Positions 1 to 64,000 of a DNA stretch of 64,000 nt are shown one piece after another. Position numbers and translations under genes: made by a program. The stretch is from positions 2,981 through 66,980 of the forward strand of contig CAZYCE010000006.1 in assembly GCA_964645605.1 (NCBI GenBank), read 5' to 3'. The stretch is from an uncultured Gammaproteobacteria bacterium. GTDB lineage: Bacteria; Patescibacteriota; Microgenomatia; UBA8517. Every line of letters begins with the position of its first letter. Positions within the stretch are counted from its first letter, which is position 1. Below the pieces are notes generated by a model. The model was not told where the DNA came from. It did no database searches and was given only the letters and a program-made list of their open reading frames with translations.

Positions 1-1
1 T

Positions 2-1075
2 AAAAACGACAATTTGCCGCTTCCAGTATTTTTCCCCGACGCCACACGTGGGGTAATCAAATCGCTTGATACTACCGATCTCGAATCAACCAAAACGAAG
101 GGGATTCTGGTTAACACTTTTCATCTTTGGCAGGAGCTCGGAGGTGATGTTTTGGAAAAATTTGGCGGAATAGGCAACTTTATGGGCTTTTCGGGGGGGG
201 TTATTTCGGATTCCGGAGGATTTCAGGTAATGTCTATTATTAAATCCGGAAACATCAAAGGAAAAATCACGGATGAAGGAGTAATCTTCCACTCCCCAAA
301 AAAAACAAAAAAAATTCTAACTCCGGAAAAATCAATCGAATTCCAAATGAAGCTTAAGAGCGACATGGTTGTCGTGCTCGATGATTTCACCGACCCTAAG
401 GGGTCTTATGAAGAGGCAGAAAAGTCCGTTGAGCGGACGATTTCCTGGGCTAAAAGAAGTAAAGACGAATTTACCAAACTCTGTAAAGCAAAAAAAATTA
501 ACGAGGAAGACAGACCTTATATTTTAGGGGTAGTTCAGGGTGGAAAATATCAGAATTTAAGGAAATATTGTACGGAAGAATTAGTGGAAATTGGCTTTGA
601 CGGATTGGGATTTGGGGGGTGGCCAATTAATGATGTGGGCGATTTCGATTTTGAATCGGCAAAAACAATTGCGGAAAACACTCCCGAAAATTATTTTCTT
701 TACGGACTGGGGGTGGGGAAGCCTGAGGAAATAGTTAAATGTAGCGAGATGGGATTCAACATTTTTGATTGTGTATTGCCTACGCGTGATGCAAGGCACG
801 GAAGACTCTATGTTTACAATGCCGAAACGATCAATGATATTGATGTAGAAAGGGAAAATTTCTATTCCTTCTATTCTCCCGATAAGGAAAGATATTATAA
901 AGACGATTCCCCCGTAAGTACGGCCTGTGATTGCATCCTCTGTAAAAAATATTCGAAAGCCTACCTGGCACATCTTTTTAGAATCGGCGATTTTACCGCC
1001 GGCAGACTAGCCACAATCCACAACCTCAGGTTCTACTCGATACTTGTGGATAAACTCCGCTTGACAAACCGTTAA
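2..1075 (+). CDS. tgt: Queuine tRNA-ribosyltransferase (tRNA-guanine transglycosylase). Truncated at the N-terminus by the window edge: the reading frame is open back to position 2.
   Basis: LPTRDARHG active-site region; C-terminal zinc motif CDCILCKKYSKAYLAHL (CxCxxC...H); N-terminal region aligns to TGT consensus beginning ~25 aa into the protein. Confidence 0.85.
   Translation, partial: KNDNLPLPVFFPDATRGVIKSLDTTDLESTKTKGILVNTFHLWQELGGDVLEKFGGIGNFMGFSGGVISDSGGFQVMSIIKSGNIKGKITDEGVIFHSPKKTKKILTPEKSIEFQMKLKSDMVVVLDDFTDPKGSYEEAEKSVERTISWAKRSKDEFTKLCKAKKINEEDRPYILGVVQGGKYQNLRKYCTEELVEIGFDGLGFGGWPINDVGDFDFESAKTIAENTPENYFLYGLGVGKPEEIVKCSEMGFNIFDCVLPTRDARHGRLYVYNAETINDIDVERENFYSFYSPDKERYYKDDSPVSTACDCILCKKYSKAYLAHLFRIGDFTAGRLATIHNLRFYSILVDKLRLTNR
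193..200 (+). repeat. G8 homopolymer tract inside the tgt coding sequence
   Basis: tcgggggggg read directly; encodes SGGV in frame. Confidence 0.9.
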
Positions 1076-1101
1076 CTTAATGTTTATACTTGCGCACTAC
1101 T

Positions 1102-1761
1102 ATGGAAGAGTCGCAGAATCAGTCTCAGGGGGAGTCGCAAGAATCTTCTCAAGCTCAGGAAGACAAGGTTTCTTTTCCGACCGTCGGCGAATCCAAAAAG
1201 GGCGGGGGAGCAAAAACACTTTTAATTATTGGAATTTTAGTTTTGGTCGGAATTTTGGGTTATGTTATATATAAAAGCGCTACCGGTGAGAGCCAGGATG
1301 TTGTTGAGACAAACCCTACCCCTTATGAGAATGTAGCTACTCCGGCTTCCACAACTCTAGCAACTCCTTCTTCGAGTCCGTCGGCTAGTGTTGATAAAAC
1401 AAAAATTAAAATTCAGGTTCAGAATGGCACGGGTATTACGGGTGAAGCGGCCTATTTGGAGACTCAACTAGGCGAGCTCGGATACACTAACGTCACGGTA
1501 GGGAATTCTTCTACCCAAGACCAGAGGGAAACAAACGTGAGCTTTGCAAGCAGTGTTCCCGCAACGGTTGTAAATGAGATTACTTCAAAACTTAACACCG
1601 TATACCAAACCGTTACAAAAATCAGTTCAACAGGCACGACATATGATGTAGTTATCGTCACAGGACTTCGAAAAGGGGCCACACCCAAAGCAAGTTCTAC
1701 TCCGACCCCGACGCCGACATCAAGTCCGACTCCGACCACAACGGAAACGCCAACACCTTAA
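1102..1761 (+). CDS. Membrane-anchored protein with a LytR_C-like extracytoplasmic domain and a Pro/Thr-rich C-terminal tail
   Basis: Single TM (LLIIGILVLVGILGYVIY); KIKIQVQNGTGITGEAAYLETQLGELGY motif typical of the LytR/CpsA/Psr C-terminal domain; tail TPTPTPTSSPTPTTTETPTP; ATG at 1102 preferred over TTG at 1090. Confidence 0.55.
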   Translation: MEESQNQSQGESQESSQAQEDKVSFPTVGESKKGGGAKTLLIIGILVLVGILGYVIYKSATGESQDVVETNPTPYENVATPASTTLATPSSSPSASVDKTKIKIQVQNGTGITGEAAYLETQLGELGYTNVTVGNSSTQDQRETNVSFASSVPATVVNEITSKLNTVYQTVTKISSTGTTYDVVIVTGLRKGATPKASSTPTPTPTSSPTPTTTETPTP

Positions 1762-1834
1762 TTTACTCCTTTTGCGGTATAAACAAAGCTTGCCGCTCGG
1801 CAATAGTTTAAGCCTCGTGGTAAAATAAATTGTT

Positions 1835-2296
1835 ATGGAAAAACTGCTCAAAATACCTTCCGGGACATTTAATTTAAATTTGGGAAATTTACATATACCG
1901 ATTCCCTATTGGGAAGCTATTGCCATCGTGGGTTTGGTATTTTTATTGATTGTTTCTCTGGCAATGTATAGGAGACACAGAGTGAATTGGTCATTTAAAG
2001 GCGCACTTTTCGGAATTTTTTTTGGCTTCCTTTTGGCTCTTTTTTTGGAGGGATTTTTAATAATTGGCGGAAAAACAGCCCTAACCTCAGTTTTGGGTTG
2101 GAAAAATGCCCCGCCTGCGATTACACAGGCACTTGATGCGGGGCGTTCCGAACTTATCAAAGTGCTTGGGGTTGACACCGCCACAATTCCCTCTTCATTT
2201 GCAAAGGATAGCCCGACCGTCCAGGGGGCTGTCGAAATGCTTCAAGGTTTGAACCCCGCAGATACAAAAACAGTTCAATCAATTTTTTGCAAATAA
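1835..2296 (+). CDS. Hypothetical membrane protein
   Basis: ORF of 153 aa with two hydrophobic helices; no recognisable motif. Confidence 0.4.
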   Translation: MEKLLKIPSGTFNLNLGNLHIPIPYWEAIAIVGLVFLLIVSLAMYRRHRVNWSFKGALFGIFFGFLLALFLEGFLIIGGKTALTSVLGWKNAPPAITQALDAGRSELIKVLGVDTATIPSSFAKDSPTVQGAVEMLQGLNPADTKTVQSIFCK

Positions 2297-2311
2297 TATA
2301 TACTTCAGATT

Positions 2312-3388
2312 ATGCAGGACAAAAACCATCAGTTAGATGTAAAGCAGCAGGTTAATGAACTCCTGGCGCGTCTTAATAAGCTTGTCGAGGTGGTAAAAAT
2401 TGCCGATAAAAAGGACAAAATCAAAAATCTTGAGGAGAAAGTAGCTGACCCAAATCTTTGGAATGATCCTCAATATGCCAGAGCCGTAACTCAGGAATTG
2501 TCTGATTTGAAAAAAGAAGTTGAAGAAATCGAGGACCTTTCGGGAACCTTGGAGGTTTTGAAAGAGATACCGGACGAATCGGAAACCAGAAAAGCGGAAA
2601 AGAATCTCATACGGCTTGAGTTAATGTCATATCTTTCGGGGGATTATGATGACAAAAATGCCTTAGTTTCAATTCATGCGGGGCAGGGCGGAACTGAGGC
2701 CATGGATTGGGTGGGGATGCTTTACCGTATGTACCTTCGCTTTTGCGAAAGGAAAAATTGGACAACAGAGACCATTGACTACACTGCGGGCGAGGAAGCC
2801 GGAATTAAAAGCGTTACCTTTACGGTAACGGGTCGCCATGCTTATGGATATTTAAAGGGGGAGGCGGGTACGCACCGCTTAGTGCGGCAATCACCTTTCA
2901 ACGCGGACAAGCTAAGACAAACCTCTTTTGCTCTCGTTGAAGTCATGCCTGAACTTGAAGACACCGATCTTAAAGACATTGAGATTAAAAGTGATGACCT
3001 GGATTGGCAATTTATTCACGCCGGTGGGCACGGCGGCCAGAATGTCAATAAAGTTGCCACGGCAGTGCGTCTTACCCATATTCCCACAGGTATTGTTATA
3101 ACGGCTTCAACCGAGCGTTTTCAGGAACAAAATAGAAAAATTGCACTTAATCTTCTTCGCGGCAAGCTTTGGATTAGACAGCAGGAAATTGCCAAAGGGT
3201 TGAAAAAAGAAATAAAGGGGGATTACAGACCGGCCTCGTGGGGCACCCAGATTCGATCTTATGTTCTTCACCCCTATAAAATGGTTAAAGATTTAAGAAC
3301 CGAGGTTGAGACGGGAAATACGGATGCGGTTTTGGATGGTGAGATAGAAGAATTTATAGATGCCGAGCTTAAGCTCGGCAAAAATTAA
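2312..3388 (+). CDS. prfB: Peptide chain release factor 2
   Basis: GGQ motif (HAGGHGGQNVNKV), SPF tripeptide (RQSPFNA) specific to RF2; single uninterrupted ORF with no programmed frameshift site. Confidence 0.9.
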   Translation: MQDKNHQLDVKQQVNELLARLNKLVEVVKIADKKDKIKNLEEKVADPNLWNDPQYARAVTQELSDLKKEVEEIEDLSGTLEVLKEIPDESETRKAEKNLIRLELMSYLSGDYDDKNALVSIHAGQGGTEAMDWVGMLYRMYLRFCERKNWTTETIDYTAGEEAGIKSVTFTVTGRHAYGYLKGEAGTHRLVRQSPFNADKLRQTSFALVEVMPELEDTDLKDIEIKSDDLDWQFIHAGGHGGQNVNKVATAVRLTHIPTGIVITASTERFQEQNRKIALNLLRGKLWIRQQEIAKGLKKEIKGDYRPASWGTQIRSYVLHPYKMVKDLRTEVETGNTDAVLDGEIEEFIDAELKLGKN

Positions 3389-3426
3389 GGTTGCGTTATT
3401 AGTTTTTAAAGTGGTATATTGTGGGT

Positions 3427-3837
3427 ATGCAACCTACGCGTAAAAGTGCTTTACCATTAGTGATCGGTGCGTTTCTGGTTGTTTTGGCAGGAGTTGTCGC
3501 TGCCTGGTTAATTTCATCCAAACTGCTTAACGGCGGGACAAATGAAAAGGCGGCTCCCGGGGTTAAAGTTACTTCGACGGAGGCAGGGTCGCTTGATCCG
3601 AATGTCAGATACGATACGGCAACAGGCGTTTTGGAAGAAGGAGGCATTGGAGGGGAAGGGACGTTTCACCTTGCACGCAATGGCGGCAGTACCGCAAAAG
3701 ATGTTGCCCTTACTTCAAGTACTGTAGATCTGGGTTCGTTTTTGGGTAAGACCGTAAATATTTGGGGGGAAACAATTTCTTCAACAAGACCGGGCGGCTG
3801 GCTTATGGATGTAGCTAAGATTCAAATAGCAGAATAA
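3427..3837 (+). CDS. Hypothetical small secreted/membrane-anchored protein
   Basis: N-terminal hydrophobic helix followed by a Gly/Thr-rich domain; start could be GTG 3421 or ATG 3427. Confidence 0.4.
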   Translation: MQPTRKSALPLVIGAFLVVLAGVVAAWLISSKLLNGGTNEKAAPGVKVTSTEAGSLDPNVRYDTATGVLEEGGIGGEGTFHLARNGGSTAKDVALTSSTVDLGSFLGKTVNIWGETISSTRPGGWLMDVAKIQIAE

Positions 3838-3892
3838 ACTCTAAGACTGGCTTTTTGCGTTTACACCTGATACCCTAAATTATCCCAATAAT

Positions 3893-4612
3893 ATGTCCGA
3901 CGAAGAATCCACATTGATAAGTTTTAAGAATGTGAGTAAATCTTATGGTTCCATTGTTGCTCTTAAAGACATCTCATTTGAAATAAAAAAGGGGGAATTT
4001 GTGTTTATAACTGGCTCATCAGGCGCCGGAAAAACCACAATTTTGAAATTGATTTTGGGTGAGATTATTCCCTCCAAGGGTGAGGTCAGAGTAGACAATC
4101 TGAATATTGTCGATTTAAATGATAAAAACATACCTTCGTATCGGCAAAAAATAGGTGTAATTTTTCAGGATTTTAAAGTCCTTCCCGACCGGACCGTTTT
4201 TGAGAATGTTGCGGTTGCGTTGGCGGTGATAGGGCTGCCCGAAGGCCAATGGGAAGAAAGAGTTAAGCATGTCCTTAAGCTTGTCGGACTAAATCGCCAA
4301 ATTAATTTTTTCCCGTCACAACTTTCAGGCGGGGAGCTCCAGCGGGTCTCGCTTGCAAGGGCGCTTGCGGTTAATCCAAAAATTATTCTGGCGGATGAGC
4401 CGACCGGAAATCTCGATTGGGATACATCGGATGTTTTGATGAAACTTCTTGAAAAGGTTAATGAAGAAGGAAAAACCATAATCATGGCCACCCACAATAT
4501 AGAGATCGTCAATAAGTATAAAAAAAGAGTAATTCATATAGATCGCGACGATGACGGGAAAGATCGGCCCGAAAGTGAAAATGATAGAATAAAAGAGACA
4601 AAAGAGAAATGA
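3893..4612 (+). CDS. ftsE: Cell-division ABC transporter ATP-binding protein FtsE
   Basis: Walker A GSSGAGKTT, ABC signature LSGGELQRVSLARAL, Walker B ILADEPTGNLD; ATGA overlap with the downstream permease gene. Confidence 0.9.
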   Translation: MSDEESTLISFKNVSKSYGSIVALKDISFEIKKGEFVFITGSSGAGKTTILKLILGEIIPSKGEVRVDNLNIVDLNDKNIPSYRQKIGVIFQDFKVLPDRTVFENVAVALAVIGLPEGQWEERVKHVLKLVGLNRQINFFPSQLSGGELQRVSLARALAVNPKIILADEPTGNLDWDTSDVLMKLLEKVNEEGKTIIMATHNIEIVNKYKKRVIHIDRDDDGKDRPESENDRIKETKEK

Positions 4613-5523
4613 ATAATCATTTTAAAACTGCCTGGAGCTATATAAGAAGATCGCCTTTTCAAGCGCTCGCCGCCTCCTTTGTTTTAACTCTAACTTTTTT
4701 TGTAGCGACGGTTGTTTCCGTGCTTGTTTATTCATCTTCCCAGCTCCTCTCTTATTTCGAAACAAGACCGCAGATAATTGCTTTTCTAAAAAGCGATGCC
4801 ACGGAAACGGACATTGCGAGTTTGCAACACAAGCTTGAGGCAAACCCGCGCATAAAAGATGTCGTGTATGTCAGCAAAGAAGAAGCTCTTTCCATCTATA
4901 AAAAAGCAACAAGCGACAATCCCCATTTGGGGGAGCTCGTAAGTCCTTCGATATTTCCTGCATCTTTGGAATTTTCCGTTACGGATTTGTCTTTTGCCCA
5001 AAGCACAATTGACGAAATAAAAGGAGAAGGTGTTGTTGAGTCGGTCGGATTCACGGCGGCGCTTGGAGGGGAGTCAAGCTTAAATGATGTCATAGGACGT
5101 CTGAAAACGATCACCTCTTATGTAAGAATCGGAGGCACCGTCTTTGTCGGACTTTTGGCAGTTACTTCGCTGGTGATCCTTCTGGTTATTACGAGTATGC
5201 GTGTGGTGGGTAGACGCGACGAAGTTGAAATCCTGAACCTGATTGGTGCATCAAAAGGATTTATCAGAAGTCCGCTGGTAATCGAGGCGTTCATTTATAC
5301 TCTTTCGGGGGTACTTCTCGGGTGGGCGATTTCATTTATAGCGGTACTTTATTTATCGCCGTCGGTTGTTACCTATTTCGGGGAAATTCCTATTTTACCC
5401 AGAGATGCAGTTGGGCTTTTCAAACTCTTTGGAATAATTTTGGGAACGGAACTCTTGGCGGGCTCTATACTTGCCCTTTCGGGGAGCCTCATAGCCGTTT
5501 CCAGGGTTAAAAAGGTACGCTAA
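4609..5523 (+). CDS. ftsX: Cell-division permease-like protein FtsX
   Basis: N-terminal TM, large extracytoplasmic domain, three C-terminal TM helices; translationally coupled to ftsE. Confidence 0.8.
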   Translation: MNNHFKTAWSYIRRSPFQALAASFVLTLTFFVATVVSVLVYSSSQLLSYFETRPQIIAFLKSDATETDIASLQHKLEANPRIKDVVYVSKEEALSIYKKATSDNPHLGELVSPSIFPASLEFSVTDLSFAQSTIDEIKGEGVVESVGFTAALGGESSLNDVIGRLKTITSYVRIGGTVFVGLLAVTSLVILLVITSMRVVGRRDEVEILNLIGASKGFIRSPLVIEAFIYTLSGVLLGWAISFIAVLYLSPSVVTYFGEIPILPRDAVGLFKLFGIILGTELLAGSILALSGSLIAVSRVKKVR

Positions 5524-5561
5524 GATTTTACCTTGTTTTGAGATTAGGAAAATGTTACACA

Positions 5562-6725
5562 ATGAAATATGTTATTAATAAAATCTTTTTACTTCTTGGC
5601 ATTCCCCTGCTTCTTTTTGTTTCGGTAAAAAATGTATCAGCTCAGACGTGTGGCAGTTTGGATGAGTGTAATGCTCTAATTTCACAGTATCAAGATCAAA
5701 TAACAAAGCTGCAAGGACAGTCCAATACTCTTAAGAACCAAATTGCTCAATTTGATGCACAAATTAAGCTTACTACTATAAAAATTGCTCAAACCCAAGA
5801 GCAAATAAACATGCTTGGAGGAAGAATCAATCAGCTTGGAGATTCACTTGTATCCCTAACCAAGGCTTTCAATTCCAGGGCGGTGGAGACTTATAAAATT
5901 TCAAAATATGAGGGTGGTTTTTTCTTTATACTTTCCGCAAACGACATGGGAGATGCTTTTTCCAGATATCATTATCTTCAAAAAATTCAAGAAGAAGACA
6001 GAAATTTACTGACAAGGCTTCAAGAAGCCCAAACAATCTATCAAGGTCAAAAAGCCGACCAGGAGGCTTTGCAAAAACAATTAAAAACCCAACAGGCAAG
6101 TTTGAATGCGCAAAAAACTGCAAAAAATAATTTGCTTGTGGCCACAAAAAACGATGAAACAAAATATCAGCAACTTCTGAGGCAGGCTAAAGCTCAACTC
6201 TCAGCTTTTCAAAACTTCGTTACCCGGCAGGGTGGGGCATCGATTCTTAGCAATCAAACAAAATGCAACGACTGGGGTTGTTATTATAATCAAAGGGATG
6301 AACAGTGGGGCAATATCGGAATGGGGGGATCTTCCTATACAATGGCAAATTACGGCTGTTTGGTAACATCTGTTTCAATGCTTGCCAGTCATTACGGAAA
6401 GAATTTCAAACCGGGTGATGTTGCTGTTTCCGGTGATGCTTTTGTGCCGGGGACCGGTTATCTTTACCACTCATTTACCGTAAACGGGGTTTCGGTTTCG
6501 ATTTCTACGGCCTCAAAAAGTATTCTTGATTCGGAGCTTTCCGCGGGCAGGCCGGTTATCGCAGGACTTTACGGGGGACCCGATCATTTTATCGTGATTC
6601 TCCGCAAAGACGGGGATAAATACATAATGAACGATCCATTTTTGGAAAACGGATCCGAAAGACCCCTTACGGATGAATATAATGTATCCGACATCTCCAG
6701 TTTGCGTTTGGTAAGCTTTAATTAA
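5562..6725 (+). CDS. Secreted coiled-coil peptidoglycan hydrolase, PcsB/EnvC-like, with a C-terminal Cys/His (CHAP or C39-like) peptidase domain
   Basis: Signal peptide MKYVINKIFLLLGIPLLLFVSVKNVSAQ; long Q/K/L-rich heptad region (about 5640-6250); C-terminal NYGCLVTSVSMLASHYG (Cys codon 6357-6359) and DHFIVIL (His codon 6585-6587); sits immediately downstream of ftsEX. Confidence 0.6.
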   Translation: MKYVINKIFLLLGIPLLLFVSVKNVSAQTCGSLDECNALISQYQDQITKLQGQSNTLKNQIAQFDAQIKLTTIKIAQTQEQINMLGGRINQLGDSLVSLTKAFNSRAVETYKISKYEGGFFFILSANDMGDAFSRYHYLQKIQEEDRNLLTRLQEAQTIYQGQKADQEALQKQLKTQQASLNAQKTAKNNLLVATKNDETKYQQLLRQAKAQLSAFQNFVTRQGGASILSNQTKCNDWGCYYNQRDEQWGNIGMGGSSYTMANYGCLVTSVSMLASHYGKNFKPGDVAVSGDAFVPGTGYLYHSFTVNGVSVSISTASKSILDSELSAGRPVIAGLYGGPDHFIVILRKDGDKYIMNDPFLENGSERPLTDEYNVSDISSLRLVSFN

Positions 6726-6871
6726 GACGGTTTTTTAAAAAGCCGATATCCCGTATCATATAACATATTCGATAAGACATTTATAGTTATTATAGGGTTA
6801 CGTTAAAAAAGTACTGAATTAGTATGGGAAAAATCATATATTTTGGTGTTTTGGTGGATTGGGCTTTATAG

Positions 6872-7321
6872 GTGTTCCTATATTTAGTATTATTAGAAGT
6901 GGCAAAAAAGATTCTAAAGTTTCTTAGCCTCTGGCTCCCTCCGGTTCTTTGGGCAGCAATGATATTCAAGTTTTCATCCGGTATTGTCCCTTCTGCCTCC
7001 CAGGTTTATTGGCAGGATTTTATTGTAAAAAAGATCGGCCACGTGATCCTTTTTGCTGTCCTGGCCATTCTTGTGTATCGGGGGCTAATCGGACAGGGCG
7101 TCGGCAGAAAAAAGGCGGCTATATCGGCAGTTCTTATTTCCTTTATGTATGGTGTCAGTGATGAGGTTCACCAGATGTTTACCCAAGGAAGGGAATCAAG
7201 ATTTAGGGACACTTTATTTGACGGAATCGGAGCAAGCTTGGCAATGTATCTGATTTATAAATTTTCTTTTGCTTTTCCCAGGAAAGTGCGTGAAACACTA
7301 CTCAAAATTGGTATAAAATAA
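6872..7321 (+). CDS. VanZ-like family membrane protein
   Basis: Four predicted TM helices; VSDEVHQMFTQGRESRFRDTLFDGIG resembles the VanZ signature; GTG start assumed. Confidence 0.5.
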   Translation: MFLYLVLLEVAKKILKFLSLWLPPVLWAAMIFKFSSGIVPSASQVYWQDFIVKKIGHVILFAVLAILVYRGLIGQGVGRKKAAISAVLISFMYGVSDEVHQMFTQGRESRFRDTLFDGIGASLAMYLIYKFSFAFPRKVRETLLKIGIK

Positions 7322-7325
7322 CCAT

Positions 7326-8318
7326 ATGGCCAAGATCTTGGTAACAGGTGGGGCGGGGTATATAGGTTCATTCATGGTTCGCGAACTCCAGTCAAAAGGT
7401 TTTGATCCCGTGATTGTTGATAATTTATCTCAGGGGCACAAAGAAGCGGTTAAAGATTATAGATTGGAAAAAATCGATTTGGTTGCGGATAAGGAAAAAC
7501 TTGACACTCTTTTGTCTTCGGAAAAATTTGACGGAGTGGTGCATATGGCGAGTTTTATCCAAATGGGTGAATCATATCAAAATCCCGCCAAATATTATCA
7601 AAATAATGTTTATGGTTTTATGAACCTTCTGGATGCGATGAGGAAAGGAAATATCAACAAAATTATCATAAGTAGCTCTGCCGGTGTATACGGAAACCCC
7701 GTTAAGCTTCCGATCGAGGAGGACGATCCTAAAAATCCGTTAAATCCGTACGGCGAAACAAAATATATTCTTGAACGGATGCTTGACGATTACGATGCGG
7801 CTTACGGAATCAAGTTTATCAGCATCCGTTACTTTAATGCCGCCGGTGCCGCACTCGACGGCACTCTCGGTGAGGACCATCCGCAGGAAAGTCATTTAAT
7901 TCCCAATATCATCAAAAAAGCCTTAAAAGGTGAAGAAATTGAAATTTTCGGGAATGATTACAAAACACCCGACGGTACAAATGTTAGAGACTATATTCAT
8001 GTTCTCGATCTTGTCGAGACTCACTCCATTGCGATGCAAAAACTCCTAGACGGCGCACAGAGTAATATTTATAATGCCGGAATCGGGAAAGGATATTCAA
8101 ATAAAGAAATTCTGGATATGGTTCAAAATGTTATAGGCACAAACTTGAAAATAAAATATGGACCAAGAAGACCGGGGGATGCCGACGCCCTTTACGCGTC
8201 TATCGATAAGATCAAAAAAGATTTTGGCTGGAATCCCAAATACGGCCTCAGGGAAATAGTAGAAACAGCCTATGCTTGGCATAAAAGTCACCCCTCAGGA
8301 TATGCTAATATTGATTGA
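7326..8318 (+). CDS. galE: UDP-glucose 4-epimerase
   Basis: Rossmann GGAGYIGS, catalytic YGETKYILE (YxxxK), length 330 aa. Confidence 0.9.
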   Translation: MAKILVTGGAGYIGSFMVRELQSKGFDPVIVDNLSQGHKEAVKDYRLEKIDLVADKEKLDTLLSSEKFDGVVHMASFIQMGESYQNPAKYYQNNVYGFMNLLDAMRKGNINKIIISSSAGVYGNPVKLPIEEDDPKNPLNPYGETKYILERMLDDYDAAYGIKFISIRYFNAAGAALDGTLGEDHPQESHLIPNIIKKALKGEEIEIFGNDYKTPDGTNVRDYIHVLDLVETHSIAMQKLLDGAQSNIYNAGIGKGYSNKEILDMVQNVIGTNLKIKYGPRRPGDADALYASIDKIKKDFGWNPKYGLREIVETAYAWHKSHPSGYANID

Positions 8319-9256
8319 TGAAGTTTTTACACCGCCTGCAACATCTTTTTGTTCCACACGAAAGCAATAATCAGAAGGCAAAGATATTGCACCCGGAGGG
8401 TCTTTTTCTAGTCACACTTGGGCTTATTGGTTTTCAGTTAATTCTTGGTCTTGCCGGAAAGTCCTTTCCAAGAGTATTGGGCTATGCGGCCAATATTTCC
8501 CCTGAAGAAGTAATCAGGCTTACCAACGTAGAAAGGACGAATAACGACCTTGCCCCTTTGACATACAATTCCACCCTTTCTCAAGCGGCCTTAGCAAAAG
8601 GCAATGACATGTTAGCCAAAGGTTATTGGGCTCATTTTGCCCCTGACGGAACATCCCCATGGAGCTTTTTCTTAAGTTTTGGCTACAAATACAGGTATGC
8701 CGGTGAAAACCTCGCCCGGGATTTTGCCGATGCGGGTACGGCGGTGAACGCGTGGATGAACTCTCCGACGCATAAGGAAAACATATTAAATCCAAATTAT
8801 AAAGACATAGGAATAGGGGTTGTAGAGGGGAATCTCGCGGGAACCGATACTACGATTATTGTTCAGTTTTTTGGTACCAGCCTTGATGACACTGCCAATA
8901 TTCCGCTTGCCAAAGCCCAAGTGGCTGCAGTTGCCGCCACGACGGAAGCTACTTCGAAGGCGATTACAAGCCCAACTCCCACGCCCGTTCCGCTAGTGAC
9001 CCCAATGCCCACTACTCCTCCGGAACAGGTTGCAAATGCCACAGGGTCATCGGTAGCCTTTGTATCTCCGTTTTCGTCAACCAAGGGGGTATCCCTTTTG
9101 ATTTTAGGGGTTCTTATAATGGTTTTATCGATTGATTTGATGGTGGTTAAGAGGAACAAAATTGTCAGGGCCGGTGGAAACACTTTGGCCCACATAGCAT
9201 TCTTGGGAATGATTTTGGCTGTTATACTTATATTGAAAGCCGGTCAGGTCATCTAA
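8315..9256 (+). CDS. CAP/SCP/PR-1-like extracellular domain protein with a Pro/Thr-rich linker and a C-terminal membrane anchor
   Basis: GYWAHF...YAGENLAR...WMNSPTHKENILNPNYKDIGIG matches CAP domain motifs; TSPTPTPVPLVTPMPTTPPEQ linker; terminal TM helices. Confidence 0.7.
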   Translation: MMKFLHRLQHLFVPHESNNQKAKILHPEGLFLVTLGLIGFQLILGLAGKSFPRVLGYAANISPEEVIRLTNVERTNNDLAPLTYNSTLSQAALAKGNDMLAKGYWAHFAPDGTSPWSFFLSFGYKYRYAGENLARDFADAGTAVNAWMNSPTHKENILNPNYKDIGIGVVEGNLAGTDTTIIVQFFGTSLDDTANIPLAKAQVAAVAATTEATSKAITSPTPTPVPLVTPMPTTPPEQVANATGSSVAFVSPFSSTKGVSLLILGVLIMVLSIDLMVVKRNKIVRAGGNTLAHIAFLGMILAVILILKAGQVI

Positions 9257-9259
9257 TAA

Positions 9260-9520
9260 ATGAAAGCATTTGTAAAAGATCTTAGTCATTATTTGGTCCT
9301 TTTTGGCATACTTCTTGCCGGATTCATCGGTCTCGTACTTTTTTCCTACGATAAAGCTTTTCAAACTGCAGTGGCTTCGGCACTTGTTATGGCCTACACT
9401 TCTTGGGGGATTTCTCATCATTATCTTCATGGAGATTTACACCTTGAGACGGTAATTGAGTATCTGGTTGTGGCTATCCTTGGTTTTGTAATAATATTTT
9501 CAATGATAATCCGGACGTGA
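9260..9520 (+). CDS. Hypothetical small membrane protein
   Basis: 86 aa, two or three hydrophobic helices. Confidence 0.35.
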   Translation: MKAFVKDLSHYLVLFGILLAGFIGLVLFSYDKAFQTAVASALVMAYTSWGISHHYLHGDLHLETVIEYLVVAILGFVIIFSMIIRT

Positions 9521-9558
9521 ATTTGACCCAAAAAACATGTTATACTTCTCTCACTGGT

Positions 9559-10449
9559 ATGAAAAAAGTTAGAAAGGCAGTTATCCCCGCCGCGGGTTTT
9601 GGTACCCGTTTTCTTCCCCAAACCAAGGCCATGCCTAAAGAAATGCTTCCCATTGTCGACAAGCCCGTTATCCAATATGTTGTTGAAGAACTGGTCGAGG
9701 CCGGAATTAAAGACATTATTATCGTCACCGGTTATCACAAACGTACGATTGAAGATCATTTCGATTTTCCCAATATGGATCTTATTGAAAATTTGAAAAT
9801 GGGCGGGGAAAAGAAAAAGCCTCTTCTGGAGGAGGTCGAAAAAATTGCCAATATGGCCAATTTTGTTTATGTCAGGCAAAAGGGTCCGTATGGGAACGGG
9901 ACGCCTCTGATGAATGTCAGACACCTGGTCGGTGATGAACCGTTTATCTACGCCTGGAGTGATGATTTTATTCAGGCTACCCCCTCGAGGTTTAAGCAGC
10001 TTATTGATGTTTACGAAAAATACGGAGGAAGCGTTTTGGGGGGAATGAAAGCTACGAAAGACGAGGATTATGACCGGTACGGTTTTGCGGGAGGAACTGA
10101 GGTTGAAGACGGCCTTATCAAAGCGGATGTTATTATCGAAAAACCCGGTAAGGAAAATGCCCCTTCTGACCTGGCAACGGTATCGGGATTTCTTTTTACG
10201 CCAGATATTTTCGGATACCTTCAGGAAGCCTGCAACAATCTAAAAGACGGGGATGAACTTTACTATAACGATGCCTTAAAGCTGATGCTTAAAGACGGAA
10301 AAGATGTTTATGCAGCTGAAATAAAAAACGGTAAATATTACGATACAGGCAACAAACTTGAATATCTTAAAACCGTTGTTGAATTTGCTCTCAAGCACCC
10401 GGATTTAAACGGAAAATTCAGAGAATATCTTAAATCCCTTGATCTTTAA
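9559..10449 (+). CDS. galU: UTP--glucose-1-phosphate uridylyltransferase
   Basis: MKKVRKAVIPAAGFGTRFLPQTKAMPKEMLPIVDKPVIQYVVEE is the canonical GalU N-terminus; internal ATG 9559 chosen over 9517. Confidence 0.85.
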   Translation: MKKVRKAVIPAAGFGTRFLPQTKAMPKEMLPIVDKPVIQYVVEELVEAGIKDIIIVTGYHKRTIEDHFDFPNMDLIENLKMGGEKKKPLLEEVEKIANMANFVYVRQKGPYGNGTPLMNVRHLVGDEPFIYAWSDDFIQATPSRFKQLIDVYEKYGGSVLGGMKATKDEDYDRYGFAGGTEVEDGLIKADVIIEKPGKENAPSDLATVSGFLFTPDIFGYLQEACNNLKDGDELYYNDALKLMLKDGKDVYAAEIKNGKYYDTGNKLEYLKTVVEFALKHPDLNGKFREYLKSLDL

Positions 10450-10451
10450 TC

Positions 10452-12374
10452 ATGAAGCTACTTGTTACAGGTGCTGCGGGTTTCATTGGCTCTAACTTTG
10501 TTTACTACTGGCTGGGAAAATATCCCAACGACGAGATAAGAGTAATCGACTCCCTAACTTACGCGGGAAATTTGGAAAATCTTACCCCAATAATTAAAAA
10601 AATTAAGTTTTTTGAGGCGGATATTAATGACCGTCCAAAAGTAAGGGAAGCCATGCGGGGGGTTGACGCAGTTGTTCATTATGCAGCAGAGAGCCATGTG
10701 GATAGAAGTATTTTTGACCCCAGCCGTTATTGGGAGACAAACGTTCATGGCACCCTGACGCTTCTTGAGGAGGCTCAGAAGCTGGGGATTGAAAGATTCC
10801 ACCATATTTCTACGGATGAAGTCTATGGAGAGCTCCCTTTGGACTCAAAGGATAAGTTCAGTGAAAAAACTCCCTATGCACCCCGCCCGGACAATCTTTA
10901 CGCTCTTTCCAAAGCCGAAGCCGATAATGTTGTTAAAGATTTTTATAAAAAGACCGGAATGTTTATAACGATATCCAACTGTTCAAATAATTATGGCCCT
11001 TTTCAATTTCCGGAAAAATTTATTCCGATTGTAATTACAAATCTGATCGACGGAATAAAAGTGCCTATTCATGGTGACGGAAAAAATGTGAGGGATTGGA
11101 TCCACACACGTGACCATGCCTCGGCAGTTGATTTAATTTTACAAAAAGGAAAAAAAGGAGAAACTTATTTAGTAGGTTCAAGTAACGACAGAGACAATGA
11201 TTATATAGCCAAAAAGATAGTTAGCCTTTACGGAAAAGATGAAAGCGTTATAAGGTATGTGCCGGATCGTCACAGTAACGATAGACGCTACGCCATTGAT
11301 GCCACAAAAATTATTAAAGAGCTTGGTTGGAAACCGCAAATCGGCAGGGATAATTTTGACGAGGGTTTAAAAGAGACAATAAAGTGGTACAAGGAGAATC
11401 AAGGTTGGTGGAGGCCGCTTCTCAAAAGACGAGCTTCAATTACCGATGATGAAAAGACAATAAGTGCATTTATTTCACTTGATCGCGAGACCGGAAAAAC
11501 AAAGTTTGTTTTTGGAAAACTTGAGGAGCAAACGAGGACGACGCTGCCTAAAAGCAATCTAAGCAAACATTTCATCGAGCAAAATTCAGTCCGCTATGAA
11601 ATTGTCATGAGAAATCTCAAATCCAAGAAATGGTACCGGAAAAGCCCGCATAAAATTAAAAGGGAAATAGAAACTCTTGCCGTAAATCCCGGCACATTCG
11701 GCTATGTGGAGGATCTGTCTCTGAGGGACGACAAGGTGAATGGTGACACGCTTCTGAAACTCGCAAAAATTGAACACGGTGAACCCAGGTATGGTATTTA
11801 CGGTATAGCGTCCTGGTTTGAGGTTGAAAATGAAAAAGGTGAAAAAAGAATGGAAGGTTACTATTCTTGGGGATGGGGACCTAAATCAGGTGCTAAACTT
11901 TTGGTTTTGCTAAAAAGACACGGAGAAATTACCCACATTGCTTTTCAAAAAGAAGTAAGGTTTCCGATGGGGTCAGAAGCTTACAACCTTGCCGGAGGAT
12001 TTCCTAAACTGAATGAAAGCGTGCTCAACTTTATAGTAAGGTCTCTGAAAAAAGATCTGAATTTAGACAGTAAAGACGGAGATTTTACACTGAGTGAAAT
12101 AGTAAGTTTGGGTAGGGTTGTTCCCGATTCAGGCATGACGAATAATCACCCGAATCTATATGCCGTTATTTTGGAAACGGATGATAAAAAGTTTTTAAAA
12201 GCCACTCCCGGCAAGAAATTTGAGAACCATGATATTGTCCTTTGGCCGATTAGCGAAATTTCTGAGGTGGTCAATAAGTGTGACGACTCATATTTTCTTT
12301 CGGCAATGGCCAGACTGACCCTTTCGGGAATTTATACAATGAATCTTTCGGAGAACAACAAGAAGAATGACTGA
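10452..12374 (+). CDS. rfbB: dTDP-glucose 4,6-dehydratase (RmlB) fused to an uncharacterised ~300-aa C-terminal domain
   Basis: First ~330 aa: GAAGFIGSNF, YALSKAEAD (YxxxK), HISTDEVYG. Residues ~330-640 (11442-12374) have no dehydratase similarity and carry a degenerate Nudix-like box GX5EX7R (11994-12059). Confidence 0.8.
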   Translation: MKLLVTGAAGFIGSNFVYYWLGKYPNDEIRVIDSLTYAGNLENLTPIIKKIKFFEADINDRPKVREAMRGVDAVVHYAAESHVDRSIFDPSRYWETNVHGTLTLLEEAQKLGIERFHHISTDEVYGELPLDSKDKFSEKTPYAPRPDNLYALSKAEADNVVKDFYKKTGMFITISNCSNNYGPFQFPEKFIPIVITNLIDGIKVPIHGDGKNVRDWIHTRDHASAVDLILQKGKKGETYLVGSSNDRDNDYIAKKIVSLYGKDESVIRYVPDRHSNDRRYAIDATKIIKELGWKPQIGRDNFDEGLKETIKWYKENQGWWRPLLKRRASITDDEKTISAFISLDRETGKTKFVFGKLEEQTRTTLPKSNLSKHFIEQNSVRYEIVMRNLKSKKWYRKSPHKIKREIETLAVNPGTFGYVEDLSLRDDKVNGDTLLKLAKIEHGEPRYGIYGIASWFEVENEKGEKRMEGYYSWGWGPKSGAKLLVLLKRHGEITHIAFQKEVRFPMGSEAYNLAGGFPKLNESVLNFIVRSLKKDLNLDSKDGDFTLSEIVSLGRVVPDSGMTNNHPNLYAVILETDDKKFLKATPGKKFENHDIVLWPISEISEVVNKCDDSYFLSAMARLTLSGIYTMNLSENNKKND

Positions 12375-12936
12375 TCAATCAAACATAATTAAAACTTCAA
12401 TTTCGGGGGTTGTTTTAATCCAAAGACCCGTTCATGGAGATGCACGGGGTTTCGTCCACGAGCCGTACAATAAACAGGAATTACAGGAGGCAACCGGAGT
12501 GGAATTTAATCCTGTCCAGTGGACCCACGCCTATATAAAACCCGGGGTAATCAAGGCTATACACACTGAAAATTGGAACAAACTTATTTATCCGGTCACG
12601 GGGGTTTTATATGCGCCGATTGCAGACTTAAGACCCGAATCGCCGACTTTTGGTAAGGTTGAATATATCACAATTGATAATACCAAGCCCGATTCTCCCC
12701 GACAGGCAATATTCTTACCCAAGGGAGGCATCGGAAATTCGGTATGTGTTCTGGGAACCGAGATGATGCACTATTTTTACCTTATCGATGAATATTGGGA
12801 TGACTCAAAGGCTAAGGGCGTTGCCTGGAATGATCCGGATTTGGGTATAAAATGGCCGATTGAAAATCCTGTTCTTTCTGAGCGCGATCAACATAACCCT
12901 ACATTGAGAGAAGTTTTCCCCGAAAAATTTAAATGA
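12367..12936 (+). CDS. rfbC: dTDP-4-dehydrorhamnose 3,5-epimerase
   Basis: Cupin-fold RmlC motifs: HGDARGF, AWNDPDLGIKWP. Confidence 0.85.
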   Translation: MTDQSNIIKTSISGVVLIQRPVHGDARGFVHEPYNKQELQEATGVEFNPVQWTHAYIKPGVIKAIHTENWNKLIYPVTGVLYAPIADLRPESPTFGKVEYITIDNTKPDSPRQAIFLPKGGIGNSVCVLGTEMMHYFYLIDEYWDDSKAKGVAWNDPDLGIKWPIENPVLSERDQHNPTLREVFPEKFK

Positions 12937-12952
12937 CATTCAATTCCAAATT

Positions 12953-13849
12953 ATGAAAAAAGTACTCGTTATCGGCGGAAGCGGCATGGTTGCCTCAAGA
13001 GTCATTGATCTGTGGAAAGAAAAATTTGAGGTAATCTCGCCGGATGAAAAAACTCTTGATATAACAAGCAAGGAGGCGGTCAGGAATTATTTTGAGTCTA
13101 ATTTTTATGATGCGGCGATAAATTTTGCGGCATTCACAAATGTTGATGCCGCCGAGGCCCAAAAGAGGGATGAAAAGGGACTTGTTTGGAAACTTAACGT
13201 CCTGGGTCCAAGATATTTGGCAGAGGAGTGTAAAAAGAAAAATATTTTCTTGATTCATATATCAACGGATTTTGTTTTCCCCGGAAATGAAACAAACCCC
13301 GGGCCATATTCCGAGGATTCGTTATTACCTGAAAAAGCCGACGGAATAGGCTGGTATGGATGGAGTAAAAACATGGCAGAAAAAGAGGTATCCTCGTCAG
13401 GCTGTAAAAACGCAATTGTTAGGTACGGATATCCGTTTAGGGCGGATAAATTTGATCTTAAGCTTGATTGGGCTAGAAATTTGCTCAAATTATATAACGA
13501 ACAAAAATTATATCCGCTCTTTACCGACCAAGTTCAAAGTGTGGTTTTTATTGACGATTTAGCTCTTCCTCTAGCCAGGATTATTACGGGTGAAATAGAA
13601 GGTGTTTTCCATATTGCGTCCAAAGACACGACCTCTCCATATGAAATAGGAGCTTATCTCCTGGAAAAATATGCCGGCAAAACCGTTGAAATTCAAAAGG
13701 GGTCAATGGCAGAGTTTTTGGCGGTACCCGGAAGGACCCCAAGGCCACGTTTGGGGGGACTGAGTGTTGAAAAAACCGAAAAACGGTTGGGGATGAATTT
13801 CAAAACCTGGAAAGAAATGGTAGATGAGTTTATTTCTCAGCTTAAGTAA
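12953..13849 (+). CDS. rfbD: dTDP-4-dehydrorhamnose reductase
   Basis: MKKVLVIGGSGMVAS Rossmann fold, LDITSKEAV and AAFTNVDAAE regions typical of RmlD; operon position after rmlB and rmlC. Confidence 0.75.
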   Translation: MKKVLVIGGSGMVASRVIDLWKEKFEVISPDEKTLDITSKEAVRNYFESNFYDAAINFAAFTNVDAAEAQKRDEKGLVWKLNVLGPRYLAEECKKKNIFLIHISTDFVFPGNETNPGPYSEDSLLPEKADGIGWYGWSKNMAEKEVSSSGCKNAIVRYGYPFRADKFDLKLDWARNLLKLYNEQKLYPLFTDQVQSVVFIDDLALPLARIITGEIEGVFHIASKDTTSPYEIGAYLLEKYAGKTVEIQKGSMAEFLAVPGRTPRPRLGGLSVEKTEKRLGMNFKTWKEMVDEFISQLK

Positions 13850-13850
13850 G

Positions 13851-14480
13851 TCATTTTCCTCTCCACTTGTCGATTTCGCCGTGATTTCCGGAAAGCAATA
13901 TTTTTGGTACTTCCCAGTCTTTGTATTTTTCCGGTCTGGTGTACTGAGGATATTCCAGGTATCCCGGCTCCATGTGCGATTCTTCAAGAGACGATTTGTC
14001 TTTGCCCAAAACTCCGGGTATCAGACGGATTACGGAATCAACGATTACCATTGAAGGAATTTCTCCGCCAGTAAGAATATAGTCGCCGATGGAAATTACT
14101 TCATCCGCAAGGTGTTCATGGACCCTATGATCTACACCTTCGTAATGGCCGGCAATTAAAATAATATGCTTTTCCCCGGACAGTTCTTTAGCTTTTCCCT
14201 GCTCAAACTTTGTCCCGGTTGCATCGAGAAGTATTACCTTCGAATTCTTGGTGCGTAAATCTTTGAGGGCTTTGTCGATGATATCAACTCTTAAAATCAT
14301 GCCGACTCCTCCTCCGTAGGGTCTGTCGTCGACATCTTGTCTTTTGCCTTCACCCCAGTCTCTCAGATTGTGAACCTTAACTTCCAGAAATCCTTTCGAC
14401 TGAGCGCGTTTGATAATGGAAGCGTCAAATGGTCCCTTAAACATTTCCGGGAAAAGCGTCAGAACATCAATTTTCAGCAT
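13851..14480 (-). CDS. trmD: tRNA (guanine37-N1)-methyltransferase
   Basis: [15 protein letters not shown]-terminus, SPOUT knot region ILLDATG...GHYEGVD. Confidence 0.9.
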
Positions 14481-14513
14481 GACCCTTGTATTTTAGCAAC
14501 GGATTGAGATAAA

Positions 14514-15665
14514 GTGAACTATATGGATAAAGTTGTAATAATCATGCCCACTTGGAACGAGCTGGAAAATATTAAGGAAATGGTCCAGGTTCTTACGGAA
14601 GAGGAATTTCCCAAAATTAACGCCGATATGGAGCTTCTGGTGGTCGACAATCATTCTACAGACGGTACCGCCGAGGTGGTCGAGGCAGCCGCGAGTACTC
14701 ACAAAAATGTTCACATAGTCCAACAACTAAACAACGGACTTGGCTGGGCATATGTTACCGGTATGCGCTACGCAATGGAAAAACTTAATGCAGATGCCGT
14801 GATGGAAATGGATGCGGATTTTCAACACCCTCCGCGTTTTGTCAAACCCATGGTTGAAGCTTATCTGAATGGAGCGGATTATGTTATCGGTAGCCGTTAT
14901 ATTAAAGGCGGTTCGGTTCCGAAGGATTGGGCAATCAGCAGGAAAGCAGTAAGCTTTTTCGGAAATATGTTTATCCGTATTTGCCTTTTGAATTTTAAAA
15001 TTCACGATCTGACCACAGGTTTCAGACTTACTAAAGTTCATGGAGTGCTGGATAAAATTGAACTCGAAAAACTTCACAACCTTGACAGATTTTCCCATAA
15101 AGTTGACCTTCTTTATCAGTCGCTTAAAAATTCCACAAAAACCGTGGAAGTGCCGTTGGAATTTGCCTCCAGGACTAAAGAGAAATCTAAATTTAATTGG
15201 AAGGAAATGATTGCCACTTTTAAATTGGCGATTGTCTTGGGAATAAAGGATAAAGAACGTTTTATTAAGTTTGGCACGGTTGGGTTTATTGGTTATCTGG
15301 TTAATGCGATTTTCCTTAAAATTCTGACTGTAGCAGGTAGCCCCGGCATTATTGCTTGGTCACTCCCGGTGGAATTGTCGATAATCAGCAATTTTATTTT
15401 GAACAATATTTGGACTTTTAAGAAGGAAAAAATTAAAGGAGTAAAGGCGATCGGTTTAAAGTTTTTGCAGTTTAACGGTACTTCATTAGGAGCTCTTTTG
15501 ATTCAGACTGTTGCCGGAAGCGCTGGCGATATTTTATTCGGGGTTGGTGCCAGGCAAATTCTCTTACCGTTCATAATAGTATTTTTGGTTTTGCCTTATA
15601 ATTATTTTATGTATAATGCTGTTATTTGGAAAACGTGGAAGTTGCCTTGGGCAAAGAAGTCTTAG
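14514..15665 (+). CDS. Polyprenyl-phosphate sugar synthase (DPM1/GtrB-like GT2) fused to a GtrA-like flippase domain
   Basis: N-terminal GT2: IIMPTWNELENI, VVDNHSTDGT, EMDADFQHPP. C-terminal four-TM domain with GtrA signature FIKFGTVGFIGYLVNAIFLKIL...ISNFILNNIWTFK. Confidence 0.75.
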   Translation: MNYMDKVVIIMPTWNELENIKEMVQVLTEEEFPKINADMELLVVDNHSTDGTAEVVEAAASTHKNVHIVQQLNNGLGWAYVTGMRYAMEKLNADAVMEMDADFQHPPRFVKPMVEAYLNGADYVIGSRYIKGGSVPKDWAISRKAVSFFGNMFIRICLLNFKIHDLTTGFRLTKVHGVLDKIELEKLHNLDRFSHKVDLLYQSLKNSTKTVEVPLEFASRTKEKSKFNWKEMIATFKLAIVLGIKDKERFIKFGTVGFIGYLVNAIFLKILTVAGSPGIIAWSLPVELSIISNFILNNIWTFKKEKIKGVKAIGLKFLQFNGTSLGALLIQTVAGSAGDILFGVGARQILLPFIIVFLVLPYNYFMYNAVIWKTWKLPWAKKS

Positions 15666-15670
15666 CTTTT

Positions 15671-15970
15671 TCAGGTCGAAGCTTGGTAGACAACCGTTTC
15701 CTGACGAATATCTTTATATTCCTTCATTTTCTCTTCAATTAAATCGGTTTCAATAAGGTCATGGACCAGGGGACGCACTTCACCCCTTTGGGCATATTGT
15801 GTTTGAGATTTTCCGTCGCAATGCGGGCAAATATCTCTTGGGGGAAAACTTGGTTCATTACAGTTTGAACAAATGCTTCCGGTCAGCCTGTATCTTTGTT
15901 GATTTGCGCGCCAATATCTGGGGGCTTCCATTTGATAAATAGTTAGTCGGGAATCCTGGAAAAAACCCAT
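15671..15970 (-). CDS. Hypothetical zinc-ribbon protein
   Basis: CSNCN...CPHCDG, two CxxC pairs; 99 aa. Confidence 0.4.
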   Translation of the reverse strand: MGFFQDSRLTIYQMEAPRYWRANQQRYRLTGSICSNCNEPSFPPRDICPHCDGKSQTQYAQRGEVRPLVHDLIETDLIEEKMKEYKDIRQETVVYQAST

Positions 15971-15989
15971 GAATTAAGCTCTAAACGTT

Positions 15990-17156
15990 TTAGAGAAATG
16001 GAGCCCAATTGCTGATCGGCATAACGTTTTGGGAGATGAAGGCTAGGGAATATAGATAAATCGGAATTGCAATAATTCCAAGAGCTATTTTAACCTCTCT
16101 TTTGGCCAGTACGTCCGAGAACGCAACAAAAAGAAACGGAACTGCCGGTAGGAAATATCTTAGAATATCCCGGTGGGCCACAAATAAAATTACCAGAAAA
16201 AACAAACCGGCGAACGAAGCATATTCAAATTCCTTTTTCTGAAAGAGTTTATAAACTCCGATCGCACCCATTACATAAATAAATATAATTTCCTCAAGCC
16301 AGTATGTTCCCACCCAGGGCGTTGCATAGTTGAATATCTGAAACGGGGGAAATCCCAGGTGAATATTGTCCCCGGAGTGAAAATAGGCCAAGAAATTCCC
16401 TTGGGTGACTTGATAAAAAACAAAAACCAGGAGTAGTCCTACCGGAATCAACAAAAGCGGGTAGATCTTTTTGAAATTAAAGCTTAATTTTTTATTTCTG
16501 ATCGACTCAAGTAGATAGTAGATTCCGTATGCTCCGAAAAGGAGAATGCCCGGGGATTTAGTAAAAGTTGCAATCATTCCCCAGACACCACTTAGCCAGA
16601 ACTTTTTATTTTTGAAATAATAAACCGAGGCGATAATGCCGGCAACGAAAAGAGGGTCGGCGGACCCTACCGACCTTACGATCAACCATCTCGCAGGGAA
16701 AATTGAAAAAAGAAAGGTCAAAAACATTGCATTTTTTTCATCAACAAACTGAGAAATAAGCTTTTCGAAGAAAAAAATTGCCAAAAATGACGAGATGGCG
16801 GTCACTGCTAGCATTGCGTACGGGTAATTAATAATGACTCCAAACAGCCTTATTAATAACGGGAACAAAGGGAAGTGGGCTGCGTAGTATTCAGTAGGTA
16901 AAGGAAATTGAAAATTGGCTCCAATTAAGGCCTTGTTATATAAGGTTTTGGCAACAACCATATAAAGAGGTCCGTCATAATTTGATACGATGGTTGTCAT
17001 TCCGTCTTGCGGGAGGGGAATTCCCCAAAAAGAATCCAGTCTTAGGAAAAAAGGTAGCCAAACCAAAAGCGTCGGGACAAGAGCAAAAGCTGCAATAAGA
17101 AAAATTTTGCCAAATTTTTTACTCATCAGAATGATATTAGCATGAGATGAGCCCAA
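15990..17156 (-). CDS. Polytopic membrane protein, probable GT-C-fold glycosyltransferase
   Basis: 388 aa, about 10 TM helices, aromatic-rich loops; no precise family assignment possible by eye. Confidence 0.45.
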   Translation of the reverse strand: MGSSHANIILMSKKFGKIFLIAAFALVPTLLVWLPFFLRLDSFWGIPLPQDGMTTIVSNYDGPLYMVVAKTLYNKALIGANFQFPLPTEYYAAHFPLFPLLIRLFGVIINYPYAMLAVTAISSFLAIFFFEKLISQFVDEKNAMFLTFLFSIFPARWLIVRSVGSADPLFVAGIIASVYYFKNKKFWLSGVWGMIATFTKSPGILLFGAYGIYYLLESIRNKKLSFNFKKIYPLLLIPVGLLLVFVFYQVTQGNFLAYFHSGDNIHLGFPPFQIFNYATPWVGTYWLEEIIFIYVMGAIGVYKLFQKKEFEYASFAGLFFLVILFVAHRDILRYFLPAVPFLFVAFSDVLAKREVKIALGIIAIPIYLYSLAFISQNVMPISNWAPFL

Positions 17157-17173
17157 TATGCTAGACTTCGTAT

Positions 17174-17884
17174 GTGGACACTCTTATCAAAGAATTATCC
17201 GTTTTTCTGCCTACATACAACGAGGAAGGTAACATAGCAGGAGTAATTGAAAATGTCGTCAAGGCTGCTTCTCAAAATGCCGAAAAATGGGAATTAATAG
17301 TGGTAGATGACGGTTCTATCGATTCAACGGCAGAAATTGTTTCAAAATTTGTAGAGTCAGACAGCCGCATTAAAATAATTAAGCACAAGAAAAATTCCGG
17401 TTATGGAGCGTCTCTCAAAACAGGGTTATACAATTCGAAATATAATTGGATTTCATTTATAGATTCCGACGGCCAGTTTGATTTCGGCGAAATAAATAAA
17501 TTTATTCAAAAGCAAAAGGAAACGGGAGCGGATATCGTCATTGGTTACTACAAAAAAAGAAAGGCGTCATCCTTAAAAATAATCACCAGTAAAATTTGGG
17601 AAGCCCTGGTGTTCATCCTTTTCGGTCTTAAAGTACGGGATATTGATTGTGGATTTAAACTTATTTCCAAAAGGGTGATTGAAAAAATTCCCAAACTGGA
17701 AAGTGAAAGAGGGGCGTTTATCAGCAGTGAACTATTGGTTAAGGCAAAAAAGAACGGATTCAAAATAGTGGAGATTCCCGTTACTCATTACCCGCGGTTA
17801 AAAGGAGAAGGGACGGGAAGAAAATTAAATGTGATTGTCGAAAGCTTCATAGATCTTTTCAGGCTGTGGAAAAAATTGCGATGA
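17174..17884 (+). CDS. GT2 polyprenyl-phosphate glycosyltransferase (DPM1/GtrB-like)
   Basis: LSVFLPTYNEEGNI, VVDDGSIDST, FIDSDGQFD. Confidence 0.8.
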   Translation: MDTLIKELSVFLPTYNEEGNIAGVIENVVKAASQNAEKWELIVVDDGSIDSTAEIVSKFVESDSRIKIIKHKKNSGYGASLKTGLYNSKYNWISFIDSDGQFDFGEINKFIQKQKETGADIVIGYYKKRKASSLKIITSKIWEALVFILFGLKVRDIDCGFKLISKRVIEKIPKLESERGAFISSELLVKAKKNGFKIVEIPVTHYPRLKGEGTGRKLNVIVESFIDLFRLWKKLR

Positions 17885-19437
17885 GGATTAGAAATTTTAT
17901 ATTTGGCATCAAAAATTGGATCAAAAAAAACCCTGTTGAATTTTGGATGCTTTTAGCGATCTTAATAATCGGGGCATTTTGCCGTCTTTACAAAATTGAC
18001 CAATACATGACTTTTTTAGGAGATGAGGGCCGTGACGTGATTATCGTCCGAAGAATTTTTACTGAGGCCCATCCGCCCTTAATAGGTCCGGGGACATCGG
18101 TTGGGAGTATGTATTTAGGTCCCCTTTATTACTACATGATGGCAATTCCGCTTTTATTAGCCGGTTTTTCGCCCGTGGGGCCGGCCGTGATGGTTGCTCT
18201 TTTGGGGGTTGCTACAATTGGTTTTGTCTGGTGGGTGGGTAGGATTTGGTTTTCCAAAACCGCCGGTCTGATTGCGGCGGGACTTTATGCGATTTCTCCG
18301 ACCGTTATAACTTTTTCCCGCTCTTCATGGAACCCGGACGTAATGCCTTTTTTTGCACTTTTGTTAACTTATTCTATATGGAAAGTTTGGAGGAAAGGCG
18401 AATTTAATTGGTTAATTGTTATGGGGATTTCTTTTGCCTTTGTGCTCCAATCACACTACTTGGGGCTTCTTTTGGCCCCAACGCTTTTTATATTTTGGTT
18501 TTTAACATGGAGAAATCTTAAATCGATTGGAAACTCAAAATCAAAAATTAGAAATTTCATTAAAAAATCACTCTTGGGTTTAGGATTTTTCCTACTGTTA
18601 ATGAGCCCTCTCCTAATTTTTGATTTAAGGCACGACTTTTTAAACTCAAAAGCTATTTATCAATTTATTGTTAACCGTGATGTGGCCCTTTCCGGAAGCC
18701 TTTTTGTGGCATTTTCCAAAATTCCCAAAGTATTTAATTTAATAAATTCAAGTTTACTTGCAGGAAAAAATACCCTGGCGGCGGTTGCCTCTTCAGTCTT
18801 TATCGTTTCCGGGGTGGTTTACGTTTTTGCCGAAAGTTTTGTCAAAAAGAAAAATTTTAAAATTAAGCCGGAGTATTGGCTTCTTTTTTCCTGGCTTTTC
18901 TTTGGTCTGATTGGCCTTAGTCTTTATAAAATGGAAATCTATGACCATTATTTTGGTTTCCTTTTCCCTGTGCCCTTTATTATTTTCGGATCGTTTATGG
19001 CTAAATTAATTGAAGACGGAAAAATTGCTAAGGTATTGGGTACGGCGGCGATACTTTATTTGGTAGTTATGGGCCTGATTCAGAATCCATTCAGATATGC
19101 TCCAAACCGCCAGCTGCAAAGGTCGCAAGATGTGGCTAAAAAAATATTAAGCCTATCCGCTGACAATTCTTTTAATTTGGCCGTTATTGCCGAAAGGAAC
19201 TACGAAGACGGTTATCGATATTTTCTTGAACTTTGGGGAGGAAAGGTTCTTCATGCCGATAGGTGGGATCCCGCAACCATTTCTGACCAACTTTTTGTTG
19301 TTTGCGAAAATGAACCTTCAAAATGTGATCCGACACACTCCCCGAAAGCGGAAGTTGCAAACTTCGGCATGAGTAAAATTGACGGGCAATGGGAGGTGGA
19401 TGGGGTTATAATATATAAACTTGCTCACGCACAATGA
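17866..19437 (+). CDS. GT-C-fold membrane glycosyltransferase (ArnT/PMT-like), subfamily B
   Basis: First extracytoplasmic loop FLGDEGRDVIIVRRIF...LIGPGTSVGSMYLGPLYYY; about 11 TM; overlaps upstream GT2 by 19 bp. Confidence 0.65.
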   Translation: MEKIAMRIRNFIFGIKNWIKKNPVEFWMLLAILIIGAFCRLYKIDQYMTFLGDEGRDVIIVRRIFTEAHPPLIGPGTSVGSMYLGPLYYYMMAIPLLLAGFSPVGPAVMVALLGVATIGFVWWVGRIWFSKTAGLIAAGLYAISPTVITFSRSSWNPDVMPFFALLLTYSIWKVWRKGEFNWLIVMGISFAFVLQSHYLGLLLAPTLFIFWFLTWRNLKSIGNSKSKIRNFIKKSLLGLGFFLLLMSPLLIFDLRHDFLNSKAIYQFIVNRDVALSGSLFVAFSKIPKVFNLINSSLLAGKNTLAAVASSVFIVSGVVYVFAESFVKKKNFKIKPEYWLLFSWLFFGLIGLSLYKMEIYDHYFGFLFPVPFIIFGSFMAKLIEDGKIAKVLGTAAILYLVVMGLIQNPFRYAPNRQLQRSQDVAKKILSLSADNSFNLAVIAERNYEDGYRYFLELWGGKVLHADRWDPATISDQLFVVCENEPSKCDPTHSPKAEVANFGMSKIDGQWEVDGVIIYKLAHAQ

Positions 19438-20417
19438 ACTACAAAAAATCAGCCGAAATACTTTCAGAGATTAAAACATCTAACGATATTTTAATTAATT
19501 GTCACAGAGGACCGGACTCAGACTCGGTAGGCTCCGCCCTGGCTTTATCGCAAGCTTTGAAAAGTTTAGGGAAAGAAGCCACGGTAATTTGCCCCAGCGA
19601 CATTCCTCCGGATCTGGCTTTTTTAAAGGGTGCTAACGAAATCGTACGGGTTAATTTTACATCCTTTGATTTTTCAGCTTACGATCTGTTTTTGATTCTT
19701 GATTCCTCGACATACTCGATGGTTACGGGTTTAAAAGATTCGGACAGACCCAACATAAAATCAGTTGTAATTGACCATCATCCTTCAAAGGAAAAGTTCG
19801 GGGATATAAACTTGATTGATCCTGCTATGACGTCCACAGGTGAACTTCTTTATAGAATATTGGACGATTGGGGAGTTTCTCTTACTAAAGATATATCCGA
19901 GTGTCTGTTGACGGGAATAATCGGAGATACGGGAACCTTCCAATATCAAAATGTGGGAGAGGCCACTTTGAGGATTGCCGCGGAGTTAATGGAAAAAGGT
20001 GCCGACAAAGACAAAATTGTTTACAACCTTTATAGAAATATCGATTTCAAAGAATTAAAAATGTGGGGTAAATTTATTGAAAGTATGAAAATCGAGGACG
20101 GTTTTGTCTGGTCGGCGCTGCCGCTTTCGACATACAAAGACTTTGGAGAATATTCTTATGCGAAAGAAGATGTTGCAAATTTATTTTTTCCGATTGTTAA
20201 AGGAACGGAATTTGGAATTGTAATGGTTGAAACGTCAGAAAACGTTTTGTCTGTAAGTTTTAGATCCAGAAACGGATTTGATGTTTCAAAGATTGCGAAC
20301 GAAATCGGAGGAGGAGGGCATAAAGCCGCCTCCGGTGCCAGGATAGAGGGGGTTCCTTTTCAAGAGGCTGTAAATCGTGTTCTTGCTGCGGCCGGAAAGC
20401 ATGTTAAAAAAGATTAA
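19434..20417 (+). CDS. DHH/DHHA1 phosphoesterase (NrnA-like nanoRNase/pAp phosphatase)
   Basis: DHH motifs (CHRGPDSDSVGS, VIDHHPS) and DHHA1 GGGGHKAASGA. Confidence 0.8.
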   Translation: MNYKKSAEILSEIKTSNDILINCHRGPDSDSVGSALALSQALKSLGKEATVICPSDIPPDLAFLKGANEIVRVNFTSFDFSAYDLFLILDSSTYSMVTGLKDSDRPNIKSVVIDHHPSKEKFGDINLIDPAMTSTGELLYRILDDWGVSLTKDISECLLTGIIGDTGTFQYQNVGEATLRIAAELMEKGADKDKIVYNLYRNIDFKELKMWGKFIESMKIEDGFVWSALPLSTYKDFGEYSYAKEDVANLFFPIVKGTEFGIVMVETSENVLSVSFRSRNGFDVSKIANEIGGGGHKAASGARIEGVPFQEAVNRVLAAAGKHVKKD

Positions 20418-21894
20418 AGGCGCTCAAATATATAATTTTCTTCTGGTTTTGGTCTTAGGGGTTGCGGCGTTCTTAAGATTTTTCCGTTTGTCCGATTTGC
20501 TTGGTTTTTGGTACGATCAGGGAAGGGACGCGCTGGTCATTTGGGACATGGTTTACCAAGGTAAGTTTACCTTGATTGGACCCATGATGGGATTTACGGG
20601 AATTTTCAGAGGGGCTTGGTACTACTGGATGATTGCTCCCTTTTATTGGTTAGGACACGGCAATCCAATTTATCCCTCGGTATTTTTGATATTGACTTCT
20701 ATTGTTGCAATTCTCCTTCTTTATAAGTTGGGTCATGAAATGGAGGGTTCAAAGACGGGACTCTTGGCGGCTTTTATCGCCTCTGTCTCAGGATATATTA
20801 TTGGAGCTTCACGTTGGTTGTCGGATCCGACACCAACGCTTTTGGTAAGTGTTGTCTTGGTTTGGTCACTTTTTAAATTTTCTAAAGGTAGCCGTTGGGC
20901 GCTGCCTCTTTCGGGATTTTTGGCCGGAATGGCACTTCAATTTAGTGCCGCAACGGAAATATTTTACGTTCCTGCAATTATTCTGATAGTTTTCCTTTTC
21001 AGAAAAAAGCTGAAAATCAGATTGACCAATTTGCTGCTGACGGGGGCGGCTTTTGTTATCCCTTTTGTGCCACAGCTACTTTTCGAGGTACGTCATCCCG
21101 GTGTTCAAAGCAGTGCCCTTTTGAATTTTCTTTTCCATGAAAAAACATTTACATATGCGTTTTGGGAAATAATCAAAACCAGAATTCCTTTTGATTACAA
21201 TATGATTGCTTCCAAGTTTTGGATAAACGGAGGTATGTTTTTTGCTCCGTTTTTTGGCATTTTTCTGGTTCTTTTAATTTTAAATTGGAAAAAACTTTGG
21301 CAGTCGGACAAATTTAAAATTATTTTTATTTTGGCTCTTGCCCCGCTTATCGGGACGTTGTTCTTTGTCAGCAATTTGGGAGGAGTATACGAGTATTATT
21401 TTACAGGCTATTATTTGATTTGGATTCTTCTTTTCTCGTATGTTTATATGACTGCCTTCAAAAGCAAATTAGTGAAAGTTACTTTAGCGGTATTTATGGC
21501 TTTCCTTTTGTTTTTCAATATAAAAGACTTTAGGGAATCTTATTTTAAACCTCTATCCGATCCGAAAATTATAGCTTTTAAAAACCAAATTTCGGCGGTT
21601 GATTGGGTCTACGAAAATGCCTCGGAAAGGCCCTTCAATGTTGATGAATATGTTCCTCCGGTCATTCCCTATGCCTATCAATATTTATTTTTGTGGAGAG
21701 GCGAAACCGTGCATAAAACTCAGCCTCTTACCAAAAACGTAGACTTACTTTATACTCTATATGAGGTGGATCCAAATCACCCCGAAAGGTTGCAGGCTTG
21801 GCTGGATAGACAAAAGGGCATCGGCAAGGTTTTAAAGGAAGAAACCTTCGGGGGGATAACAGTTCAGGAGAGAGAAAGAATAACTAAAAAATGA
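20401..21894 (+). CDS. GT-C-fold membrane glycosyltransferase, subfamily B
   Basis: FWYDQGRDALVIWDMV...LIGPMMGFTGIFRGAWYYW, a paralog of the 17866 and 28073 products; internal ATG 20401 chosen. Confidence 0.65.
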   Translation: MLKKIKGAQIYNFLLVLVLGVAAFLRFFRLSDLLGFWYDQGRDALVIWDMVYQGKFTLIGPMMGFTGIFRGAWYYWMIAPFYWLGHGNPIYPSVFLILTSIVAILLLYKLGHEMEGSKTGLLAAFIASVSGYIIGASRWLSDPTPTLLVSVVLVWSLFKFSKGSRWALPLSGFLAGMALQFSAATEIFYVPAIILIVFLFRKKLKIRLTNLLLTGAAFVIPFVPQLLFEVRHPGVQSSALLNFLFHEKTFTYAFWEIIKTRIPFDYNMIASKFWINGGMFFAPFFGIFLVLLILNWKKLWQSDKFKIIFILALAPLIGTLFFVSNLGGVYEYYFTGYYLIWILLFSYVYMTAFKSKLVKVTLAVFMAFLLFFNIKDFRESYFKPLSDPKIIAFKNQISAVDWVYENASERPFNVDEYVPPVIPYAYQYLFLWRGETVHKTQPLTKNVDLLYTLYEVDPNHPERLQAWLDRQKGIGKVLKEETFGGITVQERERITKK

Positions 21895-21972
21895 ATCAGG
21901 GTAGAAATATTACATTAAACAAAAGGCCAAATATTGTTCAGGCAAATAAATTTGAGAAGAATTTCTGACGCA

Positions 21973-22722
21973 ATGAAACCATTTTTGAGTGTAGTTATAC
22001 CGGCATATAACGAGGAAATTAATCTTAAGCGCGGAGTTTTGGATAGTGTTTATGGTTACCTGAAAAGTAAAGACTTTACTTGGGAAGTAATTGTGATGGA
22101 TGATGGGTCTTCCGACGGAACTGCCGACTTTGTTGAAAAATTCGCGAAAAAACACCAGGGCTTTTCGGTGAGACGTGAGCCGCACAGGGGAAAGGGCGGA
22201 ACAATAATTGCCGGTGCCGAGGTGGCAAAGGGCGAATATATTCTTTTTGCCGACATGGATCAATCCACTCCCATGGATCAATTTGATAAGTTTATTCCAA
22301 AGCTCAAAGGCGGCTACGATATTGCGATTGGCAGCCGCTCAGGACGTCCGGGCCAGCCAATAATTCGAAAAATCATGGCTTACGGGTTTGTGATCCTGAG
22401 GACGATAATTCTAAGATTACCGTTCAAAGACACCCAATGCGGATTCAAAGTTTATAAAAGCCGGGTTGCCAAAGAGATATTTAAAAGGACTCAAATATAC
22501 CGGAAAAACCAAATCGCCAAAGTAGGTTCCGTGACGGCAGGTTTTGACCTCGAAGTTTTATACATTGCGCGTAAATTGAAGTTAAAAATTGCCGAAATTC
22601 CGGTAGAGTGGTATGAGTATGGACAGAGGAAAGAGGTTAACCCCATTACGGACTCAATAGAAGGATTTCGGGGCATGATGATGGTTAGAATTAATGCTCT
22701 TCAGGGAAAATACAAAGTTTAG
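21973..22722 (+). CDS. GT2 polyprenyl-phosphate glycosyltransferase (DPM1/GtrB-like)
   Basis: LSVVIPAYNEEINL, VMDDGSSDGT, FADMDQSTP. Confidence 0.8.
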   Translation: MKPFLSVVIPAYNEEINLKRGVLDSVYGYLKSKDFTWEVIVMDDGSSDGTADFVEKFAKKHQGFSVRREPHRGKGGTIIAGAEVAKGEYILFADMDQSTPMDQFDKFIPKLKGGYDIAIGSRSGRPGQPIIRKIMAYGFVILRTIILRLPFKDTQCGFKVYKSRVAKEIFKRTQIYRKNQIAKVGSVTAGFDLEVLYIARKLKLKIAEIPVEWYEYGQRKEVNPITDSIEGFRGMMMVRINALQGKYKV

Positions 22723-22730
22723 GTTATACG

Positions 22731-22739
22731 TGCTACAAT
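22731..22739 (+). promoter_or_regulatory. Extended -10 element TGcTACAAT, 6 nt upstream of ATG 22746 (candidate leaderless promoter)
   Basis: Sequence read directly; no Shine-Dalgarno between the element and the start codon. Confidence 0.3.
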
Positions 22740-22745
22740 TTAGGC

Positions 22746-23645
22746 ATGGCTTCCAAGATTTCGGTAGTGATTAATACACTAAACGAGGAAAAAAATATCT
22801 CCCGGGCTATATCCTCAACGAAAATTTTTGCAGACGAAGTTGTCGTGGTGGATATGGAATCCTCCGATAAAACATGCGAAATTGCCAAAAAAATGGGAGC
22901 GAAGGTTTTCACTCACGAAAAAACCGGATATGTTGAACCGGCCAGAAATTTTGCCATTAGTAAAGCCATTAATCCTTGGGTTTTAATATTGGATGCTGAT
23001 GAAGAAATACCGGCAAACCTTGCTTCCCGGATTCAGAAAATTCTGAAAGAGCCGAAGGCTGATTATTACAGAATCCCGCGGAAAAACATTATTTTCGGAA
23101 AGTGGATCAAACATGCCCGTTGGTGGCCGGATATGAATATCCGTTTGTTTAAAAAAGGACATGTATCCTGGAACGAAGTAATCCATGCCGTACCCATGAC
23201 TCAAGGTATAGGCGGAGACATTGAGGAAAGGGAAGACCTGGCAATAATTCATTACAATTACGATTCGATTGAAGACTATCTTTCGCGGATGAACAACTAT
23301 ACGACTCACCACGCAAGAATAAAAATTGACGAAGGTTATAAATTTACTTGGAAAGATATTGTTGTAAAACCCGTTGGAGAATTCTTAAGCAGATATTTTT
23401 ACGGTCAAGGCTATAAAGACGGTCTTCACGGTCTTGCCTTGTCAATGCTCCAGGCTTTTTCGGAACTGGCGGTTTATTTGAAGATTTGGCAGAAAGAAAA
23501 ATTTACCGAAAAGGATCTGAAACTGGATGAGGTTACGGCTCTTTTCCAGGAACAGGAAAAAGAAATCCGATATTGGCAGGCGGACGCTTCCGTAAAAGAA
23601 GGCGGAAACTTTTATGATAGGATCCGTAGAAAATTCAAAATTTAA
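22746..23645 (+). CDS. GT2 glycosyltransferase (WaaE/KdtX-like subfamily)
   Basis: ISVVINTLNEEKNI; C-terminal block YRIPRKNIIFGKWIKHARWWPDMNIRLFKKG shared with the 24605 and 54769 products. Confidence 0.75.
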   Translation: MASKISVVINTLNEEKNISRAISSTKIFADEVVVVDMESSDKTCEIAKKMGAKVFTHEKTGYVEPARNFAISKAINPWVLILDADEEIPANLASRIQKILKEPKADYYRIPRKNIIFGKWIKHARWWPDMNIRLFKKGHVSWNEVIHAVPMTQGIGGDIEEREDLAIIHYNYDSIEDYLSRMNNYTTHHARIKIDEGYKFTWKDIVVKPVGEFLSRYFYGQGYKDGLHGLALSMLQAFSELAVYLKIWQKEKFTEKDLKLDEVTALFQEQEKEIRYWQADASVKEGGNFYDRIRRKFKI

Positions 23646-23646
23646 A

Positions 23647-24594
23647 ATGAGCAATTCCCCGAAGGTTTCTATCATTATCTTAACTACAAATGGGTTGGCG
23701 ATGATGCGTGACGAGCTTGAAAACATCGGCAAACTTGACGTCAATGGTGTCAATGCGGAATGCATCGTTGTTGATAACGACAGTTCCGACGGAACGGAAA
23801 AAGAACTGGCGGACTATAAACTTCCGAATATGGAATATAAGTTTATGGAAGCCGGAAAAAATTTGGGATTTGCCGGCGGAAACAATATCGGGATCAAGAA
23901 TGCACTTAAAAGAGGGGCTGACTATATAATTTTAATGAACAATGATTTGGTTTTACCCGGTGATATTCTTAAAAAACTTGTCAGCTACATGGAAGGCAGT
24001 CCGGAAGCCGGCCTGGCCTCACCAAAAATGTATTTTGCTGAAGGGTATGAGTTTCATAAGGACAGATATAAAAAATCGGAGCTTGGAAAGGTGATTTGGT
24101 ACGCCGGAGGCGTGATTGACAGAAAAAATGCTTATTCAAGTCACAGGGGCGTTGATGAGGTCGACCATGGACAGTATGATCAAATCAAGGATACGGATTA
24201 TGCAAGCGGAGCTTGTGTAATAATCCGCCGCGCAGTTTTTGAGAAAATCGGATATCTCGATGATTCGTTTTTTTTGTATTGGGAAGATGCGGATTTCAGT
24301 GAAAGAGCAAAAAAAGCCGGTTTTGGAGTAATGTACTATCCAGGGACACACCTTTGGCACAAAGTATCCGCATCAACCGGCGGCTCGGGAAGCCCTACAA
24401 ATGATTATTTTTTAACCAGGAATAGGTTGTATTTTGCCGAAAGATATCTAAGTCCGAGAACCAAATTTGCCGTATGGAGAGATACGCTTAAACTCATTTT
24501 CGCGGGAAGGACATGGCAGAAAAAAGGTGCAATTGATGCTATTTTGGGAATAAAGGGAATGGGCGCATGGCGTAAATATCTGATTTCTAGATAA
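23647..24594 (+). CDS. GT2 glycosyltransferase (rhamnosyltransferase-like)
   Basis: VSIIILTTNG, VVDNDSSDGT, WEDADFSERA (DxD/ED region). Confidence 0.75.
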   Translation: MSNSPKVSIIILTTNGLAMMRDELENIGKLDVNGVNAECIVVDNDSSDGTEKELADYKLPNMEYKFMEAGKNLGFAGGNNIGIKNALKRGADYIILMNNDLVLPGDILKKLVSYMEGSPEAGLASPKMYFAEGYEFHKDRYKKSELGKVIWYAGGVIDRKNAYSSHRGVDEVDHGQYDQIKDTDYASGACVIIRRAVFEKIGYLDDSFFLYWEDADFSERAKKAGFGVMYYPGTHLWHKVSASTGGSGSPTNDYFLTRNRLYFAERYLSPRTKFAVWRDTLKLIFAGRTWQKKGAIDAILGIKGMGAWRKYLISR

Positions 24595-24604
24595 CCAATT
24601 TCTA

Positions 24605-25333
24605 ATGACAACACAAAATACAATTTCTGCCATCATATTGGTGGGGGGCGATTACGACAGGGATCTTTTGAAAAAGTGCCTTAATTCTGTTTCCTGGTGC
24701 GACGAAGTTGTGAAAGTAGAAACCGAAAATATCAGGGGGAGTTTTTCGGAATGGCGCAACGAGGGAGCAAAAATGGCAAAAAGCGATTGGCTTTTTTATG
24801 TAGATAGCGACGAAGAAGTTACACCGGCACTCAAAAAAAATATTCTTCAGGTGATCGATGCGGGTGAGTTTGCCGGCTATGCGATTCCGCGAAGAAATAA
24901 ATTTTTGGGCCATATTATGCACTGGGGCGGCTGGTATCCCGATTATGTTTTAAGGCTTATCAGGAAAGATAAATTAAAAGGATGGTCCGGGGAACTGCAT
25001 GAACAACCTTTGGTTGACGGAACTATCGGGCACCTGAAAGAACCGTTATTACATGATAGCCATAGGTCTTTGCATAATATGGTGGAAAAGACCAACGGGT
25101 GGTCGGAAATTGAGGCAAAACTTTTATACGAATCGGGACACCCTAAAATGAATTTTTTCAGATTTTGCTCGGCTGCTTTCCGTGAATTTTGGTATAGAGG
25201 GATTGTTAAATTGGGTTTTTTGGACGGAACCGTCGGGGTAATCGAAGTAATTTACCAAATGTACAGCAGATTAATTACTTATTCCAAACTTTGGGAGTTG
25301 CAATTGAAAAATGAAAAAAGCCGCAATATATAA
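24605..25333 (+). CDS. GT2 glycosyltransferase (WaaE/KdtX-like subfamily)
   Basis: ISAIILVGGD, YVDSDEEV, YAIPRRNKFLGHIMHWGGWYPDYVLRLIRKD. Confidence 0.7.
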   Translation: MTTQNTISAIILVGGDYDRDLLKKCLNSVSWCDEVVKVETENIRGSFSEWRNEGAKMAKSDWLFYVDSDEEVTPALKKNILQVIDAGEFAGYAIPRRNKFLGHIMHWGGWYPDYVLRLIRKDKLKGWSGELHEQPLVDGTIGHLKEPLLHDSHRSLHNMVEKTNGWSEIEAKLLYESGHPKMNFFRFCSAAFREFWYRGIVKLGFLDGTVGVIEVIYQMYSRLITYSKLWELQLKNEKSRNI

Positions 25334-26351
25334 TCCGTATTTAGATACGTTGGGAGGAGGGGAGCGCTATGCCTTAAGTTTTGCCAAGGTATTGGCGAAT
25401 AACGGATATGAAGTGGATCTGGAGTGGAAAGACTCTGCGATTAAAGAAATTCTTGAAAAAAGGTTCGGGATGGATCTACCCGGAATCAATGTGATTCCCG
25501 ATGTCAAAAAAGGCGACGGTTATGATCTTTGTTTCTGGGTCTCCGACGGAAGTATTCCTCTAATGCACGCCAGGCACAATATACTTCACTTTCAGGTTCC
25601 TTTCCGTGGGGTAAACGGAAAAAGTCTGGTGAACAAAATGAAGCTTTTCAGGATAAACAATATTGTCTGCAATTCCCGGTTCACCAAAAATGTCATAGAC
25701 AAAGAATTTGGAGTCGAAAGCATCGTGATTTATCCTCCCGTTGATACGGAAGCTTTTAAACCGAAACGTAAAGAAAATATAATTTTGTACGTCGGAAGGT
25801 TTTCAAAAATTCTCCAGAGTAAAGGGCAGGACATTCTTGTAGAGGCTTTTAAAAAACTCTATGACGGCGGAGAAACAAATTGGAAACTGATTCTTGCCGG
25901 AGGAGTTGAGGTAGGGGTAGGCGACTGGGTAGCGGAGTTAAGGAGGCAGGCTGAGGGTTACCCGGTGGAGCTTGTCGAAAGCCCGGACTTAAATACGCTT
26001 AAGGACTTGTACGGCAAAGCAAAAATATTCTGGAGCGCAGCCGGTTTCGGTCAGGATGAGACAGAAAACCCCGAGAAAATGGAGCATTTTGGCATTACGG
26101 TAATTGAGGCAATGGCCTCCGGGGACGTACCGCTAATTTTTAACGGGGGAGGACATAAAGAAATCATTGAAGACGGCGTTAACGGGTTTTTATGGGATAG
26201 CGTGGAAAGTTTAGTAGAAAAAACAAAACAATTAGTAGAAAATAAACAGTTTCATACTTTCGAAGTAAATGCAAAAAGAAAAGCAGGGGATTTTTCGGAA
26301 AATATTTTTGAGAATAAAATTATTTCCTATATAATTCCAAAAAATAAATGA
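25311..26351 (+). CDS. GT4 (GT-B fold) glycosyltransferase
   Basis: EHFGITVIEAMASGDVPL (EX7E motif), GGERYAL N-terminal region. Confidence 0.8.
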   Translation: MKKAAIYNPYLDTLGGGERYALSFAKVLANNGYEVDLEWKDSAIKEILEKRFGMDLPGINVIPDVKKGDGYDLCFWVSDGSIPLMHARHNILHFQVPFRGVNGKSLVNKMKLFRINNIVCNSRFTKNVIDKEFGVESIVIYPPVDTEAFKPKRKENIILYVGRFSKILQSKGQDILVEAFKKLYDGGETNWKLILAGGVEVGVGDWVAELRRQAEGYPVELVESPDLNTLKDLYGKAKIFWSAAGFGQDETENPEKMEHFGITVIEAMASGDVPLIFNGGGHKEIIEDGVNGFLWDSVESLVEKTKQLVENKQFHTFEVNAKRKAGDFSENIFENKIISYIIPKNK

Positions 26352-27244
26352 ATAATTACAATGTTTCAGCAATAATTACAAACTTTAACGGCAAAAAACT
26401 GCTGGAAAAAAATTTACCATCGGTTTTAAGCGCTGCCAAAAATCCTGAAAATAGGATTTCTGAAATAATAGTAGTTGATGACGGTTCAAGTGACGATAGT
26501 GTTAAATTTCTTATTAAAAACTTTCCAGAGGTAAAATTGATAAGACACAAAATCAATCGAGGTTTTTCGGCGGCGGTAAATACGGGAGTCAGAATGGCTA
26601 AAGGAGATCTCGTTCTTCTTCTTAATAATGATGTAGTTCCGGAGGACAATTTTTTGGCATCGGCACTTGTTCATTTTGAAAACGAAAGAGTCTTTGCCGT
26701 CACCCTGCACGAAGCCGGATATGGATATGCAAAAGCAAAATTTTCGGCAGGATTCATAGAATTGTCTATGGGTGAAGAATCATCTATGGCTTACCCCAGC
26801 TTTTATGTAAGCGGCGGTAGCGGTATTTTTAGGAGAGAATATTGGATGAAGCTTTCCGGGATGGATGAAAAATTATTTTCCCCATTTTATTGGGAGGACA
26901 TCGATATTTGTTATAGAGCCCAGAAACGTGGCTATATAAACATGTGGGAACCAAAAAGTAATGTAATCCATAATCACGAATCAACGATTGGGAAATTACC
27001 CAAACTTCGCGTACAAAGAATTAGGGAAAGAAACCAGCTTTTGATGATATGGAAAAATATTCATAGCCCAAAACTAACCCGCAATCATGTTGTAGGAGTT
27101 TTAAGAAGGGTAAGTAAACACCCGGGCTACATAAAAATAGTATTAATGGCTCTGAGCAAGTTGGGAGTTGTACTGAAAGAGCGTAAAAAAGAGATACGTT
27201 TAAGTAAGGTGTCCGATGAAGTGATATTCATGAATTTCAGATGA
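26348..27244 (+). CDS. GT2 glycosyltransferase
   Basis: VSAIITNFNG, VVDDGSSDDS, LLLNNDVV. Confidence 0.8.
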   Translation: MNNYNVSAIITNFNGKKLLEKNLPSVLSAAKNPENRISEIIVVDDGSSDDSVKFLIKNFPEVKLIRHKINRGFSAAVNTGVRMAKGDLVLLLNNDVVPEDNFLASALVHFENERVFAVTLHEAGYGYAKAKFSAGFIELSMGEESSMAYPSFYVSGGSGIFRREYWMKLSGMDEKLFSPFYWEDIDICYRAQKRGYINMWEPKSNVIHNHESTIGKLPKLRVQRIRERNQLLMIWKNIHSPKLTRNHVVGVLRRVSKHPGYIKIVLMALSKLGVVLKERKKEIRLSKVSDEVIFMNFR

Positions 27245-28071
27245 AGAACATGGTAGAACTATCTATAGTAATAGTTAATCTTAATACTAAAGACCTGACT
27301 CTCGAATGCTTGAGATCAATCGAAAAAGAAGCGCTTGGTTTGGACTTCGAAGTACTTCTGGCGGATAACGGGAGCACTGATGGATCGGTTAAGGCTTTCG
27401 AAAAAATTAAAGAAGAAAAATATTGGAAAAATAGGTTTAGCCTAATTTTAAACGATACCAATATCGGCTACGCAAAAGCCAATAATCAAGGAATCAGAAA
27501 AGCCAAAGGAAAATATATTCTTCTTTTGAATAATGACACAATTGTTCACAAAGACGCTCTTCAAAATTTTCTAAAGTTTGCCCAAAAGACTTCCGATGCA
27601 GGAGTCGTCGGCGCAAAACTATTAAATACCGACGGAACGCTACAGATGTCCTGTTATCATTTCCCGACAATCAAAAATGCCATAAGAGAATATTGGTTGG
27701 GGCAAAAAGGTCTTTTTGAGAAATTTGCCCCTCATGAGCAAAATCCGGTTACTGTGGATTCTGTTGTGGGAGCGGCGTTTTTAATTACTCCTGAAGCGAG
27801 AAAACGTGTAGGCATTTTGGATGAACGATATTTTGCCTATTTTGAAGATATAGATTATTGCCGTGAGGTTTGGAAGCATGGTTTAAAAGTATATTATTTG
27901 CCGGACGCCGTAATTACACATTATCACGGCGCTACATTTAAGAAGCTTGCCGATGAGGAAGAAAGGTGGAAGAAATTGATTCCTTCAAGCAAGATTTACC
28001 ACGGACTCCTTAAACACTATTTGATAACTGCGATTCTTTGGTTGGGGCAAAAGAAAAACTTGAATAAGTGA
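27241..28071 (+). CDS. GT2 glycosyltransferase
   Basis: LSIVIVNLNT, LADNGSTDGS, LLLNNDTIV, YFEDIDYC. Confidence 0.8.
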   Translation: MKNMVELSIVIVNLNTKDLTLECLRSIEKEALGLDFEVLLADNGSTDGSVKAFEKIKEEKYWKNRFSLILNDTNIGYAKANNQGIRKAKGKYILLLNNDTIVHKDALQNFLKFAQKTSDAGVVGAKLLNTDGTLQMSCYHFPTIKNAIREYWLGQKGLFEKFAPHEQNPVTVDSVVGAAFLITPEARKRVGILDERYFAYFEDIDYCREVWKHGLKVYYLPDAVITHYHGATFKKLADEEERWKKLIPSSKIYHGLLKHYLITAILWLGQKKNLNK

Positions 28072-28072
28072 C

Positions 28073-29554
28073 ATGAATAAATATTTAAAATATCTCCCCA
28101 TAATTTTAATTATTGGTTTAGCACTTTTTCTTAGAGTATATCGGGCCGAGGCTCTTTTTTATTATGCCCACGATAATGATTTGGCGTCCTGGGTGGTCAA
28201 AGATATTCTGGTTAATCATCATCTAAGACTCATTGGCCAACAAACGTCAGTACTTGGAGTTTTTATCGGGGGACTTTTTTATTATTTACAAATTCCGTTT
28301 TATCTTTTAGGACACATGGACCCCATTTATACGACTCTTCTACCCGCCATACTTGGAACCTTTTCCACCTTTAGCTTTTATTTTGTTTTTTCGAAAATAT
28401 TCGGAAAGAAAGTCGGTATTATTGCGGCGCTTATTTATGCGGTATCCAGTATCATAGTGTTTTCCGATCGCCAGGTTTTTCCGACAACGCCGGTGATGCT
28501 TTGGACGGCTTGGTTCTTTTATGACCTTTGTGTAATTTATAAAGGAAGACAAAAAACCGGATTTATTCTCTTTGCAGTTCTTTTTTCCCTGATTTGGCAT
28601 ATAAACATTGCTTTACTTATTATTACCCCATTGGCACTTTTATCATTTATAGCTTCTAAAAAAAGAATTAATTGGAAATATTTAATTCTTGGTTTAGGTA
28701 TAACGGCGGTACTTAGTTCTCCGTTAATTGTTTTTGAGCTGCGGCATGGATTTCAGCAGACTAGGGCGGTATTTTCTTCTTTGACTACTCAAAGGAATTT
28801 ATTGCCTGAAACGGGGACCGGTTGGGCTAAACTTGACCGAGTAATGCAACTTGTTGAGAAAAATACGACAAATATATTCTTTCCGTCGATTTCAATAGTA
28901 TCCAACAAAGTTGCGCTGGTAATGCTTATCGGGATATTTGGATTTTTAATCTACATTAAAAAAATATCTCGGAATGTAGCAATTACATTTTTCTTGTGGC
29001 AGGTGCTTTATATAGGTTTTTTTTCGATCAATTCGTTAAATGTCTCTGAATATTATTTGGATGGGATGAATATTATCTGGATTGGAATAATTTCAATATT
29101 TATGGGTTACCTGTTGGAAAAGAAAAAACTAAAACTTGCCGTAACTTTATTGCTTTCGTGGTACTGTTTTTGGAATTTTCATCTGATAACGAGCGCACCG
29201 GATAGTACCAATGGATATGTTTACAAAAAGGCTATTGTCGAATATATAAAGACCGATTCGGTAGAACACAATTTTCCTTGTGTTTCGGTTTCTTATATTA
29301 CAGATCCCGGATATGACTTGGGCTATAGATACCTATTCTATCTGAGCGACTTGCATGTTAATCAACCCAAGAGCGGGAGCCCCGTATATACAATTGTTTT
29401 TCCGCTTAAGCTGGTAAACAGGTTTGATATGAGATTTGGGGATTTGGGCTTAATACTTCCGGAATATGATAAATATAGCGCTGACGAAGTTGACAAGAGC
29501 TGTCAGGGAGAAAACGCCAACCTTACGGATCCGATGTTCGGCTTTACGGAATAA
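28073..29554 (+). CDS. GT-C-fold membrane glycosyltransferase, subfamily B
   Basis: YYAHDNDLASWVVKDIL...LIGQQTSVLGVFIGGLFYYLQIPFY; about 12 TM. Confidence 0.6.
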   Translation: MNKYLKYLPIILIIGLALFLRVYRAEALFYYAHDNDLASWVVKDILVNHHLRLIGQQTSVLGVFIGGLFYYLQIPFYLLGHMDPIYTTLLPAILGTFSTFSFYFVFSKIFGKKVGIIAALIYAVSSIIVFSDRQVFPTTPVMLWTAWFFYDLCVIYKGRQKTGFILFAVLFSLIWHINIALLIITPLALLSFIASKKRINWKYLILGLGITAVLSSPLIVFELRHGFQQTRAVFSSLTTQRNLLPETGTGWAKLDRVMQLVEKNTTNIFFPSISIVSNKVALVMLIGIFGFLIYIKKISRNVAITFFLWQVLYIGFFSINSLNVSEYYLDGMNIIWIGIISIFMGYLLEKKKLKLAVTLLLSWYCFWNFHLITSAPDSTNGYVYKKAIVEYIKTDSVEHNFPCVSVSYITDPGYDLGYRYLFYLSDLHVNQPKSGSPVYTIVFPLKLVNRFDMRFGDLGLILPEYDKYSADEVDKSCQGENANLTDPMFGFTE

Positions 29555-29572
29555 AAATGGTAGAATTTAGGC

Positions 29573-31138
29573 ATGAGAAAATTCTTTAAAAATAATTGGC
29601 TCTATCTTTTGGGTGTGGGGATGGTGTTGCTTCTTTTTTCCCTCCGTTTCTACCACCTGACAATTCTACCAATCTTTGCGGATGAAGCAATCTATATCCG
29701 TTGGGCACAGGTGATGAGGGCGGAGGAAACTCTTAGATTTCTTCCCCTTTCCGACGGGAAAGAACCTCTTTTTATGTGGGCTGTCATACCCTTTTTAAAA
29801 ATATTTTCCGACCCTCTTGTTGCCGGAAGAGTAGTTTCAGTGCTGTCGGGTCTTGCAACAATGATCGGAACAAGTTTTCTTTCTTATCTTCTTTTTAAAA
29901 ACAAAAAAGTCGCTTTAATGGCAGCTTTAATCTACGCGGTTTCGCCGTTTACTTTTTTCTTTGACAGAATGGCACTTGTGGATTCAATGCTTACAATGTT
30001 TGGCGTCTGGACTTTTATATTTTCTTTTCTTGCCGTTAGAAACAAAAGGTTTGATTTTGCTATGTTGGCGGGTTTTTCCCTTGGCGGCGCGTGGTTAACT
30101 AAATCATCGGCATTGTTTTTTGCCTTAATGCTTCCGGTGTTTTTGTTGGTGGCTCCATGGAAAAGGAAAACAAAGGAAAATTTTCCAATATTGGTTAAAT
30201 CAATCGGCTTGCTTTTGGCAACGGCAGTAATCGGATACGGATTTTTTAATATTCTAAGACTTGGGCCGAACTTTCATCTCATATCATCCCGCAATATGGA
30301 TTATGTTTATCCGATAAGCCATATATTTACCAGTCCGTTTGACCCTTTCAGGGTATTTATAGAGGCTTCGGCAAGATGGATATCTGCAATGGGGCCGTGG
30401 CCGTTATATTTATTGGCAGTTGCCGGTATTTTGGTGAATTTTAAAAAGAGGTGGAAAGAGATCGTAATTGTTGCGATTTGGTTGTTATTGCCCATAATTG
30501 TAAATTCTGAATTCGCAAAGTCTTTTACGGCAAGATATATTTTATATAACGTCCCATACCTAATGGTTTTGGCAGCTTCTGTTTTTACAGCAAAACTCAG
30601 TAGAATCAAAAGTATTTTATTGTATTTAGTTTTAGCGGTTTTTGTATTTCTATCTATTCGATTCGATTATTATCTACTGTTTAATCCCTACAAAGCCGAT
30701 CTTCCAAGAAGTGAAAGATCCGGGTATCTTGAGGAGTGGACTGCGGGACAAGGAATTGCCGAAACCGCCAAATACCTGATAGAAGAGCAGGCCGCCTCGC
30801 CGAATGAAAAGATTGTTGTTGGCACTGAAGGTTATTTCGGAACACTTCCCGATGGTCTTCAAATTTACCTTCAAAAATATCCCCAAATTACGGCAATCGG
30901 GGTAGGTCTAAGGTTCGATAATATACCGTCTCCTCTCATGGGTTCCAAGGCCTACGGAGACAAAACCTATCTTCTGGTCAATGCATCAAGATTCAGCGGC
31001 AATGCCCAATATTTAGGGTTAAAGCTTGTTAAAGAGTTTCCGAAAGCCGAAAAACCAAACGGTACTCATGACTCCCTGCTTTTATTTGAGGTGACAAATG
31101 AAGCGCTTAAAGTTAAGGCCAATTTTACGGACCTGTAA
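29573..31138 (+). CDS. GT-C-fold membrane glycosyltransferase (ArnT/PMT-like)
   Basis: PIFADEAIYIRWAQVM...LPLSDGKEPLFMW first-loop motif; about 12 TM with a C-terminal soluble domain. Confidence 0.65.
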   Translation: MRKFFKNNWLYLLGVGMVLLLFSLRFYHLTILPIFADEAIYIRWAQVMRAEETLRFLPLSDGKEPLFMWAVIPFLKIFSDPLVAGRVVSVLSGLATMIGTSFLSYLLFKNKKVALMAALIYAVSPFTFFFDRMALVDSMLTMFGVWTFIFSFLAVRNKRFDFAMLAGFSLGGAWLTKSSALFFALMLPVFLLVAPWKRKTKENFPILVKSIGLLLATAVIGYGFFNILRLGPNFHLISSRNMDYVYPISHIFTSPFDPFRVFIEASARWISAMGPWPLYLLAVAGILVNFKKRWKEIVIVAIWLLLPIIVNSEFAKSFTARYILYNVPYLMVLAASVFTAKLSRIKSILLYLVLAVFVFLSIRFDYYLLFNPYKADLPRSERSGYLEEWTAGQGIAETAKYLIEEQAASPNEKIVVGTEGYFGTLPDGLQIYLQKYPQITAIGVGLRFDNIPSPLMGSKAYGDKTYLLVNASRFSGNAQYLGLKLVKEFPKAEKPNGTHDSLLLFEVTNEALKVKANFTDL

Positions 31139-32480
31139 AAAATACCTTCCCATTATTCTGATTATCGCTCTGGCGGTTTTTCTTAGATTCTATCTTTTGG
31201 AAAGAAGAGCTGCCTTTGATGCCGACCAGGAAGAAATTGCATTTAAGGCTAAAGAACTTTTGTCCGGAAACCCCGTACTTCTCGGTCCCAAAACGAGCTT
31301 GGGAGGTTTCTCAATAGGCCCCGGTTTTACCTATCTCTGGGCACTATTTGCTTTGTTTTTAAAGGGGGATCCCATTGCGGGTGCATATCTTTCCGTGTTT
31401 TTGGGAATTTTGTTTATTATTGGAACATACCTTATTTCGAGGAAAATATTTTCGGAAAGGGTCGGGTTAATTCTCTCTTTTATAATTGCGGTTTCCGTCA
31501 GCTTCATACAATGGGATCAAAATTCTTGGGCGCCTTCACTGTTCTATCTGTCGGAATTGATTACTTTTTACGGGGCGTACATTTCAAAAGACAATAAAAA
31601 TGGGTTGCCGCTTGTCGCACTGGGTTTAGGATTAGGGTTCCAATCCCATTTTGCAGTCTTTTTGCTTTTGCTGCCCCTAGCTGTTTATTTATTATTTTAT
31701 AAACCGATCATTAACAGGAAGACTTTAATTACACTTTTATCGATTCTTATTGTCTCGATACTTCCGGTAATACTCTTTGACCTCCTAAACGGATTTGTTA
31801 ATCTACAAAGGCTTCTTTCGATCTTTACTCTCGGCAGGGCGGGGGTTGCCGTTCCGAAAATAAAAATAATTACGACACTTATGTCAAATTCTTCAGGTAT
31901 TCTCTGGCCGCATTTTTCGATTCTTCCTGTTGTTCTGATTTTTGCCATAACTGTTTTGTATTCCTTTAGGGGAATATATAGAGACAAAACTTCTCGCCCT
32001 CTTCTGGTTCTTATAAACCTTTTCCTCTTTGCCCCATTTCTTATTTTTCTTTTTTATAAATCAAATTTTTCAGAATATTATCTAATGACTGCGGTTGTAC
32101 CGTTTTTGTTTCTTTTGGGATACCTATTTTCGGCTGTCAAAAGTAAATACGCACTTCTTTTAATCCTTGGTATTTTTTCATTTTTGAATGTGAGAAGCTT
32201 TATTTCTATTTATAAGCCGATGAATCTTTACGCAAAGGAACAAATAGTCCGGGAAGTTATTGAAAGAGGGGGGAAGAACGGGTACGGTGTTTCCTTGAGT
32301 GTTAAGCCCGGATACGGTTTTGGCTACTCCTATCTATTTGGTTATTACAATGCAAAACCTGATTTACCACCTTTAAAAAATCAAAAGAAAATATTTACAG
32401 TTATATCCCCGCCCGGATATAAAGGAATAGAGCCCATGATCGAGGTAGACGGCGTTGGCCTGCGGTGGGAAGGATATTAA
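31098..32480 (+). CDS. GT-C-fold membrane glycosyltransferase, subfamily B
   Basis: FDADQEEIAFKAKELL...LLGPKTSLGGFSIGPGFTY; about 12 TM. Confidence 0.6.
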   Translation: MKRLKLRPILRTCKKYLPIILIIALAVFLRFYLLERRAAFDADQEEIAFKAKELLSGNPVLLGPKTSLGGFSIGPGFTYLWALFALFLKGDPIAGAYLSVFLGILFIIGTYLISRKIFSERVGLILSFIIAVSVSFIQWDQNSWAPSLFYLSELITFYGAYISKDNKNGLPLVALGLGLGFQSHFAVFLLLLPLAVYLLFYKPIINRKTLITLLSILIVSILPVILFDLLNGFVNLQRLLSIFTLGRAGVAVPKIKIITTLMSNSSGILWPHFSILPVVLIFAITVLYSFRGIYRDKTSRPLLVLINLFLFAPFLIFLFYKSNFSEYYLMTAVVPFLFLLGYLFSAVKSKYALLLILGIFSFLNVRSFISIYKPMNLYAKEQIVREVIERGGKNGYGVSLSVKPGYGFGYSYLFGYYNAKPDLPPLKNQKKIFTVISPPGYKGIEPMIEVDGVGLRWEGY

Positions 32481-32519
32481 ATTTTACTAACCCCATAAGT
32501 GGTCTTAGCGTGCTAGAAC

Positions 32520-32528
32520 TGGTAAAAT
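32520..32528 (+). promoter_or_regulatory. Extended -10 element TGgTAAAAT, 7 nt upstream of the wzx ATG 32536 (candidate leaderless promoter)
   Basis: Sequence read directly; no Shine-Dalgarno; 55-nt intergenic region. Confidence 0.3.
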
Positions 32529-32535
32529 TTAGATT

Positions 32536-34032
32536 ATGAATGAAGAAGATGGCGTAGCGCCTTCGGATCCCACTACGGAAATCCCTCTTGAAACCGTGAA
32601 GAAGCGTTCCGTACGGGGGGTAGTCGTTCTTACGGGCAGGACATTCTTACTTCAGGTTATTAGCCTTGTTGCCCAGTTATTTCTTTTTGCCTATCTTAAT
32701 AAATACGAATTCGGCGTCTTTGCGATAGTCAGTGCAATTATTAACTTTTTGGTTTATTTCTCCGATATCGGTCTGGCCGCGGCGTTAATTCAGAAAAAGG
32801 AAAAACCCACGGATACGGATTTAAAAACTACTTTTCTTGTTCAACAACTTCTGGTTTTGATAATAATCGCGGTTGTTTTTCTCTTAAGCCCGTTTCTCGC
32901 TCAAAAATTTTCACTCGACCATGATGGACAAATACTTTTGTATGCACTTGCCGTGTCACTCCTTTTCTCCTCGTTAAAAGGCATTCCGTCGGTCCTTTTG
33001 GAGCGCAAGCTTGAGTTTGTGAAATTGGCTTTTCCTCAAATTCTGGAACAGGTTGTCTATAACGTTGTCTTGGTTTATCTTGCCATGAAAGGCTTCGGGC
33101 TTAAAAGTTTTACTTTTGCCGTTCTTATCCGTGGAATTGTCGGGCTTGTAACTATTTACATTCTTCAACCCTGGAAGCCGGGCATCGCGTTTTCCGGAAA
33201 AACCTTGAAAGGTCTTTTTAAATTTGGCATTCCCTACCAAATCAATACTTTTCTGGCTACTTTTAAGGATGACGGAATGACGCTTGTTCTGGGAAGTATT
33301 TTGGGGCCGGTTGGGGTAGGTGTTCTTTCATTCGCCCAAAAAATAGCCAGATTCCCATTGACATTTTTTATGGACACGGTGACCCGGGTAACATTCCCGG
33401 CTTTCTCCCGGATGCAGGACGCGAAGGACGACCTTGAAAGAAGTGTCACAAGATCAATATTTTTCATTTGCCTTTTAGTGTTCCCGAGCTTAGCCGGTAT
33501 TTCAATATTGGCTCCGATCTTGGTGCGCGTTATACCAAGATATAATCAATGGGTGCCGGCCCTTGTTCCGATCGTTTTTGTTTCGATTAATTTTGCTTTC
33601 GCCGCGGCCACAACACAACTTACGAACCTCCTTAATGCTATCGGGAAAATCAAGATTACTTTCTATTTAATGATCATGTGGACGGTACTGACCTGGGCTT
33701 TTGTTCCGTTTTTGGCTATTAAATTTAATGTGACGGGTGCGGCGATAGGATATTCACTGGTCGGAGCCTCCTCACTTGTCGCAATATTTGTGGCCAAAAG
33801 ATACGTCAACTTTTCAATTACCGATTCGGTGATAAAACCTTTAGTGGGAACAATCGTCATGAGTGTGGCGCTTATTGTAGCGCGTAGGTTTTTACCTGTA
33901 ACCCTCACCTCCTTGGAAATATTGGTGGCAATAGGAGCAGCTATTTATGTTACCTCAATGATTTCTATGGTGGGCGTCAGTCTTATTGAAGATGCTAAAA
34001 AAAGCTTCAAAACAATTTTTACGAAGAAGTAA
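32536..34032 (+). CDS. wzx: Wzx-type polysaccharide/O-unit flippase (MOP superfamily)
   Basis: About 14 TM, N-terminal region LQVISLVAQLFLFAYLNKYEFGVFAIVSAIINFLVYFSDIGLAAALIQ typical of polysaccharide biosynthesis protein family. Confidence 0.7.
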   Translation: MNEEDGVAPSDPTTEIPLETVKKRSVRGVVVLTGRTFLLQVISLVAQLFLFAYLNKYEFGVFAIVSAIINFLVYFSDIGLAAALIQKKEKPTDTDLKTTFLVQQLLVLIIIAVVFLLSPFLAQKFSLDHDGQILLYALAVSLLFSSLKGIPSVLLERKLEFVKLAFPQILEQVVYNVVLVYLAMKGFGLKSFTFAVLIRGIVGLVTIYILQPWKPGIAFSGKTLKGLFKFGIPYQINTFLATFKDDGMTLVLGSILGPVGVGVLSFAQKIARFPLTFFMDTVTRVTFPAFSRMQDAKDDLERSVTRSIFFICLLVFPSLAGISILAPILVRVIPRYNQWVPALVPIVFVSINFAFAAATTQLTNLLNAIGKIKITFYLMIMWTVLTWAFVPFLAIKFNVTGAAIGYSLVGASSLVAIFVAKRYVNFSITDSVIKPLVGTIVMSVALIVARRFLPVTLTSLEILVAIGAAIYVTSMISMVGVSLIEDAKKSFKTIFTKK

Positions 34033-35719
34033 GGCGATCATTCTTGTTTTAACAGGTACGATTGTTTGGTCTTTAGTTATGGTCAGAAACAGCCTTTGTT
34101 GGGATGCCGGATGCACGGGAGGACTTGGTTTTTGGGGGGCAAACGGACACGACGGTATTTGGCATATTGCCCTGATCAGAAGTCTTGCGAAAGGCAATTT
34201 TCAAATGCCGATTTTTTCAGGCGATAGTATCCAAAATTATCACATTGGTTTTGATTGGATACTCTCCCGGATAGTGAGGCTGACCGGGATTACGCCATCC
34301 ATCCTGTATTTTCAGGTTATTCCGCCGATACTGGCAATACTGGTGGGGGTTCTCACATATAGATTCGTTTATCTTTGGCGCAAGTCGGAAAGCGAGTCTT
34401 TGTGGGCTACATTTTTTGTATATTTTGGCGGAAGTTTCGGATGGTTGGTTTCTCTCATCAGAGGGCAAGGTTTAGAGGGGGAGAGTATGTTTTGGTCAAT
34501 GCAGTCGGTATCTACATTAATTAACCCTCCCTTTGCTCTTTCTCTTATAACGATTCTTTTGGGCCTTATTTATCTTTTAAAATATTTAAAAAATAAATCC
34601 GCAGTCAATTTTTTTCTGACGGTATTCTTTTTTGGTGTATCAATTTTTATTAAAGTGTATGCCGGTCTTTTAGTTTTGACTTCGCTGCTGGCAATTTGCA
34701 TTTGTCAAATTCTGAAAAAGAGAGACCATTCCGTTTTGGCAATTTTTCTGGCCGCTTCAGTGATATCAGTAAGTTTATTTTTGCCTTTTAATAAATCTTC
34801 AAGCGGACTGATTTCTTATAGTCCGTTCTGGTTTTTGGAATCGATGATGGCCCTCTCGGATAGATTTAATTGGCAAAAAATGTATTCGGCAATGACTACC
34901 TACAGAATGGGGCAGATTTGGGTAAAGGCAATTTTGGCTTACGGCCTATCTTTTGTAATTTTTATAGTTGGAAATTTCGGAACCAGAGTAATTGCTCTAA
35001 AGGCTGTATTGAAAAAGCCCGGAAAGCTTCTTTCGGCCGGCCCGATGGAAATATTTTTGTTTATTTTGATTTTGGCCGGAATAGTTGTTCCGACGTTTTT
35101 TGTCCAAAAAGGCACGCCTTGGAATACGATTCAGTTTTTCTATTATTCTTTGATTTTTAGCGGCATTGCCGCAGGAATTGAGGTTTCCAAACTGGTGAAT
35201 AAAAGCTCCCCGTTCAAAGGTGCTCTGATCGCAATTTTCCTGATACTTATTACCGTTCCTACCACAATTAATTCAATCGGAAATTATTTTCCCGGAAAAC
35301 CGCAATCGATTCTTCCGAAGGGGGAGGCGGAAGCATTGAAATTTTTATCAATGCAGCCTGCCGGTATTATCTTGACATATCCATTCGATGCAGATAAGGC
35401 AAAGACTGCGGTTGCTCCAAAACCTCTTTATTTATACACTTCCACTGCTTATGTTTCTGCTTTTTCCGGGCATCCTATCTATATTGAAGATCAAATAAAC
35501 CTTGATATCATGCAATATCCGTGGCATGAAAGAAGACAATTGGTGGAAAATTTTCTTAATACCCTTGATATCGACTATGCCAGGCGCTTCCTTAAGGAAA
35601 ATAACATATCATATATATATTGGGTAGGTGATCAACATGCACGGATTGGGGATTCTCAACTTGGGCTTACCAAGATTTATCAAGGAGGCGACGTTACCAT
35701 TTTTAAAGTAAATGAATAA
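33986..35719 (+). CDS. Large polytopic membrane protein, paralog family D (candidate GT-C or polymerase-like)
   Basis: GANGHDGIWHIALIRSLAKG...PIFSGDSIQNYHIGFDWIL, shared with the 42469-44316 product; at least 12 TM. Confidence 0.5.
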   Translation: MKMLKKASKQFLRRSKAIILVLTGTIVWSLVMVRNSLCWDAGCTGGLGFWGANGHDGIWHIALIRSLAKGNFQMPIFSGDSIQNYHIGFDWILSRIVRLTGITPSILYFQVIPPILAILVGVLTYRFVYLWRKSESESLWATFFVYFGGSFGWLVSLIRGQGLEGESMFWSMQSVSTLINPPFALSLITILLGLIYLLKYLKNKSAVNFFLTVFFFGVSIFIKVYAGLLVLTSLLAICICQILKKRDHSVLAIFLAASVISVSLFLPFNKSSSGLISYSPFWFLESMMALSDRFNWQKMYSAMTTYRMGQIWVKAILAYGLSFVIFIVGNFGTRVIALKAVLKKPGKLLSAGPMEIFLFILILAGIVVPTFFVQKGTPWNTIQFFYYSLIFSGIAAGIEVSKLVNKSSPFKGALIAIFLILITVPTTINSIGNYFPGKPQSILPKGEAEALKFLSMQPAGIILTYPFDADKAKTAVAPKPLYLYTSTAYVSAFSGHPIYIEDQINLDIMQYPWHERRQLVENFLNTLDIDYARRFLKENNISYIYWVGDQHARIGDSQLGLTKIYQGGDVTIFKVNE

Positions 35720-37427
35720 AATGCGCGGATTAATAAAAAAAATATCAATATTTTCAAAAAAGAAAATCTTTTGGATTATTCTTATTACGCTTTTCACTAT
35801 TCCGACATTTTCTGCATTATTAAAACCGGGCTTTTTTGCAATGCAGGATGATCTTCAGGCTTTTAGGGTCTACGAGATGGACAAATGCTTTGCGGATCTG
35901 CAGATTCCTTGCAGATGGGTACCGGATGCGGGATATAAATACGGTTACCCCCAGTTTAACTTTTACCCACCCCTTCCTTATTATATCGGCGCCGCAATGC
36001 ACCGGGTTGGAATTCAATATATAGATACCGTAAAAATACTGTTTATTTTTGGATATGTCCTTTCGGCAATTACCATGTTTCTTCTCGTATCCGAACTGAC
36101 CGGAAGCTACTGGCCGAGTTTCGTTGCATCGCTTGCCTATTCATATATTCCATATAAAGCCGTCGAAGTTTACGTGAGGGGTGCTCTTAGCGAATTTTGG
36201 GCACAAATATTCTTCCCGCTGATTTTTTGGGCGATATATAAACTGATCAAATCCGGAAAAACCAAATATCTTATTTGGACCGGTCTTTCCATATCCTTAC
36301 TTTTGACAACTCACACTTTAATGACAATGATTTTTGCCCCCGTTGCCGTGATCTGGGCGGCCTATTGGTTATTTAAGACCAAGTGGAAAAATTTGGGTAA
36401 AGTAATTGGCGGCGGAATTTTAGGATTTTGCCTCTCCGCATTTTTTATTCTTCCCGTAATCTTTGAAAAGCAGTTCGCGCACACCGAAAGTATGTTGTCC
36501 GGATATTTTGATTACCGGCAGCATTTTGTCAGTCTTTATAAACTTTTTATTTCCAGGGAGTGGGGTTATGGTTCTTCCGGTTTTCCAAATGAAAAATTAA
36601 ATCTTTCTTTGGGTATAGTGCAATGGATTGCCGGCCTGGTGATTGCACCCGTTGTGGCTTTAATTAATTTAAAAAAACATAAAAGATTTTCAATTCTTGT
36701 TTTGGGCCTTACTGCTTTGGCCCTCTTCAGTATTTTTATGATCCATATGAAATCAAGCTTCATTTGGGCCCAACTTCCCTTTTTGTGGTATTTGCAATTT
36801 CCCTGGAGATTTTTGGCCGTTTCAATATTTCTTCTTTGCTTGCTGGTTGGACTGACTGTGCATATGTTTGGAAAATACAAATATATTTTTGGTATTTTAT
36901 TGATTGTGACCTCCTTTGCCCTTACGATATCTTTTTATGTTCCTAAAGCCTGGTTTAATATCAAAGACTCGGATAAATTTTCCGGAGTCTCTTGGCAAAA
37001 ACAAATGACAATCAGTATTTTCGATTATCTGCCGATTTATGCAAAACTTCCGCCGATTACTCAGGCACCCGATTTTCCCGAGGTCATAGACGGCAAAGCC
37101 GAGTTTTCCGATTACAAAAAAGGCAGTGATTTTCAAACGGGAAATGTGAGCGTTGACTCGGAGGCGACAATTCGTTTGCCGCTTTTTGACTTTCCGGGTA
37201 TGCGGGTTAAAGCGGATGGAAAATTGGTGAACCATGGGCATGATGATTGTAGAAATGAAGAATTTTGTTTGGGACTAATAAGCTTTAAGCTTCCGAAAGG
37301 GGAGCATAAAATTGAGGTAGAATTAACTGACACTCCGGTTAGAAGAATCGGAAATTATTTGTCAATTGCCGGAGCAGCTTTCGTCGTTTGGCTTTTGATA
37401 AAAAAGAATGAAAAAAATAATAACTAA
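35712..37427 (+). CDS. Polytopic membrane protein, paralog family C (candidate GT-C glycosyltransferase)
   Basis: MQDDLQAFRVYEMDKCFADLQIPCRWVPDAGYKYGYPQFNFYPPLPYYIGA; C-terminal extracytoplasmic domain followed by a terminal TM. Confidence 0.55.
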   Translation: MNKMRGLIKKISIFSKKKIFWIILITLFTIPTFSALLKPGFFAMQDDLQAFRVYEMDKCFADLQIPCRWVPDAGYKYGYPQFNFYPPLPYYIGAAMHRVGIQYIDTVKILFIFGYVLSAITMFLLVSELTGSYWPSFVASLAYSYIPYKAVEVYVRGALSEFWAQIFFPLIFWAIYKLIKSGKTKYLIWTGLSISLLLTTHTLMTMIFAPVAVIWAAYWLFKTKWKNLGKVIGGGILGFCLSAFFILPVIFEKQFAHTESMLSGYFDYRQHFVSLYKLFISREWGYGSSGFPNEKLNLSLGIVQWIAGLVIAPVVALINLKKHKRFSILVLGLTALALFSIFMIHMKSSFIWAQLPFLWYLQFPWRFLAVSIFLLCLLVGLTVHMFGKYKYIFGILLIVTSFALTISFYVPKAWFNIKDSDKFSGVSWQKQMTISIFDYLPIYAKLPPITQAPDFPEVIDGKAEFSDYKKGSDFQTGNVSVDSEATIRLPLFDFPGMRVKADGKLVNHGHDDCRNEEFCLGLISFKLPKGEHKIEVELTDTPVRRIGNYLSIAGAAFVVWLLIKKNEKNNN

Positions 37428-39072
37428 ATATTGGCCTTATTTGATTATCTTTGGCCTAAGTTTTCTTGTCACATGGCCTCTCTTGCGGTACGGTTATTTT
37501 TCCCATCAGGACGATTTGCAGGTGATCAGAATTTTTGAGATGCGGAGATGCTTTACCGATTTACAGATTCCCTGCCGATGGGTTCCCGATATGGGCTGGG
37601 GAAACGGGTATCCTTTATTCAATTTTTATGGGGTATTTATCTACTACCTTGGTGCGATATTTAGCTATGTTTTGGGCTTTATAGGCGCTTCTAAAGCTCT
37701 TTTTTACTTATCGCTTGTTGCAGGTAGTTTTGGGGTATATTTACTCGCCAAAAGTCTTTGGGGAAAACTCCCGGGGCTGGTCTCTGCGGTTCTTTATATG
37801 TTTGCTCCTTATAAGGCCCTGGATGTCTACGTCAGGGGTGCTTTAGCCGAAAGCTTTGCTCTGGCGGTAATTCCATTTGTTTTTTACTTCGGATACAAGT
37901 TGATAGCATCAACGGAAAAGAAGAAATACGGAACTCTTTTTGCACTTTCCGTATTCATATTTATGATAACCCACAACATTATGGTTATCATTTTTTTACC
38001 GATATTAATCTGCTGGCTGGTTTACTGGTTGGCTCTGGGCAAATGGAAAGATATTAAAACAGTCGCGGTGCCTTTGGCATTGGGTGTGGGACTTTCCGCA
38101 TTCTTTTTGCTTCCGGCCTTTTTAGAAAAAAATCTTGTTCAGACGGAGTCTTTGCTTCGCTTTGAATTGGATTTTCGGGCTAATTATTTAAAATTGGCCC
38201 AGCTTTTTGCTGATCGTGTGTGGGGATACGGCACATCCATTCCCGGTCCTGAAGGGGGAATGAATTTCCAGATAGGTTGGCCGCATTGGTGGCTGGCTGT
38301 AATCTCGTCGATCCTTCTTTTTGTCTCAAAGTCCAAAAAGAGTATGAAAGTTTTGGTGTCCTTAATTCTTGCAACCTTTGCTTTGTCGGTTTTTATGACA
38401 CACAATAAATCAACTTTTATCTGGGTAAATATAAGTCTTCTTAAATATTTCCAATTTCCCTGGCGGTTTTTATCTCTTTCAATTTTTACCTCATCACTTC
38501 TCGGAGGATTTGTTGTTTCATCAGTGAAAAACAAATGGCAAATTTGTGTAACTCTTCTGATTATTGCACTGACAGCGGCTCTTAACTGGAATTATTTCAG
38601 ACCAAAAGTAATCTACCCCATAAACGATTCGCAAAAACTTTCGGGAGATCTTTGGGATCAGGAGAGGCGGGGAGCGCTTCTCGACTATCTGCCTAAAACC
38701 GCACTAGAACCGCGTGAGGCAGCTCCTGATGCCCCGCTGGTAAGATCCGGGGAAGCGATAATAACGGATTTTACCAATCGCTCAAACAGATGGGAATTTA
38801 CGGCTAATGTGACAGAGAGGGCCGAGATCGAAGTTCCTGTTTTCTATTTTCCAAATTGGAAAGTTTATATAGGGGGGGCGCCATATTCTTTTACCTACGA
38901 TAATCTTTTGGGGAGAATTTCTGTAACCCTTGAGCCCGGCAGCTATAAAGTAGAAGGAAAATTTGAAAATACGCCTTTAAGAACTGTCTCAAATGTTATA
39001 TCACTTATAAGTTTGGCAGGACTTAATGTTTACATTTTTTATGCAAAAAACCAAAAAAAGCATTCTATCTAA
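37408..39072 (+). CDS. Polytopic membrane protein, paralog family C
   Basis: HQDDLQVIRIFEMRRCFTDLQIPCRWVPDMGWGNGYPLFNFYGVFIYYLGA; same architecture as the 35712 product; 20-bp overlap with the upstream gene. Confidence 0.55.
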   Translation: MKKIITKYWPYLIIFGLSFLVTWPLLRYGYFSHQDDLQVIRIFEMRRCFTDLQIPCRWVPDMGWGNGYPLFNFYGVFIYYLGAIFSYVLGFIGASKALFYLSLVAGSFGVYLLAKSLWGKLPGLVSAVLYMFAPYKALDVYVRGALAESFALAVIPFVFYFGYKLIASTEKKKYGTLFALSVFIFMITHNIMVIIFLPILICWLVYWLALGKWKDIKTVAVPLALGVGLSAFFLLPAFLEKNLVQTESLLRFELDFRANYLKLAQLFADRVWGYGTSIPGPEGGMNFQIGWPHWWLAVISSILLFVSKSKKSMKVLVSLILATFALSVFMTHNKSTFIWVNISLLKYFQFPWRFLSLSIFTSSLLGGFVVSSVKNKWQICVTLLIIALTAALNWNYFRPKVIYPINDSQKLSGDLWDQERRGALLDYLPKTALEPREAAPDAPLVRSGEAIITDFTNRSNRWEFTANVTERAEIEVPVFYFPNWKVYIGGAPYSFTYDNLLGRISVTLEPGSYKVEGKFENTPLRTVSNVISLISLAGLNVYIFYAKNQKKHSI

Positions 39073-40702
39073 ATATTTAATCCCTTTGGTTCTAGTTTTG
39101 TCGATTCCGGCAATAAGATATCTTTTCGTCTATGGTTTTTTTGGGGTTTCCGATGATCTGCATATCGCCTGGCTTTATGAAATGGATAGGGCTGTCAAAA
39201 TGCTTCAGTTTCCGCCCCGTTTTGTCCCGGATTTAAGTTTTGGATTCGGTTACCCGCTTTTTAATTTCGTTTACCCGCTCCCGTTTTATATAGGAGAACT
39301 AATACACCTTCTGGGGTTTTCTCTGGTTGATAGCGTCAAGATGGTTTTCGGCTTATCGATTCCTTTTTCCATGTACTTTATGTACAAATTCCTAAAGGAA
39401 TTTTTGCCTGAAGAGCTATCTTTGGCCGGCTCCGTGCTCTATGTTTATGCTCCTTACCGGGCCACGGAAATTTTTGTCCGGGGGACGATAGGGGAGATTG
39501 TTGCCTTTGCGGTGGTTCCGGTTGTCGCATTGGCTTTTGTGAACCTAACCAAAGAAAAAGTGTCCGCAAAATGGATCGGAATAGCAGGTCTGTCGGTCGC
39601 TGCATTGGTTCTGTCGCACAATATTATGGCCTATATGTTCATGCCTTTTGCCCTTCTTCTTTTGGTTTCCAGGTTAATATTTATAACAAAAAACAAAAAG
39701 CAGGCAGTTATCCGCAGTTTTTCCGGCATTTTTTTGGGACTTTTGGCATCCGGATATTTTTGGTTTCCTGCAATTTATGAAAGCAGACTAATGCATTATG
39801 ATACGGTTTTTAATTTCTACGACCACTTCCCCACATTGAAGCAATTTGTTACACCTTACTTTGGTTATGGAGCTTCGGTTCCGGGGCCATACGACACGAT
39901 GTCATTTTATTTTGGTCTGACGGGAATCGTGGTGGCAGCTATTGGTCTGATCCTTTTTGTCTTAAAACATAAAAAGTTTTCTCCGGAGGAGAAAGTCTAT
40001 TTTGGTTGGGGAATGGTGATACTTTTGGTGAGTATATTTATGATGAATTTCCGCTCTGCGTTTTTGTGGAGAAACCTGCCTCTTTTGCCGTATTTTCAGT
40101 TTCCTTGGAGATTTCTGGCAATGGTAGTCTTTGCTATTCCGATACTCCTTGTGGGCTTTTCCAAATATAAATTCGGGAAAATAGCCTCGTATATTGTTAT
40201 TATCGGGGCAATTGTGCTCAATTTTAATTATTTTAAAACCAGCGAATATCTGGGAAGGGACGACGCATATTACCTTAATAGATATATTCCCGTTCCAGTT
40301 GCGTCAGAAGAATATAAAAAAACATTGGAAGAATACTTGAGGCTGCCTGCGGGCACCGAGGTAAGGCCCTCGGATAATTTTCCCAGAGCCTATGCGGAAG
40401 TTCCGGCAATATCCCAAGTAGAAGAAATAAATGCATTGGATGCAAAAATCACCACCAATTACGGAGAAAGCTTTATACTCAATTACAGTAAGTACTATTT
40501 TCCGGGTTGGTTTGCTAAGATAGATGGGAAGAGTGCTGAGGTAACGGCCGGGAAACCTTATGGCCAGATCGCCTTGTCTGTTCCGGCGGGTACACATACG
40601 GTTGAAGTTTATTACAGTGAATCAACCTTGAGGTTGGTATTTGATTTGATTTCGCTGGTTGGCATCGGGACCGCCGTATTTCTTGTATTAAGGAAAAAAT
40701 GA
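39026..40702 (+). CDS. Polytopic membrane protein, paralog family C (most divergent copy)
   Basis: VSDDLHIAWLYEMDRAVKMLQFPPRFVPDLSFGFGYPLFNFVYPLPFYIGE; 47-bp overlap with the upstream gene. Confidence 0.55.
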   Translation: MFTFFMQKTKKSILSKYLIPLVLVLSIPAIRYLFVYGFFGVSDDLHIAWLYEMDRAVKMLQFPPRFVPDLSFGFGYPLFNFVYPLPFYIGELIHLLGFSLVDSVKMVFGLSIPFSMYFMYKFLKEFLPEELSLAGSVLYVYAPYRATEIFVRGTIGEIVAFAVVPVVALAFVNLTKEKVSAKWIGIAGLSVAALVLSHNIMAYMFMPFALLLLVSRLIFITKNKKQAVIRSFSGIFLGLLASGYFWFPAIYESRLMHYDTVFNFYDHFPTLKQFVTPYFGYGASVPGPYDTMSFYFGLTGIVVAAIGLILFVLKHKKFSPEEKVYFGWGMVILLVSIFMMNFRSAFLWRNLPLLPYFQFPWRFLAMVVFAIPILLVGFSKYKFGKIASYIVIIGAIVLNFNYFKTSEYLGRDDAYYLNRYIPVPVASEEYKKTLEEYLRLPAGTEVRPSDNFPRAYAEVPAISQVEEINALDAKITTNYGESFILNYSKYYFPGWFAKIDGKSAEVTAGKPYGQIALSVPAGTHTVEVYYSESTLRLVFDLISLVGIGTAVFLVLRKK

Positions 40703-41913
40703 AAAAATTACTGGTTTTAGCAATTGCTTTAAGGGTTTTGGTTGGCGCCTTTTTGTTTCACCCCGACATAAAAACATTTAACTTTCAGGCATCTTTTCTT
40801 AAAAAGGGTGTATTTAATATTTATTCCTACCTGGTGGAAAACAAACAAACCCTTCCCCTTAAAGAAGAGTTTGTTTACTTTCCGCTTACATATTTTACCC
40901 TTGGTGCTTATCAGGCAATAGCTTCTCCCGTATTGGGGAGTGGGTTTGACGCATGGCTTGGTAACGCCGACTCAAACGGCGTCGTGCAGGACCCAAATAT
41001 TTTTAAATATTTACTTGTTTTGAAATTGCCATACCTAATTCTTGATATCTCGATAGCATTTTTACTGTTGAAATACTTTGATGACAGAAAGATGGGTAAA
41101 AAAGCTTTTACTATCTGGCTTTTTAATCCATTCACAATTTTTATTATTTATGCGTTTGGGAATGTTGATATCTTCCCGGTTTTCATTACCTTGATTTCCT
41201 TGCTCCTTATTAAGAAAGAAAAATTACTTTGGGCTGCTGCGGCACTGGGAATTGCGGCAGGATTCAAACTGTATCCGCTTCTCTTTGTTCCGTTCCTGGT
41301 ACTGGCCGGTAAAAACCCTAAAGAAAAAGTGCTTCTTGGTGCGATACCTTTAGCCGTATTTGCGGCAATATCGGTTCCGTTCCTGTCGCAGGCGTTTCTC
41401 CGGTCCACTCTGATTTCAGGGCTTACCACGAGAATATTTAACCCGGGTTTTAGCGTTGGTTTTGGCGAATCAATAATTGTAGGACTGCTTCTTTTTTCTG
41501 CACTGTTTTTCGGTGCATGGCTTACGGACAAAAAACCGAACATGTTCAATTACTGGATAGTAATACTTTTGATAATATTTTCTTTCGCACATTTTCATAT
41601 TGCCTGGCTTCTATGGATTGCGCCGCTGGTCGTAATTTTAGTAGTTAAAAAACAGTCCTTTTCCTGGCCAGTCTTTTTATTATCTCTTGCCGCAGTAGTC
41701 ATACCTCTTCTTTACCAGGACAGATCTATGACAATTTCGTTATACAGGGCTTACAGCACATGGTTCGATCTTTTGCCGACTCCCTTTAACGCAATTCAAA
41801 GATTTTACGACCCCTACAATTTACAAAGTATTTTACATACGCTTTTCGCCGGCGGTGCCTTGACTATTTGTTATCTAATATTTAAAAAAGAAGAAAAAGT
41901 AAAAACATCATGA
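40699..41913 (+). CDS. Polytopic membrane protein, GT87/DUF2029-like mannosyltransferase candidate
   Basis: 404 aa, about 10 TM; LKLPYLILDISIAF...FNPFTIFIIYAFGNVDIFP...GFKLYPLLFVP pattern resembles PimE-type GT-C enzymes. Confidence 0.45.
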   Translation: MKKLLVLAIALRVLVGAFLFHPDIKTFNFQASFLKKGVFNIYSYLVENKQTLPLKEEFVYFPLTYFTLGAYQAIASPVLGSGFDAWLGNADSNGVVQDPNIFKYLLVLKLPYLILDISIAFLLLKYFDDRKMGKKAFTIWLFNPFTIFIIYAFGNVDIFPVFITLISLLLIKKEKLLWAAAALGIAAGFKLYPLLFVPFLVLAGKNPKEKVLLGAIPLAVFAAISVPFLSQAFLRSTLISGLTTRIFNPGFSVGFGESIIVGLLLFSALFFGAWLTDKKPNMFNYWIVILLIIFSFAHFHIAWLLWIAPLVVILVVKKQSFSWPVFLLSLAAVVIPLLYQDRSMTISLYRAYSTWFDLLPTPFNAIQRFYDPYNLQSILHTLFAGGALTICYLIFKKEEKVKTS

Positions 41914-42518
41914 AAAAAATGGTCTGGTTAACAACTGTTTCGGTGCTGCTACTGGTATTCGTGGCACCGGCGGTACTTGCCTCATCTCTTAAAATGATTC
42001 CGGTTAACAATCAACCGGGCTATAATCCAAATTTGAGACTCTCTATTTATAAAATTAGAGATTTCTCGCAAAAAATTGTAGCCAAAGAAGAAAACCTTAC
42101 CGCAATCGGAACCTCAATCAGAAATCCTAATCTGAAAAACAAAACAGACGTAATTTTTACTTTATATGACAACTCAGGCAGCGTGATAAGAACATCTGTC
42201 CTTAATGGTCAGAATCTGGAGGATGGATCTTTTGTCAAATTCGTTTTTCCGGTCATTCCCGACTCCTTGGGAAAAGAATACTTATTTACGATAACTTCTC
42301 CGGGAGCAGGACCTGAAGAAACGATTGAGGTGTTTATTATGAATGCCCCTGAGGCATCCTCAGGCATTATAGAATATACTTACGAAGGTGAAACCCACCC
42401 CGGAGGAATTCCACTGGTTGCCTACAGTCAACCAGGGAGCAAGTTGGAGACTATAAAAAATGTTTATTCTAATTGGCTTTCCAGACTTCTGCATCTCCGT
42501 TCTCAAAAATCAGAGTAA
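41910..42518 (+). CDS. Hypothetical secreted protein
   Basis: Signal peptide MKKMVWLTTVSVLLLVFVAPAVLASS; 202 aa; 3' end overlaps a convergent gene by 50 bp. Confidence 0.45.
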   Translation: MKKMVWLTTVSVLLLVFVAPAVLASSLKMIPVNNQPGYNPNLRLSIYKIRDFSQKIVAKEENLTAIGTSIRNPNLKNKTDVIFTLYDNSGSVIRTSVLNGQNLEDGSFVKFVFPVIPDSLGKEYLFTITSPGAGPEETIEVFIMNAPEASSGIIEYTYEGETHPGGIPLVAYSQPGSKLETIKNVYSNWLSRLLHLRSQKSE

Positions 42519-44316
42519 AACCCAGATTTATCGGATTGACTTTGGGACTCAAAACTTTTGGAAAATAAAGGATATCCGCCTTGGTTTCGGAGAAAGCGCT
42601 TTTAACCTCGGTAGCATTTTCGCTTGAGAAGATAACCTTCTTGGTTTCCAGTCTGGATTTCCAATCGTAGCCCATGATATCAACCTGCTCATAGTCGTCA
42701 AAATATGTTCTTCTTGCCGACAAGGCCGATACATAAGAGGTATCAAACCAATCCCAAATGTTTGGAGTCGATCCGCCTAAATTGAGGTATTGATCATAAG
42801 GGGGAGTCAACAGGATTGCATTTTCCTGAGTATTCTCCTTTACGTAGTTAAGTGCTTCAATTTCACCATGGGAAATTTTGGCAAAAGCAGGCCTGGAATA
42901 AAATTCGTGCAGGAGTCCAACCTGCGTTGGAATCATTAATATTATCAATATTGGTCCGATAAAATATTTTGCTTTTTTGGGAAATTCTGCAAATTGAACC
43001 CCTGCAAGTATTCCAAAAAATAGAACAAAATATTGCAGGAACTGGCTGGTGTTGCTGGCAACACCTTTTTGGATGAAGAGCATGGGGAGTATTAACGAGA
43101 AAGAAATAATCAATTTGATAATTGGGTGTGTTTTAATAAATTCTTTTAGGCCAATAAATCTCATACCGAGATTTCCAAAAAAGAAAATAATGAAAGCAAT
43201 ACCTTCGTATTCCAATATCCTTAAAATAGATTTGATGCCTCCTCGGGCAACATAAAATTGTCTACGAAGCTCCAAATCCAGCCAGTTTAACCTTGAAGGT
43301 TCCACAACCATTGTTCTTATATACCACCAAGGTTGAAAAATGAGGAAAGCTGTTGAGCCCGAAGTATTGGGAAAATAAAGTACAATTGATAAAATTCCGC
43401 CTACAAAAGTTAAGATTAATGTTTCGAGCTTTTTTTCTTTAATAAACTGCCAAAGGCCGGTAAAGCCGAGTGCGGTAAGAGCTACAACTCCTGCGTAGAC
43501 CTTAAAGCTTACTAAAGTCCCAAATAGTATTGTGCAAATTATAAATAATATGTTTTTTCCTTTTCCTTTTCCTTTTTCCTCTTTAAATAAAATATAAAAA
43601 TATACTGCGGCAAGAATCATAAAATCGGAAATAATTTGAGGCGGGTTGCCGCCGGCACTCTGCGGTTGGGTTGCCCAAAAGATGCTTTCGCCCCCGATAG
43701 TTTTACCCTTGATGTAAGTAACAATGTATCCGAAACTACCCGCGAAATATGTGAAGATTGTTGCCCAGATAGGTGCAGTTTTGTTCTTGGACAATTTTTT
43801 GGTCAAAAAATATGCAGAAGCGCCTAAAAAGATTGAGTAAATGAAAGGAAATATTCTGAAATATAGATCGGCATTATCGATGGGGAGGTATTTACTGGCC
43901 ATTGCCGGCAAAATATCACTGAAGAAATGATAGTTCACGAGTTTTTCGCCGGCGAAAATGGGGTTTTGAAACGGCCAGCCTCTTTTAATTTCCTCCATGA
44001 GTGCAATATGCCATGTCCCATCGTGTCCGTGTGCGCTCCAGAAAAGTAAATCTCCGTTTTGGACAGTTCCGCTCGGAGAGATTACTGCCAGTTGTCCGGC
44101 AATTCCCAAGGAAAAGACGGCAAGAACCAGAAATGTTTGAAGATTAAACTTAACTTTAATTTGCTTGACGGTCTTTACTGCGGGTTTGGCACCGAAAATG
44201 ATTGCAAGAAGTACTATCGGAATAATCAAAAATGGGACATTGAGCACAATTAGAATGTAGGAAATAAGAGTAAGGCCTGCAAAACCCACAATTCCTCCCA
44301 TGAGTATTTTTTCCAT
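42469..44316 (-). CDS. Large polytopic membrane protein, paralog family D
   Basis: LLFWSAHGHDGTWHIALMEEIKRGWPFQNPIFAGEKLVNYHFFSDIL, matching the 33986 product; 615 aa. Confidence 0.5.
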   Translation of the reverse strand: MEKILMGGIVGFAGLTLISYILIVLNVPFLIIPIVLLAIIFGAKPAVKTVKQIKVKFNLQTFLVLAVFSLGIAGQLAVISPSGTVQNGDLLFWSAHGHDGTWHIALMEEIKRGWPFQNPIFAGEKLVNYHFFSDILPAMASKYLPIDNADLYFRIFPFIYSIFLGASAYFLTKKLSKNKTAPIWATIFTYFAGSFGYIVTYIKGKTIGGESIFWATQPQSAGGNPPQIISDFMILAAVYFYILFKEEKGKGKGKNILFIICTILFGTLVSFKVYAGVVALTALGFTGLWQFIKEKKLETLILTFVGGILSIVLYFPNTSGSTAFLIFQPWWYIRTMVVEPSRLNWLDLELRRQFYVARGGIKSILRILEYEGIAFIIFFFGNLGMRFIGLKEFIKTHPIIKLIISFSLILPMLFIQKGVASNTSQFLQYFVLFFGILAGVQFAEFPKKAKYFIGPILIILMIPTQVGLLHEFYSRPAFAKISHGEIEALNYVKENTQENAILLTPPYDQYLNLGGSTPNIWDWFDTSYVSALSARRTYFDDYEQVDIMGYDWKSRLETKKVIFSSENATEVKSAFSETKADILYFPKVLSPKVNPINLGFTLIFENGDAEVWKAN

Positions 44317-44340
44317 AGATAAAGTATATATAATAATATT

Positions 44341-45756
44341 ATGAGAAGGAAACTTTGGTTGGTTTTGGCCGGAATTGTTCTTCTCGGTCTGGCAATTAGA
44401 ATTTATAAAATTCAGGCTCTACCTATGTATGGTGACGAGCTTACAATGGTTTACGATATTTATTCGATAGAAAAAACCAGTATGGATTCTACCGGGCAAA
44501 AGCTTCCCCTGACTTTTAGGATGGGTGCCGGCCGCCCTGCCGGATATATTTATTTTTCTGTTCCTTTCGTGGCAATTTTCGGTCCGACCGTTTGGGGTGT
44601 CCGGTCTCTTTCCCTCCTTTCCGGGTTAGGAATCATTGTTTTAATGTACTTTTTGGGTAAGAAACTTTTTGGTGATAAAGTCGGCATAATTGCAAGTTTT
44701 TTGGCTGCGGTTTCTCCATGGGATATTTATCTAAGCCGCGGCGGTTTTGAAGCCCATTTTGCCCTATTTTTGGCGCTTCTCGGGGTTACAATGTTCCTGT
44801 ATAAAAAATATGTTTGGTGGGCAATTGCCTGGGGAATAGCAATTTTAACCTATCCGACGTTCAAGTTAACTCTGCCGGTTCTTTTCCTGGCGCTTGTCTG
44901 GTTTAGCGGCTTTAAGAAATTGGCAAAAGACAAAGTTTTTATTATCGGCCTTGTCGTACTTTTACTTTTCGGCGGAGTTACCCTAAGGGAAACTTTCAGG
45001 GCGGGCAGTGAACAAAGATTTTTAAGCATCAATATTTTTTCAGATAATAATCTGACTCAAAACATCATACAAAAGGTGAACTACGAAAGAACTATTTCAA
45101 CATTGCCCGAGATCATTAAGCCAATTTTTATAAACCGTGAGATCGAATATTCGAGGGTGCTTTTGGATAATTATGTTAAAAACATTTCTCCCGACTTTTT
45201 GATTTTAAGAGGGGACGGAAATCCGAGACATAATCCCGGAGAAATGGGAATGCTTTTCCTGGTAGACTTGCCCCTGATACTTATAGGGTTAATGTATCTC
45301 CTGAAGGAAAGAACGAAGGAGTCGGTTCTACTTTTGGCTTGGGTTTTAATTACACCACTTGCCACAATGTTTTTACCCGAGGCGCACGCTCTTAGAAACA
45401 ATCTGATGCTCCCACCACTTCTTTTAATCATCTCGTATGCCCTCACCAGGATTCCAAGAAAGGCTTGCTACGTCGCCGGAGGACTGATTGCACTTCAACT
45501 AATCTATATTCTGGTACGCATCTATACAATTGCTCCTGCAAAATTTGCCTCTTTCTGGTCAGCTGAAGCGAAAACAGAAGCTCTTTTGGCGATGGATAGG
45601 GTAAACAGCGGGCAAAAGGTGGTCTTGAATGTTAATAAAATCGACAACATTGAGTATGCCTATGAGGTTTATGCAAGACTTGATCCCCGTTTGGTAATTT
45701 CTCAATATGGTAAATTACCAAAAATTTTCGGTAATGTCACTATTACCGACAGATAA
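44341..45756 (+). CDS. GT-C-fold membrane glycosyltransferase (ArnT/PMT-like)
   Basis: LPMYGDELTMVYDIYSIEKTSMDSTGQKLPLTF first-loop motif; about 11 TM. Confidence 0.6.
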   Translation: MRRKLWLVLAGIVLLGLAIRIYKIQALPMYGDELTMVYDIYSIEKTSMDSTGQKLPLTFRMGAGRPAGYIYFSVPFVAIFGPTVWGVRSLSLLSGLGIIVLMYFLGKKLFGDKVGIIASFLAAVSPWDIYLSRGGFEAHFALFLALLGVTMFLYKKYVWWAIAWGIAILTYPTFKLTLPVLFLALVWFSGFKKLAKDKVFIIGLVVLLLFGGVTLRETFRAGSEQRFLSINIFSDNNLTQNIIQKVNYERTISTLPEIIKPIFINREIEYSRVLLDNYVKNISPDFLILRGDGNPRHNPGEMGMLFLVDLPLILIGLMYLLKERTKESVLLLAWVLITPLATMFLPEAHALRNNLMLPPLLLIISYALTRIPRKACYVAGGLIALQLIYILVRIYTIAPAKFASFWSAEAKTEALLAMDRVNSGQKVVLNVNKIDNIEYAYEVYARLDPRLVISQYGKLPKIFGNVTITDR

Positions 45757-45768
45757 TAATCTCTGAAA

Positions 45769-47403
45769 TTATTTTGGTGAGACGATGTAAAAGGCGGGTG
45801 AGCCATTTGATATGTATATTTTTTGAAGAATTTCTCCGTCTTTGAGTCCGTCTACCGGGAAACTCCAAGGACTTCCGATGAAAAGTACACCCTTTTTGCC
45901 TTTATCCAAAGTCCAATTAATATGGCGGAACGTATATTTGCCGAATTTATAGTAGGGTTCATCTCTATCTGAACCCAGATATTTCTGTTCCGTCTGATAG
46001 ATTGCGGGATCGTACTTTAAATAGAAAAGTACATAAAGAAATGGGTTACTGACCATATTTGGGGCATCAACTCCACGTCTCTGGTCGAAAACAATTTCAC
46101 TGTATTCATTTTGATGGTCCTTTACATAAAAAACGGCTTCTCTCCAACCTTCATCAAATGATTCACCTTTGTCTCTTGGAAAGTCCGAGGAGATGATAAG
46201 AAAAGCATGGATGAAGACTATTAATACCACTGCGCCGGAAACGCAAGCAATTAGATATTTCAGATAAGCTTTGTCGATCTTCTTGAAAAATTTATAAATT
46301 TCAATTGCGCCAAGTGTGGTAAAAAATATTAAGATAGGGAAAAGATGTAGGAGACGTCCTGTATGCTTTTGGTTGTTTGTTAGGGAATCGGGCAAAATTC
46401 CGATCAAGGCCCATACTGTGAAAATTCCCTTGTGCGGAATTTTATTTTTAATAAAGCTTACAATTCCGGCGATAAAGAATGGGATTTCAAAAACATAAAA
46501 TATTCCAAGTCCGATAGGGCCGGGCATTGTTGCTTCCAAGCCATTGAAGAACAAAAATCCGGGATCCAAATAACTTAAATACCGTTTGATCCAGAAGAAA
46601 AACAACATAGGTATATCGGAGACTGAATTAAAGTACTTCAATATTACATAGCGGCTGAATTCGATGTCGTTACCGATGAATACCATTTGCATTCTTGTTC
46701 CCGCTCCCTGGAATAAGGTTGTATAAACAAGCGGAAGCCCTAAAACCAGACAAACCGCCCCAAAAGCAATAATAACTCTCCAATTCTTTTTAAGTTTGGA
46801 AAAACTGACGATGAATGCACCTATTAAAAACGGAGGAATAAAAAGTCTTGGTGCGAAAGACGTGTACATTGTTAATACAAAGAAAAACGCCGAAAGAACT
46901 GCCCAAATAATTTTTCCGTCTAACATTTTTATGAAAAACCAGACCCCAAGTAGAATAAAAAGACTTGCAATTATTGCTTCGTAGGCAAATCTTGAGTAGA
47001 AAATATGCCAGGCGGAAATTGCCAGAAAGAAACTGCCGACCAGGGCAATATCTTTTCTTTTGAATACAGATAATAGGAACAGAAAAAAGATGGGGATGGA
47101 GAGCGTCCCTATTAACGCATTTGGAAACCTGACTGCAAAATCGGTAAGTCCGAATAATTTTATTGAAGGAACCATGAGATAGACGGGGAGAGGGTTTTTA
47201 TAATCACCTATTGATTCAAAAGTTAGCGGCATAAACTTACCGTGTTCGTCTTTGCCGGTTTCCAGGATTGAATAAGCAGAGTAGCCAAAAGAAATTTCAT
47301 CACCGGTTAAGCTTGGAGGATTTACGGTTATTTTATAAAACCTCAAAAATCCCCCAATCAGGGTAATTAGTATGACCAGTATCAACAAAGTTCTTTTTTT
47401 CAT
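45769..47403 (-). CDS. GT-C-fold membrane glycosyltransferase, paralog family A (PMT_2/ArnT-like)
   Basis: PSLTGDEISFGYSAYSILETGKDEHGKFMPLTF; C-terminal DG..AF motif (SNGSPAFYIVSPK). Confidence 0.65.
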   Translation of the reverse strand: MKKRTLLILVILITLIGGFLRFYKITVNPPSLTGDEISFGYSAYSILETGKDEHGKFMPLTFESIGDYKNPLPVYLMVPSIKLFGLTDFAVRFPNALIGTLSIPIFFLFLLSVFKRKDIALVGSFFLAISAWHIFYSRFAYEAIIASLFILLGVWFFIKMLDGKIIWAVLSAFFFVLTMYTSFAPRLFIPPFLIGAFIVSFSKLKKNWRVIIAFGAVCLVLGLPLVYTTLFQGAGTRMQMVFIGNDIEFSRYVILKYFNSVSDIPMLFFFWIKRYLSYLDPGFLFFNGLEATMPGPIGLGIFYVFEIPFFIAGIVSFIKNKIPHKGIFTVWALIGILPDSLTNNQKHTGRLLHLFPILIFFTTLGAIEIYKFFKKIDKAYLKYLIACVSGAVVLIVFIHAFLIISSDFPRDKGESFDEGWREAVFYVKDHQNEYSEIVFDQRRGVDAPNMVSNPFLYVLFYLKYDPAIYQTEQKYLGSDRDEPYYKFGKYTFRHINWTLDKGKKGVLFIGSPWSFPVDGLKDGEILQKIYISNGSPAFYIVSPK

Positions 47404-48482
47404 TGTTCCTTTATCTCGTAGGTGCTACCTAGATACTTTTCAAGTCTGAGTGATTCTCTGGTTTTTACATCGATAGATATAACTGCAATTTGGAAAATTA
47501 CGAAAATGATAGTGATGGCTAAAAATATTCTACCGATTATATTCCCCTTTAGATTTAGTAGGCTGAAAATTCCCTGCGAAATTACAAAAATTATTATTGG
47601 GAAGAAAAGAATAAGGCGGTTTAACGACACAATATCTTTTGCAAGGATCGATGGAATTGTCAATATAGTAGAGATTAATAAAATTTTTCTTGTACGTGAA
47701 TTTTGGAGTAGTTTATACAGTCCGTAGGCAAAAGGGATTATGAAACCCAAAATTATCGGTGGACTAAATGAAAATCCTAAAAGCTTGTATTGCGGGGTAA
47801 AAAAAGCCACGGGCATCAGCTGAGAAATATATTTTAAGACAAAGTACTCGCTAAAAAATAGATATTTATTCTCGGAAAGTCTAGCCAGATTTTTATATCC
47901 TTTTTCAGCGGCAGCACCCTGGTAACGGTTTACAGTATTAAGAAGACCGGGATCGGAAAAAATTTGTATCTCGTTACTCAAACTGTTTCTAAATCCGGTT
48001 ACATTTCTAATGGTAAATAGAAAAAGCGGAATTAATAGTACAGTAGTAATCAGTAAAGAAGTTTTCAAGTCTTTTTTGGGCACTATCTTAAATAAAATTA
48101 ACGCTGAAAATATAAGGGGAACAATCAATAAAAAGTTTATGGAGCTGTAAATCCCAATTATCAAACCGGAAATCAAAGTAATGTTCCCCAAAATTCTATT
48201 TTTTCCCCGAACGAGCAAAAGCCCATGGATGGTCAGCAGTGTCGGGAAGAGTAGAAAAACATAAAATGAATGGGCAAGTGTTAAGTAATAAACCCATGGG
48301 GAAAGAAGGTAAATTAAAATCGGAATAAATCGAGTTTTGCCTTTCAAAAAGTGTCCCGCTATAAGCCAGATTATAAGGGCGTTAATTATAAAAATTGGGA
48401 TGTAAAATTGATCCGGAATTGTTACTGTTGTGCGTAGTACATCGGCAAAAAATAAATTTTTCACTGTATAATGAAGAGGCAT
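47400..48482 (-). CDS. Polytopic membrane protein, shorter family-A-related paralog lacking the N-terminal DE loop
   Basis: C-terminal half resembles family A (KYLFFSEYFVLKYISQLMP compared with NYLSHFTPDFLF); start set to the internal ATG because the 5' end overlaps a divergent gene. Confidence 0.4.
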   Translation of the reverse strand: MPLHYTVKNLFFADVLRTTVTIPDQFYIPIFIINALIIWLIAGHFLKGKTRFIPILIYLLSPWVYYLTLAHSFYVFLLFPTLLTIHGLLLVRGKNRILGNITLISGLIIGIYSSINFLLIVPLIFSALILFKIVPKKDLKTSLLITTVLLIPLFLFTIRNVTGFRNSLSNEIQIFSDPGLLNTVNRYQGAAAEKGYKNLARLSENKYLFFSEYFVLKYISQLMPVAFFTPQYKLLGFSFSPPIILGFIIPFAYGLYKLLQNSRTRKILLISTILTIPSILAKDIVSLNRLILFFPIIIFVISQGIFSLLNLKGNIIGRIFLAITIIFVIFQIAVISIDVKTRESLRLEKYLGSTYEIKEQ

Positions 48483-48484
48483 AT

Positions 48485-49969
48485 ATGCATAGGTTACCAT
48501 ATTTAAAAATAGTTGTCTTCACTATTGTTTTGATATTTACCTTCATTCTTAGAGCTCACAATTATGAAAGGGTTCCGACCTCAAACCATTTAGATGAGCA
48601 GCTCTATGCGCTTTCCGGAATTAATTTAATTGAAACAGGAACTCCGGTCTCGTGGTCAACTCTGGATTACCCGAAAAGTGCAGAGGTTTTTAAAGGTGCA
48701 ATCTCATATAAAGGAGGAGCGCCTTCCGCGTCGGTAACTTTGTATAAACCCTGGCTGGATGAGCCGCCTGCCTTTTCTTTAATAGTTGGCGAGGCAGCCC
48801 ATCTTTTCCATGCCGACAGGAACGGTTTTATCCCATCCTCCTACATCCGGTTTCCGATGATTTTTATATCTGCCCTAACTTCGATTTTCGTATTTCTGAT
48901 AGCCAGAAAAGTCAGCGGCTACTGGACGGGGATATTGGCAATGCTGATTTACGGAACTGAACCGATTATGGTAATGGCTTCAAGATCGGCCATGCCGGAG
49001 ACTTTTATTGCACTTCTTTTCTGTTTAAGCGTTTATCTGCTCTTAAAATATCAAGATTCTAAAAAATTTATATATATTGCCCCGATTCCTATTCTGGCCG
49101 GAATTGCGGGGCTTTCTAAACCAACAGGCTACTTTATATTGCCGCTGGCTATTTTTGTAGTTTTTGTAAGGCTTTATAAGGATAAGCCTGTTAAATGGCG
49201 GCCGATAATTAAAAACCTTGCCTATTTAATTCTTGCAACCCTGCCTTTTCTTGCGATTTACATCTGGTACGGCAATCATTTTAGTCCGGAAATATTTTCA
49301 AGGATTCTTTCTATTCAAGGTTCCCGTCCCGCAGGTTTTAACAGTCTTGCCTGGTTTTTCATAACCCCCAGTTTTGATACATCAATTTTCAGGAGCAGCT
49401 GGTATGTTTTTTGCCTTGCCGCGGCCGCCTTCTTTGTTTTCCGACCTAAAGAAAAATCGGCGCAACTTATTAGTTTGAGTTTTGTTTATTGGCTGGCCGT
49501 TATAATGCTGTCCTCGGGTGAAAATGATCTTTTAGCCTGGTACCGTTTTCCGATATTGCCTTTTTTGGCAATTTTTGGCGCATGGGGGATTCAATATCTT
49601 TTTAAGAAAGCTGATTTCTTTGCGACATTCTTTGCTGCAGGGTTTCTGCTTGGAAGCAGAATGCTTTTAGTTAACGCTTTTCGTCCGAATATTGCAGTCG
49701 GAACCTATCGTCTGGCTTTTTGTAGCCTGGTTGCCCCCTCTTTACTTAATTTGGTGTTCAAAAAAGACTGGCTTAAGAAAATTTCTCAAATTGTAATTAT
49801 TGGTGTGGTAATTGTGGGTATGTGGTGGAACGTTAAATATATTTACAATGCTTATGAACTTGCTTGCGAGAGCCAAACTTGTCCTATGGTTCCGTCTACC
49901 GCGCTCTCAAGCCTTCACTATCCCTTGATCTGGCGCTTCTTTGTATTAGGCAAACCTGCCCTACAATAA
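48485..49969 (+). CDS. GT-C-fold membrane glycosyltransferase (ArnT/PMT-like)
   Basis: NHLDEQLYALSGINLIETGTPVSW first-loop motif; internal ATG 48485 chosen to minimise the divergent overlap. Confidence 0.55.
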   Translation: MHRLPYLKIVVFTIVLIFTFILRAHNYERVPTSNHLDEQLYALSGINLIETGTPVSWSTLDYPKSAEVFKGAISYKGGAPSASVTLYKPWLDEPPAFSLIVGEAAHLFHADRNGFIPSSYIRFPMIFISALTSIFVFLIARKVSGYWTGILAMLIYGTEPIMVMASRSAMPETFIALLFCLSVYLLLKYQDSKKFIYIAPIPILAGIAGLSKPTGYFILPLAIFVVFVRLYKDKPVKWRPIIKNLAYLILATLPFLAIYIWYGNHFSPEIFSRILSIQGSRPAGFNSLAWFFITPSFDTSIFRSSWYVFCLAAAAFFVFRPKEKSAQLISLSFVYWLAVIMLSSGENDLLAWYRFPILPFLAIFGAWGIQYLFKKADFFATFFAAGFLLGSRMLLVNAFRPNIAVGTYRLAFCSLVAPSLLNLVFKKDWLKKISQIVIIGVVIVGMWWNVKYIYNAYELACESQTCPMVPSTALSSLHYPLIWRFFVLGKPALQ

Positions 49970-50009
49970 TTTACATGACGTTTTGAAGCTGGTAACATTG
50001 AGGTAATAT

Positions 50010-51659
50010 ATGAAGAAGAAACTTTATCCGTTTTTTTTGGGGCTGATTCTTATTACCGCTTTCTTTCTGAGAATTTACAAAGTTACTTCCATTCCCCCTT
50101 CCCTAAACTGGGATGAAGTTTCAATAGGTTACAATGCCTATTCCATCCTTAAAACCGGACGCGACGAGTGGGGGGTAAAATTCCCGTTAAATTTTAAATC
50201 GTACGGAGAGTATAAACTTCCCGGGCAGATTTATGCCTCGATACCGGCGATTGCCGTTTTTGGATTAAATGAATTTGGGGTAAGGATTACTCCCGTAATT
50301 TACGGCACACTAAGCGTTTTATTGCTTTATCTTTTAGTCCAGGAATCTTTTGGTAAAAAAGAAATATCCTTAATGTCAGCCTTTTTCCTGGCGGTTTCCC
50401 CTTGGCACATACAGCTGACTAGGGCATCTTTAGAGTCTTCTTTTGCGCTTTTCTGGGTGGTGATGGGAGTTTGGTTTTTCCTTAAAGGTTTGAAAAAACC
50501 AAAGTGGCTGGTTTTTTCAATGCTTCCTTTTGCGGTTTCCGTTTATACCTACAATAGTGCCCGCGCCTTCATTCCGCTTTTTCTTTTTGCCTTGGTGATT
50601 ATTTATAGAAAGTATTTCCGGAAAGTTAAAAAATGGTTTTTTGCGGCGGGGATTTTGTTTGCCGTTCTGATGGCTCCTTTGATTCCGATGGTTGTTTCGG
50701 GAGAAGCCTCCGCCAGATACAAACTTGTAAGCATCACCGATGAAAAGGGTTTGATTCCCAGAATTGAAGAGAGAAGAAACAATTCAACTTTGCCGTCTAC
50801 CGTCAACAAAATGATAAACAATAGATATACGTATGTAAGTTACTATTTTGCAAGAAATTATTTGTCCCATTTTACTCCGGACTTTCTTTTTATCCACGGA
50901 GCAGGACATAGACAGCACCATGTTCAGGGGGTGGGAGAACTTTACTGGTTCCAGGCCCCATTCATTATTTTGGGGATCTATTATTTGTTAAAGAAAAAAA
51001 ATCCCAATTTGAAAGTTCTTGTTCCGTGGTTTTTACTGGCGTTTGTTCCGGTATCCGTAACAAATGACAGTATTCCGAATGCCTTAAGGACCTTAAATGC
51101 GGTTCCTGTTTACCAAATTTTTACGGCCTTGGGAATTTATTATGCTTATAAGCTGATCAAGAATAAAAAAGTTTTTAATGTACTTATCGGTGCGGTAACG
51201 GCTCTATTCTTAATTAATTTTGCCGTTTATTTTACTAACCTTTTTGTATATTATCCGCTCAGGTACTCCCGGGATTGGCAATATGGCAATAAAGAAGCTG
51301 TCGAATATATAAAAAACCACCGGGATAATTACGATTTAATTGTTTACAGCCGTACCTATGGCGAACCGCATATGTTCACTTTGTTTTATCTTGGTTATGA
51401 TCCCGCCAAGTTTCAAAATAGCCCAAACTTAGACAGGTTTGAAACATACGATTGGGTTAGGGTTTTGCGTTTTGATAAATTTTATTTTCCGGATCTGGGG
51501 GATGCGGGTACAAAGTATCAGGATGTAGTTAATGCGAATCCCGGCCAGAGAATTCTTTTTATAGGTAAACCTCAGGATTTTCCTGCGGAAGCGGCAGTGC
51601 TTGAACAAATTAATTTTCTTGACGGCACCGGCGCCTTCAAAATAGTTGAAAAGATATGA
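50010..51659 (+). CDS. GT-C-fold membrane glycosyltransferase, paralog family A
   Basis: PSLNWDEVSIGYNAYSILKTGRDEWGVKFPLNF; GAGGT Shine-Dalgarno-like sequence 5 nt upstream; C-terminal DGTGAFKIVEKI. Confidence 0.65.
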   Translation: MKKKLYPFFLGLILITAFFLRIYKVTSIPPSLNWDEVSIGYNAYSILKTGRDEWGVKFPLNFKSYGEYKLPGQIYASIPAIAVFGLNEFGVRITPVIYGTLSVLLLYLLVQESFGKKEISLMSAFFLAVSPWHIQLTRASLESSFALFWVVMGVWFFLKGLKKPKWLVFSMLPFAVSVYTYNSARAFIPLFLFALVIIYRKYFRKVKKWFFAAGILFAVLMAPLIPMVVSGEASARYKLVSITDEKGLIPRIEERRNNSTLPSTVNKMINNRYTYVSYYFARNYLSHFTPDFLFIHGAGHRQHHVQGVGELYWFQAPFIILGIYYLLKKKNPNLKVLVPWFLLAFVPVSVTNDSIPNALRTLNAVPVYQIFTALGIYYAYKLIKNKKVFNVLIGAVTALFLINFAVYFTNLFVYYPLRYSRDWQYGNKEAVEYIKNHRDNYDLIVYSRTYGEPHMFTLFYLGYDPAKFQNSPNLDRFETYDWVRVLRFDKFYFPDLGDAGTKYQDVVNANPGQRILFIGKPQDFPAEAAVLEQINFLDGTGAFKIVEKI

Positions 51660-53170
51660 AAAAAGAACGGATTTTTTTATTTCTAATTCTTGGATTTTTC
51701 TTGTTTACAAGGTTTTATAAAATTAGCCAAATCCCGCCCTCCGTTTACTGGGATGAAGCTTCGATCGGGTATAACGCCTATTCCGTTTTACAGGACGGCC
51801 GGGATGAGTGGGGGAATTTTCTGCCTCTTCATTTTAGGGCTTTTGGTGAATTTAAATTACCGGTTTATATTTATTCCGTCGCAATATCGGAAAAATTATT
51901 CGGATTGAATTCTTTTTCTGTCCGTCTTCCGTCCGTTATTTATTCCGCCTTTTCCCTGATTCTGGTTTACCTTATTTCCAAAAAGATTTTTAGTGGAAGC
52001 TCGGGACTCCTTTCTGCCTTGGTTTTTTCGGCTTGTCCTTGGTATTTTATCTTTAGCCGTACGGGTTATGAAGTATCTGCCGGTTTATTCTTTTTCCTTT
52101 TGGGAACATACTTTTTCCTGAAAACCGAGAAAAAAAATTACTTTTTCCCGTTTGGCATTTTGTCTTTTATTCTTTCTTTTTATAGTTACAACTCATTTCG
52201 CATCCTCATTCCTATTTTCTTACTGGTTTTCGGTTTGGCCTTTATCTTAAGAAAGGATGTAAAAACAAAAGCTAAATTATTTTATATAGTTTCCGGGATA
52301 GTTTTGTTTCTATTGGTTTTGTTTCCCGTTTATCGTCTTTACAAATTTGATGCCGGTGGCGCGCGCTTGACACAGGTACAAGTCTCGGGAGCGGCGGATG
52401 TATTTAAAAATTATCTTTCCCATTTTTCCCCGCAATTTCTTTTTAATAGCGGAGACTCCAACTCCAGGAGTAGTGTTCCCGGTTTTGGAGAGCTTTTTCC
52501 GGTGATTGCTCCATTTTTGATAATCGGTACTTTTGTTATATTCAAGAAAAAGCAAAAATTTTGGTGGTTGCCGTTTTTGGCAATATTGCTAGGTCCGATT
52601 CCCGCCGCGGTCACCAGGGAGTCTCCCCATGCCTTAAGGGCAATCTTAATGATTCCCTTTCTTTCGATGGTTGCCGGAGTGGGTATTGATAGTTTTGCAG
52701 GTTTTTTCGGAAGAGCTAAAAAGATGTTTATCTTTGGAGTGCTTTTCTTGCTTGCCGTATCTTTTAAAAATTATTTTATCGATTTTACAACAAAATATTC
52801 TTCTGATTCGTCTGCCCAGTGGCAATTTGGCTACAAGAAAATTTTTGAGGATTATCTTGCCGATTTTGCCGAATATGACAAGGTTGTAATTTCCGATGCC
52901 TATGCCCAGCCTTATATTTTTGGGCTTTTTTATCAAAAATATGACCCGGGATATTTCAGACAAAGTGTTGTCTACAATACGGTTGATCAATGGGGCTTTT
53001 CGACCGTCAAAAGTTTTGATAAATTCCTGTTTAAGAAAGTAACAGCGGACGATTTATCCGAAAACTCAATAGTTTTTGCAACCGTACAAGACAAAATAAA
53101 CGATGAAAAACCGGTGGAAGAAATTAAGAACCCCGACGGGACAACTGCTTTTTGGGTGTACACAAAATGA
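51656..53170 (+). CDS. GT-C-fold membrane glycosyltransferase, paralog family A
   Basis: PSVYWDEASIGYNAYSVLQDGRDEWGNFLPLHF; C-terminal NPDGTTAFWVYTK; ATGA overlap with upstream gene. Confidence 0.65.
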   Translation: MKKERIFLFLILGFFLFTRFYKISQIPPSVYWDEASIGYNAYSVLQDGRDEWGNFLPLHFRAFGEFKLPVYIYSVAISEKLFGLNSFSVRLPSVIYSAFSLILVYLISKKIFSGSSGLLSALVFSACPWYFIFSRTGYEVSAGLFFFLLGTYFFLKTEKKNYFFPFGILSFILSFYSYNSFRILIPIFLLVFGLAFILRKDVKTKAKLFYIVSGIVLFLLVLFPVYRLYKFDAGGARLTQVQVSGAADVFKNYLSHFSPQFLFNSGDSNSRSSVPGFGELFPVIAPFLIIGTFVIFKKKQKFWWLPFLAILLGPIPAAVTRESPHALRAILMIPFLSMVAGVGIDSFAGFFGRAKKMFIFGVLFLLAVSFKNYFIDFTTKYSSDSSAQWQFGYKKIFEDYLADFAEYDKVVISDAYAQPYIFGLFYQKYDPGYFRQSVVYNTVDQWGFSTVKSFDKFLFKKVTADDLSENSIVFATVQDKINDEKPVEEIKNPDGTTAFWVYTK

Positions 53171-54768
53171 GAAAGTATCTAAGCTGCATAATTCTTTTTA
53201 CTATTTTTATAGGAGCGCTTTTTTTAAGAATTTATAAGTTGGATCAAGTTCCTGCTTCCCTGAATTGGGACGAGGTGGATGCGGGCTATAATGCCTACAC
53301 TATTGCGAATTGGGGTGTTGATGAATGGGGCCGTAAGTTTCCTCTGGTTTTTCGCTCGTTTTATGACGATAAACATCCGGTCCACATTTATATAACAGCG
53401 GTTTTTGTTAAGTTTTTTGGACTCAGTGATTTTACAACGCGTCTTCCCAGCGCGATTTTTGGAGCTTTAGGGGTCTTAGTTGTTTTTTATCTGGGCAGAC
53501 GTTTATTCAAAAATGATTTGCCTGCATATTTTGCGGCAATTTTTCTGGCGGTCTCACCATACCATCTTCAGTTCTCCAGAGGACTTTGGGAAGTTAACTT
53601 CGCCTTCTTTTTCTTTATATTGGGGCTTCTGTTTTTTTACCTCGGGAGAGATAAAAATAGATGGTTCTTCCCGTTTTCTTTTTTAGGGTTCGGACTTTCA
53701 ATGTACTCATATCATTCGGCCAAAGTCGTGGTTCCTCCGATGATAATCCTTCTTTGCATTTTATATTTCAAGGATTTGATAAAAAACAAAAAAGCCCTTT
53801 TACTCAGTTTTATTGTTTTAGCCGTTTTTATAGCAGGTTTTATTTTTAATCCCGGATTATTGGGTTTCGCCCGTGCCGAACAAAACCGATTTCCCGAAGG
53901 GTCAATAAAGGAAACTTATCTTTATCAAAAAACGGGGAATAGATACTTGGCTACTTTAGAAATTGCAGCCGGAAATTATACAAAATACTTTACTCCGGAT
54001 TACCTTTTTGTACACGGCGATCAAAACCCGCGGAATTCGGTTAAAGTGTTCGGGGAGTTCTATAAAATTGAAGCACTTTTTATTGCCGCCGGAATTGTCT
54101 TTATGTTGGTAAGGCCAAGAAAGGAATGGCTCGTTCTTGCCGTCTGGCTTGCGCTTGCACCGATTCCGGGTGCTCTTTCAGGTTTCACTCCAAACGCAGC
54201 CAGAGGGCTTTTTATGATGGGTAGCATGCATCTTGTTGGCGCATACGGGCTTTATAGCTTAGCGAATTTATTCAGAAACAAGACGGTTCGGGGTGCCGTT
54301 GTAGTTGCCCTTCTGGCCCCCCTTTTTTGGGAATTTTCAAATTATCTTAACTATTACTACACAAATTATTACAAGAAAGACGCTATTGAGTGGCAATACG
54401 GCATGAAACAGATTGTTGCCTACATTAAGAACAATCCCTACTATGACAAAATATATATGACCAAAGAAAGACAACAACCATATATATTTATCCTGAATTA
54501 TCTGGAGTATCCCGTAAAAAAATACCTGGCCTCGGTTCGGTATGACGAAAGTCAGAGTAAAAGTTACAATGTAGCCAGATCCTTCGGAAAATTCCAGTTC
54601 TCGGATTGGAATACGGTTGAGAGTTACCCCGCCCCTTATGTGCTTTATGTTCTTACTCCAAGCCAGTATGATGGGTTAAGGTACAGACTGATGTTTGATG
54701 TGGTTGATTTGATAAAATATCCCGACGGATCAGATGCTTATTTTTTGGTAACCGCCAAAGTATATTAA
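53152..54768 (+). CDS. GT-C-fold membrane glycosyltransferase, paralog family A
   Basis: ASLNWDEVDAGYNAYTIANWGVDEWGRKFPLVF; C-terminal YPDGSDAYFLVTAKVY. Confidence 0.65.
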   Translation: MGVHKMRKYLSCIILFTIFIGALFLRIYKLDQVPASLNWDEVDAGYNAYTIANWGVDEWGRKFPLVFRSFYDDKHPVHIYITAVFVKFFGLSDFTTRLPSAIFGALGVLVVFYLGRRLFKNDLPAYFAAIFLAVSPYHLQFSRGLWEVNFAFFFFILGLLFFYLGRDKNRWFFPFSFLGFGLSMYSYHSAKVVVPPMIILLCILYFKDLIKNKKALLLSFIVLAVFIAGFIFNPGLLGFARAEQNRFPEGSIKETYLYQKTGNRYLATLEIAAGNYTKYFTPDYLFVHGDQNPRNSVKVFGEFYKIEALFIAAGIVFMLVRPRKEWLVLAVWLALAPIPGALSGFTPNAARGLFMMGSMHLVGAYGLYSLANLFRNKTVRGAVVVALLAPLFWEFSNYLNYYYTNYYKKDAIEWQYGMKQIVAYIKNNPYYDKIYMTKERQQPYIFILNYLEYPVKKYLASVRYDESQSKSYNVARSFGKFQFSDWNTVESYPAPYVLYVLTPSQYDGLRYRLMFDVVDLIKYPDGSDAYFLVTAKVY

Positions 54769-55647
54769 ATGAACAAATTGTCACAAAACAAAAAGGTACG
54801 TCTATCGGTTGTTCTTGCCACCCGCAATGAAGAAGAAAATATCGGCAGATGTCTTGAATCGGTAAAAGATATTGCTGATGAAATTATAGTTTTTGACGAA
54901 TTCTCAGATGATTTAACCCGTGAGATTGCGGAAAAGTACGGCGCCAAGGTATTTGAGGAGCCTCATCATGAAATTTTCCATATAACCAAAGAAAAAGCTT
55001 TGGAAAAAGCGGAAGGGGAGTGGATCCTGCAACTTGATGCCGATGAAGTTGTAACCCCGGAGCTTTCGGAAGAAATTAAATTAGTAATTAATAATCAGAA
55101 ATCGGAAATTCCGTCCGGGAAACTTAAATTATTTGAACGCCATCAAAAACTACTCGAAAAAAGGGACGGCCGAATCGGAACCGGCTCGGGCGGCCCGATT
55201 GTCGGTTATTTTATTCCCAGACGCAATATGTTTTTGGGCCGTCCCCTGATCCATGCCGGTGTTTATCCCGATGGGGTAATACGTTTGGTTAAAAAGGGAT
55301 TTGCTCATTTTCCCCAAAAATCCGTTCACGAGCAAATAAGTCTTGACGGGGAGGTTTCCTGGTTGGGCAGTGACCTTTTGCATTACGACTCCCCGACACT
55401 CAAGAAATATCTTATGAGGCTAAACCGCTACACTGATCTTCATGCCCAGGAATTGAAAAACAAAAAGGTCTCCAAAAATCCGTTTTCATTTATTTATTAC
55501 ATATTTTTTAAGCCTTTGGGCGTATTTCTCAACCTGTATTTCCGTCACTTGGGAATTCTTGACGGGGCGAGGGGTTTTTTGTGGAGTTTTTTTTCGGCAA
55601 CGCATTATCCCGTTGCCTACTTTAAATATATTACGGGTAAGGTTTAG
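54769..55647 (+). CDS. GT2 glycosyltransferase (WaaE/KdtX-like subfamily)
   Basis: LSVVLATRNEEENI, LQLDADEVV, YFIPRRNMFLGRPLIHAGVYPDGVIRLVKKG. Confidence 0.75.
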   Translation: MNKLSQNKKVRLSVVLATRNEEENIGRCLESVKDIADEIIVFDEFSDDLTREIAEKYGAKVFEEPHHEIFHITKEKALEKAEGEWILQLDADEVVTPELSEEIKLVINNQKSEIPSGKLKLFERHQKLLEKRDGRIGTGSGGPIVGYFIPRRNMFLGRPLIHAGVYPDGVIRLVKKGFAHFPQKSVHEQISLDGEVSWLGSDLLHYDSPTLKKYLMRLNRYTDLHAQELKNKKVSKNPFSFIYYIFFKPLGVFLNLYFRHLGILDGARGFLWSFFSATHYPVAYFKYITGKV

Positions 55648-55656
55648 AATTAATTT

Positions 55657-56394
55657 ATGAATCTTCAAAATAAAAATATTGTGGTAACAGGCGCCACCGG
55701 AGGGATTTGCAGGGAACTTGTCAAAAACTTAGACAGTGAGGGAGCCAATTTAATTTTGATTTCCAAATCGGCCGATGAACTTGAAAATCAAACCGGGCAG
55801 CTTCAAAGTAAATCCTTTTCTTTTGCCTGCGATTTTACCAAACCCGGCGAGGTTGAGGATTTGGCGAAAAAAATCTCAAAGCAGTTTAAATCCGTCGACG
55901 TATTAATTAATGCGGCCGGGATTGGGGTATATAAATCCCTTGAAGAAGAAACTCTCGAGGAATGGAACAACTCGATGAATATTAATGTGACCTCGCAATT
56001 TTTGATGAGTAAATACCTTATTAAAAATTTAAAGAAGGCCCGAGGGGCGGTCGTAATAAATATCGGATCCGGTGCCGGAGTTATTCCCATGGCGGGCAGA
56101 AGTATTTATTGTGCCACAAAATTTGCGGTAAGGGGTCTGACCCTCAGTTTGGCTGAAGAATTTAGACGTACTTCGGTAGACTTTTGTCTGATAACCCTGG
56201 GAAGCGTGCTTACGGGTTTTGGCCCCATGAGTTTTGAGGAAAAGAAAAAGGAGATGGAAAAGGGGAAGAAGGCGTATTTTACGCCGGATTGGGTAGCCAA
56301 GAAGCTTATTTCGATAATTAAGGATGACGATAGGAGGAGAGAATATACACTTTTCCCTTCAAATTATGCCTCCGAGTGGCAGAAACCCTCATAA
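55657..56394 (+). CDS. Short-chain dehydrogenase/reductase (SDR) family oxidoreductase
   Basis: VVTGATGGICREL (TGxxxGxG), NAAG, YCATK (YxxxK). Confidence 0.8.
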   Translation: MNLQNKNIVVTGATGGICRELVKNLDSEGANLILISKSADELENQTGQLQSKSFSFACDFTKPGEVEDLAKKISKQFKSVDVLINAAGIGVYKSLEEETLEEWNNSMNINVTSQFLMSKYLIKNLKKARGAVVINIGSGAGVIPMAGRSIYCATKFAVRGLTLSLAEEFRRTSVDFCLITLGSVLTGFGPMSFEEKKKEMEKGKKAYFTPDWVAKKLISIIKDDDRRREYTLFPSNYASEWQKPS

Positions 56395-56426
56395 ATCAAA
56401 TCTTTTTATATAGGCGGTTTATTAAA

Positions 56427-57047
56427 CTACTTTTCTCCCAGAAATATTCTTGGGTTTACCGGAATTCCGAATATATTAATTTGAAAATGAAGATGCGGTC
56501 CTGTTGCCCAACCGGTTTGCCCCTCTGCCCCGATTAGGTCACCGGGTTCTACAATTTGACCCGCAGATACATAAATATTACTGAGATGTGCGTAAATTGA
56601 TTGGATTCCGTCTCCGTTGTCTATTATAACGTGCTTTCCGAAACCCCACGATATTTTTCCCGCGTATATAACTTTCCCCTCCATAAACGCCCTAACCGGG
56701 TCTCCTATCCGGTGTTCCGGATTTGCGATGTCTATTCCTGTATGTAAAGGCTGGTAGGGAAGATTGCTTTGACCAAACTCAAGAGTGATCACGCCTTTTA
56801 CGGGCCAGACTATTTTTTTATCAATTGTGGCGACTATCGATCCGTTCAGCGGATTATAGATCTCTATCCTTTGGGTTTTTGAATTAAAAGATGCGAGTTT
56901 ATCTGAAACCATGTCTATTCCGGTTTGGGTTAGGGTAACTACGGCAATAACCGGCATCGCCAATATAAAAAGAAAAGCCAGAAAGACGTAGGTCAGCTCC
57001 TTTCTGAATGACCAAACGGCGGCGATACCGCCGGGAGATATTCCCAT
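56427..57047 (-). CDS. Membrane-anchored M23/LytM-family peptidoglycan endopeptidase
   Basis: HTGIDIANPEH (HxxxD) and GQTGWATGPHLHFQI (HxH) zinc-binding motifs; N-terminal TM; its start codon directly abuts the VirB4 stop. Confidence 0.85.
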   Translation of the reverse strand: MGISPGGIAAVWSFRKELTYVFLAFLFILAMPVIAVVTLTQTGIDMVSDKLASFNSKTQRIEIYNPLNGSIVATIDKKIVWPVKGVITLEFGQSNLPYQPLHTGIDIANPEHRIGDPVRAFMEGKVIYAGKISWGFGKHVIIDNGDGIQSIYAHLSNIYVSAGQIVEPGDLIGAEGQTGWATGPHLHFQINIFGIPVNPRIFLGEK

Positions 57048-58802
57048 TTAAGTGTAGATTTCCCTGGGATCGGTGGTTAAAAGAGGATGTTCTTTTTCGG
57101 ATGCGACTACTTTAATTGCCACATGGTTCTGGTCCGCAATAATAAGTGCCTCACCTTTGTCACAAGTTAAGAGGAACTTTTGTTCATATTCGCTGAGATT
57201 AAATTCGCCGGCAACTTTTTTGATTGTGGTCGTGTCCTGTTTCATCAAAATACGGAGTGCGGATTGGGAAGCAATGGCCCGCCCGTACTCCTGAGCCAGA
57301 AAATCCTGAGCCTGCTGGGATATGATGGTTACCCCCAGATAGTACTTTCTGGCACGTCTGACAAGCCCTGCCATGAATCTTGCGCTTTCCTCCTGGGCCA
57401 GAAGGATCCAACCCTCATCAATGACAAGTATTCTTTTTCTGGGGTTGGTTTTAACTTGCGATTGAACAAAGTTGGCCAGAACCAACATCATAATCGGCCT
57501 GATGGTTTCGCTTAAGTCTTTTATATCAAACACCACAAGTCGGTTATCCAATTCAATGTTTGTCTGGGAGTCAAACATTGACGAAAGGGAACCTTTAATA
57601 AATCTTTCGAGCCGGTCACAAAGATTTTTTTGCCCCATTTTCTTAAGGACCCTATAGAAATCCTTAAGCAGTGGATACTTTTTGTGTTTTTCTTTCTTTG
57701 TTTTTATTGACCAGCCGAACTTTTTATAAGTTGCAATCAGGGCTTTATCGGTAATTGCTTTTTCCTCATCATTAAGAGTTCCCACCATGAGGGAAATTAT
57801 TTCGGTCAGATTTTGGATATGTTCGGCCAGATTGTTTTCTCCGGTGAAACCGGTGAGGGCAAAATCAAAAGGGTTAATCTTCTCCAAAGACCGAGCGGAG
57901 AGCTTTATGTAGGTTCCGGAAACACTGGAAGCAAGCTGTTTGTATTCCCTTTCCGGGTCGATGACGATAACGCTGGTTCTTTGCATAAGATGTCTCAAAA
58001 TTTCCACTTTTGCGGTATAACTTTTTCCGGAACCCGATTGGGCAAATAGGATTGAGTTGGCATTGTTTAGTGAAAATCTGTCAACTATGACCAGGGAATT
58101 GTTTGATCGGTTAATGCCATATAGGATGCCGGTTTCCTGAACGAGTTCCGATGAAATAAAAGGAAAAGTCAAAGCGGCACTTGAACTGTCCAGGTTTCTT
58201 TTTTGGGCAAGCAAATTTTCTCCCCGGGGAAGAATTGATTGCAGTGCTTCGATTTGTTGGAATGTTGCAATCTTTGTGTAAAAGAGCCTTGTGGACATCA
58301 TTGTTTCGAGAAGTTTTGTAATTTTATCCAGATCAGGCAAAGTATCGGCGGAAATGGCCAGATAGATTGAAACTTGAAAAAGTTTTTGCTGACCTCTTTG
58401 GATTTTGTCTCTAAGCTCCGTAGCCGATTCCAAAGGATCGGTTAATTCCGATCCGAAAACACGGCCTTCTTTTTGATAGGTTCTTTTTGTCGATTCAAGT
58501 TCGGTAATTTTCCTATTTAATTTCGGCAGAGCCGTTAATGGGTCCACTTGCTCAATGTGGTAGCTGATGTCGATGTTGTGATTGAAATTGACAAGCATAT
58601 TAAGCCAGCCGGTTGAGGCGATATAGGGGTAACCGGAAATAAACAGGCTTCGCACAAACTTGTTTTCAATCTGAATATAGGTTGGTTCTTCGGCCAGACC
58701 GGAATAGGAAATAAGATCGACCTGATCTTCCTCCCCGAAATCAAACTGAAAAGATTTCTTTAAAGTTTCCTTTTGTGATATTTTGCCCTTTTTGAATTTC
58801 AT
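57048..58802 (-). CDS. virB4: VirB4/TrbE/TraC-family type IV secretion ATPase, C-terminal ATPase portion
   Basis: Walker A AQSGSGKS, Walker B ILVIDEGW, VIVIDPEREY, VRSLFISGYPYIASTGWLNMLVNF region typical of CagE/TrbE/VirB4. Confidence 0.8.
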   Translation of the reverse strand: MKFKKGKISQKETLKKSFQFDFGEEDQVDLISYSGLAEEPTYIQIENKFVRSLFISGYPYIASTGWLNMLVNFNHNIDISYHIEQVDPLTALPKLNRKITELESTKRTYQKEGRVFGSELTDPLESATELRDKIQRGQQKLFQVSIYLAISADTLPDLDKITKLLETMMSTRLFYTKIATFQQIEALQSILPRGENLLAQKRNLDSSSAALTFPFISSELVQETGILYGINRSNNSLVIVDRFSLNNANSILFAQSGSGKSYTAKVEILRHLMQRTSVIVIDPEREYKQLASSVSGTYIKLSARSLEKINPFDFALTGFTGENNLAEHIQNLTEIISLMVGTLNDEEKAITDKALIATYKKFGWSIKTKKEKHKKYPLLKDFYRVLKKMGQKNLCDRLERFIKGSLSSMFDSQTNIELDNRLVVFDIKDLSETIRPIMMLVLANFVQSQVKTNPRKRILVIDEGWILLAQEESARFMAGLVRRARKYYLGVTIISQQAQDFLAQEYGRAIASQSALRILMKQDTTTIKKVAGEFNLSEYEQKFLLTCDKGEALIIADQNHVAIKVVASEKEHPLLTTDPREIYT

Positions 58803-58803
58803 A

Positions 58804-59472
58804 TTATTTGCCCTCCAAAAGAGCCCGGACCACCTCGCCTTTAAGCTCTTGGGTTTTTATTTGATCGGGGTTATAAAAGCTATAGAAAAGATCAAGAATT
58901 TCCAGGCTTTCCAGGATTTTAGATTTCATTCCCAGCTTTTCCAAACCTTTTATTACAATATCGCGGTTCAATTCGATCTGTTCTTTGATAAATTTAAAGT
59001 CGCTTCCGTGGTCGCTCCCTTTATAAGGGATGATCACATAGAAACGGCGGGAGAGAATTTTATTTCCGGCGATAAGATTTTTAACAAATAGGGAATAGTT
59101 ATCGAGTTGATTTTTGTATACCTTTTCTTTTTCCCCGTCCCTCATTTTCGATATTTGTTCCAGATACCTTTCAATATCGATTTCCCTTACCCTTATTAAA
59201 ATTTGAAGCGAGGTCGGAAGGGAATTGAGAAAATTCTCAAATTCATCAATAATTACATCCTGCTCATCTTCGCTTTTGAGTTCAAAGTTGACCGAAGAGG
59301 TTTCAATAATTGACCTGTATTCGTTACACGGTAAGACCAAAATTCCGTCCCTGACCTCTTTTATTTGAATTTGCCGTCTGGAACTTACTTTATTTTTCGA
59401 TTTGGTCCAAAACAACATTAAACCCTCCTTTCTTTTTGATCTTGAACGTAATATTTTCCTTGTCTTTTTCAA
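58804..59472 (-). CDS. VirB4-family N-terminal domain encoded as a separate ORF
   Basis: IKEVRDGILVLPCNEYRSIIETSSVNFELKSEDEQDVIIDEFENFLNSL matches the start of VirB4/TrbE proteins; its stop lies 1 nt before the ATPase ORF start and in a different frame; 222 + 584 aa is about a full-length VirB4. Confidence 0.6.
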   Translation of the reverse strand: MKKTRKILRSRSKRKEGLMLFWTKSKNKVSSRRQIQIKEVRDGILVLPCNEYRSIIETSSVNFELKSEDEQDVIIDEFENFLNSLPTSLQILIRVREIDIERYLEQISKMRDGEKEKVYKNQLDNYSLFVKNLIAGNKILSRRFYVIIPYKGSDHGSDFKFIKEQIELNRDIVIKGLEKLGMKSKILESLEILDLFYSFYNPDQIKTQELKGEVVRALLEGK

Positions 59473-59890
59473 AAATGCTTTGCTCCCTTACTCCGATCGG
59501 TTGTAGACGGGACTTTCTTTTCGATTCGGAGGGTCTAACCGATTTGGCGTGTTTTTTCCCGGGGTCAACTATGCCTGCCTCTCTCAGATAGGCGTCATTT
59601 TTATTGAATACGTAGTATTTAGGCCGGATGTTGTAGCGCAAGATAAGGATCAGCCAGTTAATTATTAATTTCTCATCAATTTTTAACGATAATATAAACG
59701 AAATTATGAGAACGGGTATTGTTAAAACCAGCTTATACCAGGCGATTGACATAGTTGGAACAAAAAGTATGTAAACTATACCTGCCCAAAAAACAGGAAA
59801 CATCAGAATTAGAATTTGCGTCAAACTTAAGTTCCCGGCAATTTTGTCTTCAACCGTCGTAATTTGAGCCGGAATTATAGTTGTCTTCAT
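59390..59890 (-). CDS. Small integral membrane protein, VirB3-like by position and topology
   Basis: Two to three TM helices in the N-terminal half, charged C-terminal tail; located immediately upstream of the VirB4 ORFs. Confidence 0.3.
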   Translation of the reverse strand: MKTTIIPAQITTVEDKIAGNLSLTQILILMFPVFWAGIVYILFVPTMSIAWYKLVLTIPVLIISFILSLKIDEKLIINWLILILRYNIRPKYYVFNKNDAYLREAGIVDPGKKHAKSVRPSESKRKSRLQPIGVREQSIFEKDKENITFKIKKKGGFNVVLDQIEK

Positions 59891-61179
59891 GGCTTTTCTG
59901 CCCTTTTATAAACTTTTGTTAACTCATTCTTTATGGTACTTTCTTTGGAAAACTCTTCGGTACCGGAACTTACCACGTTGACTACCTGTCTGCCTATACC
60001 TTTGAAGGTTTCATTACGTGAGGCTGAAAGAAGCATTTCCATCGCAAGCGATGGCGTTTTTAAGAGAGTTGCGAAAAGGCCGATAGCTACGGCAATTGAA
60101 ATAAGTGAACCATTGGAATTGCCCGGAATTGTTAAAAATGCTGAGGCCAGTTGGATGATCACAACATGGATGAAAACCGTAAATACGCTAACAAAGTAGC
60201 TTTTGACGGCCATTTCGGCAAATCCCGATAATTTTGGAATAGACCACAAAAGAAACACAAAAGGCGACAGAGCGCCGGCAATGGAAATTAAGATAAGTCT
60301 GCTTATATAGAATAAGAGAAGAACCACCGCAATTATTAGGAAAAGCATCAGGAAAATCAGGGTAATGAGGGGAGTTTCTCCCGTAATCAAACTCGCCGGG
60401 TTGATTGCATCCAAAATCCAGGCCTGATTTAAGCCGCCCGTTGCGTTTAACACGGTTTTTACCAGAACATTTGCTGTTGTTATCACATAATCCGTCAGAA
60501 ATAGTGAGACGTTAGCGCCGAGGAATGCGATACCTATTCTCGGTAGGATTATTCTGGATTCAAGCTCCTCAAAACCTAAGGTGGAGGCACTCATTATTCG
60601 AAATCCCAAAAGTGCCGTCACTATTACGAAAAGAGAATCAACGATGCCCAGACTGATCAGCCAAAAGTTGCTGATCACAGAATTTTCCAAGAGGCTTGGG
60701 GTAGTTGTAAGAAAACCGATAATACCATCGACAATCGGTTTTGTGGCACTTTGCACGATATTTTGCATAAAACTTGAAACGGCGTCTATTAAGACCTGCG
60801 TCAGGCCGTCGGTTGGGGTTACCGGGGATATTTGTGTAATCGGAATAACCGATCCTGATTCGGTTGGGGCATTGGAGCCGACCGCACCTCTGAAAACTGA
60901 AATTATTAAACCCGATGCGAGAACAACAACCAGACCGATAAGGGCGTTTCTGATGGTTTTTTTCGCATCCTCAAGACGGTCGGGACTACCGGATGAGGTT
61001 ATGTAGCCAATTCCGCCCTTGATGATGAAAAAAACCGCAGCAACGGAGGCGATTGTTGTAATTATTCCGAGAGTATTATTGGTGTAATCGGTTATTCCGG
61101 AAGGGACGTCGGCTGCCGCAACCGGTGTGGCAAATAGAAAGAAAAGAACTATTGTTAGAAAAAAGATAACCTTTTTCAT
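59887..61179 (-). CDS. Fusion protein: N-terminal VirB2/TrbC-like pilin domain plus a C-terminal VirB6/TrbL-like polytopic membrane domain
   Basis: Signal peptide MKKVIFFLTIVLFFLFATPVAAAD; residues ~40-95 (GGIGYITSSGSPDRLEDAKKTIRNALIGLVVVLA) are near-identical in pattern to the standalone pilin at 61226-61558; followed by at least 6 TM helices. Confidence 0.5.
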   Translation of the reverse strand: MKKVIFFLTIVLFFLFATPVAAADVPSGITDYTNNTLGIITTIASVAAVFFIIKGGIGYITSSGSPDRLEDAKKTIRNALIGLVVVLASGLIISVFRGAVGSNAPTESGSVIPITQISPVTPTDGLTQVLIDAVSSFMQNIVQSATKPIVDGIIGFLTTTPSLLENSVISNFWLISLGIVDSLFVIVTALLGFRIMSASTLGFEELESRIILPRIGIAFLGANVSLFLTDYVITTANVLVKTVLNATGGLNQAWILDAINPASLITGETPLITLIFLMLFLIIAVVLLLFYISRLILISIAGALSPFVFLLWSIPKLSGFAEMAVKSYFVSVFTVFIHVVIIQLASAFLTIPGNSNGSLISIAVAIGLFATLLKTPSLAMEMLLSASRNETFKGIGRQVVNVVSSGTEEFSKESTIKNELTKVYKRAEKP

Positions 61180-61225
61180 TTAAGTTATGTTCAGACTTTT
61201 TCATAGGCAGGACCTTTTTTAAACC

Positions 61226-61558
61226 TTATTGCATTCCGCCAAAAGCGGATGTTGCAAGTTGTGTGACAATATTTGACAAAACAAAAGCAGCAAGAACTAT
61301 TACAAGTCCGACCACCGAATAACGTATAGTTCTTTTGGATTTATCAAGCGACTCAGGATTACCTGAACTGGTAATGTATCCGATACCTCCCCACACCAAA
61401 AATCCGGTTGCCGTAATTCCTGCCAGGGTTACCAGAATTTGAATAATACTCTGAATAAAGGTTTGAATTTTGGTGACGTCGGTGGATTGTGCGTAGACAC
61501 TAGTCGCGTAAATTAGTGAGGTAATTAAAACCGATTGTAGAAAAATTAATTTCTTCAT
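61226..61558 (-). CDS. VirB2/TrbC-like conjugative-type pilin
   Basis: 110 aa; signal peptide MKKLIFLQSVLITSLIYATSVYAQS, two hydrophobic helices separated by GGIGYITSSGNPESLDKSKRTIR; GGGGTGA Shine-Dalgarno-like sequence 8 nt upstream of ATG 61558. Confidence 0.55.
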   Translation of the reverse strand: MKKLIFLQSVLITSLIYATSVYAQSTDVTKIQTFIQSIIQILVTLAGITATGFLVWGGIGYITSSGNPESLDKSKRTIRYSVVGLVIVLAAFVLSNIVTQLATSAFGGMQ

Positions 61559-61801
61559 CTTATTCACCCCCATTCGTAATTAAAAAGGTTTCACTTTAAC
61601 CAAAATATGAAATCGTTGAAATGTATACCAGAGTTACCCATATATGTCAACAGGGTAATTTATTTATTCATAGATCTTATACTTATGAGGATTTGGCAAG
61701 AATGTAAAAATGGTCGGTCGCTTAGTAGACTTATTTAGAACAAAGCAATTTTTAATAGAAATAAATTATGATGAAGTTAGAAAATTACTGGAAAAACATT
61801 G

Positions 61802-62509
61802 CTATTCTCTATAGGAGCATTTAGTTTCACCAAAATCCTTTTTAAGGGTACCTAAATCCAAAGTGGTATATATATCGATGGCTGAGACACCTCCCTTATC
61901 TTTATTATTTAAATAATCTGGACAGTTTTCTTCATTGGCTACCTGATTCGTAGGTTCCCAATAAGAAACGGTGTTATTTAAAATAATTGGTTTACCTTCT
62001 CCTCCTGCATACATACCTTGATAAATTTTTGATTTTTTATCTAAATCATAAACCATTAGCCCTCTTATTCCGGCTGACGAGCCACTATCCAGTACGAGAA
62101 AGTTGTTATATAGGCCAATACAAAAAGTTCTTTCCTCTTTTATTATAAAATCTTGGTTTCCGTTATTATATTTAACCAAAAACTCACTTGTTGCATTATT
62201 TTGTGACGGTTCTTTAATTGTTATTGAATACTTGTCGTTGGCAGAGCAGTCGCTAACAACGATAGGTTCAGTATTGGGTTCGTCGGATAAAGCTGGTGTG
62301 GGGGTTGTAATAGGCACTGTTGTAAGTAGTGATATTTGTTTTTTCAGTTGTATATTTTGATAAACAAGATAGCCGATGGAGGCAACTGCCAGTATGTGGA
62401 TAGCAATCATTAGTGCTAAAGACTTCTTGGTCTTCTGTGGTTGAATGGGAGATGTAGTAGGCGGAGTTTGTGGAATAGCCGGTTGTGTTTGGGTCAGACT
62501 TTCATTCAT
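61802..62509 (-). CDS. Hypothetical bitopic protein with a Pro/Thr-rich N-terminus, one TM and a Cys-containing extracytoplasmic domain (VirB8-like topology)
   Basis: PAIPQTPPTTSPIQPQ N-terminus, TM LALMIAIHILAVASIGYLVY, ~170-aa C-terminal domain with 5 Cys. Confidence 0.4.
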   Translation of the reverse strand: MNESLTQTQPAIPQTPPTTSPIQPQKTKKSLALMIAIHILAVASIGYLVYQNIQLKKQISLLTTVPITTPTPALSDEPNTEPIVVSDCSANDKYSITIKEPSQNNATSEFLVKYNNGNQDFIIKEERTFCIGLYNNFLVLDSGSSAGIRGLMVYDLDKKSKIYQGMYAGGEGKPIILNNTVSYWEPTNQVANEENCPDYLNNKDKGGVSAIDIYTTLDLGTLKKDFGETKCSYRE

Positions 62510-62660
62510 ATAGTTAAGTATTAGTTACTGAGATAAAAAAGTCAAATTTAAGGCCAATCGAGGTTCTGTACCAACTTTCTTTAAAACTTTAATATCCTCG
62601 AGTTTTTTTAATTTCAATTGAGTTGTTCGTCTTGGGACATTAGTTCTTAGTTGTATTATG

Positions 62661-62678
62661 CTGTACATATATGTACAG
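62661..62678. promoter_or_regulatory. Perfect 18-bp palindrome CTGTACATATATGTACAG overlapping the start codon of the AbiEi-like ORF, preceded by TATTAT (62654-62659); candidate autoregulatory operator
   Basis: Reverse complement is identical to the forward sequence; ATG at 62671-62673 lies at the palindrome centre. Confidence 0.4.
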
Positions 62679-63027
62679 GATAAATGAACTAATCAAGCTT
62701 GATCGGAGACTGTATCACACCAACGATTTAGCCATTCTGTGGGGTGTTTCCAATAAAAACACTTTATATACAACCATTAAACGGTATGTTCAGAAAGAAA
62801 TTCTGATCCCTGTCTATAAAGGTTTGTGTTCTACAATTCCTCTATCTCAGCTAAACCCCCTGGAGATGGGAGTGGCGATTGTTCATAAATATGCATATCT
62901 GAGTACCGAATCTGTATTGGCTCAAAAAAGGAATTATTTATCAGGCTACTTACGGGTACACTTTTGTAAGCAGTGTATCAAAAAAAATAACCGTTGGTGG
63001 AATATCGTTTACTTATCGGATGCTTAA
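62671..63027 (+). CDS. AbiEi-like antitoxin N-terminal domain protein, possibly truncated
   Basis: YHTNDLAILWGVSNKNTLYTTIKRYVQKEILIPVYKGLCSTIP and AYLSTESVLAQ resemble AbiEi_4 motifs (F.T.DLA.L.G.S...L.R.V..G.L..V.KGLY / YLSlESAL); only 118 aa. Confidence 0.4.
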   Translation: MYRINELIKLDRRLYHTNDLAILWGVSNKNTLYTTIKRYVQKEILIPVYKGLCSTIPLSQLNPLEMGVAIVHKYAYLSTESVLAQKRNYLSGYLRVHFCKQCIKKNNRWWNIVYLSDA

Positions 63028-63129
63028 AGATAAATTTTTGAATAACCCATCGGGTTTTACAAACCAAAATGTGGGGAAAACTTTCTGACTAACGGCAACA
63101 GCTTTTGCTGAGATTCCGACAAAATTTCG

Positions 63130-63441
63130 TCATGCATATTGTCTGAAATAATTTGTAAAGTAATTTTTTGTTTGGGGGCGCAAATTCACTCTTTTTCCAC
63201 GGATAATTTCCTTAAATAAGCCTTGGGTTTTTTTAAGACCGAAAACCGACTCTGCTACTAGGTAATCTTCCCATGTTCCATAATTTAATATATGCTCAAG
63301 CATGCTTTTTTCGGAAAGCTTTTGAGTGTCTTTTACATACCAGGCTAAATACGGTTTTTGCCTGAATAACCCCACTAACTTATCCATATGCTTATTATAT
63401 AACAAACCGGTCACCATTTCCTGAGTTTCAGGCACCGCCAA
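63130..63441 (-). CDS. Hypothetical protein
   Basis: 103-aa ORF downstream of the AbiEii-like gene in a different frame; no motif recognised. Confidence 0.3.
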   Translation of the reverse strand: MAVPETQEMVTGLLYNKHMDKLVGLFRQKPYLAWYVKDTQKLSEKSMLEHILNYGTWEDYLVAESVFGLKKTQGLFKEIIRGKRVNLRPQTKNYFTNYFRQYA

Positions 63442-63468
63442 TTGTTGATAACCACAATTTTAACAGAC

Positions 63469-64000
63469 CTATTTGAGGAGCGAATCGGCAAGGCGAATAG
63501 ATTCACGAGTAAAAAACGTTTTTACTTCACTCCATTTAATATCCGCGAGCATTGTTGGCATGACAGTTTCCTTTTCCGCATCCTCAAAATAATCAAGTGA
63601 TCGCAAGGTCGCATACAGGCGGTCGCCTGAGATATTGTATTTTTTTTGATACAAGCTAATCATCTCTTGTAATGAAAATTTCTTTGCAAGAACATAGACA
63701 TCAATAAAATCGCGGCGGGTACCTCTATCCTCAATGGCATGGATTTTCATTGCGGCAATGTCAGATAAACTTGCCAAATGAAGTCCTTCAAATGGCACGG
63801 TGGGCTCAAGGAGTGGATACTTGTAGTGAAATATACTAAACTTCGTTTTTCCAATCGTTCCCCAAACTGTCCACTTAGCAGTACCGGCTTCGTGGAACGA
63901 TGTATGGGTGGCAAGTTTTCGAGAAAGTTTTTCTTCGTCAAACGTTTCGAGTGTAAAAAAATCCAGATCAACCGAAATGCGGTGTCCCATCTGTAGAGCC
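63469..64000 (-). CDS. AbiEii/DUF1814-family nucleotidyltransferase (type IV TA toxin-like), N-terminus beyond the window edge
   Basis: ALQMGHRISVDLDFF (R.S.DlDF motif) and GTRRDFIDVYVL (R.rDlyDl motif); frame remains open through position 64000. Confidence 0.6.
   Translation of the reverse strand, partial: ALQMGHRISVDLDFFTLETFDEEKLSRKLATHTSFHEAGTAKWTVWGTIGKTKFSIFHYKYPLLEPTVPFEGLHLASLSDIAAMKIHAIEDRGTRRDFIDVYVLAKKFSLQEMISLYQKKYNISGDRLYATLRSLDYFEDAEKETVMPTMLADIKWSEVKTFFTRESIRLADSLLK

Follow-up and report, generated by a model that had tools for sequence, protein, structure and literature searches.

Diverged ArnT/PMT-like GT-C paralogs and an inverted two-gene module with a reduced GT-C-like protein in a surface-glycan island of a Woesebacteria-like genome

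The right-hand part of a surface-glycan island of ∼37 kb (17866-56394) carries a group of related membrane glycosyltransferase genes in mixed orientation. The island lies in a stretch of 64 000 nucleotides (the window) from a tiny, Woesebacteria-like (Candidate Phyla Radiation) genome and has about 18 polytopic GT-C-like genes. The question is how this group arose. The earlier note had pointed to several rounds of duplication and inversion within the island; we consider it probable that the group consists of five old, diverged ArnT/PMT-like GT-C paralogs and of a module with a reduced GT-C partner, inverted once and later swapped among lineages. The region contains the following features.

44341-45756, plus strand: family member, 471 aa (BLASTP, family HMM, PMT_2, orthologs)
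45769-47403, minus strand: inverted family member, full-length ArnT/PMT-like GT-C, 544 aa; second gene of a two-gene unit
47400-48482, minus strand: reduced GT-C-like protein, 360 aa; first gene of the two-gene unit (hhalign, AlphaFold, Foldseek)
48480-48487, no strand: palindrome CATATATG with the head-to-head start codons of the 360-aa and 494-aa genes
48485-49969, plus strand: separate PMT_2-type GT-C outside the family, 494 aa (PMT_2 48 bits)
50010-51659, plus strand: family member, 549 aa (loop, C-terminal motif, AlphaFold, orthologs)
51656-53170, plus strand: family member, 504 aa; the island's second variable slot (loop, C-terminal motif, orthologs)
53167-54768, plus strand: family member, 533 aa (loop, C-terminal motif, gene call in L001, orthologs)
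54769-55647, plus strand: GT2 glycosyltransferase directly after the tandem trio (PF00535 68.7 bits)
55657-56394, plus strand: short-chain dehydrogenase/reductase, with which the conserved block ends

Three tandem copies and one inverted copy of a four-member family had been described. The orientations stand, but a fifth member (44341-45756) had been missed, the copies are not contiguous (the 494-aa gene lies in between) and the inverted item is a unit of two genes, the 360-aa gene followed by the 544-aa gene. The third tandem gene is real, with ATG 53167 replacing TTG 53152 as the likeliest start, and the start codon given for the 360-aa gene was right. The genes at 50010 and 51656 overlap by ATGA, as do those at 51656 and 53167 if the latter starts at ATG 53167; on the minus strand, the ATGA at 47400-47403 joins the stop of the 360-aa gene to the start of the 544-aa gene. 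A gap of 2 nt separates the ATG of the 360-aa gene (minus strand) from that of the 494-aa gene (plus strand), and a start-to-start spacing of 0-2 nt or a short overlap also occurs in the related loci L009, L010, L011, L013, L019, L021-L023 and L027. The 494-aa protein, whose ortholog in L002 is 80% identical, reaches only 18 bits with the family HMM.

The products of the 50010, 51656, 53167 and 45769 genes align over their full length, beyond low-complexity transmembrane segments, with 26-34% identity (BLASTP E 1e-39 to 1e-86), and the product of 44341-45756 matches these four with E 1e-24 to 1e-44 and the family HMM with 201 bits. In the search for Pfam PMT_2 (PF13231) suggested earlier, all five exceed the gathering threshold of 26.1 bits (29.2, 54.3, 47.1, 69.0 and, for 44341-45756, 37.8 bits); Pfam PMT also scores above its curated cut-off. 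The first-loop motif, P(P/A)S(L/V)xxDE..(I/A/F)GY(N/S)AY(S/T)...G.DE(W/H)G...PL.F, was found in all four proteins for which it had been reported. The C-terminal DG(T/S).AF motif is present too, in the looser form (D/N)G(T/S)xA(F/Y), and is exact in two of the four.

50094-50195, plus strand: loop motif, 549-aa protein
51734-51835, plus strand: loop motif, 504-aa protein
53251-53352, plus strand: loop motif, 533-aa protein
47218-47319, minus strand: loop motif, 544-aa protein
51621-51647, plus strand: C-terminal motif DGTGAFKIV, 549-aa protein
53135-53161, plus strand: C-terminal motif DGTTAFWVY, 504-aa protein
54724-54750, plus strand: C-terminal motif DGSDAYFLV, 533-aa protein
45781-45807, minus strand: C-terminal motif NGSPAFYIV, 544-aa protein

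The 44341-45756 product has a DE loop (44422-44517) and a shortened C-terminus that lacks the DG..AF motif; its orthologs in L002, L009, L011 and L013 have 465-476 aa. Residues D35, E36, Y41, Y44, D52, E53, P59, F62 and K69 are invariant over 38 aligned sequences, and the acidic residues of the first outside loop are present in all five window proteins. About 11-13 helices span the membrane in each paralog; D35-E36, D52-E53 and K69 sit in its first outside loop, and its C-terminal alpha/beta domain is also outside. Judged by sequence, the five proteins are one PMT_2/ArnT-like GT-C family; donor sugar, acceptor and catalytic activity we infer from this membership.

Structure comparison was made with an AlphaFold model of one of the five, the 549-aa protein (pLDDT 89.9, pTM 0.90), for which all 24 Foldseek matches at E<=0.001 were GT-C enzymes. 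The best global fold match was ArnT, the undecaprenyl-phosphate-L-Ara4N:lipid A transferase (PDB 5EZM/5F15; CAZy GT83), with a TM-score of 0.59/0.60 to 5F15 over about 635 columns, the outside C-terminal domain included. ArnT was also the only solved structure matched by sequence (E 1e-8), in an alignment that pairs K69-P71 of the family with the ‘KPP’ of ArnT and covers the following helices. Identity to ArnT is merely 11-12%, and the NCBIfam ArnT equivalog PRK13279 gives 21.7 and 25.6 bits against a cut-off of 567, so that the proteins have an ArnT-like fold and are not ArnT orthologs. Unlike ArnT, they occur in a host with no evident lipid A context, and their WDE..GYNAYS..G.DEWG loop is specific to the window family. 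As in the protein O-mannosyltransferases (PMT; PF02366/PF13231; CAZy GT39), an acidic D-E pair stands near the start of the first outside loop, and the orthologs of the family are publicly labelled ‘glycosyltransferase family 39 protein’; Foldseek matched PMT structures over part of the length, roughly 265-295 columns at a TM-score of about 0.32, and no Pfam match to a MIR domain was found in the window proteins.

The 360-aa protein had been described as retaining the C-terminal half of the family without the DE loop, and as possibly degenerate or regulatory. The loop is indeed missing, but what is kept is the middle of the fold: hhalign aligns residues 26-341 with residues 94-413 of the 549-aa protein (probability 98.7%, E 3e-16, 303 columns), leaving out the first transmembrane helix (TM1), the entire DE loop and, with its DG..AF motif, the soluble domain at the C-terminus. 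About 10 transmembrane helices remain, with both termini outside. The protein gave nothing in BLASTP against the paralogs and no match in Pfam or NCBIfam; it scores 31.9 bits with the family HMM, and PMT_2 is matched by just 6 of 43 members of the reduced family (best E 1e-4). Its AlphaFold model (pLDDT 88.8) finds GT-C structures only, and weakly (TM-score about 0.45, E 0.01-0.2, probability 0.97-1.00), with STT3, PglB, AglB, ALG9 and ArnT at the top. By profile alignment, a homologous GT-C membrane core can thus be assigned to the 360-aa protein.

In the loop alignment, D35/E36, Y41/Y44, D52/E53 and K69 have no counterparts in the reduced family, since the deletion that removes them affects short and TM1-containing forms alike, and the sole conserved acidic residue there, D14 of the reduced protein, aligns with E/D88 of FGLNEF. 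The outside-loop motifs IFSDPGL..N..N..QG, SENKY, FTPQ and FSFSPP and an Arg equivalent to the invariant R360 of the full-length family are kept. The closest full-length relatives, P0290, P0296 and P0297 (537-555 aa, from metagenomes), share with the reduced family the outside-loop motifs IFSD.G..N..N..RG, NK and SPDL.RL and also have the C-terminal domain and a loop of the form (Q/N/E)E..GY.A...G.DE. Relative to them, the reduced family has lost about 45-50 loop and about 135 C-terminal residues, and the sub-clade of the window TM1 as well.

About 50 homologs make up the reduced family, with conserved length and 16 invariant columns, and 126 clusters were found at E<=1e-30 in a library of 1.84 billion proteins. 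In 32 of the 32 loci with downstream DNA, the reduced gene lies directly upstream of a family member of 535-551 aa on the same strand, with a gap of -4 to +29 nt and usually an ATGA overlap. The identities of the two module genes co-vary among genomes (55/80, 52/71, 50/68, 46/60 and 35/50%). Conserved length, invariant columns, the 126 clusters and strict partner linkage argue that the 360-aa protein is not degenerate, and we prefer the other possibility raised for it, a regulatory or accessory paralog. From two lines of evidence, gene linkage and the loss of catalytic residues, we infer a role as non-catalytic partner of the adjoining full-length enzyme, or as a subunit of it that handles the lipid carrier. 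The Pmt1-Pmt2 heterodimer (PDB 6P25) is a precedent for pairing two GT-C chains, although there the catalytic loop is kept in both chains, whereas in the window pair it is lost in one.

The protein might instead act independently: it could move the polyprenyl-phosphate carrier across the membrane as a scramblase/flippase, help to recycle it, or be a glycosyltransferase with a non-canonical outside-loop site (D177, N182, N185, E204). Its strongly conserved outward-facing loop residues and retained Arg would suit such a role. GT-C-type systems need a donor flippase (PMC11127046), the neighbouring genes showed no GtrA-like flippase, and the full-length family is weakly related to the ‘flippase activity-associated protein Agl23’ of NCBIfam. 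Still, coupling to one paralog, and not to the island at large, fits a stoichiometric partner better, and the residues invariant in the catalytic loop of the full-length relatives are all deleted; we therefore regard an independent function as unlikely.

Each paralog forms its own orthogroup with members in 5-8 other genomes in conserved order, and the paralog duplications must therefore predate these lineages. Orthologs of the 549-aa protein are 65-80% identical. The 504-aa protein is about 50% identical to versions of 446-458 aa in L002, L009, L010 and L013, and orthologs of 504-505 aa with 59-65% identity occur elsewhere. The 544-aa protein has orthologs of 540-551 aa, whose genes always follow a reduced GT-C gene directly. 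At least five other genomes, assembled independently, have the inverted layout, and these genomes make one clade in the 544-aa protein tree (neighbour-joining, like all trees here, and without bootstrap support), which is consistent with one old inversion event behind the clade.

The scenario of the earlier note, in which the family grew by recent, repeated duplication and inversion in the island and the 360-aa protein is one such copy in decay, can appeal to the clustering of the copies (three in a row, each stop codon overlapping the next start, and one on the other strand) and to a 360-aa protein with neither a Pfam match nor a catalytic loop. We find it very improbable: the paralogs are just 26-34% identical to each other, same-position orthologs of each occur in other genomes at 50-80% identity, a level that excludes the related loci being one and the same organism, and both the conservation of the reduced family and the recurrence of the inverted layout speak against recent decay and rearrangement.

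A check for breakpoints, proposed with that scenario, pointed to a different event. The window and L002 share 74% of their nucleotides as far as 45759; over the module this identity is lost, to return at 48536, and it breaks again at 51880-53220. With L011 the window is colinear over the module. L002 is the sister of the window in flanking-gene trees, yet a deep branch in the 544-aa protein tree; this closest relative by flanking genes has a divergent, co-directional version of the two-gene unit, which argues for replacement of the module as a cassette and not for a recent local inversion. A minority of TM1-containing members of the reduced family (L029, L038/L039 and P0156) likewise have an oppositely oriented gene upstream, so that inversion and loss of TM1 are not strictly tied.

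Both module orientations exist among related genomes, and a 17-nt imperfect inverted repeat (45697-45713 and 48494-48510) flanks the module in the window, as would be expected of a phase-variable segment that a site-specific recombinase inverts, switching the type of surface glycan. However, this repeat ranks 14 of 115 such pairs in an AT-rich 6 kb, the ends of the module in L009, L010, L011, L013 and L002 showed no conserved inverted repeat, the scan of genes around the module gave glycosylation genes throughout and no recombinase, and the versions in the two orientations diverge by 50-65% in protein sequence and hence are not the same DNA flipped; we give phase variation hardly any credence. 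An assembly artefact, conceivable for a metagenome-assembled contig (67 652 nt), can be practically dismissed, since a contig of the independent Logan assembly matches 48278-55846 without mismatch across the right junction and the same layout is present in JGI, ENA and Logan assemblies of other samples.

By analogy with characterised GT-C enzymes, each full-length protein would take a sugar from a polyprenyl-phosphate-linked donor at the outer face of the membrane, and the sugar would then go onto a surface glycan or protein; for the tandem genes, which are translationally coupled, one shared product is probable. In three-component (Gtr-type/GT136-type) systems, a lipid-linked monosaccharide donor is made in the cytoplasm, flipped and used outside by a GT-C enzyme (Kelly et al. 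2024, PMC11127046). The island would follow the same scheme: it has GT-C genes, an ArnC/PgfS-like GT2 gene (21934) and a MOP-type flippase gene (32536), but with about 18 GT-C-like genes versus one. Neither candidate is adjacent to the GT-C genes, and the assignments are below curated thresholds. The GT2 at 21934, a candidate donor synthase for the island, matches models for PgfS, ArnC and dolichyl-phosphate hexose transferase with scores that fall far short of each cut-off. The GT2 at 54769-55647 keeps its position in relatives; its closest solved relatives are GmaR and SunS, dolichol-phosphate-mannose synthase being merely marginal, and its sequence does not look like that of a polyprenyl-phosphate sugar synthase.

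In the history that we favour, the module would have been inverted once, long ago, in one clade, where its start codon now adjoins the start of the 494-aa gene and where TM1 would have been lost; entire modules would later have been exchanged among lineages through recombination. Mostly, this is ordinary gene-family biology; the stripped-down partner family, which has no entry in Pfam or NCBIfam, is the part that stands outside the catalogued families.

At the right-hand end of a glycan island that runs from ~17866 to 56394, and in which nearly all genes are glycosylation genes, lie the paralogs under study. The part worth pursuing is a reduced GT-C family without the catalytic loop, together with its strict coupling to a full-length enzyme. 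The four-member family of full-length copies pointed out in the earlier note is ordinary: these are PMT_2/'GT39' membrane glycosyltransferases, a kind already named in databases. The genes are:

44341-45756: family member, 471 aa
from 45769, minus strand: family member, 544 aa (the inverted copy)
47400-48482, minus strand: reduced GT-C, 360 aa
48485-49969, plus strand: a different PMT_2 protein, 494 aa
from 50010, plus strand: family member, 549 aa
from 51656, plus strand: family member, 504 aa
from 53167, plus strand: family member, 533 aa

The products of 50010, 51656, 53167 and 45769 make one family: in all-against-all BLASTP they align over their whole length with 26-34% identity (E-values 1e-39 to 1e-86), so the likeness is not confined to transmembrane segments, and the Pfam search gave PMT_2 and PMT hits above cut-offs. 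The motif of the first outside loop (the DE loop) is present in all four (50094-50195, 51734-51835, 53251-53352 and 47218-47319); D35, E36, Y41, Y44, D52, E53, P59, F62 and K69 are invariant also with 34 orthologs added. A C-terminal motif is present as well, although its actual form is (D/N)G(T/S)xA(F/Y) rather than the DG(T/S).AF.(I/V) described earlier. The overlap of stop and start codons in the tandem trio holds for 51656, but the third gene most likely does not start at 53152: gene calls of an identical Logan contig, taken with the orthologs, place its start at ATG 53167, with an ATGA overlap with 51656. The earlier observation is thus real but incomplete. It overlooked the fifth member at 44341-45756 (E-values 1e-24 to 1e-44; 201 bits against the family HMM), whose product keeps the DE loop and has a short C-terminus, with a length of 465-476 aa conserved in relatives, and also the different PMT_2 protein encoded at 48485-49969, between the inverted copy and the trio.

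The 549-aa protein was modelled with AlphaFold (pLDDT 89.9, pTM 0.90): it has a first helix, an ordered loop on the outside (residues 23-87), a polytopic core and, from residue ~420, an alpha/beta domain. Foldseek gave 24 matches with E≤0.001, every one of them a GT-C enzyme (AglB, STT3, PglB, ArnT, PMT4 and ALG9). ArnT is the best global structural match (TM-score 0.59/0.60) and the sole sequence-level match to the family among solved structures, yet the family misses the NCBIfam ArnT equivalog model by a wide margin; it is therefore ArnT/PMT-like in fold and not ArnT itself. Its chemistry is probably ArnT/PMT-like, and it is in this inferred sense that we speak of donor, acceptor and activity.

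The window is part of a 67,652-nt NCBI metagenome contig. Proteins homologous to those of the window are labelled Candidatus Woesebacteria, Microgenomates or Patescibacteria, and the taxonomic placement used here relies on these labels. The island contains:

10 ORFs at the Pfam PMT_2 threshold
3 PTPS_related-type membrane proteins
1 GT87
2 large polytopic paralogs without a Pfam hit (33986 and 42469)
7 GT2 genes
1 GT4 gene
1 MOP flippase (32536)

Three more polytopic paralog sets lie in the same island (17866-44316):

35712, 37408 and 39026: PTPS_related, 30-39% identical
33986 and 42469: on opposite strands, 29% identical, no Pfam family
17866, 20377, 28073 and 31098: PMT_2, 22-31% identical

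Some 18 GT-C-like polytopic genes in 37 kb of island, in a genome of probably <1 Mb, are a large investment in glycan assembly outside the membrane. By analogy with ArnT, PMT and Gtr-type glycosylation, the paradigm for which is summarized in PMC11127046, sugars would be loaded onto polyprenyl phosphate by cytoplasmic GT2 enzymes, exposed on the outer face by a flippase and added outside the membrane by the GT-C paralogs. The MOP flippase is encoded within the island, and the GT2 protein of 21934, ArnC/PgfS-like with scores below cut-offs, is a plausible donor synthase. Such a role is unsupported for the GT2 protein adjoining the trio (54769), because it is closer to GmaR/SunS-type enzymes.

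The convergent genes 41910-42518 (plus strand) and 42469-44316 (minus strand) overlap by 50 nt at their 3' ends (42469-42518), and the overlap recurs in the related loci L002, L009, L010, L011 and L013; the plus-strand product (202 aa) has a signal-peptide-like N-terminus and no Pfam hit. Abutting the island on the minus strand (56427-61179) are genes for an M23 peptidase, a TraG/VirB4-type P-loop ATPase, a PrgI-family protein and a type IV secretion pilin-like protein. At the corresponding point of L002 the island goes on with GT4, DUF2079, Mannosyl_trans2, epimerase, GT2 and DUF2304 genes; therefore, gene order breaks at ~56400.

The evolutionary interpretation offered earlier, repeated duplication and inversion inside the island, is mostly wrong, and duplication as a local process that still continues is not supported. 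Orthologs of the 549-aa protein with 65-80% identity occur in many assemblies, and among the loci collected for synteny by exact-protein look-ups and one metagenome scan, the same genes stand in the same order in L002 (GCA_029980365.1), L004, L009, L010, L011 and L013. A neighbour-joining tree separates the paralogs into five orthogroups, with 5-8 genomes represented in each; the duplications thus predate these lineages.

The 360-aa protein had been taken for a possibly degenerate paralog that lacks the DE loop and retains the C-terminal half. The loop is indeed absent; what is kept, however, is the middle of the fold, the C-terminal domain being absent too. While neither BLASTP within the window nor Pfam gave a match, the protein aligns to positions 102-399 of the family HMM, and in profile-profile comparison its residues 26-341 correspond to residues 94-413 of the 549-aa protein (probability 98.7%, E-value 3e-16), with R289 aligned to the family's invariant R360. 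Its model (pLDDT 88.8) has structural matches, though weak, to GT-C proteins only; the predicted topology, with 10 helices and both termini outside, obeys the positive-inside rule.

Degeneration is contradicted by ~50 homologs of the same length with 16 invariant columns and by the 126 clusters of the reduced family that reach E≤1e-30 when 1.84 billion representative proteins are searched with a profile. In nearly all of these clusters the proteins have 365-410 aa and an extra N-terminal helix (TM1); the TM1-less form seen in the window makes one 50%-identity cluster. The N-terminal alignment shows that TM1-containing forms too are without the 45-50 residues bearing D35/E36, Y41/Y44, D52/E53 and K69. 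The lone conserved acidic residue of the reduced family, D14, aligns with E/D88 of FGLNEF, and the conserved motifs SPW, IFSDPGL..N..N..QG, SENKY, FTPQ, FSFSPP and LNRL are all on the predicted outer face. The family has no Pfam or NCBIfam model. Truncation by an inversion breakpoint in this genome alone was rejected, since the short form is common to a whole clade; so was a split of one gene into 44341 and the 360-aa gene, as both span the same core (HMM positions 1-368 and 102-399).

The 360-aa gene and the 544-aa gene after it make a two-gene module. The module is co-directional with its neighbours in L002, L006, L012, L014, L015 and most TM1-containing cases, and inverted in the window, L009, L010, L011, L013, L019, L021-L023 and L027. 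At the inverted loci its start codon lies against that of a gene for a 487-498 aa protein, anywhere from a 16-nt overlap to 2 nt apart; the junction in the window is the palindrome CATATATG, and window 48278-55846, including this right junction, is identical in an independent Logan assembly. In the 544-aa protein tree the genomes with the inverted module group as a single clade, and one old inversion would be the simplest account. A recombinase-driven switch is unlikely, because no conserved inverted repeats flanking the module were found in the window and related loci. A 17-nt imperfect inverted repeat (15/17 bases; 45697-45713 and 48494-48510) brackets the module, both arms falling just within the flanking genes; related loci do not share it, and in AT-rich DNA such as this it is probably due to chance.

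The opening codons of the short form (MFP/MPL-H/Y-Y) read, on the other strand, as the TATAAT and the GAGG-type ribosome-binding sequence that precede the neighbouring gene. Within window 48460-48510, the 494-aa gene is preceded by TATAAT (48467-48472) and GAAGAGG (48473-48479), whose reverse complement makes the first codons of the 360-aa gene; its own first codons (MHRLPYLK) make up the conserved stretch ahead of the 360-aa gene. With their 5' ends in common, the head-to-head genes must each have their expression signals inside the coding sequence of the other, a layout conserved in at least nine genomes.

L002 is the window's closest relative by flanking genes (70-86% protein identity), but its module genes are only 35% and 50% identical to those of the window; in the more distant L011, L009 and L010 the values are 50-55% and 68-80%. 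BLASTN against L002 shows breaks in two places. Identity of 74% extends from 40050 to 45759 (the stop of the 471-aa gene), is gone across the module except for a 511-nt inverted match, and resumes at 48536; with L011 the window is colinear across the module. The second break is in the body of 51656 (51880-53220), only the first ~220 nt, with the DE loop, being alignable. The window's version of this gene (504 aa, with the C-terminal DG..AF strand) has its closest relatives elsewhere (59-65% identity, 504-505 aa), while the version of L002, L009, L010 and L013 (446-458 aa, ~50% identical) is without the last ~50 residues. The best reading of these alignments is that whole genes or modules have been replaced within a conserved frame. 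At two slots, the module and the 51656 gene, of an island that is colinear elsewhere, highly diverged versions would have been swapped between close relatives. Surface-antigen loci show this pattern, and it suggests that glycan diversity is under selection in these episymbiotic or ultra-small bacteria.

The module itself is tightly kept. In the window its two genes share an ATGA (47400-47403), in which the 360-aa gene stops and the 544-aa gene starts. Among 37 related loci, all 32 with downstream DNA have a family member of 535-551 aa on the same strand (gap −4 to +29 nt), and this includes family members just 31-36% identical to the window's protein. Across other genomes, the two module genes vary in step in their identity to the counterparts there. 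Because the reduced GT-C is linked to one particular paralog, we propose from gene linkage that it may be a partner subunit of the adjacent enzyme. A more specific version is tentative, and we would sooner bet against it than for it: a dedicated pseudo-enzyme subunit in an obligatory heteromer with the adjacent full-length GT-C, e.g. presenting or recycling the polyprenyl-phosphate carrier, with its N-terminus remodelled in this clade by the head-to-head junction. The literature searched yielded no account of a bacterial GT-C glycosyltransferase paired with a catalytically dead protein of GT-C origin. For Woesebacteria, Microgenomates and other members of the Candidate Phyla Radiation, neither GT-C expansions nor reduced GT-C partners are described in the papers found; PMC6031116 deals solely with mannosyltransferases of Saccharibacteria.

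Three loci or groups of loci stand apart. At L011 (4321-5544) the 544-aa ortholog is cut to ~407 aa, with only small ORFs called, beside an intact 359-aa partner; either an assembly frameshift or a catalytic partner in recent decay may account for this. L006 (CAZDFU010000005.1) is titled 'uncultured Gammaproteobacteria bacterium', yet its GT-C island is Woesebacteria-like and has the module (46% and 60% identity); its bin is probably mis-assigned. In module-less genomes (L004 8860-10026 and L005 1493-2659) the same slot holds another short GT-C of 388 aa with the opposite reduction, the DE loop being kept (PPGINGDEVGIAHNA) and the C-terminal domain absent.

The reduced GT-C family is well populated and unannotated, and it has lost all the catalytic-loop invariants, yet it is conserved. 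Always translationally coupled to a full-length enzyme, it is a candidate pseudo-enzyme partner in membrane glycosylation that lends itself to testing.

Follow-up and report, generated by a model that had tools for sequence, protein, structure and literature searches.

The 64,000-nucleotide stretch of DNA analyzed here (the window) carries on its minus strand, at positions 56427-61573, a cluster of six genes that is, with very little room for doubt, a Patescibacteria-type T4SS. The system has already been described (Wang 2023; Quinonero-Coronel 2025), and the locus is a good example of it, not a new kind. What is modestly new is a conserved VirB2-VirB6 fusion in Microgenomatia and the linkage of the six-gene cassette to a coupling ATPase (T4CP) and a MOBC-type protein, detected in nine related loci, in this genome and in L082. 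The initial annotation, made from the sequence of the window alone, had described six abutting, co-oriented minus-strand genes, and these are real: an ORF check recovered all six at these positions, and HMM searches supported their identities at levels well past chance. From the pilin gene to the M23 peptidase gene, the successive intergenic gaps measure 46, -4, -29, +1 and 0 nt, the last confirming that the M23 start abuts the VirB4 stop.

The six-gene core is extremely conserved. Gene order is identical in all 62 complete and all 18 truncated related loci from Microgenomates/Patescibacteria, so the comparison with VirB4 loci of other Patescibacteria that the annotation had proposed returned the same arrangement in 80 of 80 cases. 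VirB4 amino acid identity is 71-79% in the 80 loci and 69-100% across orders, and dN/dS values for the core genes and the T4CP, where synonymous sites are unsaturated, lie between 0.02 (VirB4) and 0.12 (the pilin, compared with L082). A PLD-type nuclease is encoded downstream of the cassette in 51 of the 80 loci. Wherever the organism was named, the best 120 homologues came from Patescibacteria/Microgenomates MAGs, as did the majority of the 80 loci, with identities of 71-88%. Other taxa (uncultured Gammaproteobacteria, Pseudomonadales, Micrarchaeota, Nitrosocosmicus) appear in a minority of the MAG titles and were assumed to be binning or labelling errors.

The first gene of the cluster (61226-61558, minus strand) encodes a VirB2/TrbC-like T4SS pilin of 110 aa, consisting of a signal peptide and two hydrophobic helices. 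Its start was placed at the ATG at 61558, which is preceded by a GGGGGTG Shine-Dalgarno sequence and yields the form that aligns to homologues; an in-frame ATG at 61573 would yield 115 aa. The pilin assignment is borne out by matches to PF18895 (T4SS_pilin, 9.9e-14) and PF04956 (TrbC, 3.1e-11), and with 43.6 bits the protein also scores above the curated threshold (40) for NF045849, the Mbov_0395 pilin-like family. Its amino acid identity in 63 related loci is 43-77%. The next gene (59887-61179, minus strand) encodes a 430-aa fusion protein in which a VirB2-like pilin domain (residues ~28-96) precedes a VirB6/TrbL-like polytopic domain (~125-400). The second pilin domain that had been read at its N-terminus was recovered with PF18895 (4.5e-10), and the C-terminal domain is polytopic, with five or more TM helices, and folds like VirB6. 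Taken alone, the window copy matches TrbL_4 with an E-value of 0.027 (14.3 bits, under the gathering score of 27); a match is obtained for 25 of 51 orthologues (best 2e-8), and among 92 distant relatives 28 match TrbL_4 (1e-12) and 14 match PF04610 (1e-7). An AlphaFold model built with the 51 close orthologues reached a pLDDT of 57.6 and gave unusable Foldseek matches, which was remedied using the 92 diverse representatives; a search of the fusion-protein profile against PDB sequences returned no matches. Whereas a survey found VirB6 to be scarce in Microgenomatia (PMC12102498), here it is fused to a pilin domain, and the "missing" VirB6 of Microgenomatia is probably to be found in the C-terminal part of their second "pilin" gene.

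The third gene (59390-59890, minus strand) overlaps its upstream neighbor by 4 nt at its start and the next gene by 29 nt at its stop, and encodes a small membrane protein of 166 aa with two TM helices and a variable hydrophilic tail. Its designation as VirB3-like stands, if only just, on a match to PF12666 PrgI (6.3e-6) that scores 27.1 bits, narrowly above the gathering score of 27.0; the orthologues have precomputed PrgI matches flagged as weak, and the protein aligns to positions 2-154 of NF045975, a model of the Mycoplasma ICE VirB3-VirB4 fusion. It is followed by a TrsD-like protein of 204 aa, a free-standing VirB4 N-terminal domain (58804-59418, minus strand), whose ORF extends to 59472 and whose best start is the ATG at 59418, preceded by a GGAGGG Shine-Dalgarno sequence. 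This protein matches NF045971 at positions 11-172 (7.6e-11), NF045975 at positions 99-284 (7.7e-10) and NF041427 TrsD/TraD (1.6e-4), and its orthologues bear PF26593 TraC-like. The C-terminal two-thirds of a full-length VirB4 form the 584-aa VirB4 ATPase (57048-58802, minus strand), which matches positions 194-734 of the 752 in NF045971 conju_CD1110 (2.3e-109; 366.7 bits versus a cutoff of 325), P-loop_TraG (2.3e-21) and the VirB4 C-terminal domain of PDB 4AG5 (2.2e-45), and which contains Walker A (AQSGSGKS) and Walker B (ILVIDE) motifs. Both VirB4 parts are therefore as the initial annotation had them. The HerA or FtsK identity that it had named as the contrary case was ruled out, HerA scoring 22.9 bits against 366.7 for VirB4 and FtsK not being among the matches. 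In 77 of 77 related loci the N-domain and the ATPase are encoded by distinct ORFs, so the split is ancestral and not a frameshift; a frameshift or pseudogene origin is also at odds with the GGAGGG ribosome-binding site that each part possesses.

DNA import by T4SSs is known from H. pylori ComB and the archaeal Ced system, and the CedD model does find the ATPase here, weakly (28 bits). A ComB-like or Ced-like system taking up DNA, rather than exporting a substrate, would be in keeping with the need of Patescibacteria for external nucleotides (PMC10633639), but the match of VirB4 to conjugative families is roughly ten times as good as that to CedD, the related loci show no linked ComEC or DprA gene, and Saccharibacteria achieve competence through type IV pili and ComEC, the essentiality of their T4SS being ComEC-independent (PMC12857230). 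We consider import highly improbable, more so than any other reading discussed here.

The last gene (56427-57047, minus strand) encodes a membrane-anchored M23 (LytM-type) peptidoglycan endopeptidase of 206 aa with one TM segment (residues 21-39). The peptidase call is upheld by a full-profile match to PF01551 (2.8e-29) and by intact HxxxD and HxH Zn ligands (HTGID at 102, HLH at 185), and PDB M23 peptidases were matched down to 2e-19. In each of the 79 related loci with contig sequence beyond virB4, this gene comes directly after virB4, and the enzyme is likely a VirB1 analogue.

Convergent genes had been proposed as the boundaries of the cluster. This is correct at the 3' end, where an SDR gene (55657-56394, plus strand) converges on it, and incorrect at the 5' end, where the neighbor (61802-62509, minus strand) is co-oriented. 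The 228-nt AT-rich leader or promoter region 5' of the pilin gene (61574-61801, minus strand) is present as described, with a GC content of 27.6% versus 40.3% for the window. Read directly, it contains TTGACA and TATACA separated by 17 nt, about 50 nt ahead of the pilin ATG; scans for sigma-70 promoters and terminators over the cluster gave no excess over shuffled expectation. A hairpin followed by a T-run occurs in 52 of 57 related loci, where it matched no Rfam family, and is absent from the leader here. The co-oriented neighbor encodes a non-conserved, single-pass membrane protein of 235 aa (hydrophobic segment 31-49) and belongs to a variable segment that separates the pilin gene from the relaxase-like gene. 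It matches no Pfam or NCBIfam family and has no tblastn match in any of the 80 related loci, which rules it out as a conserved, for instance VirB8-like, part of the system. The variable segment also holds a 118-aa AbiEi-like antitoxin fragment (62671-63027, plus strand; NF047376 TAA_AbiEi, 3.1e-6, below cutoff) and the 3' part of an AbiEii toxin gene (63469-64000, minus strand), which starts at 64101 of the extended contig, has a DUF6922 partner upstream, and matches PF08843 AbiEii with 5.3e-9 for the window part and 2.7e-14 for the full 210-aa product in L081.

The annotation had found no VirD4 coupling protein or relaxase in the window and had framed the locus as a minimal system, recommending inspection of the sequence beyond 64000. 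Within the window the absence holds, tblastn searches with the T4CP, Replic_Relax, PLD nuclease, DUF2958 and serine recombinase giving no match. The contig L081, however, is 100% identical to window positions 59708-64000 (4293 nt) and runs on past the window end, where it encodes DUF2958, a MOBC-type Replic_Relax protein and a VirD4-like coupling protein 2.7-4.7 kb farther on. The framing as a minimal system has to be amended in this respect. VirB7, VirB9, VirB10 and VirB11 were absent from all ORFs of the extended 12.3-kb block scanned with Pfam, NCBIfam or both, and from those parts of the rest of the window that were sampled, in agreement with the annotation as regards VirB9, VirB10 and VirB11. 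The T4CP, an 882-aa protein encoded 5.2-7.8 kb beyond the pilin start and outside the window, matches TrwB_AAD_bind (3e-10) and TraG-D_C (3.9e-5), has intact Walker A (GATGTGKST) and Walker B (YVDEF) motifs and is under purifying selection (dN/dS 0.115). The Replic_Relax protein scores 32.8 bits against PF13814 (gathering score 25.3), which corresponds to the MOBC relaxase superfamily (PMC5357655, Table 1), and just 15.2 bits against NCBIfam MobC_subf. Its identity is only 30-39% with 11 relatives and 32% with its L082 counterpart, while neighboring genes reach 70-88%. Four residues that vary little or not at all among the 11 relatives are replaced in it: R22 by Tyr, H110 by Asn, the Glu that follows the PDAY motif by Ile, and R180 by Asp.

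The T4CP and Replic_Relax genes and the cassette form one co-oriented 12.3-kb block, of which the cassette is the 3' half. In L082 the block is inverted whole, from T4CP to M23, with identical flanking genes on both sides. The chromosomal site of the block is shared by the two genomes although their nucleotide sequences differ by ~30%, an argument against recent mobility. The order T4CP-Replic_Relax-(DUF2958)-cassette recurs in L082 and in eight related loci from several VirB4 subclusters, and in a ninth (L050) the T4CP/Replic_Relax/DUF2958 trio lies downstream of the cassette; these nine were counted among the 47 related loci for which 7 kb or more of upstream sequence is available. A serine recombinase adjoins the T4CP in five of the linked loci. 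Here, neither the block nor the 1.7 kb past the T4CP contains an integrase or recombinase gene, and no tRNA gene that might serve as an integration site lies in the window; the block junctions showed no convincing terminal repeats or att-like sequences, and inverted repeats considered as oriT candidates were only generic ones in the DUF2958-DUF6922 spacer. The missing integrase, the divergent Replic_Relax gene and the toxin-antitoxin genes with the AbiEi fragment could point to an integrated conjugative element in decay, whose machine no longer works. Such decay is very unlikely, given that the six ORFs and the T4CP are all intact with their catalytic motifs kept, that dN/dS is as low as reported above and that neither gene order nor overlaps vary among 80 loci.

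Among known systems, the Southlakia/Patescibacteria-clade T4SS (SEML1_0006-0019; Wang et al. 2023, PMC10633639; Quinonero-Coronel et al. 2025, PMC12102498) shares a monoderm, MPF-FATA-derived VirB4 with an adjoining TrsD-like N-domain protein, PrgI/VirB3, in-cluster VirB2-like pilin genes, VirB6, a peptidase right after virB4 and the lack of an outer-membrane core. Southlakia has an array of six pilins, whereas only two pilin-domain genes occur here, one of them fused to VirB6; likewise, the survey found just 148 of 5713 T4CPs and 15 relaxases near virB4 (PMC12102498), whereas a T4CP and a MOBC-type gene adjoin the cassette here. The MPF-FATA systems of Staphylococcus and Enterococcus (pGO1/pSK41 Trs, pIP501 Tra) likewise have a small TrsD/TraD protein, a VirB4-N homologue, adjoining VirB4 (NF041427), a TrsC/PrgI-type VirB3, a T4CP and a dedicated cell-wall hydrolase, but differ in having no VirB2 pilin, an SLT+CHAP hydrolase (TrsG/TraG) instead of M23 and a MOBQ instead of a MOBC relaxase; pGO1 is also without a recognisable VirB6 (PMC12102498). 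With the Mycoplasma ICE (ICEA/Mbov_0395-0397) the locus shares the pilin family noted above and a minimal monoderm set with a VirD4 homologue. The single polypeptide Mbov_0397 is collinear with the VirB3, TrsD-like and VirB4 proteins (positions 2-154, 99-284 and 292-890), so that VirB3 and VirB4 are one protein there and three ORFs here; mycoplasmas, moreover, have no wall and no hydrolase, and their ICE, of proven conjugative activity, moves by a DDE transposase. Compared with the MPF-T systems R388 Trw and Agrobacterium VirB, the locus has no VirB5, VirB7, VirB8, VirB9, VirB10 or VirB11 genes, has VirB2 and VirB6 fused in one of its two pilin-domain genes, and belongs to a monoderm envelope.

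We propose that the cluster encodes the membrane core of a T4SS derived from monoderm MPF-FATA conjugation machinery, with VirB2-like pilins gained. PrgI/VirB3 and the TrsD-like N-domain would dock a hexameric VirB4 ATPase at the cytoplasmic membrane, the VirB6-like polytopic domain may be the membrane channel or stalk base, and the N-terminal pilin module of the fusion would sit where VirB4 polymerises the free pilin. The M23 endopeptidase, anchored in the membrane, would open the peptidoglycan locally, and the T4CP would feed the substrate, ancestrally nicked DNA and perhaps still so today, for transfer into a neighboring cell. Since the block that contains the cassette starts with the T4CP and the MOBC-type protein, substrate transfer is taken as most likely, and its coupling to the T4CP is reasonably probable. 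DNA as the substrate is somewhat less likely than not. In favor of the proposed reading, the closest curated families are conjugative (the CTn2 CD1110 and Mycoplasma ICE models); against it, just eight of the related loci that extend 7 kb or more upstream have a T4CP and Replic_Relax on that side of the pilin, and most (51 of 80) have the downstream PLD-type nuclease instead. The pilus apparatus might instead export or import proteins or other molecules at host contact, with the T4CP and Replic_Relax separate or vestigial. The epibiotic growth of Southlakia epibionticum requires, independently of ComEC, a T4SS in whose cluster neither a relaxase nor a coupling protein is recognisable (PMC10633639; PMC12857230), and VirB4, present in 2417 of 3035 Patescibacteria genomes, is mostly chromosomal and vertically inherited, relaxases being rare and the clade probably co-opted for non-conjugative roles (PMC12102498). 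The absence of a nearby T4CP/Replic_Relax from most related loci, the degenerate Replic_Relax copy and the stable chromosomal position of the block fit such a role as well. It is nevertheless the case that the T4CP is co-oriented with the cassette, inverts together with it and is under purifying selection, that the shared synteny recurs in several VirB4 subclusters, and that no effector or host-contact gene is conserved beside the cassette in related loci; a non-conjugative role at the host surface is a possibility to which we give about one chance against two.

Few machineries are known to be essential for the epibiotic life of Patescibacteria, and the T4SS is one of them. In this genome, in L082 and in the nine related loci, its core has a coupling ATPase and a MOBC-type protein as physical neighbors and can move with both as a block. 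More speculatively, and improbably on balance, the 12.3-kb block, variable cargo included, may amount to a full conjugation system with a pilus in a monoderm CPR bacterium, with DNA still moved in a sizeable minority of Microgenomatia and the fusion representing a new pilus-base architecture, a channel subunit with its own pilin module; if true, this would contradict the published inference of general co-option. The T4CP/MOBC linkage itself keeps DNA transfer possible as a function and offers concrete loci for experiments.

The six minus-strand ORFs that the initial annotation had read as a T4SS operon (56427-61573) were recovered at exactly the same coordinates, and profile searches of their products against Pfam and NCBIfam make it nearly certain that this cassette is a T4SS core of the Patescibacteria type. 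The free pilin matches T4SS_pilin (1e-13) and TrbC (3e-11) and, at 43.6 bits, clears the curated threshold of 40 set for the Mycoplasma-ICE pilin-like family NF045849, while residues 28-96 of the 430-aa fusion protein encoded next match T4SS_pilin (4.5e-10). The 166-aa VirB3-like protein reaches PrgI right at the gathering score (6e-6). The 204-aa TrsD-like protein aligns with N-terminal positions 11-172 of the CD1110-family VirB4 model (7.6e-11), with a weak match to TrsD/TraD, and the 584-aa VirB4 ATPase aligns with positions 194-734 of the same model (366.7 bits, cutoff 325). The last gene encodes a Peptidase_M23 protein (2.8e-29) in which both Zn-binding motifs, HTGID and HLH, are preserved and a single membrane anchor lies at the N-terminus. 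Unlike in mycoplasma ICEs, where VirB3 and VirB4 form a single polypeptide, the corresponding region is divided here among the three middle ORFs, which are collinear with positions 2-154, 99-284 and 292-890 of NF045975. The ATPase carries Walker A (AQSGSGKS) and Walker B (ILVIDE) motifs, and its sole match in a sequence search of the PDB is the VirB4 C-terminal domain 4AG5 (2e-45). The possibility that it belongs instead to the HerA/FtsK type, which would have overturned the T4SS reading, fails because HerA and CedD score 23-28 bits.

The intergenic gaps along the cassette (46, -4, -29, +1 and 0 nt) follow the pattern of a putative translationally coupled operon, the M23 gene directly abutting the VirB4 gene, as noted initially, with a gap of 0 nt. 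For the pilin, 61558 is the most likely start, since this codon lies behind GGGGGTG and the alignment of homologues begins at residue 1 of the resulting 110-aa form. ATG 59418, preceded by GGAGGG, is the most likely start of the fourth, TrsD-like gene, in preference to TTG 59472.

In order to assess conservation, related loci were collected by scanning one genome per species, yielding 80 loci. Most carry titles that place them among the Microgenomates-group Patescibacteria (Daviesbacteria, Roizmanbacteria, Shapirobacteria, Levybacteria, Woykebacteria, Collierbacteria, WWE3); the unrelated taxa named in a minority of MAG titles were taken as labelling errors. The six genes keep one order and one orientation in all 62 fully covered loci, and the 18 partial loci are all collinear as far as their sequence reaches. 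Relative to the window proteins, median identity is 75% for VirB4, 66% for the pilin, 63% for the TrsD-like protein, 57% for both the fusion and M23, and 44% for VirB3, with pairwise VirB4 identity over all loci spanning 69-100% (median 78%). Where synonymous sites are unsaturated, dN/dS against L082, the closest relative with genomic context (VirB4 identity 88%), is 0.02-0.12 for the core genes and the T4CP. In 77/77 loci the VirB4 N-domain and the ATPase are encoded by two distinct ORFs, so the split is ancestral and not an assembly error; in 64 of these 77 the two ORFs share an 8-nt ATGnTTAA overlap. Some MAGs contain two whole-cassette copies (L004/L029, L013/L021, L026/L035, L050/L068); in one of them the two VirB4s are just 76% identical and have closer relatives in other genomes (98% and 89%), suggesting independent acquisition, old paralogy or bin contamination.

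The reading of the second gene as a pilin-VirB6 fusion is borne out at the level of the family. The C-terminal domain of the window copy covers the whole TrbL_4 profile at 14.3 bits (E = 0.027), below the Pfam threshold. Among the approximately 430-aa orthologues, the pilin domain is present in 51/51 and a TrbL_4 match in 25/51. An exhaustive search with fusion residues 120-430 returned 490 cluster representatives, and in most full-length matches the C-terminal domain begins near residue 100-130. Across 92 relatives of the fusion at 17-40% identity, T4SS_pilin was identified in 41, TrbL_4 in 28 (1e-12) and PF04610, the canonical TrbL/VirB6 family, in 14 (1e-7). In the Microgenomates-type cassettes analysed (80 loci), these profiles accordingly predict that the product of the second "pilin" gene contains VirB6 as its C-terminal domain.

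The 228-nt spacer 5' of the pilin (61574-61801) has a GC content of 27.6% vs 40.3% in the window and contains a TTGACA-17-TATACA motif; generic promoter and terminator scans showed no enrichment vs shuffles. A GC-rich hairpin with a T-run behind it, 'TTTTTTGTA', lies 41-87 nt 5' of the pilin start codon in 52 of 57 related cassettes (loci L002-L080, e.g. L011, L013, L027, L042); this element is absent from window 61574-61801. The stems vary yet remain complementary (GCTGCC/GGCAGC, GCCCCT/AGGGGC, ACTGCC/GGCAGT, TGCCACC/GGTGGCA), and an Rfam search of the hairpin in three loci (L011, L027, L042) gave no match. Because the hairpin is present both with a co-directional upstream gene (28 loci) and with a divergent one (24 loci), it is not merely the terminator of that gene, and may serve the T4SS operon as an attenuator or insulator in its leader.

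The T4SS interpretation of the initial annotation is supported, but its "minimal" framing needs correcting, as a T4CP and a Replic_Relax protein are encoded beyond the window end. Over 4293 nt, L081, a public contig with an identical pilin, is 100% identical to window 59708-64000, and it runs on for another 6437 nt. Outward from the pilin, the extended contig encodes the window's 235-aa protein and an AbiEi-like fragment, a DUF6922/AbiEii pair, a DUF2958 protein (3e-18), a 255-aa Replic_Relax protein (L081 4497-5264; PF13814, 32.8 bits vs 25.3), an 882-aa VirD4-like T4CP with intact Walker motifs (TrwB_AAD_bind, 3e-10; TraG-D_C), and then GT4 and mannosyltransferase genes; the T4CP and Replic_Relax genes lie on the cassette's own strand. 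The variable segment between Replic_Relax and the pilin (window 62671-64000, L081 6083-6969) holds an AbiEii toxin with its DUF6922 partner and a separate truncated AbiEi-like antitoxin ORF; its equivalent in L082 holds Fic and peptidase S51 genes.

The order in L082 is GT2 / T4CP, Replic_Relax, Fic, S51 peptidase, pilin ... M23 / GT4, mannosyltransferase, and blastn against the window genome reveals that the entire T4CP-to-M23 block is inverted between the same GT2 and GT4/mannosyltransferase flanks, which keep their orientation. This block spans 12.3 kb, from window 56427 to extended-contig position 68726 (L081 1712-5631 corresponding to extended-contig positions 64807-68726), and, being inverted whole, behaves as a unit; it has also kept its chromosomal site. 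A promoter-like sequence of about 40 nt 5' of the T4CP gene travels with it. No repeats are visible at the inversion junctions in the two genomes, and no recombinase, tRNA gene or terminal repeat was found at the block ends in the window genome. The block is located within a cluster of about 45 kb that consists of glycosyltransferases, GT-C (PMT_2) and others. Window 17866-21894 and 28073-54768 hold a very long series of paralogous membrane proteins, about 500 aa in length and in several cases GT-C glycosyltransferases (PMT_2/PMT, GT87), accompanied by GT2, SDR and sugar epimerase/dehydratase genes; together these form a surface-glycosylation island of about 45 kb on both sides of the T4SS block.

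T4CP and Replic_Relax genes are both present in 9 of the 80 loci, 5' of the pilin in eight and 3' of the cassette in L050, and these T4CP-linked loci are spread over several VirB4 subclusters; DUF2958 occurs in seven of the nine and a serine recombinase adjoins the T4CP in five. A tenth locus (L061) has Replic_Relax with no T4CP detected. Upstream sequence of at least 7 kb is available for 47/80 loci. Where this region can be seen, roughly one locus in five, including that of the window genome, has a T4CP and a MOBC-type gene linked to this cassette lineage. In 51/80 loci, M23 is instead followed, on the other side of the cassette, by a variable "cargo" insert of 0.3-8.5 kb (median about 2.4 kb) and a small opposite-strand PLD/Nuc-like nuclease. 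This conserved PLD-family protein of about 150 aa (PLDc_2, 1.3e-10; e.g. L006 12900-13364, L013, L027, L045), which resembles the Nuc endonuclease of IncN plasmids, is adjoined by a serine recombinase in three loci and is absent from the window.

The Replic_Relax family is common in Microgenomates, where it comprises at least 320 clusters, every one of them PF13814 with a length of about 257 aa. PF13814 is the Pfam counterpart of the MOBC relaxase superfamily (PMC5357655, Table 1), a PD-(D/E)XK-like group (PMC12857230). The window-genome copy is only 30-39% identical to 11 relatives, and 32% to L082, vs 70-88% for neighbouring genes, departs from their (nearly) invariant residues at R22Y, H110N and R180D, and has Ile for Glu (E168I) in the F-(V/L)-E motif after PDAY. 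The copy could represent a relaxase that has been inactivated or replaced.

By analogy with the roles of homologues in solved and studied T4SSs, VirB3 and TrsD would dock VirB4, VirB6 would provide the channel and bring a pilin module of its own, the free pilin would polymerise and M23 would open the cell wall. That the cassette is linked to a conserved T4CP speaks for transfer fed by this protein and leaves DNA among the possible substrates, and DNA transfer by the window-genome system can be entertained at somewhat below even chances. A non-conjugative role in host interaction, exerted at host contact, is a serious contender, if short of probable: set against the T4CP linkage are the apparent degeneracy of the relaxase-like gene, the stable chromosomal site, the fact that no integrase was found, and the precedent of Southlakia. 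There, the T4SS is essential and has pilins encoded inside the cluster (Wang et al. 2023, PMC10633639); it resembles Gram-positive conjugation systems, without a recognisable coupling protein or relaxase.

The present locus belongs to an already described kind of Patescibacteria T4SS. In the survey of Quinonero-Coronel et al. (2025, PMC12102498), VirB4 was present in 2417/3035 Patescibacteria genomes, as a clade nested in MPF-FATA, with TrsD, PrgI/VirB3, VirB2 arrays and peptidase/LysM hydrolases as virB4 neighbours. Only 148 of 5713 T4CPs and 15 relaxases lay near virB4, MOBC being the commonest relaxase class, and VirB6 was described as "scarce" in Microgenomatia; a VirB2-VirB6 fusion of this sort goes unmentioned there. 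What this locus adds is the probable location of VirB6 in Microgenomates-type cassettes, as a fused C-terminal domain, and the linkage of this cassette lineage to a T4CP and a MOBC-type gene.

Follow-up and report, generated by a model that had tools for sequence, protein, structure and literature searches.

The two adjacent ORFs that together encode VirB4 in the window (the whole 64,000-nucleotide stretch of DNA analysed here) are best explained as separately translated, coupled cistrons of a Patescibacteria (Microgenomates-type) monoderm T4SS operon. The upstream frame, ORF-N, would be the detached N-terminus of VirB4 and the downstream frame, ORF-C, a VirB4 without it, with the two products probably reassembling non-covalently together with PrgI/VirB3. 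We put the probability of this reading at roughly 0.87. The finding is an ordinary one, as a two-gene VirB4, comprising a TrsD-like protein and a short VirB4, is the normal, selected arrangement in essentially all Patescibacteria relatives and is already known from published work.

Operon organisation

ORF-C lies in a T4SS operon with genes for VirB3-like, VirB6-like and hydrolase proteins (Table 1). The gene order is pilin, pilin/VirB6-like, PrgI (VirB3), ORF-N, ORF-C and M23 hydrolase, and it is repeated in the related loci L082-L087. The first recognisable gene of the operon, encoding the VirB2/TrbC-type pilin, has the same position in these loci. The positional counterparts of the 430-aa VirB6/TrbL-like protein in L082, L083, L086 and L087 also match TrbL_3. 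The PrgI gene shares 4 nt (59887-59890) with the gene for this 430-aa protein and 29 nt with ORF-N. The M23 peptidase gene begins directly after the ORF-C stop. In L082-L087 an M23 or CHAP hydrolase takes its place, as does TrsG, a CHAP protein, in pSK41. Neither a relaxase nor a T4CP gene adjoins the T4SS of the window, which is chromosomal.

Table 1 Features of the T4SS operon around the two virB4 ORFs
Feature	Position	Strand	Length	Supporting matches or details
VirB2/TrbC-type T4SS pilin gene	61226..61573	-	115 aa	Pfam T4SS_pilin E 1e-13, TrbC E 3e-11
Pilin-domain and polytopic membrane protein, VirB6/TrbL-like	59887..61179	-	430 aa	Pfam T4SS_pilin E 4.5e-10, residues 28-96
PrgI/TcpE-family small membrane protein, VirB3 equivalent	59390..59890	-	166 aa	Pfam PrgI E 6e-6, TcpE E 5e-3
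ORF-N, TrsD-like/'TraC-like' (PF26593 by precomputed annotation)	58804..59418	-	204 aa	NF045971, NF045975, NF041427
Junction	58800..58816	-		GGAGG SD 58816-58812; TAA 58806-58804; spacer T 58803; ATG 58802-58800
ORF-C, N-terminally short VirB4 ATPase	57048..58802	-	584 aa	Pfam P-loop_TraG, AAA_10, DUF87; 4AG5; NF045971
M23 peptidase, cell-wall hydrolase (VirB1-like role)	56427..57047	-	206 aa	Pfam Peptidase_M23 E 3e-29

Identity of ORF-C and ORF-N

Sequence comparison confirms ORF-C as a VirB4/TraC-type T4SS ATPase. It scores 366.7 bits against NF045971 (CD1110-family VirB4, conju_CD1110; cutoff 325), and its translation shows a Walker A motif (SGSGKS) and a Walker B motif (VIDEGW). Residues 223-576 match the solved VirB4 CTD (PDB 4AG5, E 2e-45) and constitute the RecA-like CTD, and residues 1-222 constitute the second half of the NTD. 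Because these 222 residues precede the region matching 4AG5, the break falls inside the VirB4 NTD rather than at the boundary between NTD and ATPase. For comparison, the NTD of R388 TrwK spans 15-400 (PMC9259494). The ORF-C polypeptide has an incomplete NTD, starting at NF045971 position 194 of 752, with positions 11-172 found on ORF-N. The first-pass annotation had described ORF-N as the N-terminal VirB4 domain of 222 aa. ORF-N is indeed N-terminal VirB4 sequence, but not the whole NTD, and the length holds only when counted from the first TTG (58804..59472). Orthologue alignment fixes the real start at the ATG at 59418, which every aligned orthologue uses, as does P0001, a database protein identical to ORF-N; this gives 204 aa.

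The TrsD model NF041427 matches ORF-N with 21.7 bits (E 1.4e-4), spanning positions 32-200 of 201 and falling short of the curated cutoff of 200, and hhalign of ORF-N against the single pSK41 TrsD sequence gave E 3e-4 with a probability of 39%. By sequence, ORF-N is thus a remote TrsD homologue and not a strict member of NF041427. Its context is of the TrsD type, a protein of ~200 aa (204 aa) encoded 1 nt upstream of an N-terminally short VirB4. In precomputed annotation, PF26593 is assigned to P0001, to all of the best 120 homologues and to the positional counterparts in L085-L087; our local Pfam copy gave no match at E<=0.01. A PDB sequence search with the ORF-N profile likewise returned no credible match (best E 0.03, nucleoside diphosphate kinase). 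The 14 best PDB matches of an AF2 model of ORF-N were all R388 TrwK/VirB4, the structure models being of moderate confidence (pLDDT 64-67). Within the PDB, only fold comparison recovered the VirB4 kinship of ORF-N.

The junction and its conservation

Read directly from the minus strand, ORF-N ends with the codons TTG, GAG, GGC and AAA followed by TAA, a single T separates this stop from the ATG of ORF-C, and AAA and TTC follow. The ATG is in the +1 frame relative to ORF-N, and the spacing of the GGAGG SD motif is 9 nt. The stop, 1 nt and ATG in a changed frame between two VirB4 ORFs, as first reported, are confirmed by the sequence and the ORF listing, although the string 'caaataatatgaaattc', initially placed on the plus strand, is a minus-strand reading. 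The first-pass annotation had left three options for this junction, namely a genuine split gene, a recent frameshift creating a pseudogene and a single-base sequencing error, and had proposed orthologue comparison as a check.

ORF-N and ORF-C counterparts are adjacent in 77/77 assessable related genome loci, a further three loci cut by contig ends having been left out of this count; the split is therefore a real two-gene arrangement. The best 120 database homologues are all 199-215 aa for ORF-N and all 570-636 aa for ORF-C. Among the best 150 of 2,577 ORF-N cluster representatives at 50% identity (E<1e-3), one is long (734 aa) and the others are 97-398 aa. The window proteins are 65-88% identical to many Patescibacteria MAG proteins. 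At codon positions 1/2/3, ORF-N shows identities of 0.68/0.82/0.40 and ORF-C of 0.76/0.88/0.40, a pattern that places both halves under purifying selection.

The A/T-rich junction (AAATAATATGAAA) could raise the suspicion that a single-base sequencing or assembly error has split one ORF artificially. A second assembly (Logan, run SRR13007709) reproduces the junction exactly, with two mismatches over 2,910 nt, and the same two-gene logic recurs with differing junction sequences in 77 further genomes, which stem from numerous projects and assemblers, including two (L047 and L048) that independently carry TAAtATG, all of which leaves an error with practically no chance of being the explanation. 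The bare look of a stop, 1 nt and an ATG in another frame might equally suggest a recent lesion, whereby a once-single virB4 was broken here, ORF-N is a decaying remnant and ORF-C re-initiates accidentally. Real damage of this kind does occur elsewhere: the ORF-N orthologue of L056 has an internal frameshift. One contig of the cluster of naturally fused forms described below carries 155-aa and 556-aa pieces. At the window junction, a lesion is refuted by the split in all 77 assessable orthologous loci and in hundreds of homologues from the database, with identities as low as 65%, by third codon positions near saturation with second positions 82-88% identical in both halves, and by the fact that no conserved sequence is missing at the break; we consider its probability negligible. 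The genuine split was thus the right option among the three, being uniform in orthologues, selected in both halves and identical in the second assembly.

An ATG lies at -17 to +4 relative to the upstream stop in 77/77 loci, the dominant form being ATGNNTAA. It is at -5 (ATGNNTAA/G) in 66 loci, at -8 in six, at -14, -17 and -1 in one each, and at +4 in two plus the window. The junction stops vary across loci (TAA, TAG and TGA). Variants of the usual form are ATGA, TAATG and TAAnATG. Junctions of more distant Patescibacteria are ATGA, TAATG or ATGGATAA, with both frame offsets and SD-like motifs. A start at or near the upstream stop that is conserved across relatives is what translationally coupled, overlapping cistrons would be expected to have. 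An SD motif was considered as a general coupling signal and rejected, as only 23% of the 77 junctions carry an SD-like motif (background 8.7%); for the same reason, the strong GGAGG of the window is not a family feature.

Programmed +1 frameshifting at the ORF-N stop, with tRNA-Lys slipping from AAA to AAU at AAA-UAA-U, would yield a fused VirB4 besides or instead of two proteins. The ORF-C frame is +1 in 76/77 Microgenomates loci (L056 counted from its second alignment segment), the window has an SD-like GGAGG upstream of the stop as in prfB, and here the ORF-C frame is open for 17 codons upstream of its ATG. Several observations speak against it: many loci have an ORF-C frame that becomes open just 14 nt ahead of the stop, the frame offset is the other one in L080, L085 and L086 (ATGA, TAATG), and the slippery codon is not conserved, the last sense codon being GTT, GCT, GAT, GAC, GTA, GCG, ATT, TAC, AAT or others. 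Furthermore, the ATG is invariably present, though frameshifting would need none, and long low-complexity tails precede the stop in some ORF-N homologues (P0312, P0367). The predicted fold of 58720-58850 was no better than that of shuffled sequence (z = -0.07), giving no sign of a stimulatory RNA at the junction, and an Rfam search over 56000-62000 returned no match. Programmed frameshifting is accordingly unlikely, with a chance of only a few in a hundred.

Tiling onto single-chain VirB4 and natural fusions

ORF-N and ORF-C tile NF045971 end to end without overlap, at positions 11-172 (E 6e-11 for ORF-N) and 194-734 of 752. On NF045975, a profile of Mycoplasma ICE VirB3-VirB4 fusions, three window proteins map in order, PrgI at positions 2-154, ORF-N at 100-284 (E 5e-10) and ORF-C at 292-890. 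The complementary positions on NF045971 uphold the original suggestion that the two ORFs jointly compose one VirB4. The implied departure from a 'canonical 800-aa VirB4' is misleading here, as the two-gene form is the norm in Patescibacteria (PMC12102498) and the single-gene form is rare.

Natural fusions are represented by P0296 (734 aa) and P0390 (738 aa), which are mutually 76% identical, and are found on several contigs; their residues 2-187 align to ORF-N and their residues 199-732 to ORF-C. They occupy the same operon, where there is no separate N gene, and this fused form of 734-738 aa is rare, occurring in one small Patescibacteria clade. In an AF2 model of the fused protein, pLDDT is <50 at residues 172-204, where the break falls, and the break sits in a poorly conserved linker within the VirB4 NTD. 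The whole-chain model has a low pTM of 0.44 and was excluded from any inference on inter-domain packing.

A further database protein, P0243, has PrgI fused to the N-module; it is a singleton on a 1.5-kb contig, a single-base error in the 29-nt overlap may have created the fusion, and it is not relied on here. Residues 1-171 and 205-350 of P0296 looked alike in the order of their secondary-structure elements. An NTD arising by internal duplication and split between the repeats was not supported: aligned by hhalign, ORF-N homologues and residues 1-240 of ORF-C homologues gave E 0.41 and a probability of 0.1%.

Proposed role of the N-terminal module

We propose that ORF-N corresponds to the first ~180-200 residues of VirB4 as a detached piece, which would be the protein known as TrsD/TraD from pGO1/pSK41-type plasmids and listed by Pfam as 'TraC-like' (PF26593), and that ORF-C is probably a VirB4 lacking exactly this piece. 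Expression would proceed by translational coupling, through either reinitiation or SD-driven initiation, as suggested by the ORF-C ATG, which in every relative either adjoins the ORF-N stop or overlaps with it. The two polypeptides and the PrgI/VirB3 membrane anchor would then reassemble non-covalently into the functional equivalent of the full-length VirB4 hexamer that energises the T4SS. In R388, VirB3 wraps the VirB4 NTD and the NTDs mediate VirB4 dimerisation (PMC9259494), and the N-piece would likewise supply the VirB3-binding and subunit-pairing surface. From the fusions, the synteny and the R388 structure, we infer that ORF-N associates with both ORF-C and PrgI.

ORF-N could instead act on its own as an accessory factor, having diverged from the VirB4 N-terminus as a paralogue with a separate task, next to a self-sufficient short VirB4. 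ORF-C alone exceeds the curated VirB4 cutoff, some ORF-N homologues have tails of up to ~200 extra aa, and in Quiñonero-Coronel et al. (2025, PMC12102498) TrsD counts as a component in its own right, with unknown function, and Gracilibacteria TrsD homologues are reported to be unlinked to virB4. Nevertheless, profile positions ~1-190 are missing from both ORF-C and pSK41 TrsE and are covered by ORF-N without overlap or duplication, the fused clade carries the N module once, in covalent linkage and in the order expected, and the Mycoplasma profile unites all three pieces. Together with strict adjacency and the apparent translational coupling, these observations make a purely accessory role improbable, at less than one chance in ten. 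Returning to ORF-N as the detached VirB4 N-terminus, the unlinked Gracilibacteria homologues in PMC12102498 indicate that the piece might have some independent role as well.

As a working hypothesis, we take TrsD to be the missing N-terminal piece of VirB4, because ORF-N and ORF-C tile the profile, pSK41 TrsE breaks alike and a naturally fused clade exists. This is a small step beyond published knowledge and not a discovery. The accessible text of PMC12102498, the source for homology between TrsD and VirB4, contains no statement that Patescibacteria VirB4 lacks exactly the part supplied by TrsD, and describes neither the overlapping stop/start junction nor the rare fused clade; TrsD is not named in the main text of Guglielmini 2014 (PMC4027160). 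More tentatively, and with the odds against it, the TrsD-like protein may be the detached N-terminal half of the VirB4 NTD, engaging VirB3 and pairing subunits, in an ancient selected split common to pGO1-type Firmicutes plasmids and nearly all Patescibacteria, of which the 734-738-aa form would be a secondary re-fusion. If so, a membrane platform (PrgI and the N-module) and the ATPase ring could assemble or exchange independently, and the 'function unknown' TrsD/TraD family would gain a concrete role and a testable interface. For annotation, the junction should neither be flagged as a pseudogene nor repaired as a frameshift, and the genes are appropriately named TrsD-like VirB4 N-terminal module and short VirB4. 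In the sole tractable species, the epibiotic lifestyle requires the Patescibacteria T4SS.

Comparison with known systems

The closest known system is the chromosomal T4SS of the Patescibacteria (CPR), with which the window shares the phylum-level clade (PMC12102498; Southlakia epibionticum SEML1_0006-0019, Wang et al. 2023, PMC10633639). The gene set is that of the window (VirB2-like pilins, VirB6-like, PrgI/VirB3, TrsD-like, VirB4 and hydrolase), with the TrsD-like gene directly upstream of virB4 and no relaxase nearby. The window differs in nothing essential and is one more instance. In PMC12102498, TrsD homologues are given as the most abundant T4SS component in Patescibacteria, with 1,664 adjoining virB4, in about 1,660 genomes of the group, and the homologue in S. 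epibionticum as essential.

The Staphylococcus plasmids pSK41/pGO1 (MPF_FATA, pGO1 subclass) encode plasmid conjugation with a relaxase and a coupling protein, whereas the system of the window is chromosomal. The pSK41 gene order is the same as in the window, running trsB (pilin-like CagC), trsC, trsD (227 aa), trsE (672 aa, DUF87), a membrane protein and a CHAP hydrolase. TrsE maps to NF045971 positions 183-730, and its start at 183, compared with 194 for ORF-C, places the break at the same point. Between the trsD stop and the trsE start lie 14 nt, with no overlap, unlike the Patescibacteria junctions, and pSK41 TrsD has only remote sequence similarity to ORF-N. TraD-TraE of pIP501 would be the counterpart of TrsD-TrsE.

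Among single-chain forms, the ATPase domain of monoderm VirB4 (CD1110 family NF045971; Thermoanaerobacter VirB4, PDB 4AG5) is homologous to ORF-C, and in the window a break that follows about residue 190 of the NTD divides this chain into two polypeptides. R388 TrwK is the best structural match of the ORF-N model. The VirB3-VirB4 fusions of the Mycoplasma ICE Mbov_0397 family (NF045975) show PrgI/VirB3, the N module and the ATPase working as a single unit. This is the opposite evolutionary solution, with one polypeptide in place of the three in the window.

A VirB4 gene in two pieces within a monoderm-type operon

Read directly, the minus strand between the upstream TrsD-like gene (ORF-N) and the downstream short VirB4 ATPase gene (ORF-C) is TTG GAG GGC AAA TAA T ATG AAA TTC, and a mechanical ORF list places the two reading frames at a +1 offset (58804..59472, 222 aa from TTG; 57048..58802, 584 aa from ATG). 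Both agree with the first-pass annotation that VirB4 occupies two ORFs separated by a stop, one nucleotide and a frame change. The stop assigned there to the upstream ORF is correct and its length of 222 aa is not, the true start being the ATG at 59418 (204 aa), where all aligned orthologues and P0001, a database entry of identical sequence, also begin; the local sequence quoted as plus strand is the minus-strand reading. A GGAGG motif lies 9 nt upstream of the ORF-C ATG. According to the orthologue alignment, the ORF-N tail is two residues shorter in the window's subclade (…LLEGK before the stop versus …NNYV elsewhere), so that the ATG falls just past the stop and the genes do not overlap.

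ORF-C is matched by P-loop_TraG, AAA_10 and DUF87 in a Pfam scan, scores 366.7 bits on the monoderm VirB4 family NF045971 (curated cutoff 325) and, over residues 223-576, matches the solved C-terminal domain of Thermoanaerobacter VirB4 (4AG5, E 2e-45). The local Pfam scan of ORF-N returned no match, while N-terminal positions 11-172 of the 752 in NF045971 (E 6e-11) and positions 100-284 of the Mycoplasma ICE VirB4 profile matched it, and the 14 best PDB matches of its AlphaFold2 model (pLDDT 67) were R388 TrwK/VirB4 (E 6e-5 to 4e-3). Its match to the whole TrsD/TraD profile is weak (E 1.4e-4) and far under the cutoff for strict curated TrsD membership (21.7 bits vs 200), and the fitting label is therefore "TrsD-like" or "PF26593 TraC-like".

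The surrounding minus-strand genes are closely packed and form a Patescibacteria monoderm (MPF_FATA-like) T4SS operon, with a 4-nt overlap, a 29-nt PrgI/ORF-N overlap, a 1-nt spacer and a 0-nt spacer before the peptidase gene. The PrgI/ORF-N overlap is long and conserved, measuring exactly 29 nt in the window (59390-59418) and in loci from two distant Patescibacteria lineages (L086:2372-2400 and L087:2373-2401); it is 4 nt in a third relative, L085, and in loci with a fused VirB4. The protein at the VirB6 position joins an N-terminal VirB2/T4SS_pilin domain (residues 28-96) to a polytopic membrane region; its counterparts in relatives combine T4SS_pilin with TrbL_3, and the pilin-VirB6 fusion appears conserved within this operon type. 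Convergent with the operon is a plus-strand block of three consecutive paralogous PMT_2 (dolichyl-phosphate-mannose-type) glycosyltransferase genes (50010-54768; 549, 504 and 538 aa) followed by a family-2 glycosyltransferase and a short-chain dehydrogenase. Near the window end, a 173-aa minus-strand ORF (63469-63990) aligns with the profile of the AbiEii nucleotidyltransferase toxin over its C-terminal portion alone (positions 132-207 of 238) and may be a truncated toxin-antitoxin remnant.

Features of the T4SS operon, its split junction and related loci
Feature	Location	Strand	Basis
VirB2-type pilin	61226-61573	-	Pfam
Pilin-domain/polytopic membrane protein, VirB6 position	59887-61179	-	Pfam
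PrgI/TcpE (VirB3-like) protein	59390-59890	-	Pfam
ORF-N stop TAA	58806-58804	-	sequence reading
Single spacer T between ORF-N and ORF-C	58803	-	sequence reading
ORF-C start ATG	58802-58800	-	sequence reading
M23 peptidase	56427-57047	-	Pfam
Fused VirB4 loci of a small Patescibacteria clade	L082:4001-6205 and L083:4001-6217		
Two-copy genomes	L013/L021 (JBBDPM010000004.1); L026/L035 (CAJQIG010000001.1); L004/L029 (JAJYIG01...); L050/L068 (JAJYKS01...)		

Conservation of the split and of its junction

A genuine split gene, a recent frameshift and a single-base sequencing error had all been entertained at first pass. Lengths fall within 199-215 aa for every one of the 120 best ORF-N homologues (65-100% identity) and within 570-636 aa for every one of the 120 best ORF-C homologues (77-100% identity); a profile search with ORF-N of 1.84 billion cluster representatives recovered 2,577 clusters, with one long protein among the best 150. 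We fetched 80 genomic loci from species-representative genomes spanning Daviesbacteria, Roizmanbacteria, Shapirobacteria, Woykebacteria, Collierbacteria, Levybacteria, WWE3 and others; 77 of them are not truncated at contig ends, and all 77 have the orthologue of ORF-N immediately upstream of that of ORF-C. Identity to the window at codon positions 1/2/3 is 0.68/0.82/0.40 for ORF-N and 0.76/0.88/0.40 for ORF-C, the substitution pattern of purifying selection, seen in ORF-N and ORF-C alike. The junction is identical in a second assembly (Logan, run SRR13007709), which differs from the window at 2 of 2,910 bases. Homologue sizes, adjacency, selection and the second assembly exclude both a recent frameshift and a sequencing error, leaving the genuine split gene, which is ordinary for this Patescibacteria lineage. 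By contrast, one MAG locus (L056:3330-3930, CAZJIO010000039.1) gives an example of a lesion or assembly error: around residues 125-135 its ORF-N orthologue shifts frame internally (tblastn returns it as two segments that differ in frame, with a stop at 3750), probably through assembly error or true pseudogenisation, and its junction with the VirB4 gene is normal (ATGTTTAA).

What stays constant among relatives is an ATG start placed at the stop of the upstream gene. In 66 loci it precedes the stop by 5 nt (ATGNNTAA/TAG/TGA, an overlap of 8 nt), in six by 8 nt, and in one each by 14 and 17 nt; one locus has ATGA, and two loci and the window have TAAnATG. More distant Patescibacteria have ATGA (L085), TAATG (L086, a complete Nomurabacteria genome) and ATGGATAA (L087), using both possible frame offsets with SD-like motifs upstream. 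The other genes of the operon are packed likewise, as is typical for cistrons coupled in translation. The +1 offset and AAA-TAA-T context of the window suggest programmed frameshifting, yet the findings speak against it: the sense codon just ahead of the stop varies freely, the downstream frame opens only 14 nt before the stop in many loci, some lineages use the other offset, some homologues have long low-complexity tails ahead of the stop, and the start codon is kept in every case. The fold of the junction RNA is also no more stable than that of shuffled sequence (z = -0.07), and no Rfam match was found in the junction region.

Several Microgenomates-type genomes hold two copies of the pair, sometimes on one contig. 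With identities to the window protein of about 74-78% each, the copies appear to be paralogous T4SS operons in tiny genomes. Many contigs with the typical operon are titled "uncultured Gammaproteobacteria/Pseudomonadales bacterium", "Methylococcaceae", "Candidatus Micrarchaeota archaeon" or "Nitrosocosmicus" (L003, L005, L011, L017, L028, L032 and others; protein P0216), probably because the taxonomic labels of these public MAG records are placeholders or wrong, or because of contamination during binning.

Complementarity with single-chain VirB4

On the NF045971 profile ORF-N covers positions 11-172 and ORF-C 194-734, and no part of VirB4 is lost or duplicated. Single-chain forms occur in Patescibacteria (P0296, 734 aa; P0390, 738 aa; 76% mutual identity) on several contigs, including ones of 729 kb and 774 kb, in operons of identical order without a separate N gene. 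Residues 2-187 of P0296 align to ORF-N and 199-732 to ORF-C; residues 172-204 have pLDDT <50 in its AF2 model, as would be expected of a flexible linker where the break falls. The closest split relative of P0296 is L085. On one contig in the P0296 90% cluster the protein is instead encoded in pieces of 155 aa and 556 aa, seemingly through a lesion or an error, and the fused-VirB4 operons carry a VirD4-like gene after the M23 peptidase.

The ORF-C match to the solved C-terminal domain starts only at residue 223 and the N-terminal domain (NTD) of R388 TrwK spans residues 15-400 (PMC9259494), placing the break inside the NTD; ORF-N, initially taken for the N-terminal VirB4 domain, covers only about its first half. 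A singleton, P0243 (357 aa; JGI contig of 1,527 nt), apparently fuses a PrgI/VirB3-like protein (41% identity to the window PrgI over 103 aa) to a TrsD-like N-module, and may have arisen from a one-base error in the 29-nt stretch where the two genes overlap. For Patescibacteria, Quiñonero-Coronel et al. 2025 (PMC12102498) reported no fusions of VirB3 with VirB4.

The two cistrons are conserved and under selection, with the start of the second conserved at the stop of the first; their content is complementary to a full VirB4, and natural fusions join them in the expected order. Their products would reassemble without a covalent link, possibly held in proportion by translational coupling. In R388, VirB3 wraps the VirB4 surface that also pairs VirB4 subunits (PMC9259494); the N-piece would provide this surface, and ORF-C the remainder of the NTD together with the ATPase ring. 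A more speculative reading, which we rate as less likely than not, is that the TrsD family represents the half of the VirB4 NTD that binds VirB3, detached long ago and kept apart for reasons of assembly.

Comparison with known systems

In pSK41, trsD precedes trsE in an operon order matching that of the window, and TrsE (672 aa) starts at profile position 183, the same break point as ORF-C. The Mycoplasma ICE profile, in contrast, holds the PrgI-like, N and C pieces on one chain, versus three genes in the window. According to PMC12102498, TrsD outnumbers every other T4SS component of Patescibacteria (2,272 homologues, 1,664 adjoining virB4) and the S. epibionticum homologue is essential. Given this published neighbourhood, the window arrangement is already known and is the phylum norm, to which the present analysis adds the exact complementarity of the two halves, the break point common to ORF-C and pSK41 TrsE, the overlapping stop/start geometry with its variants, and the rare clade with a fused VirB4.
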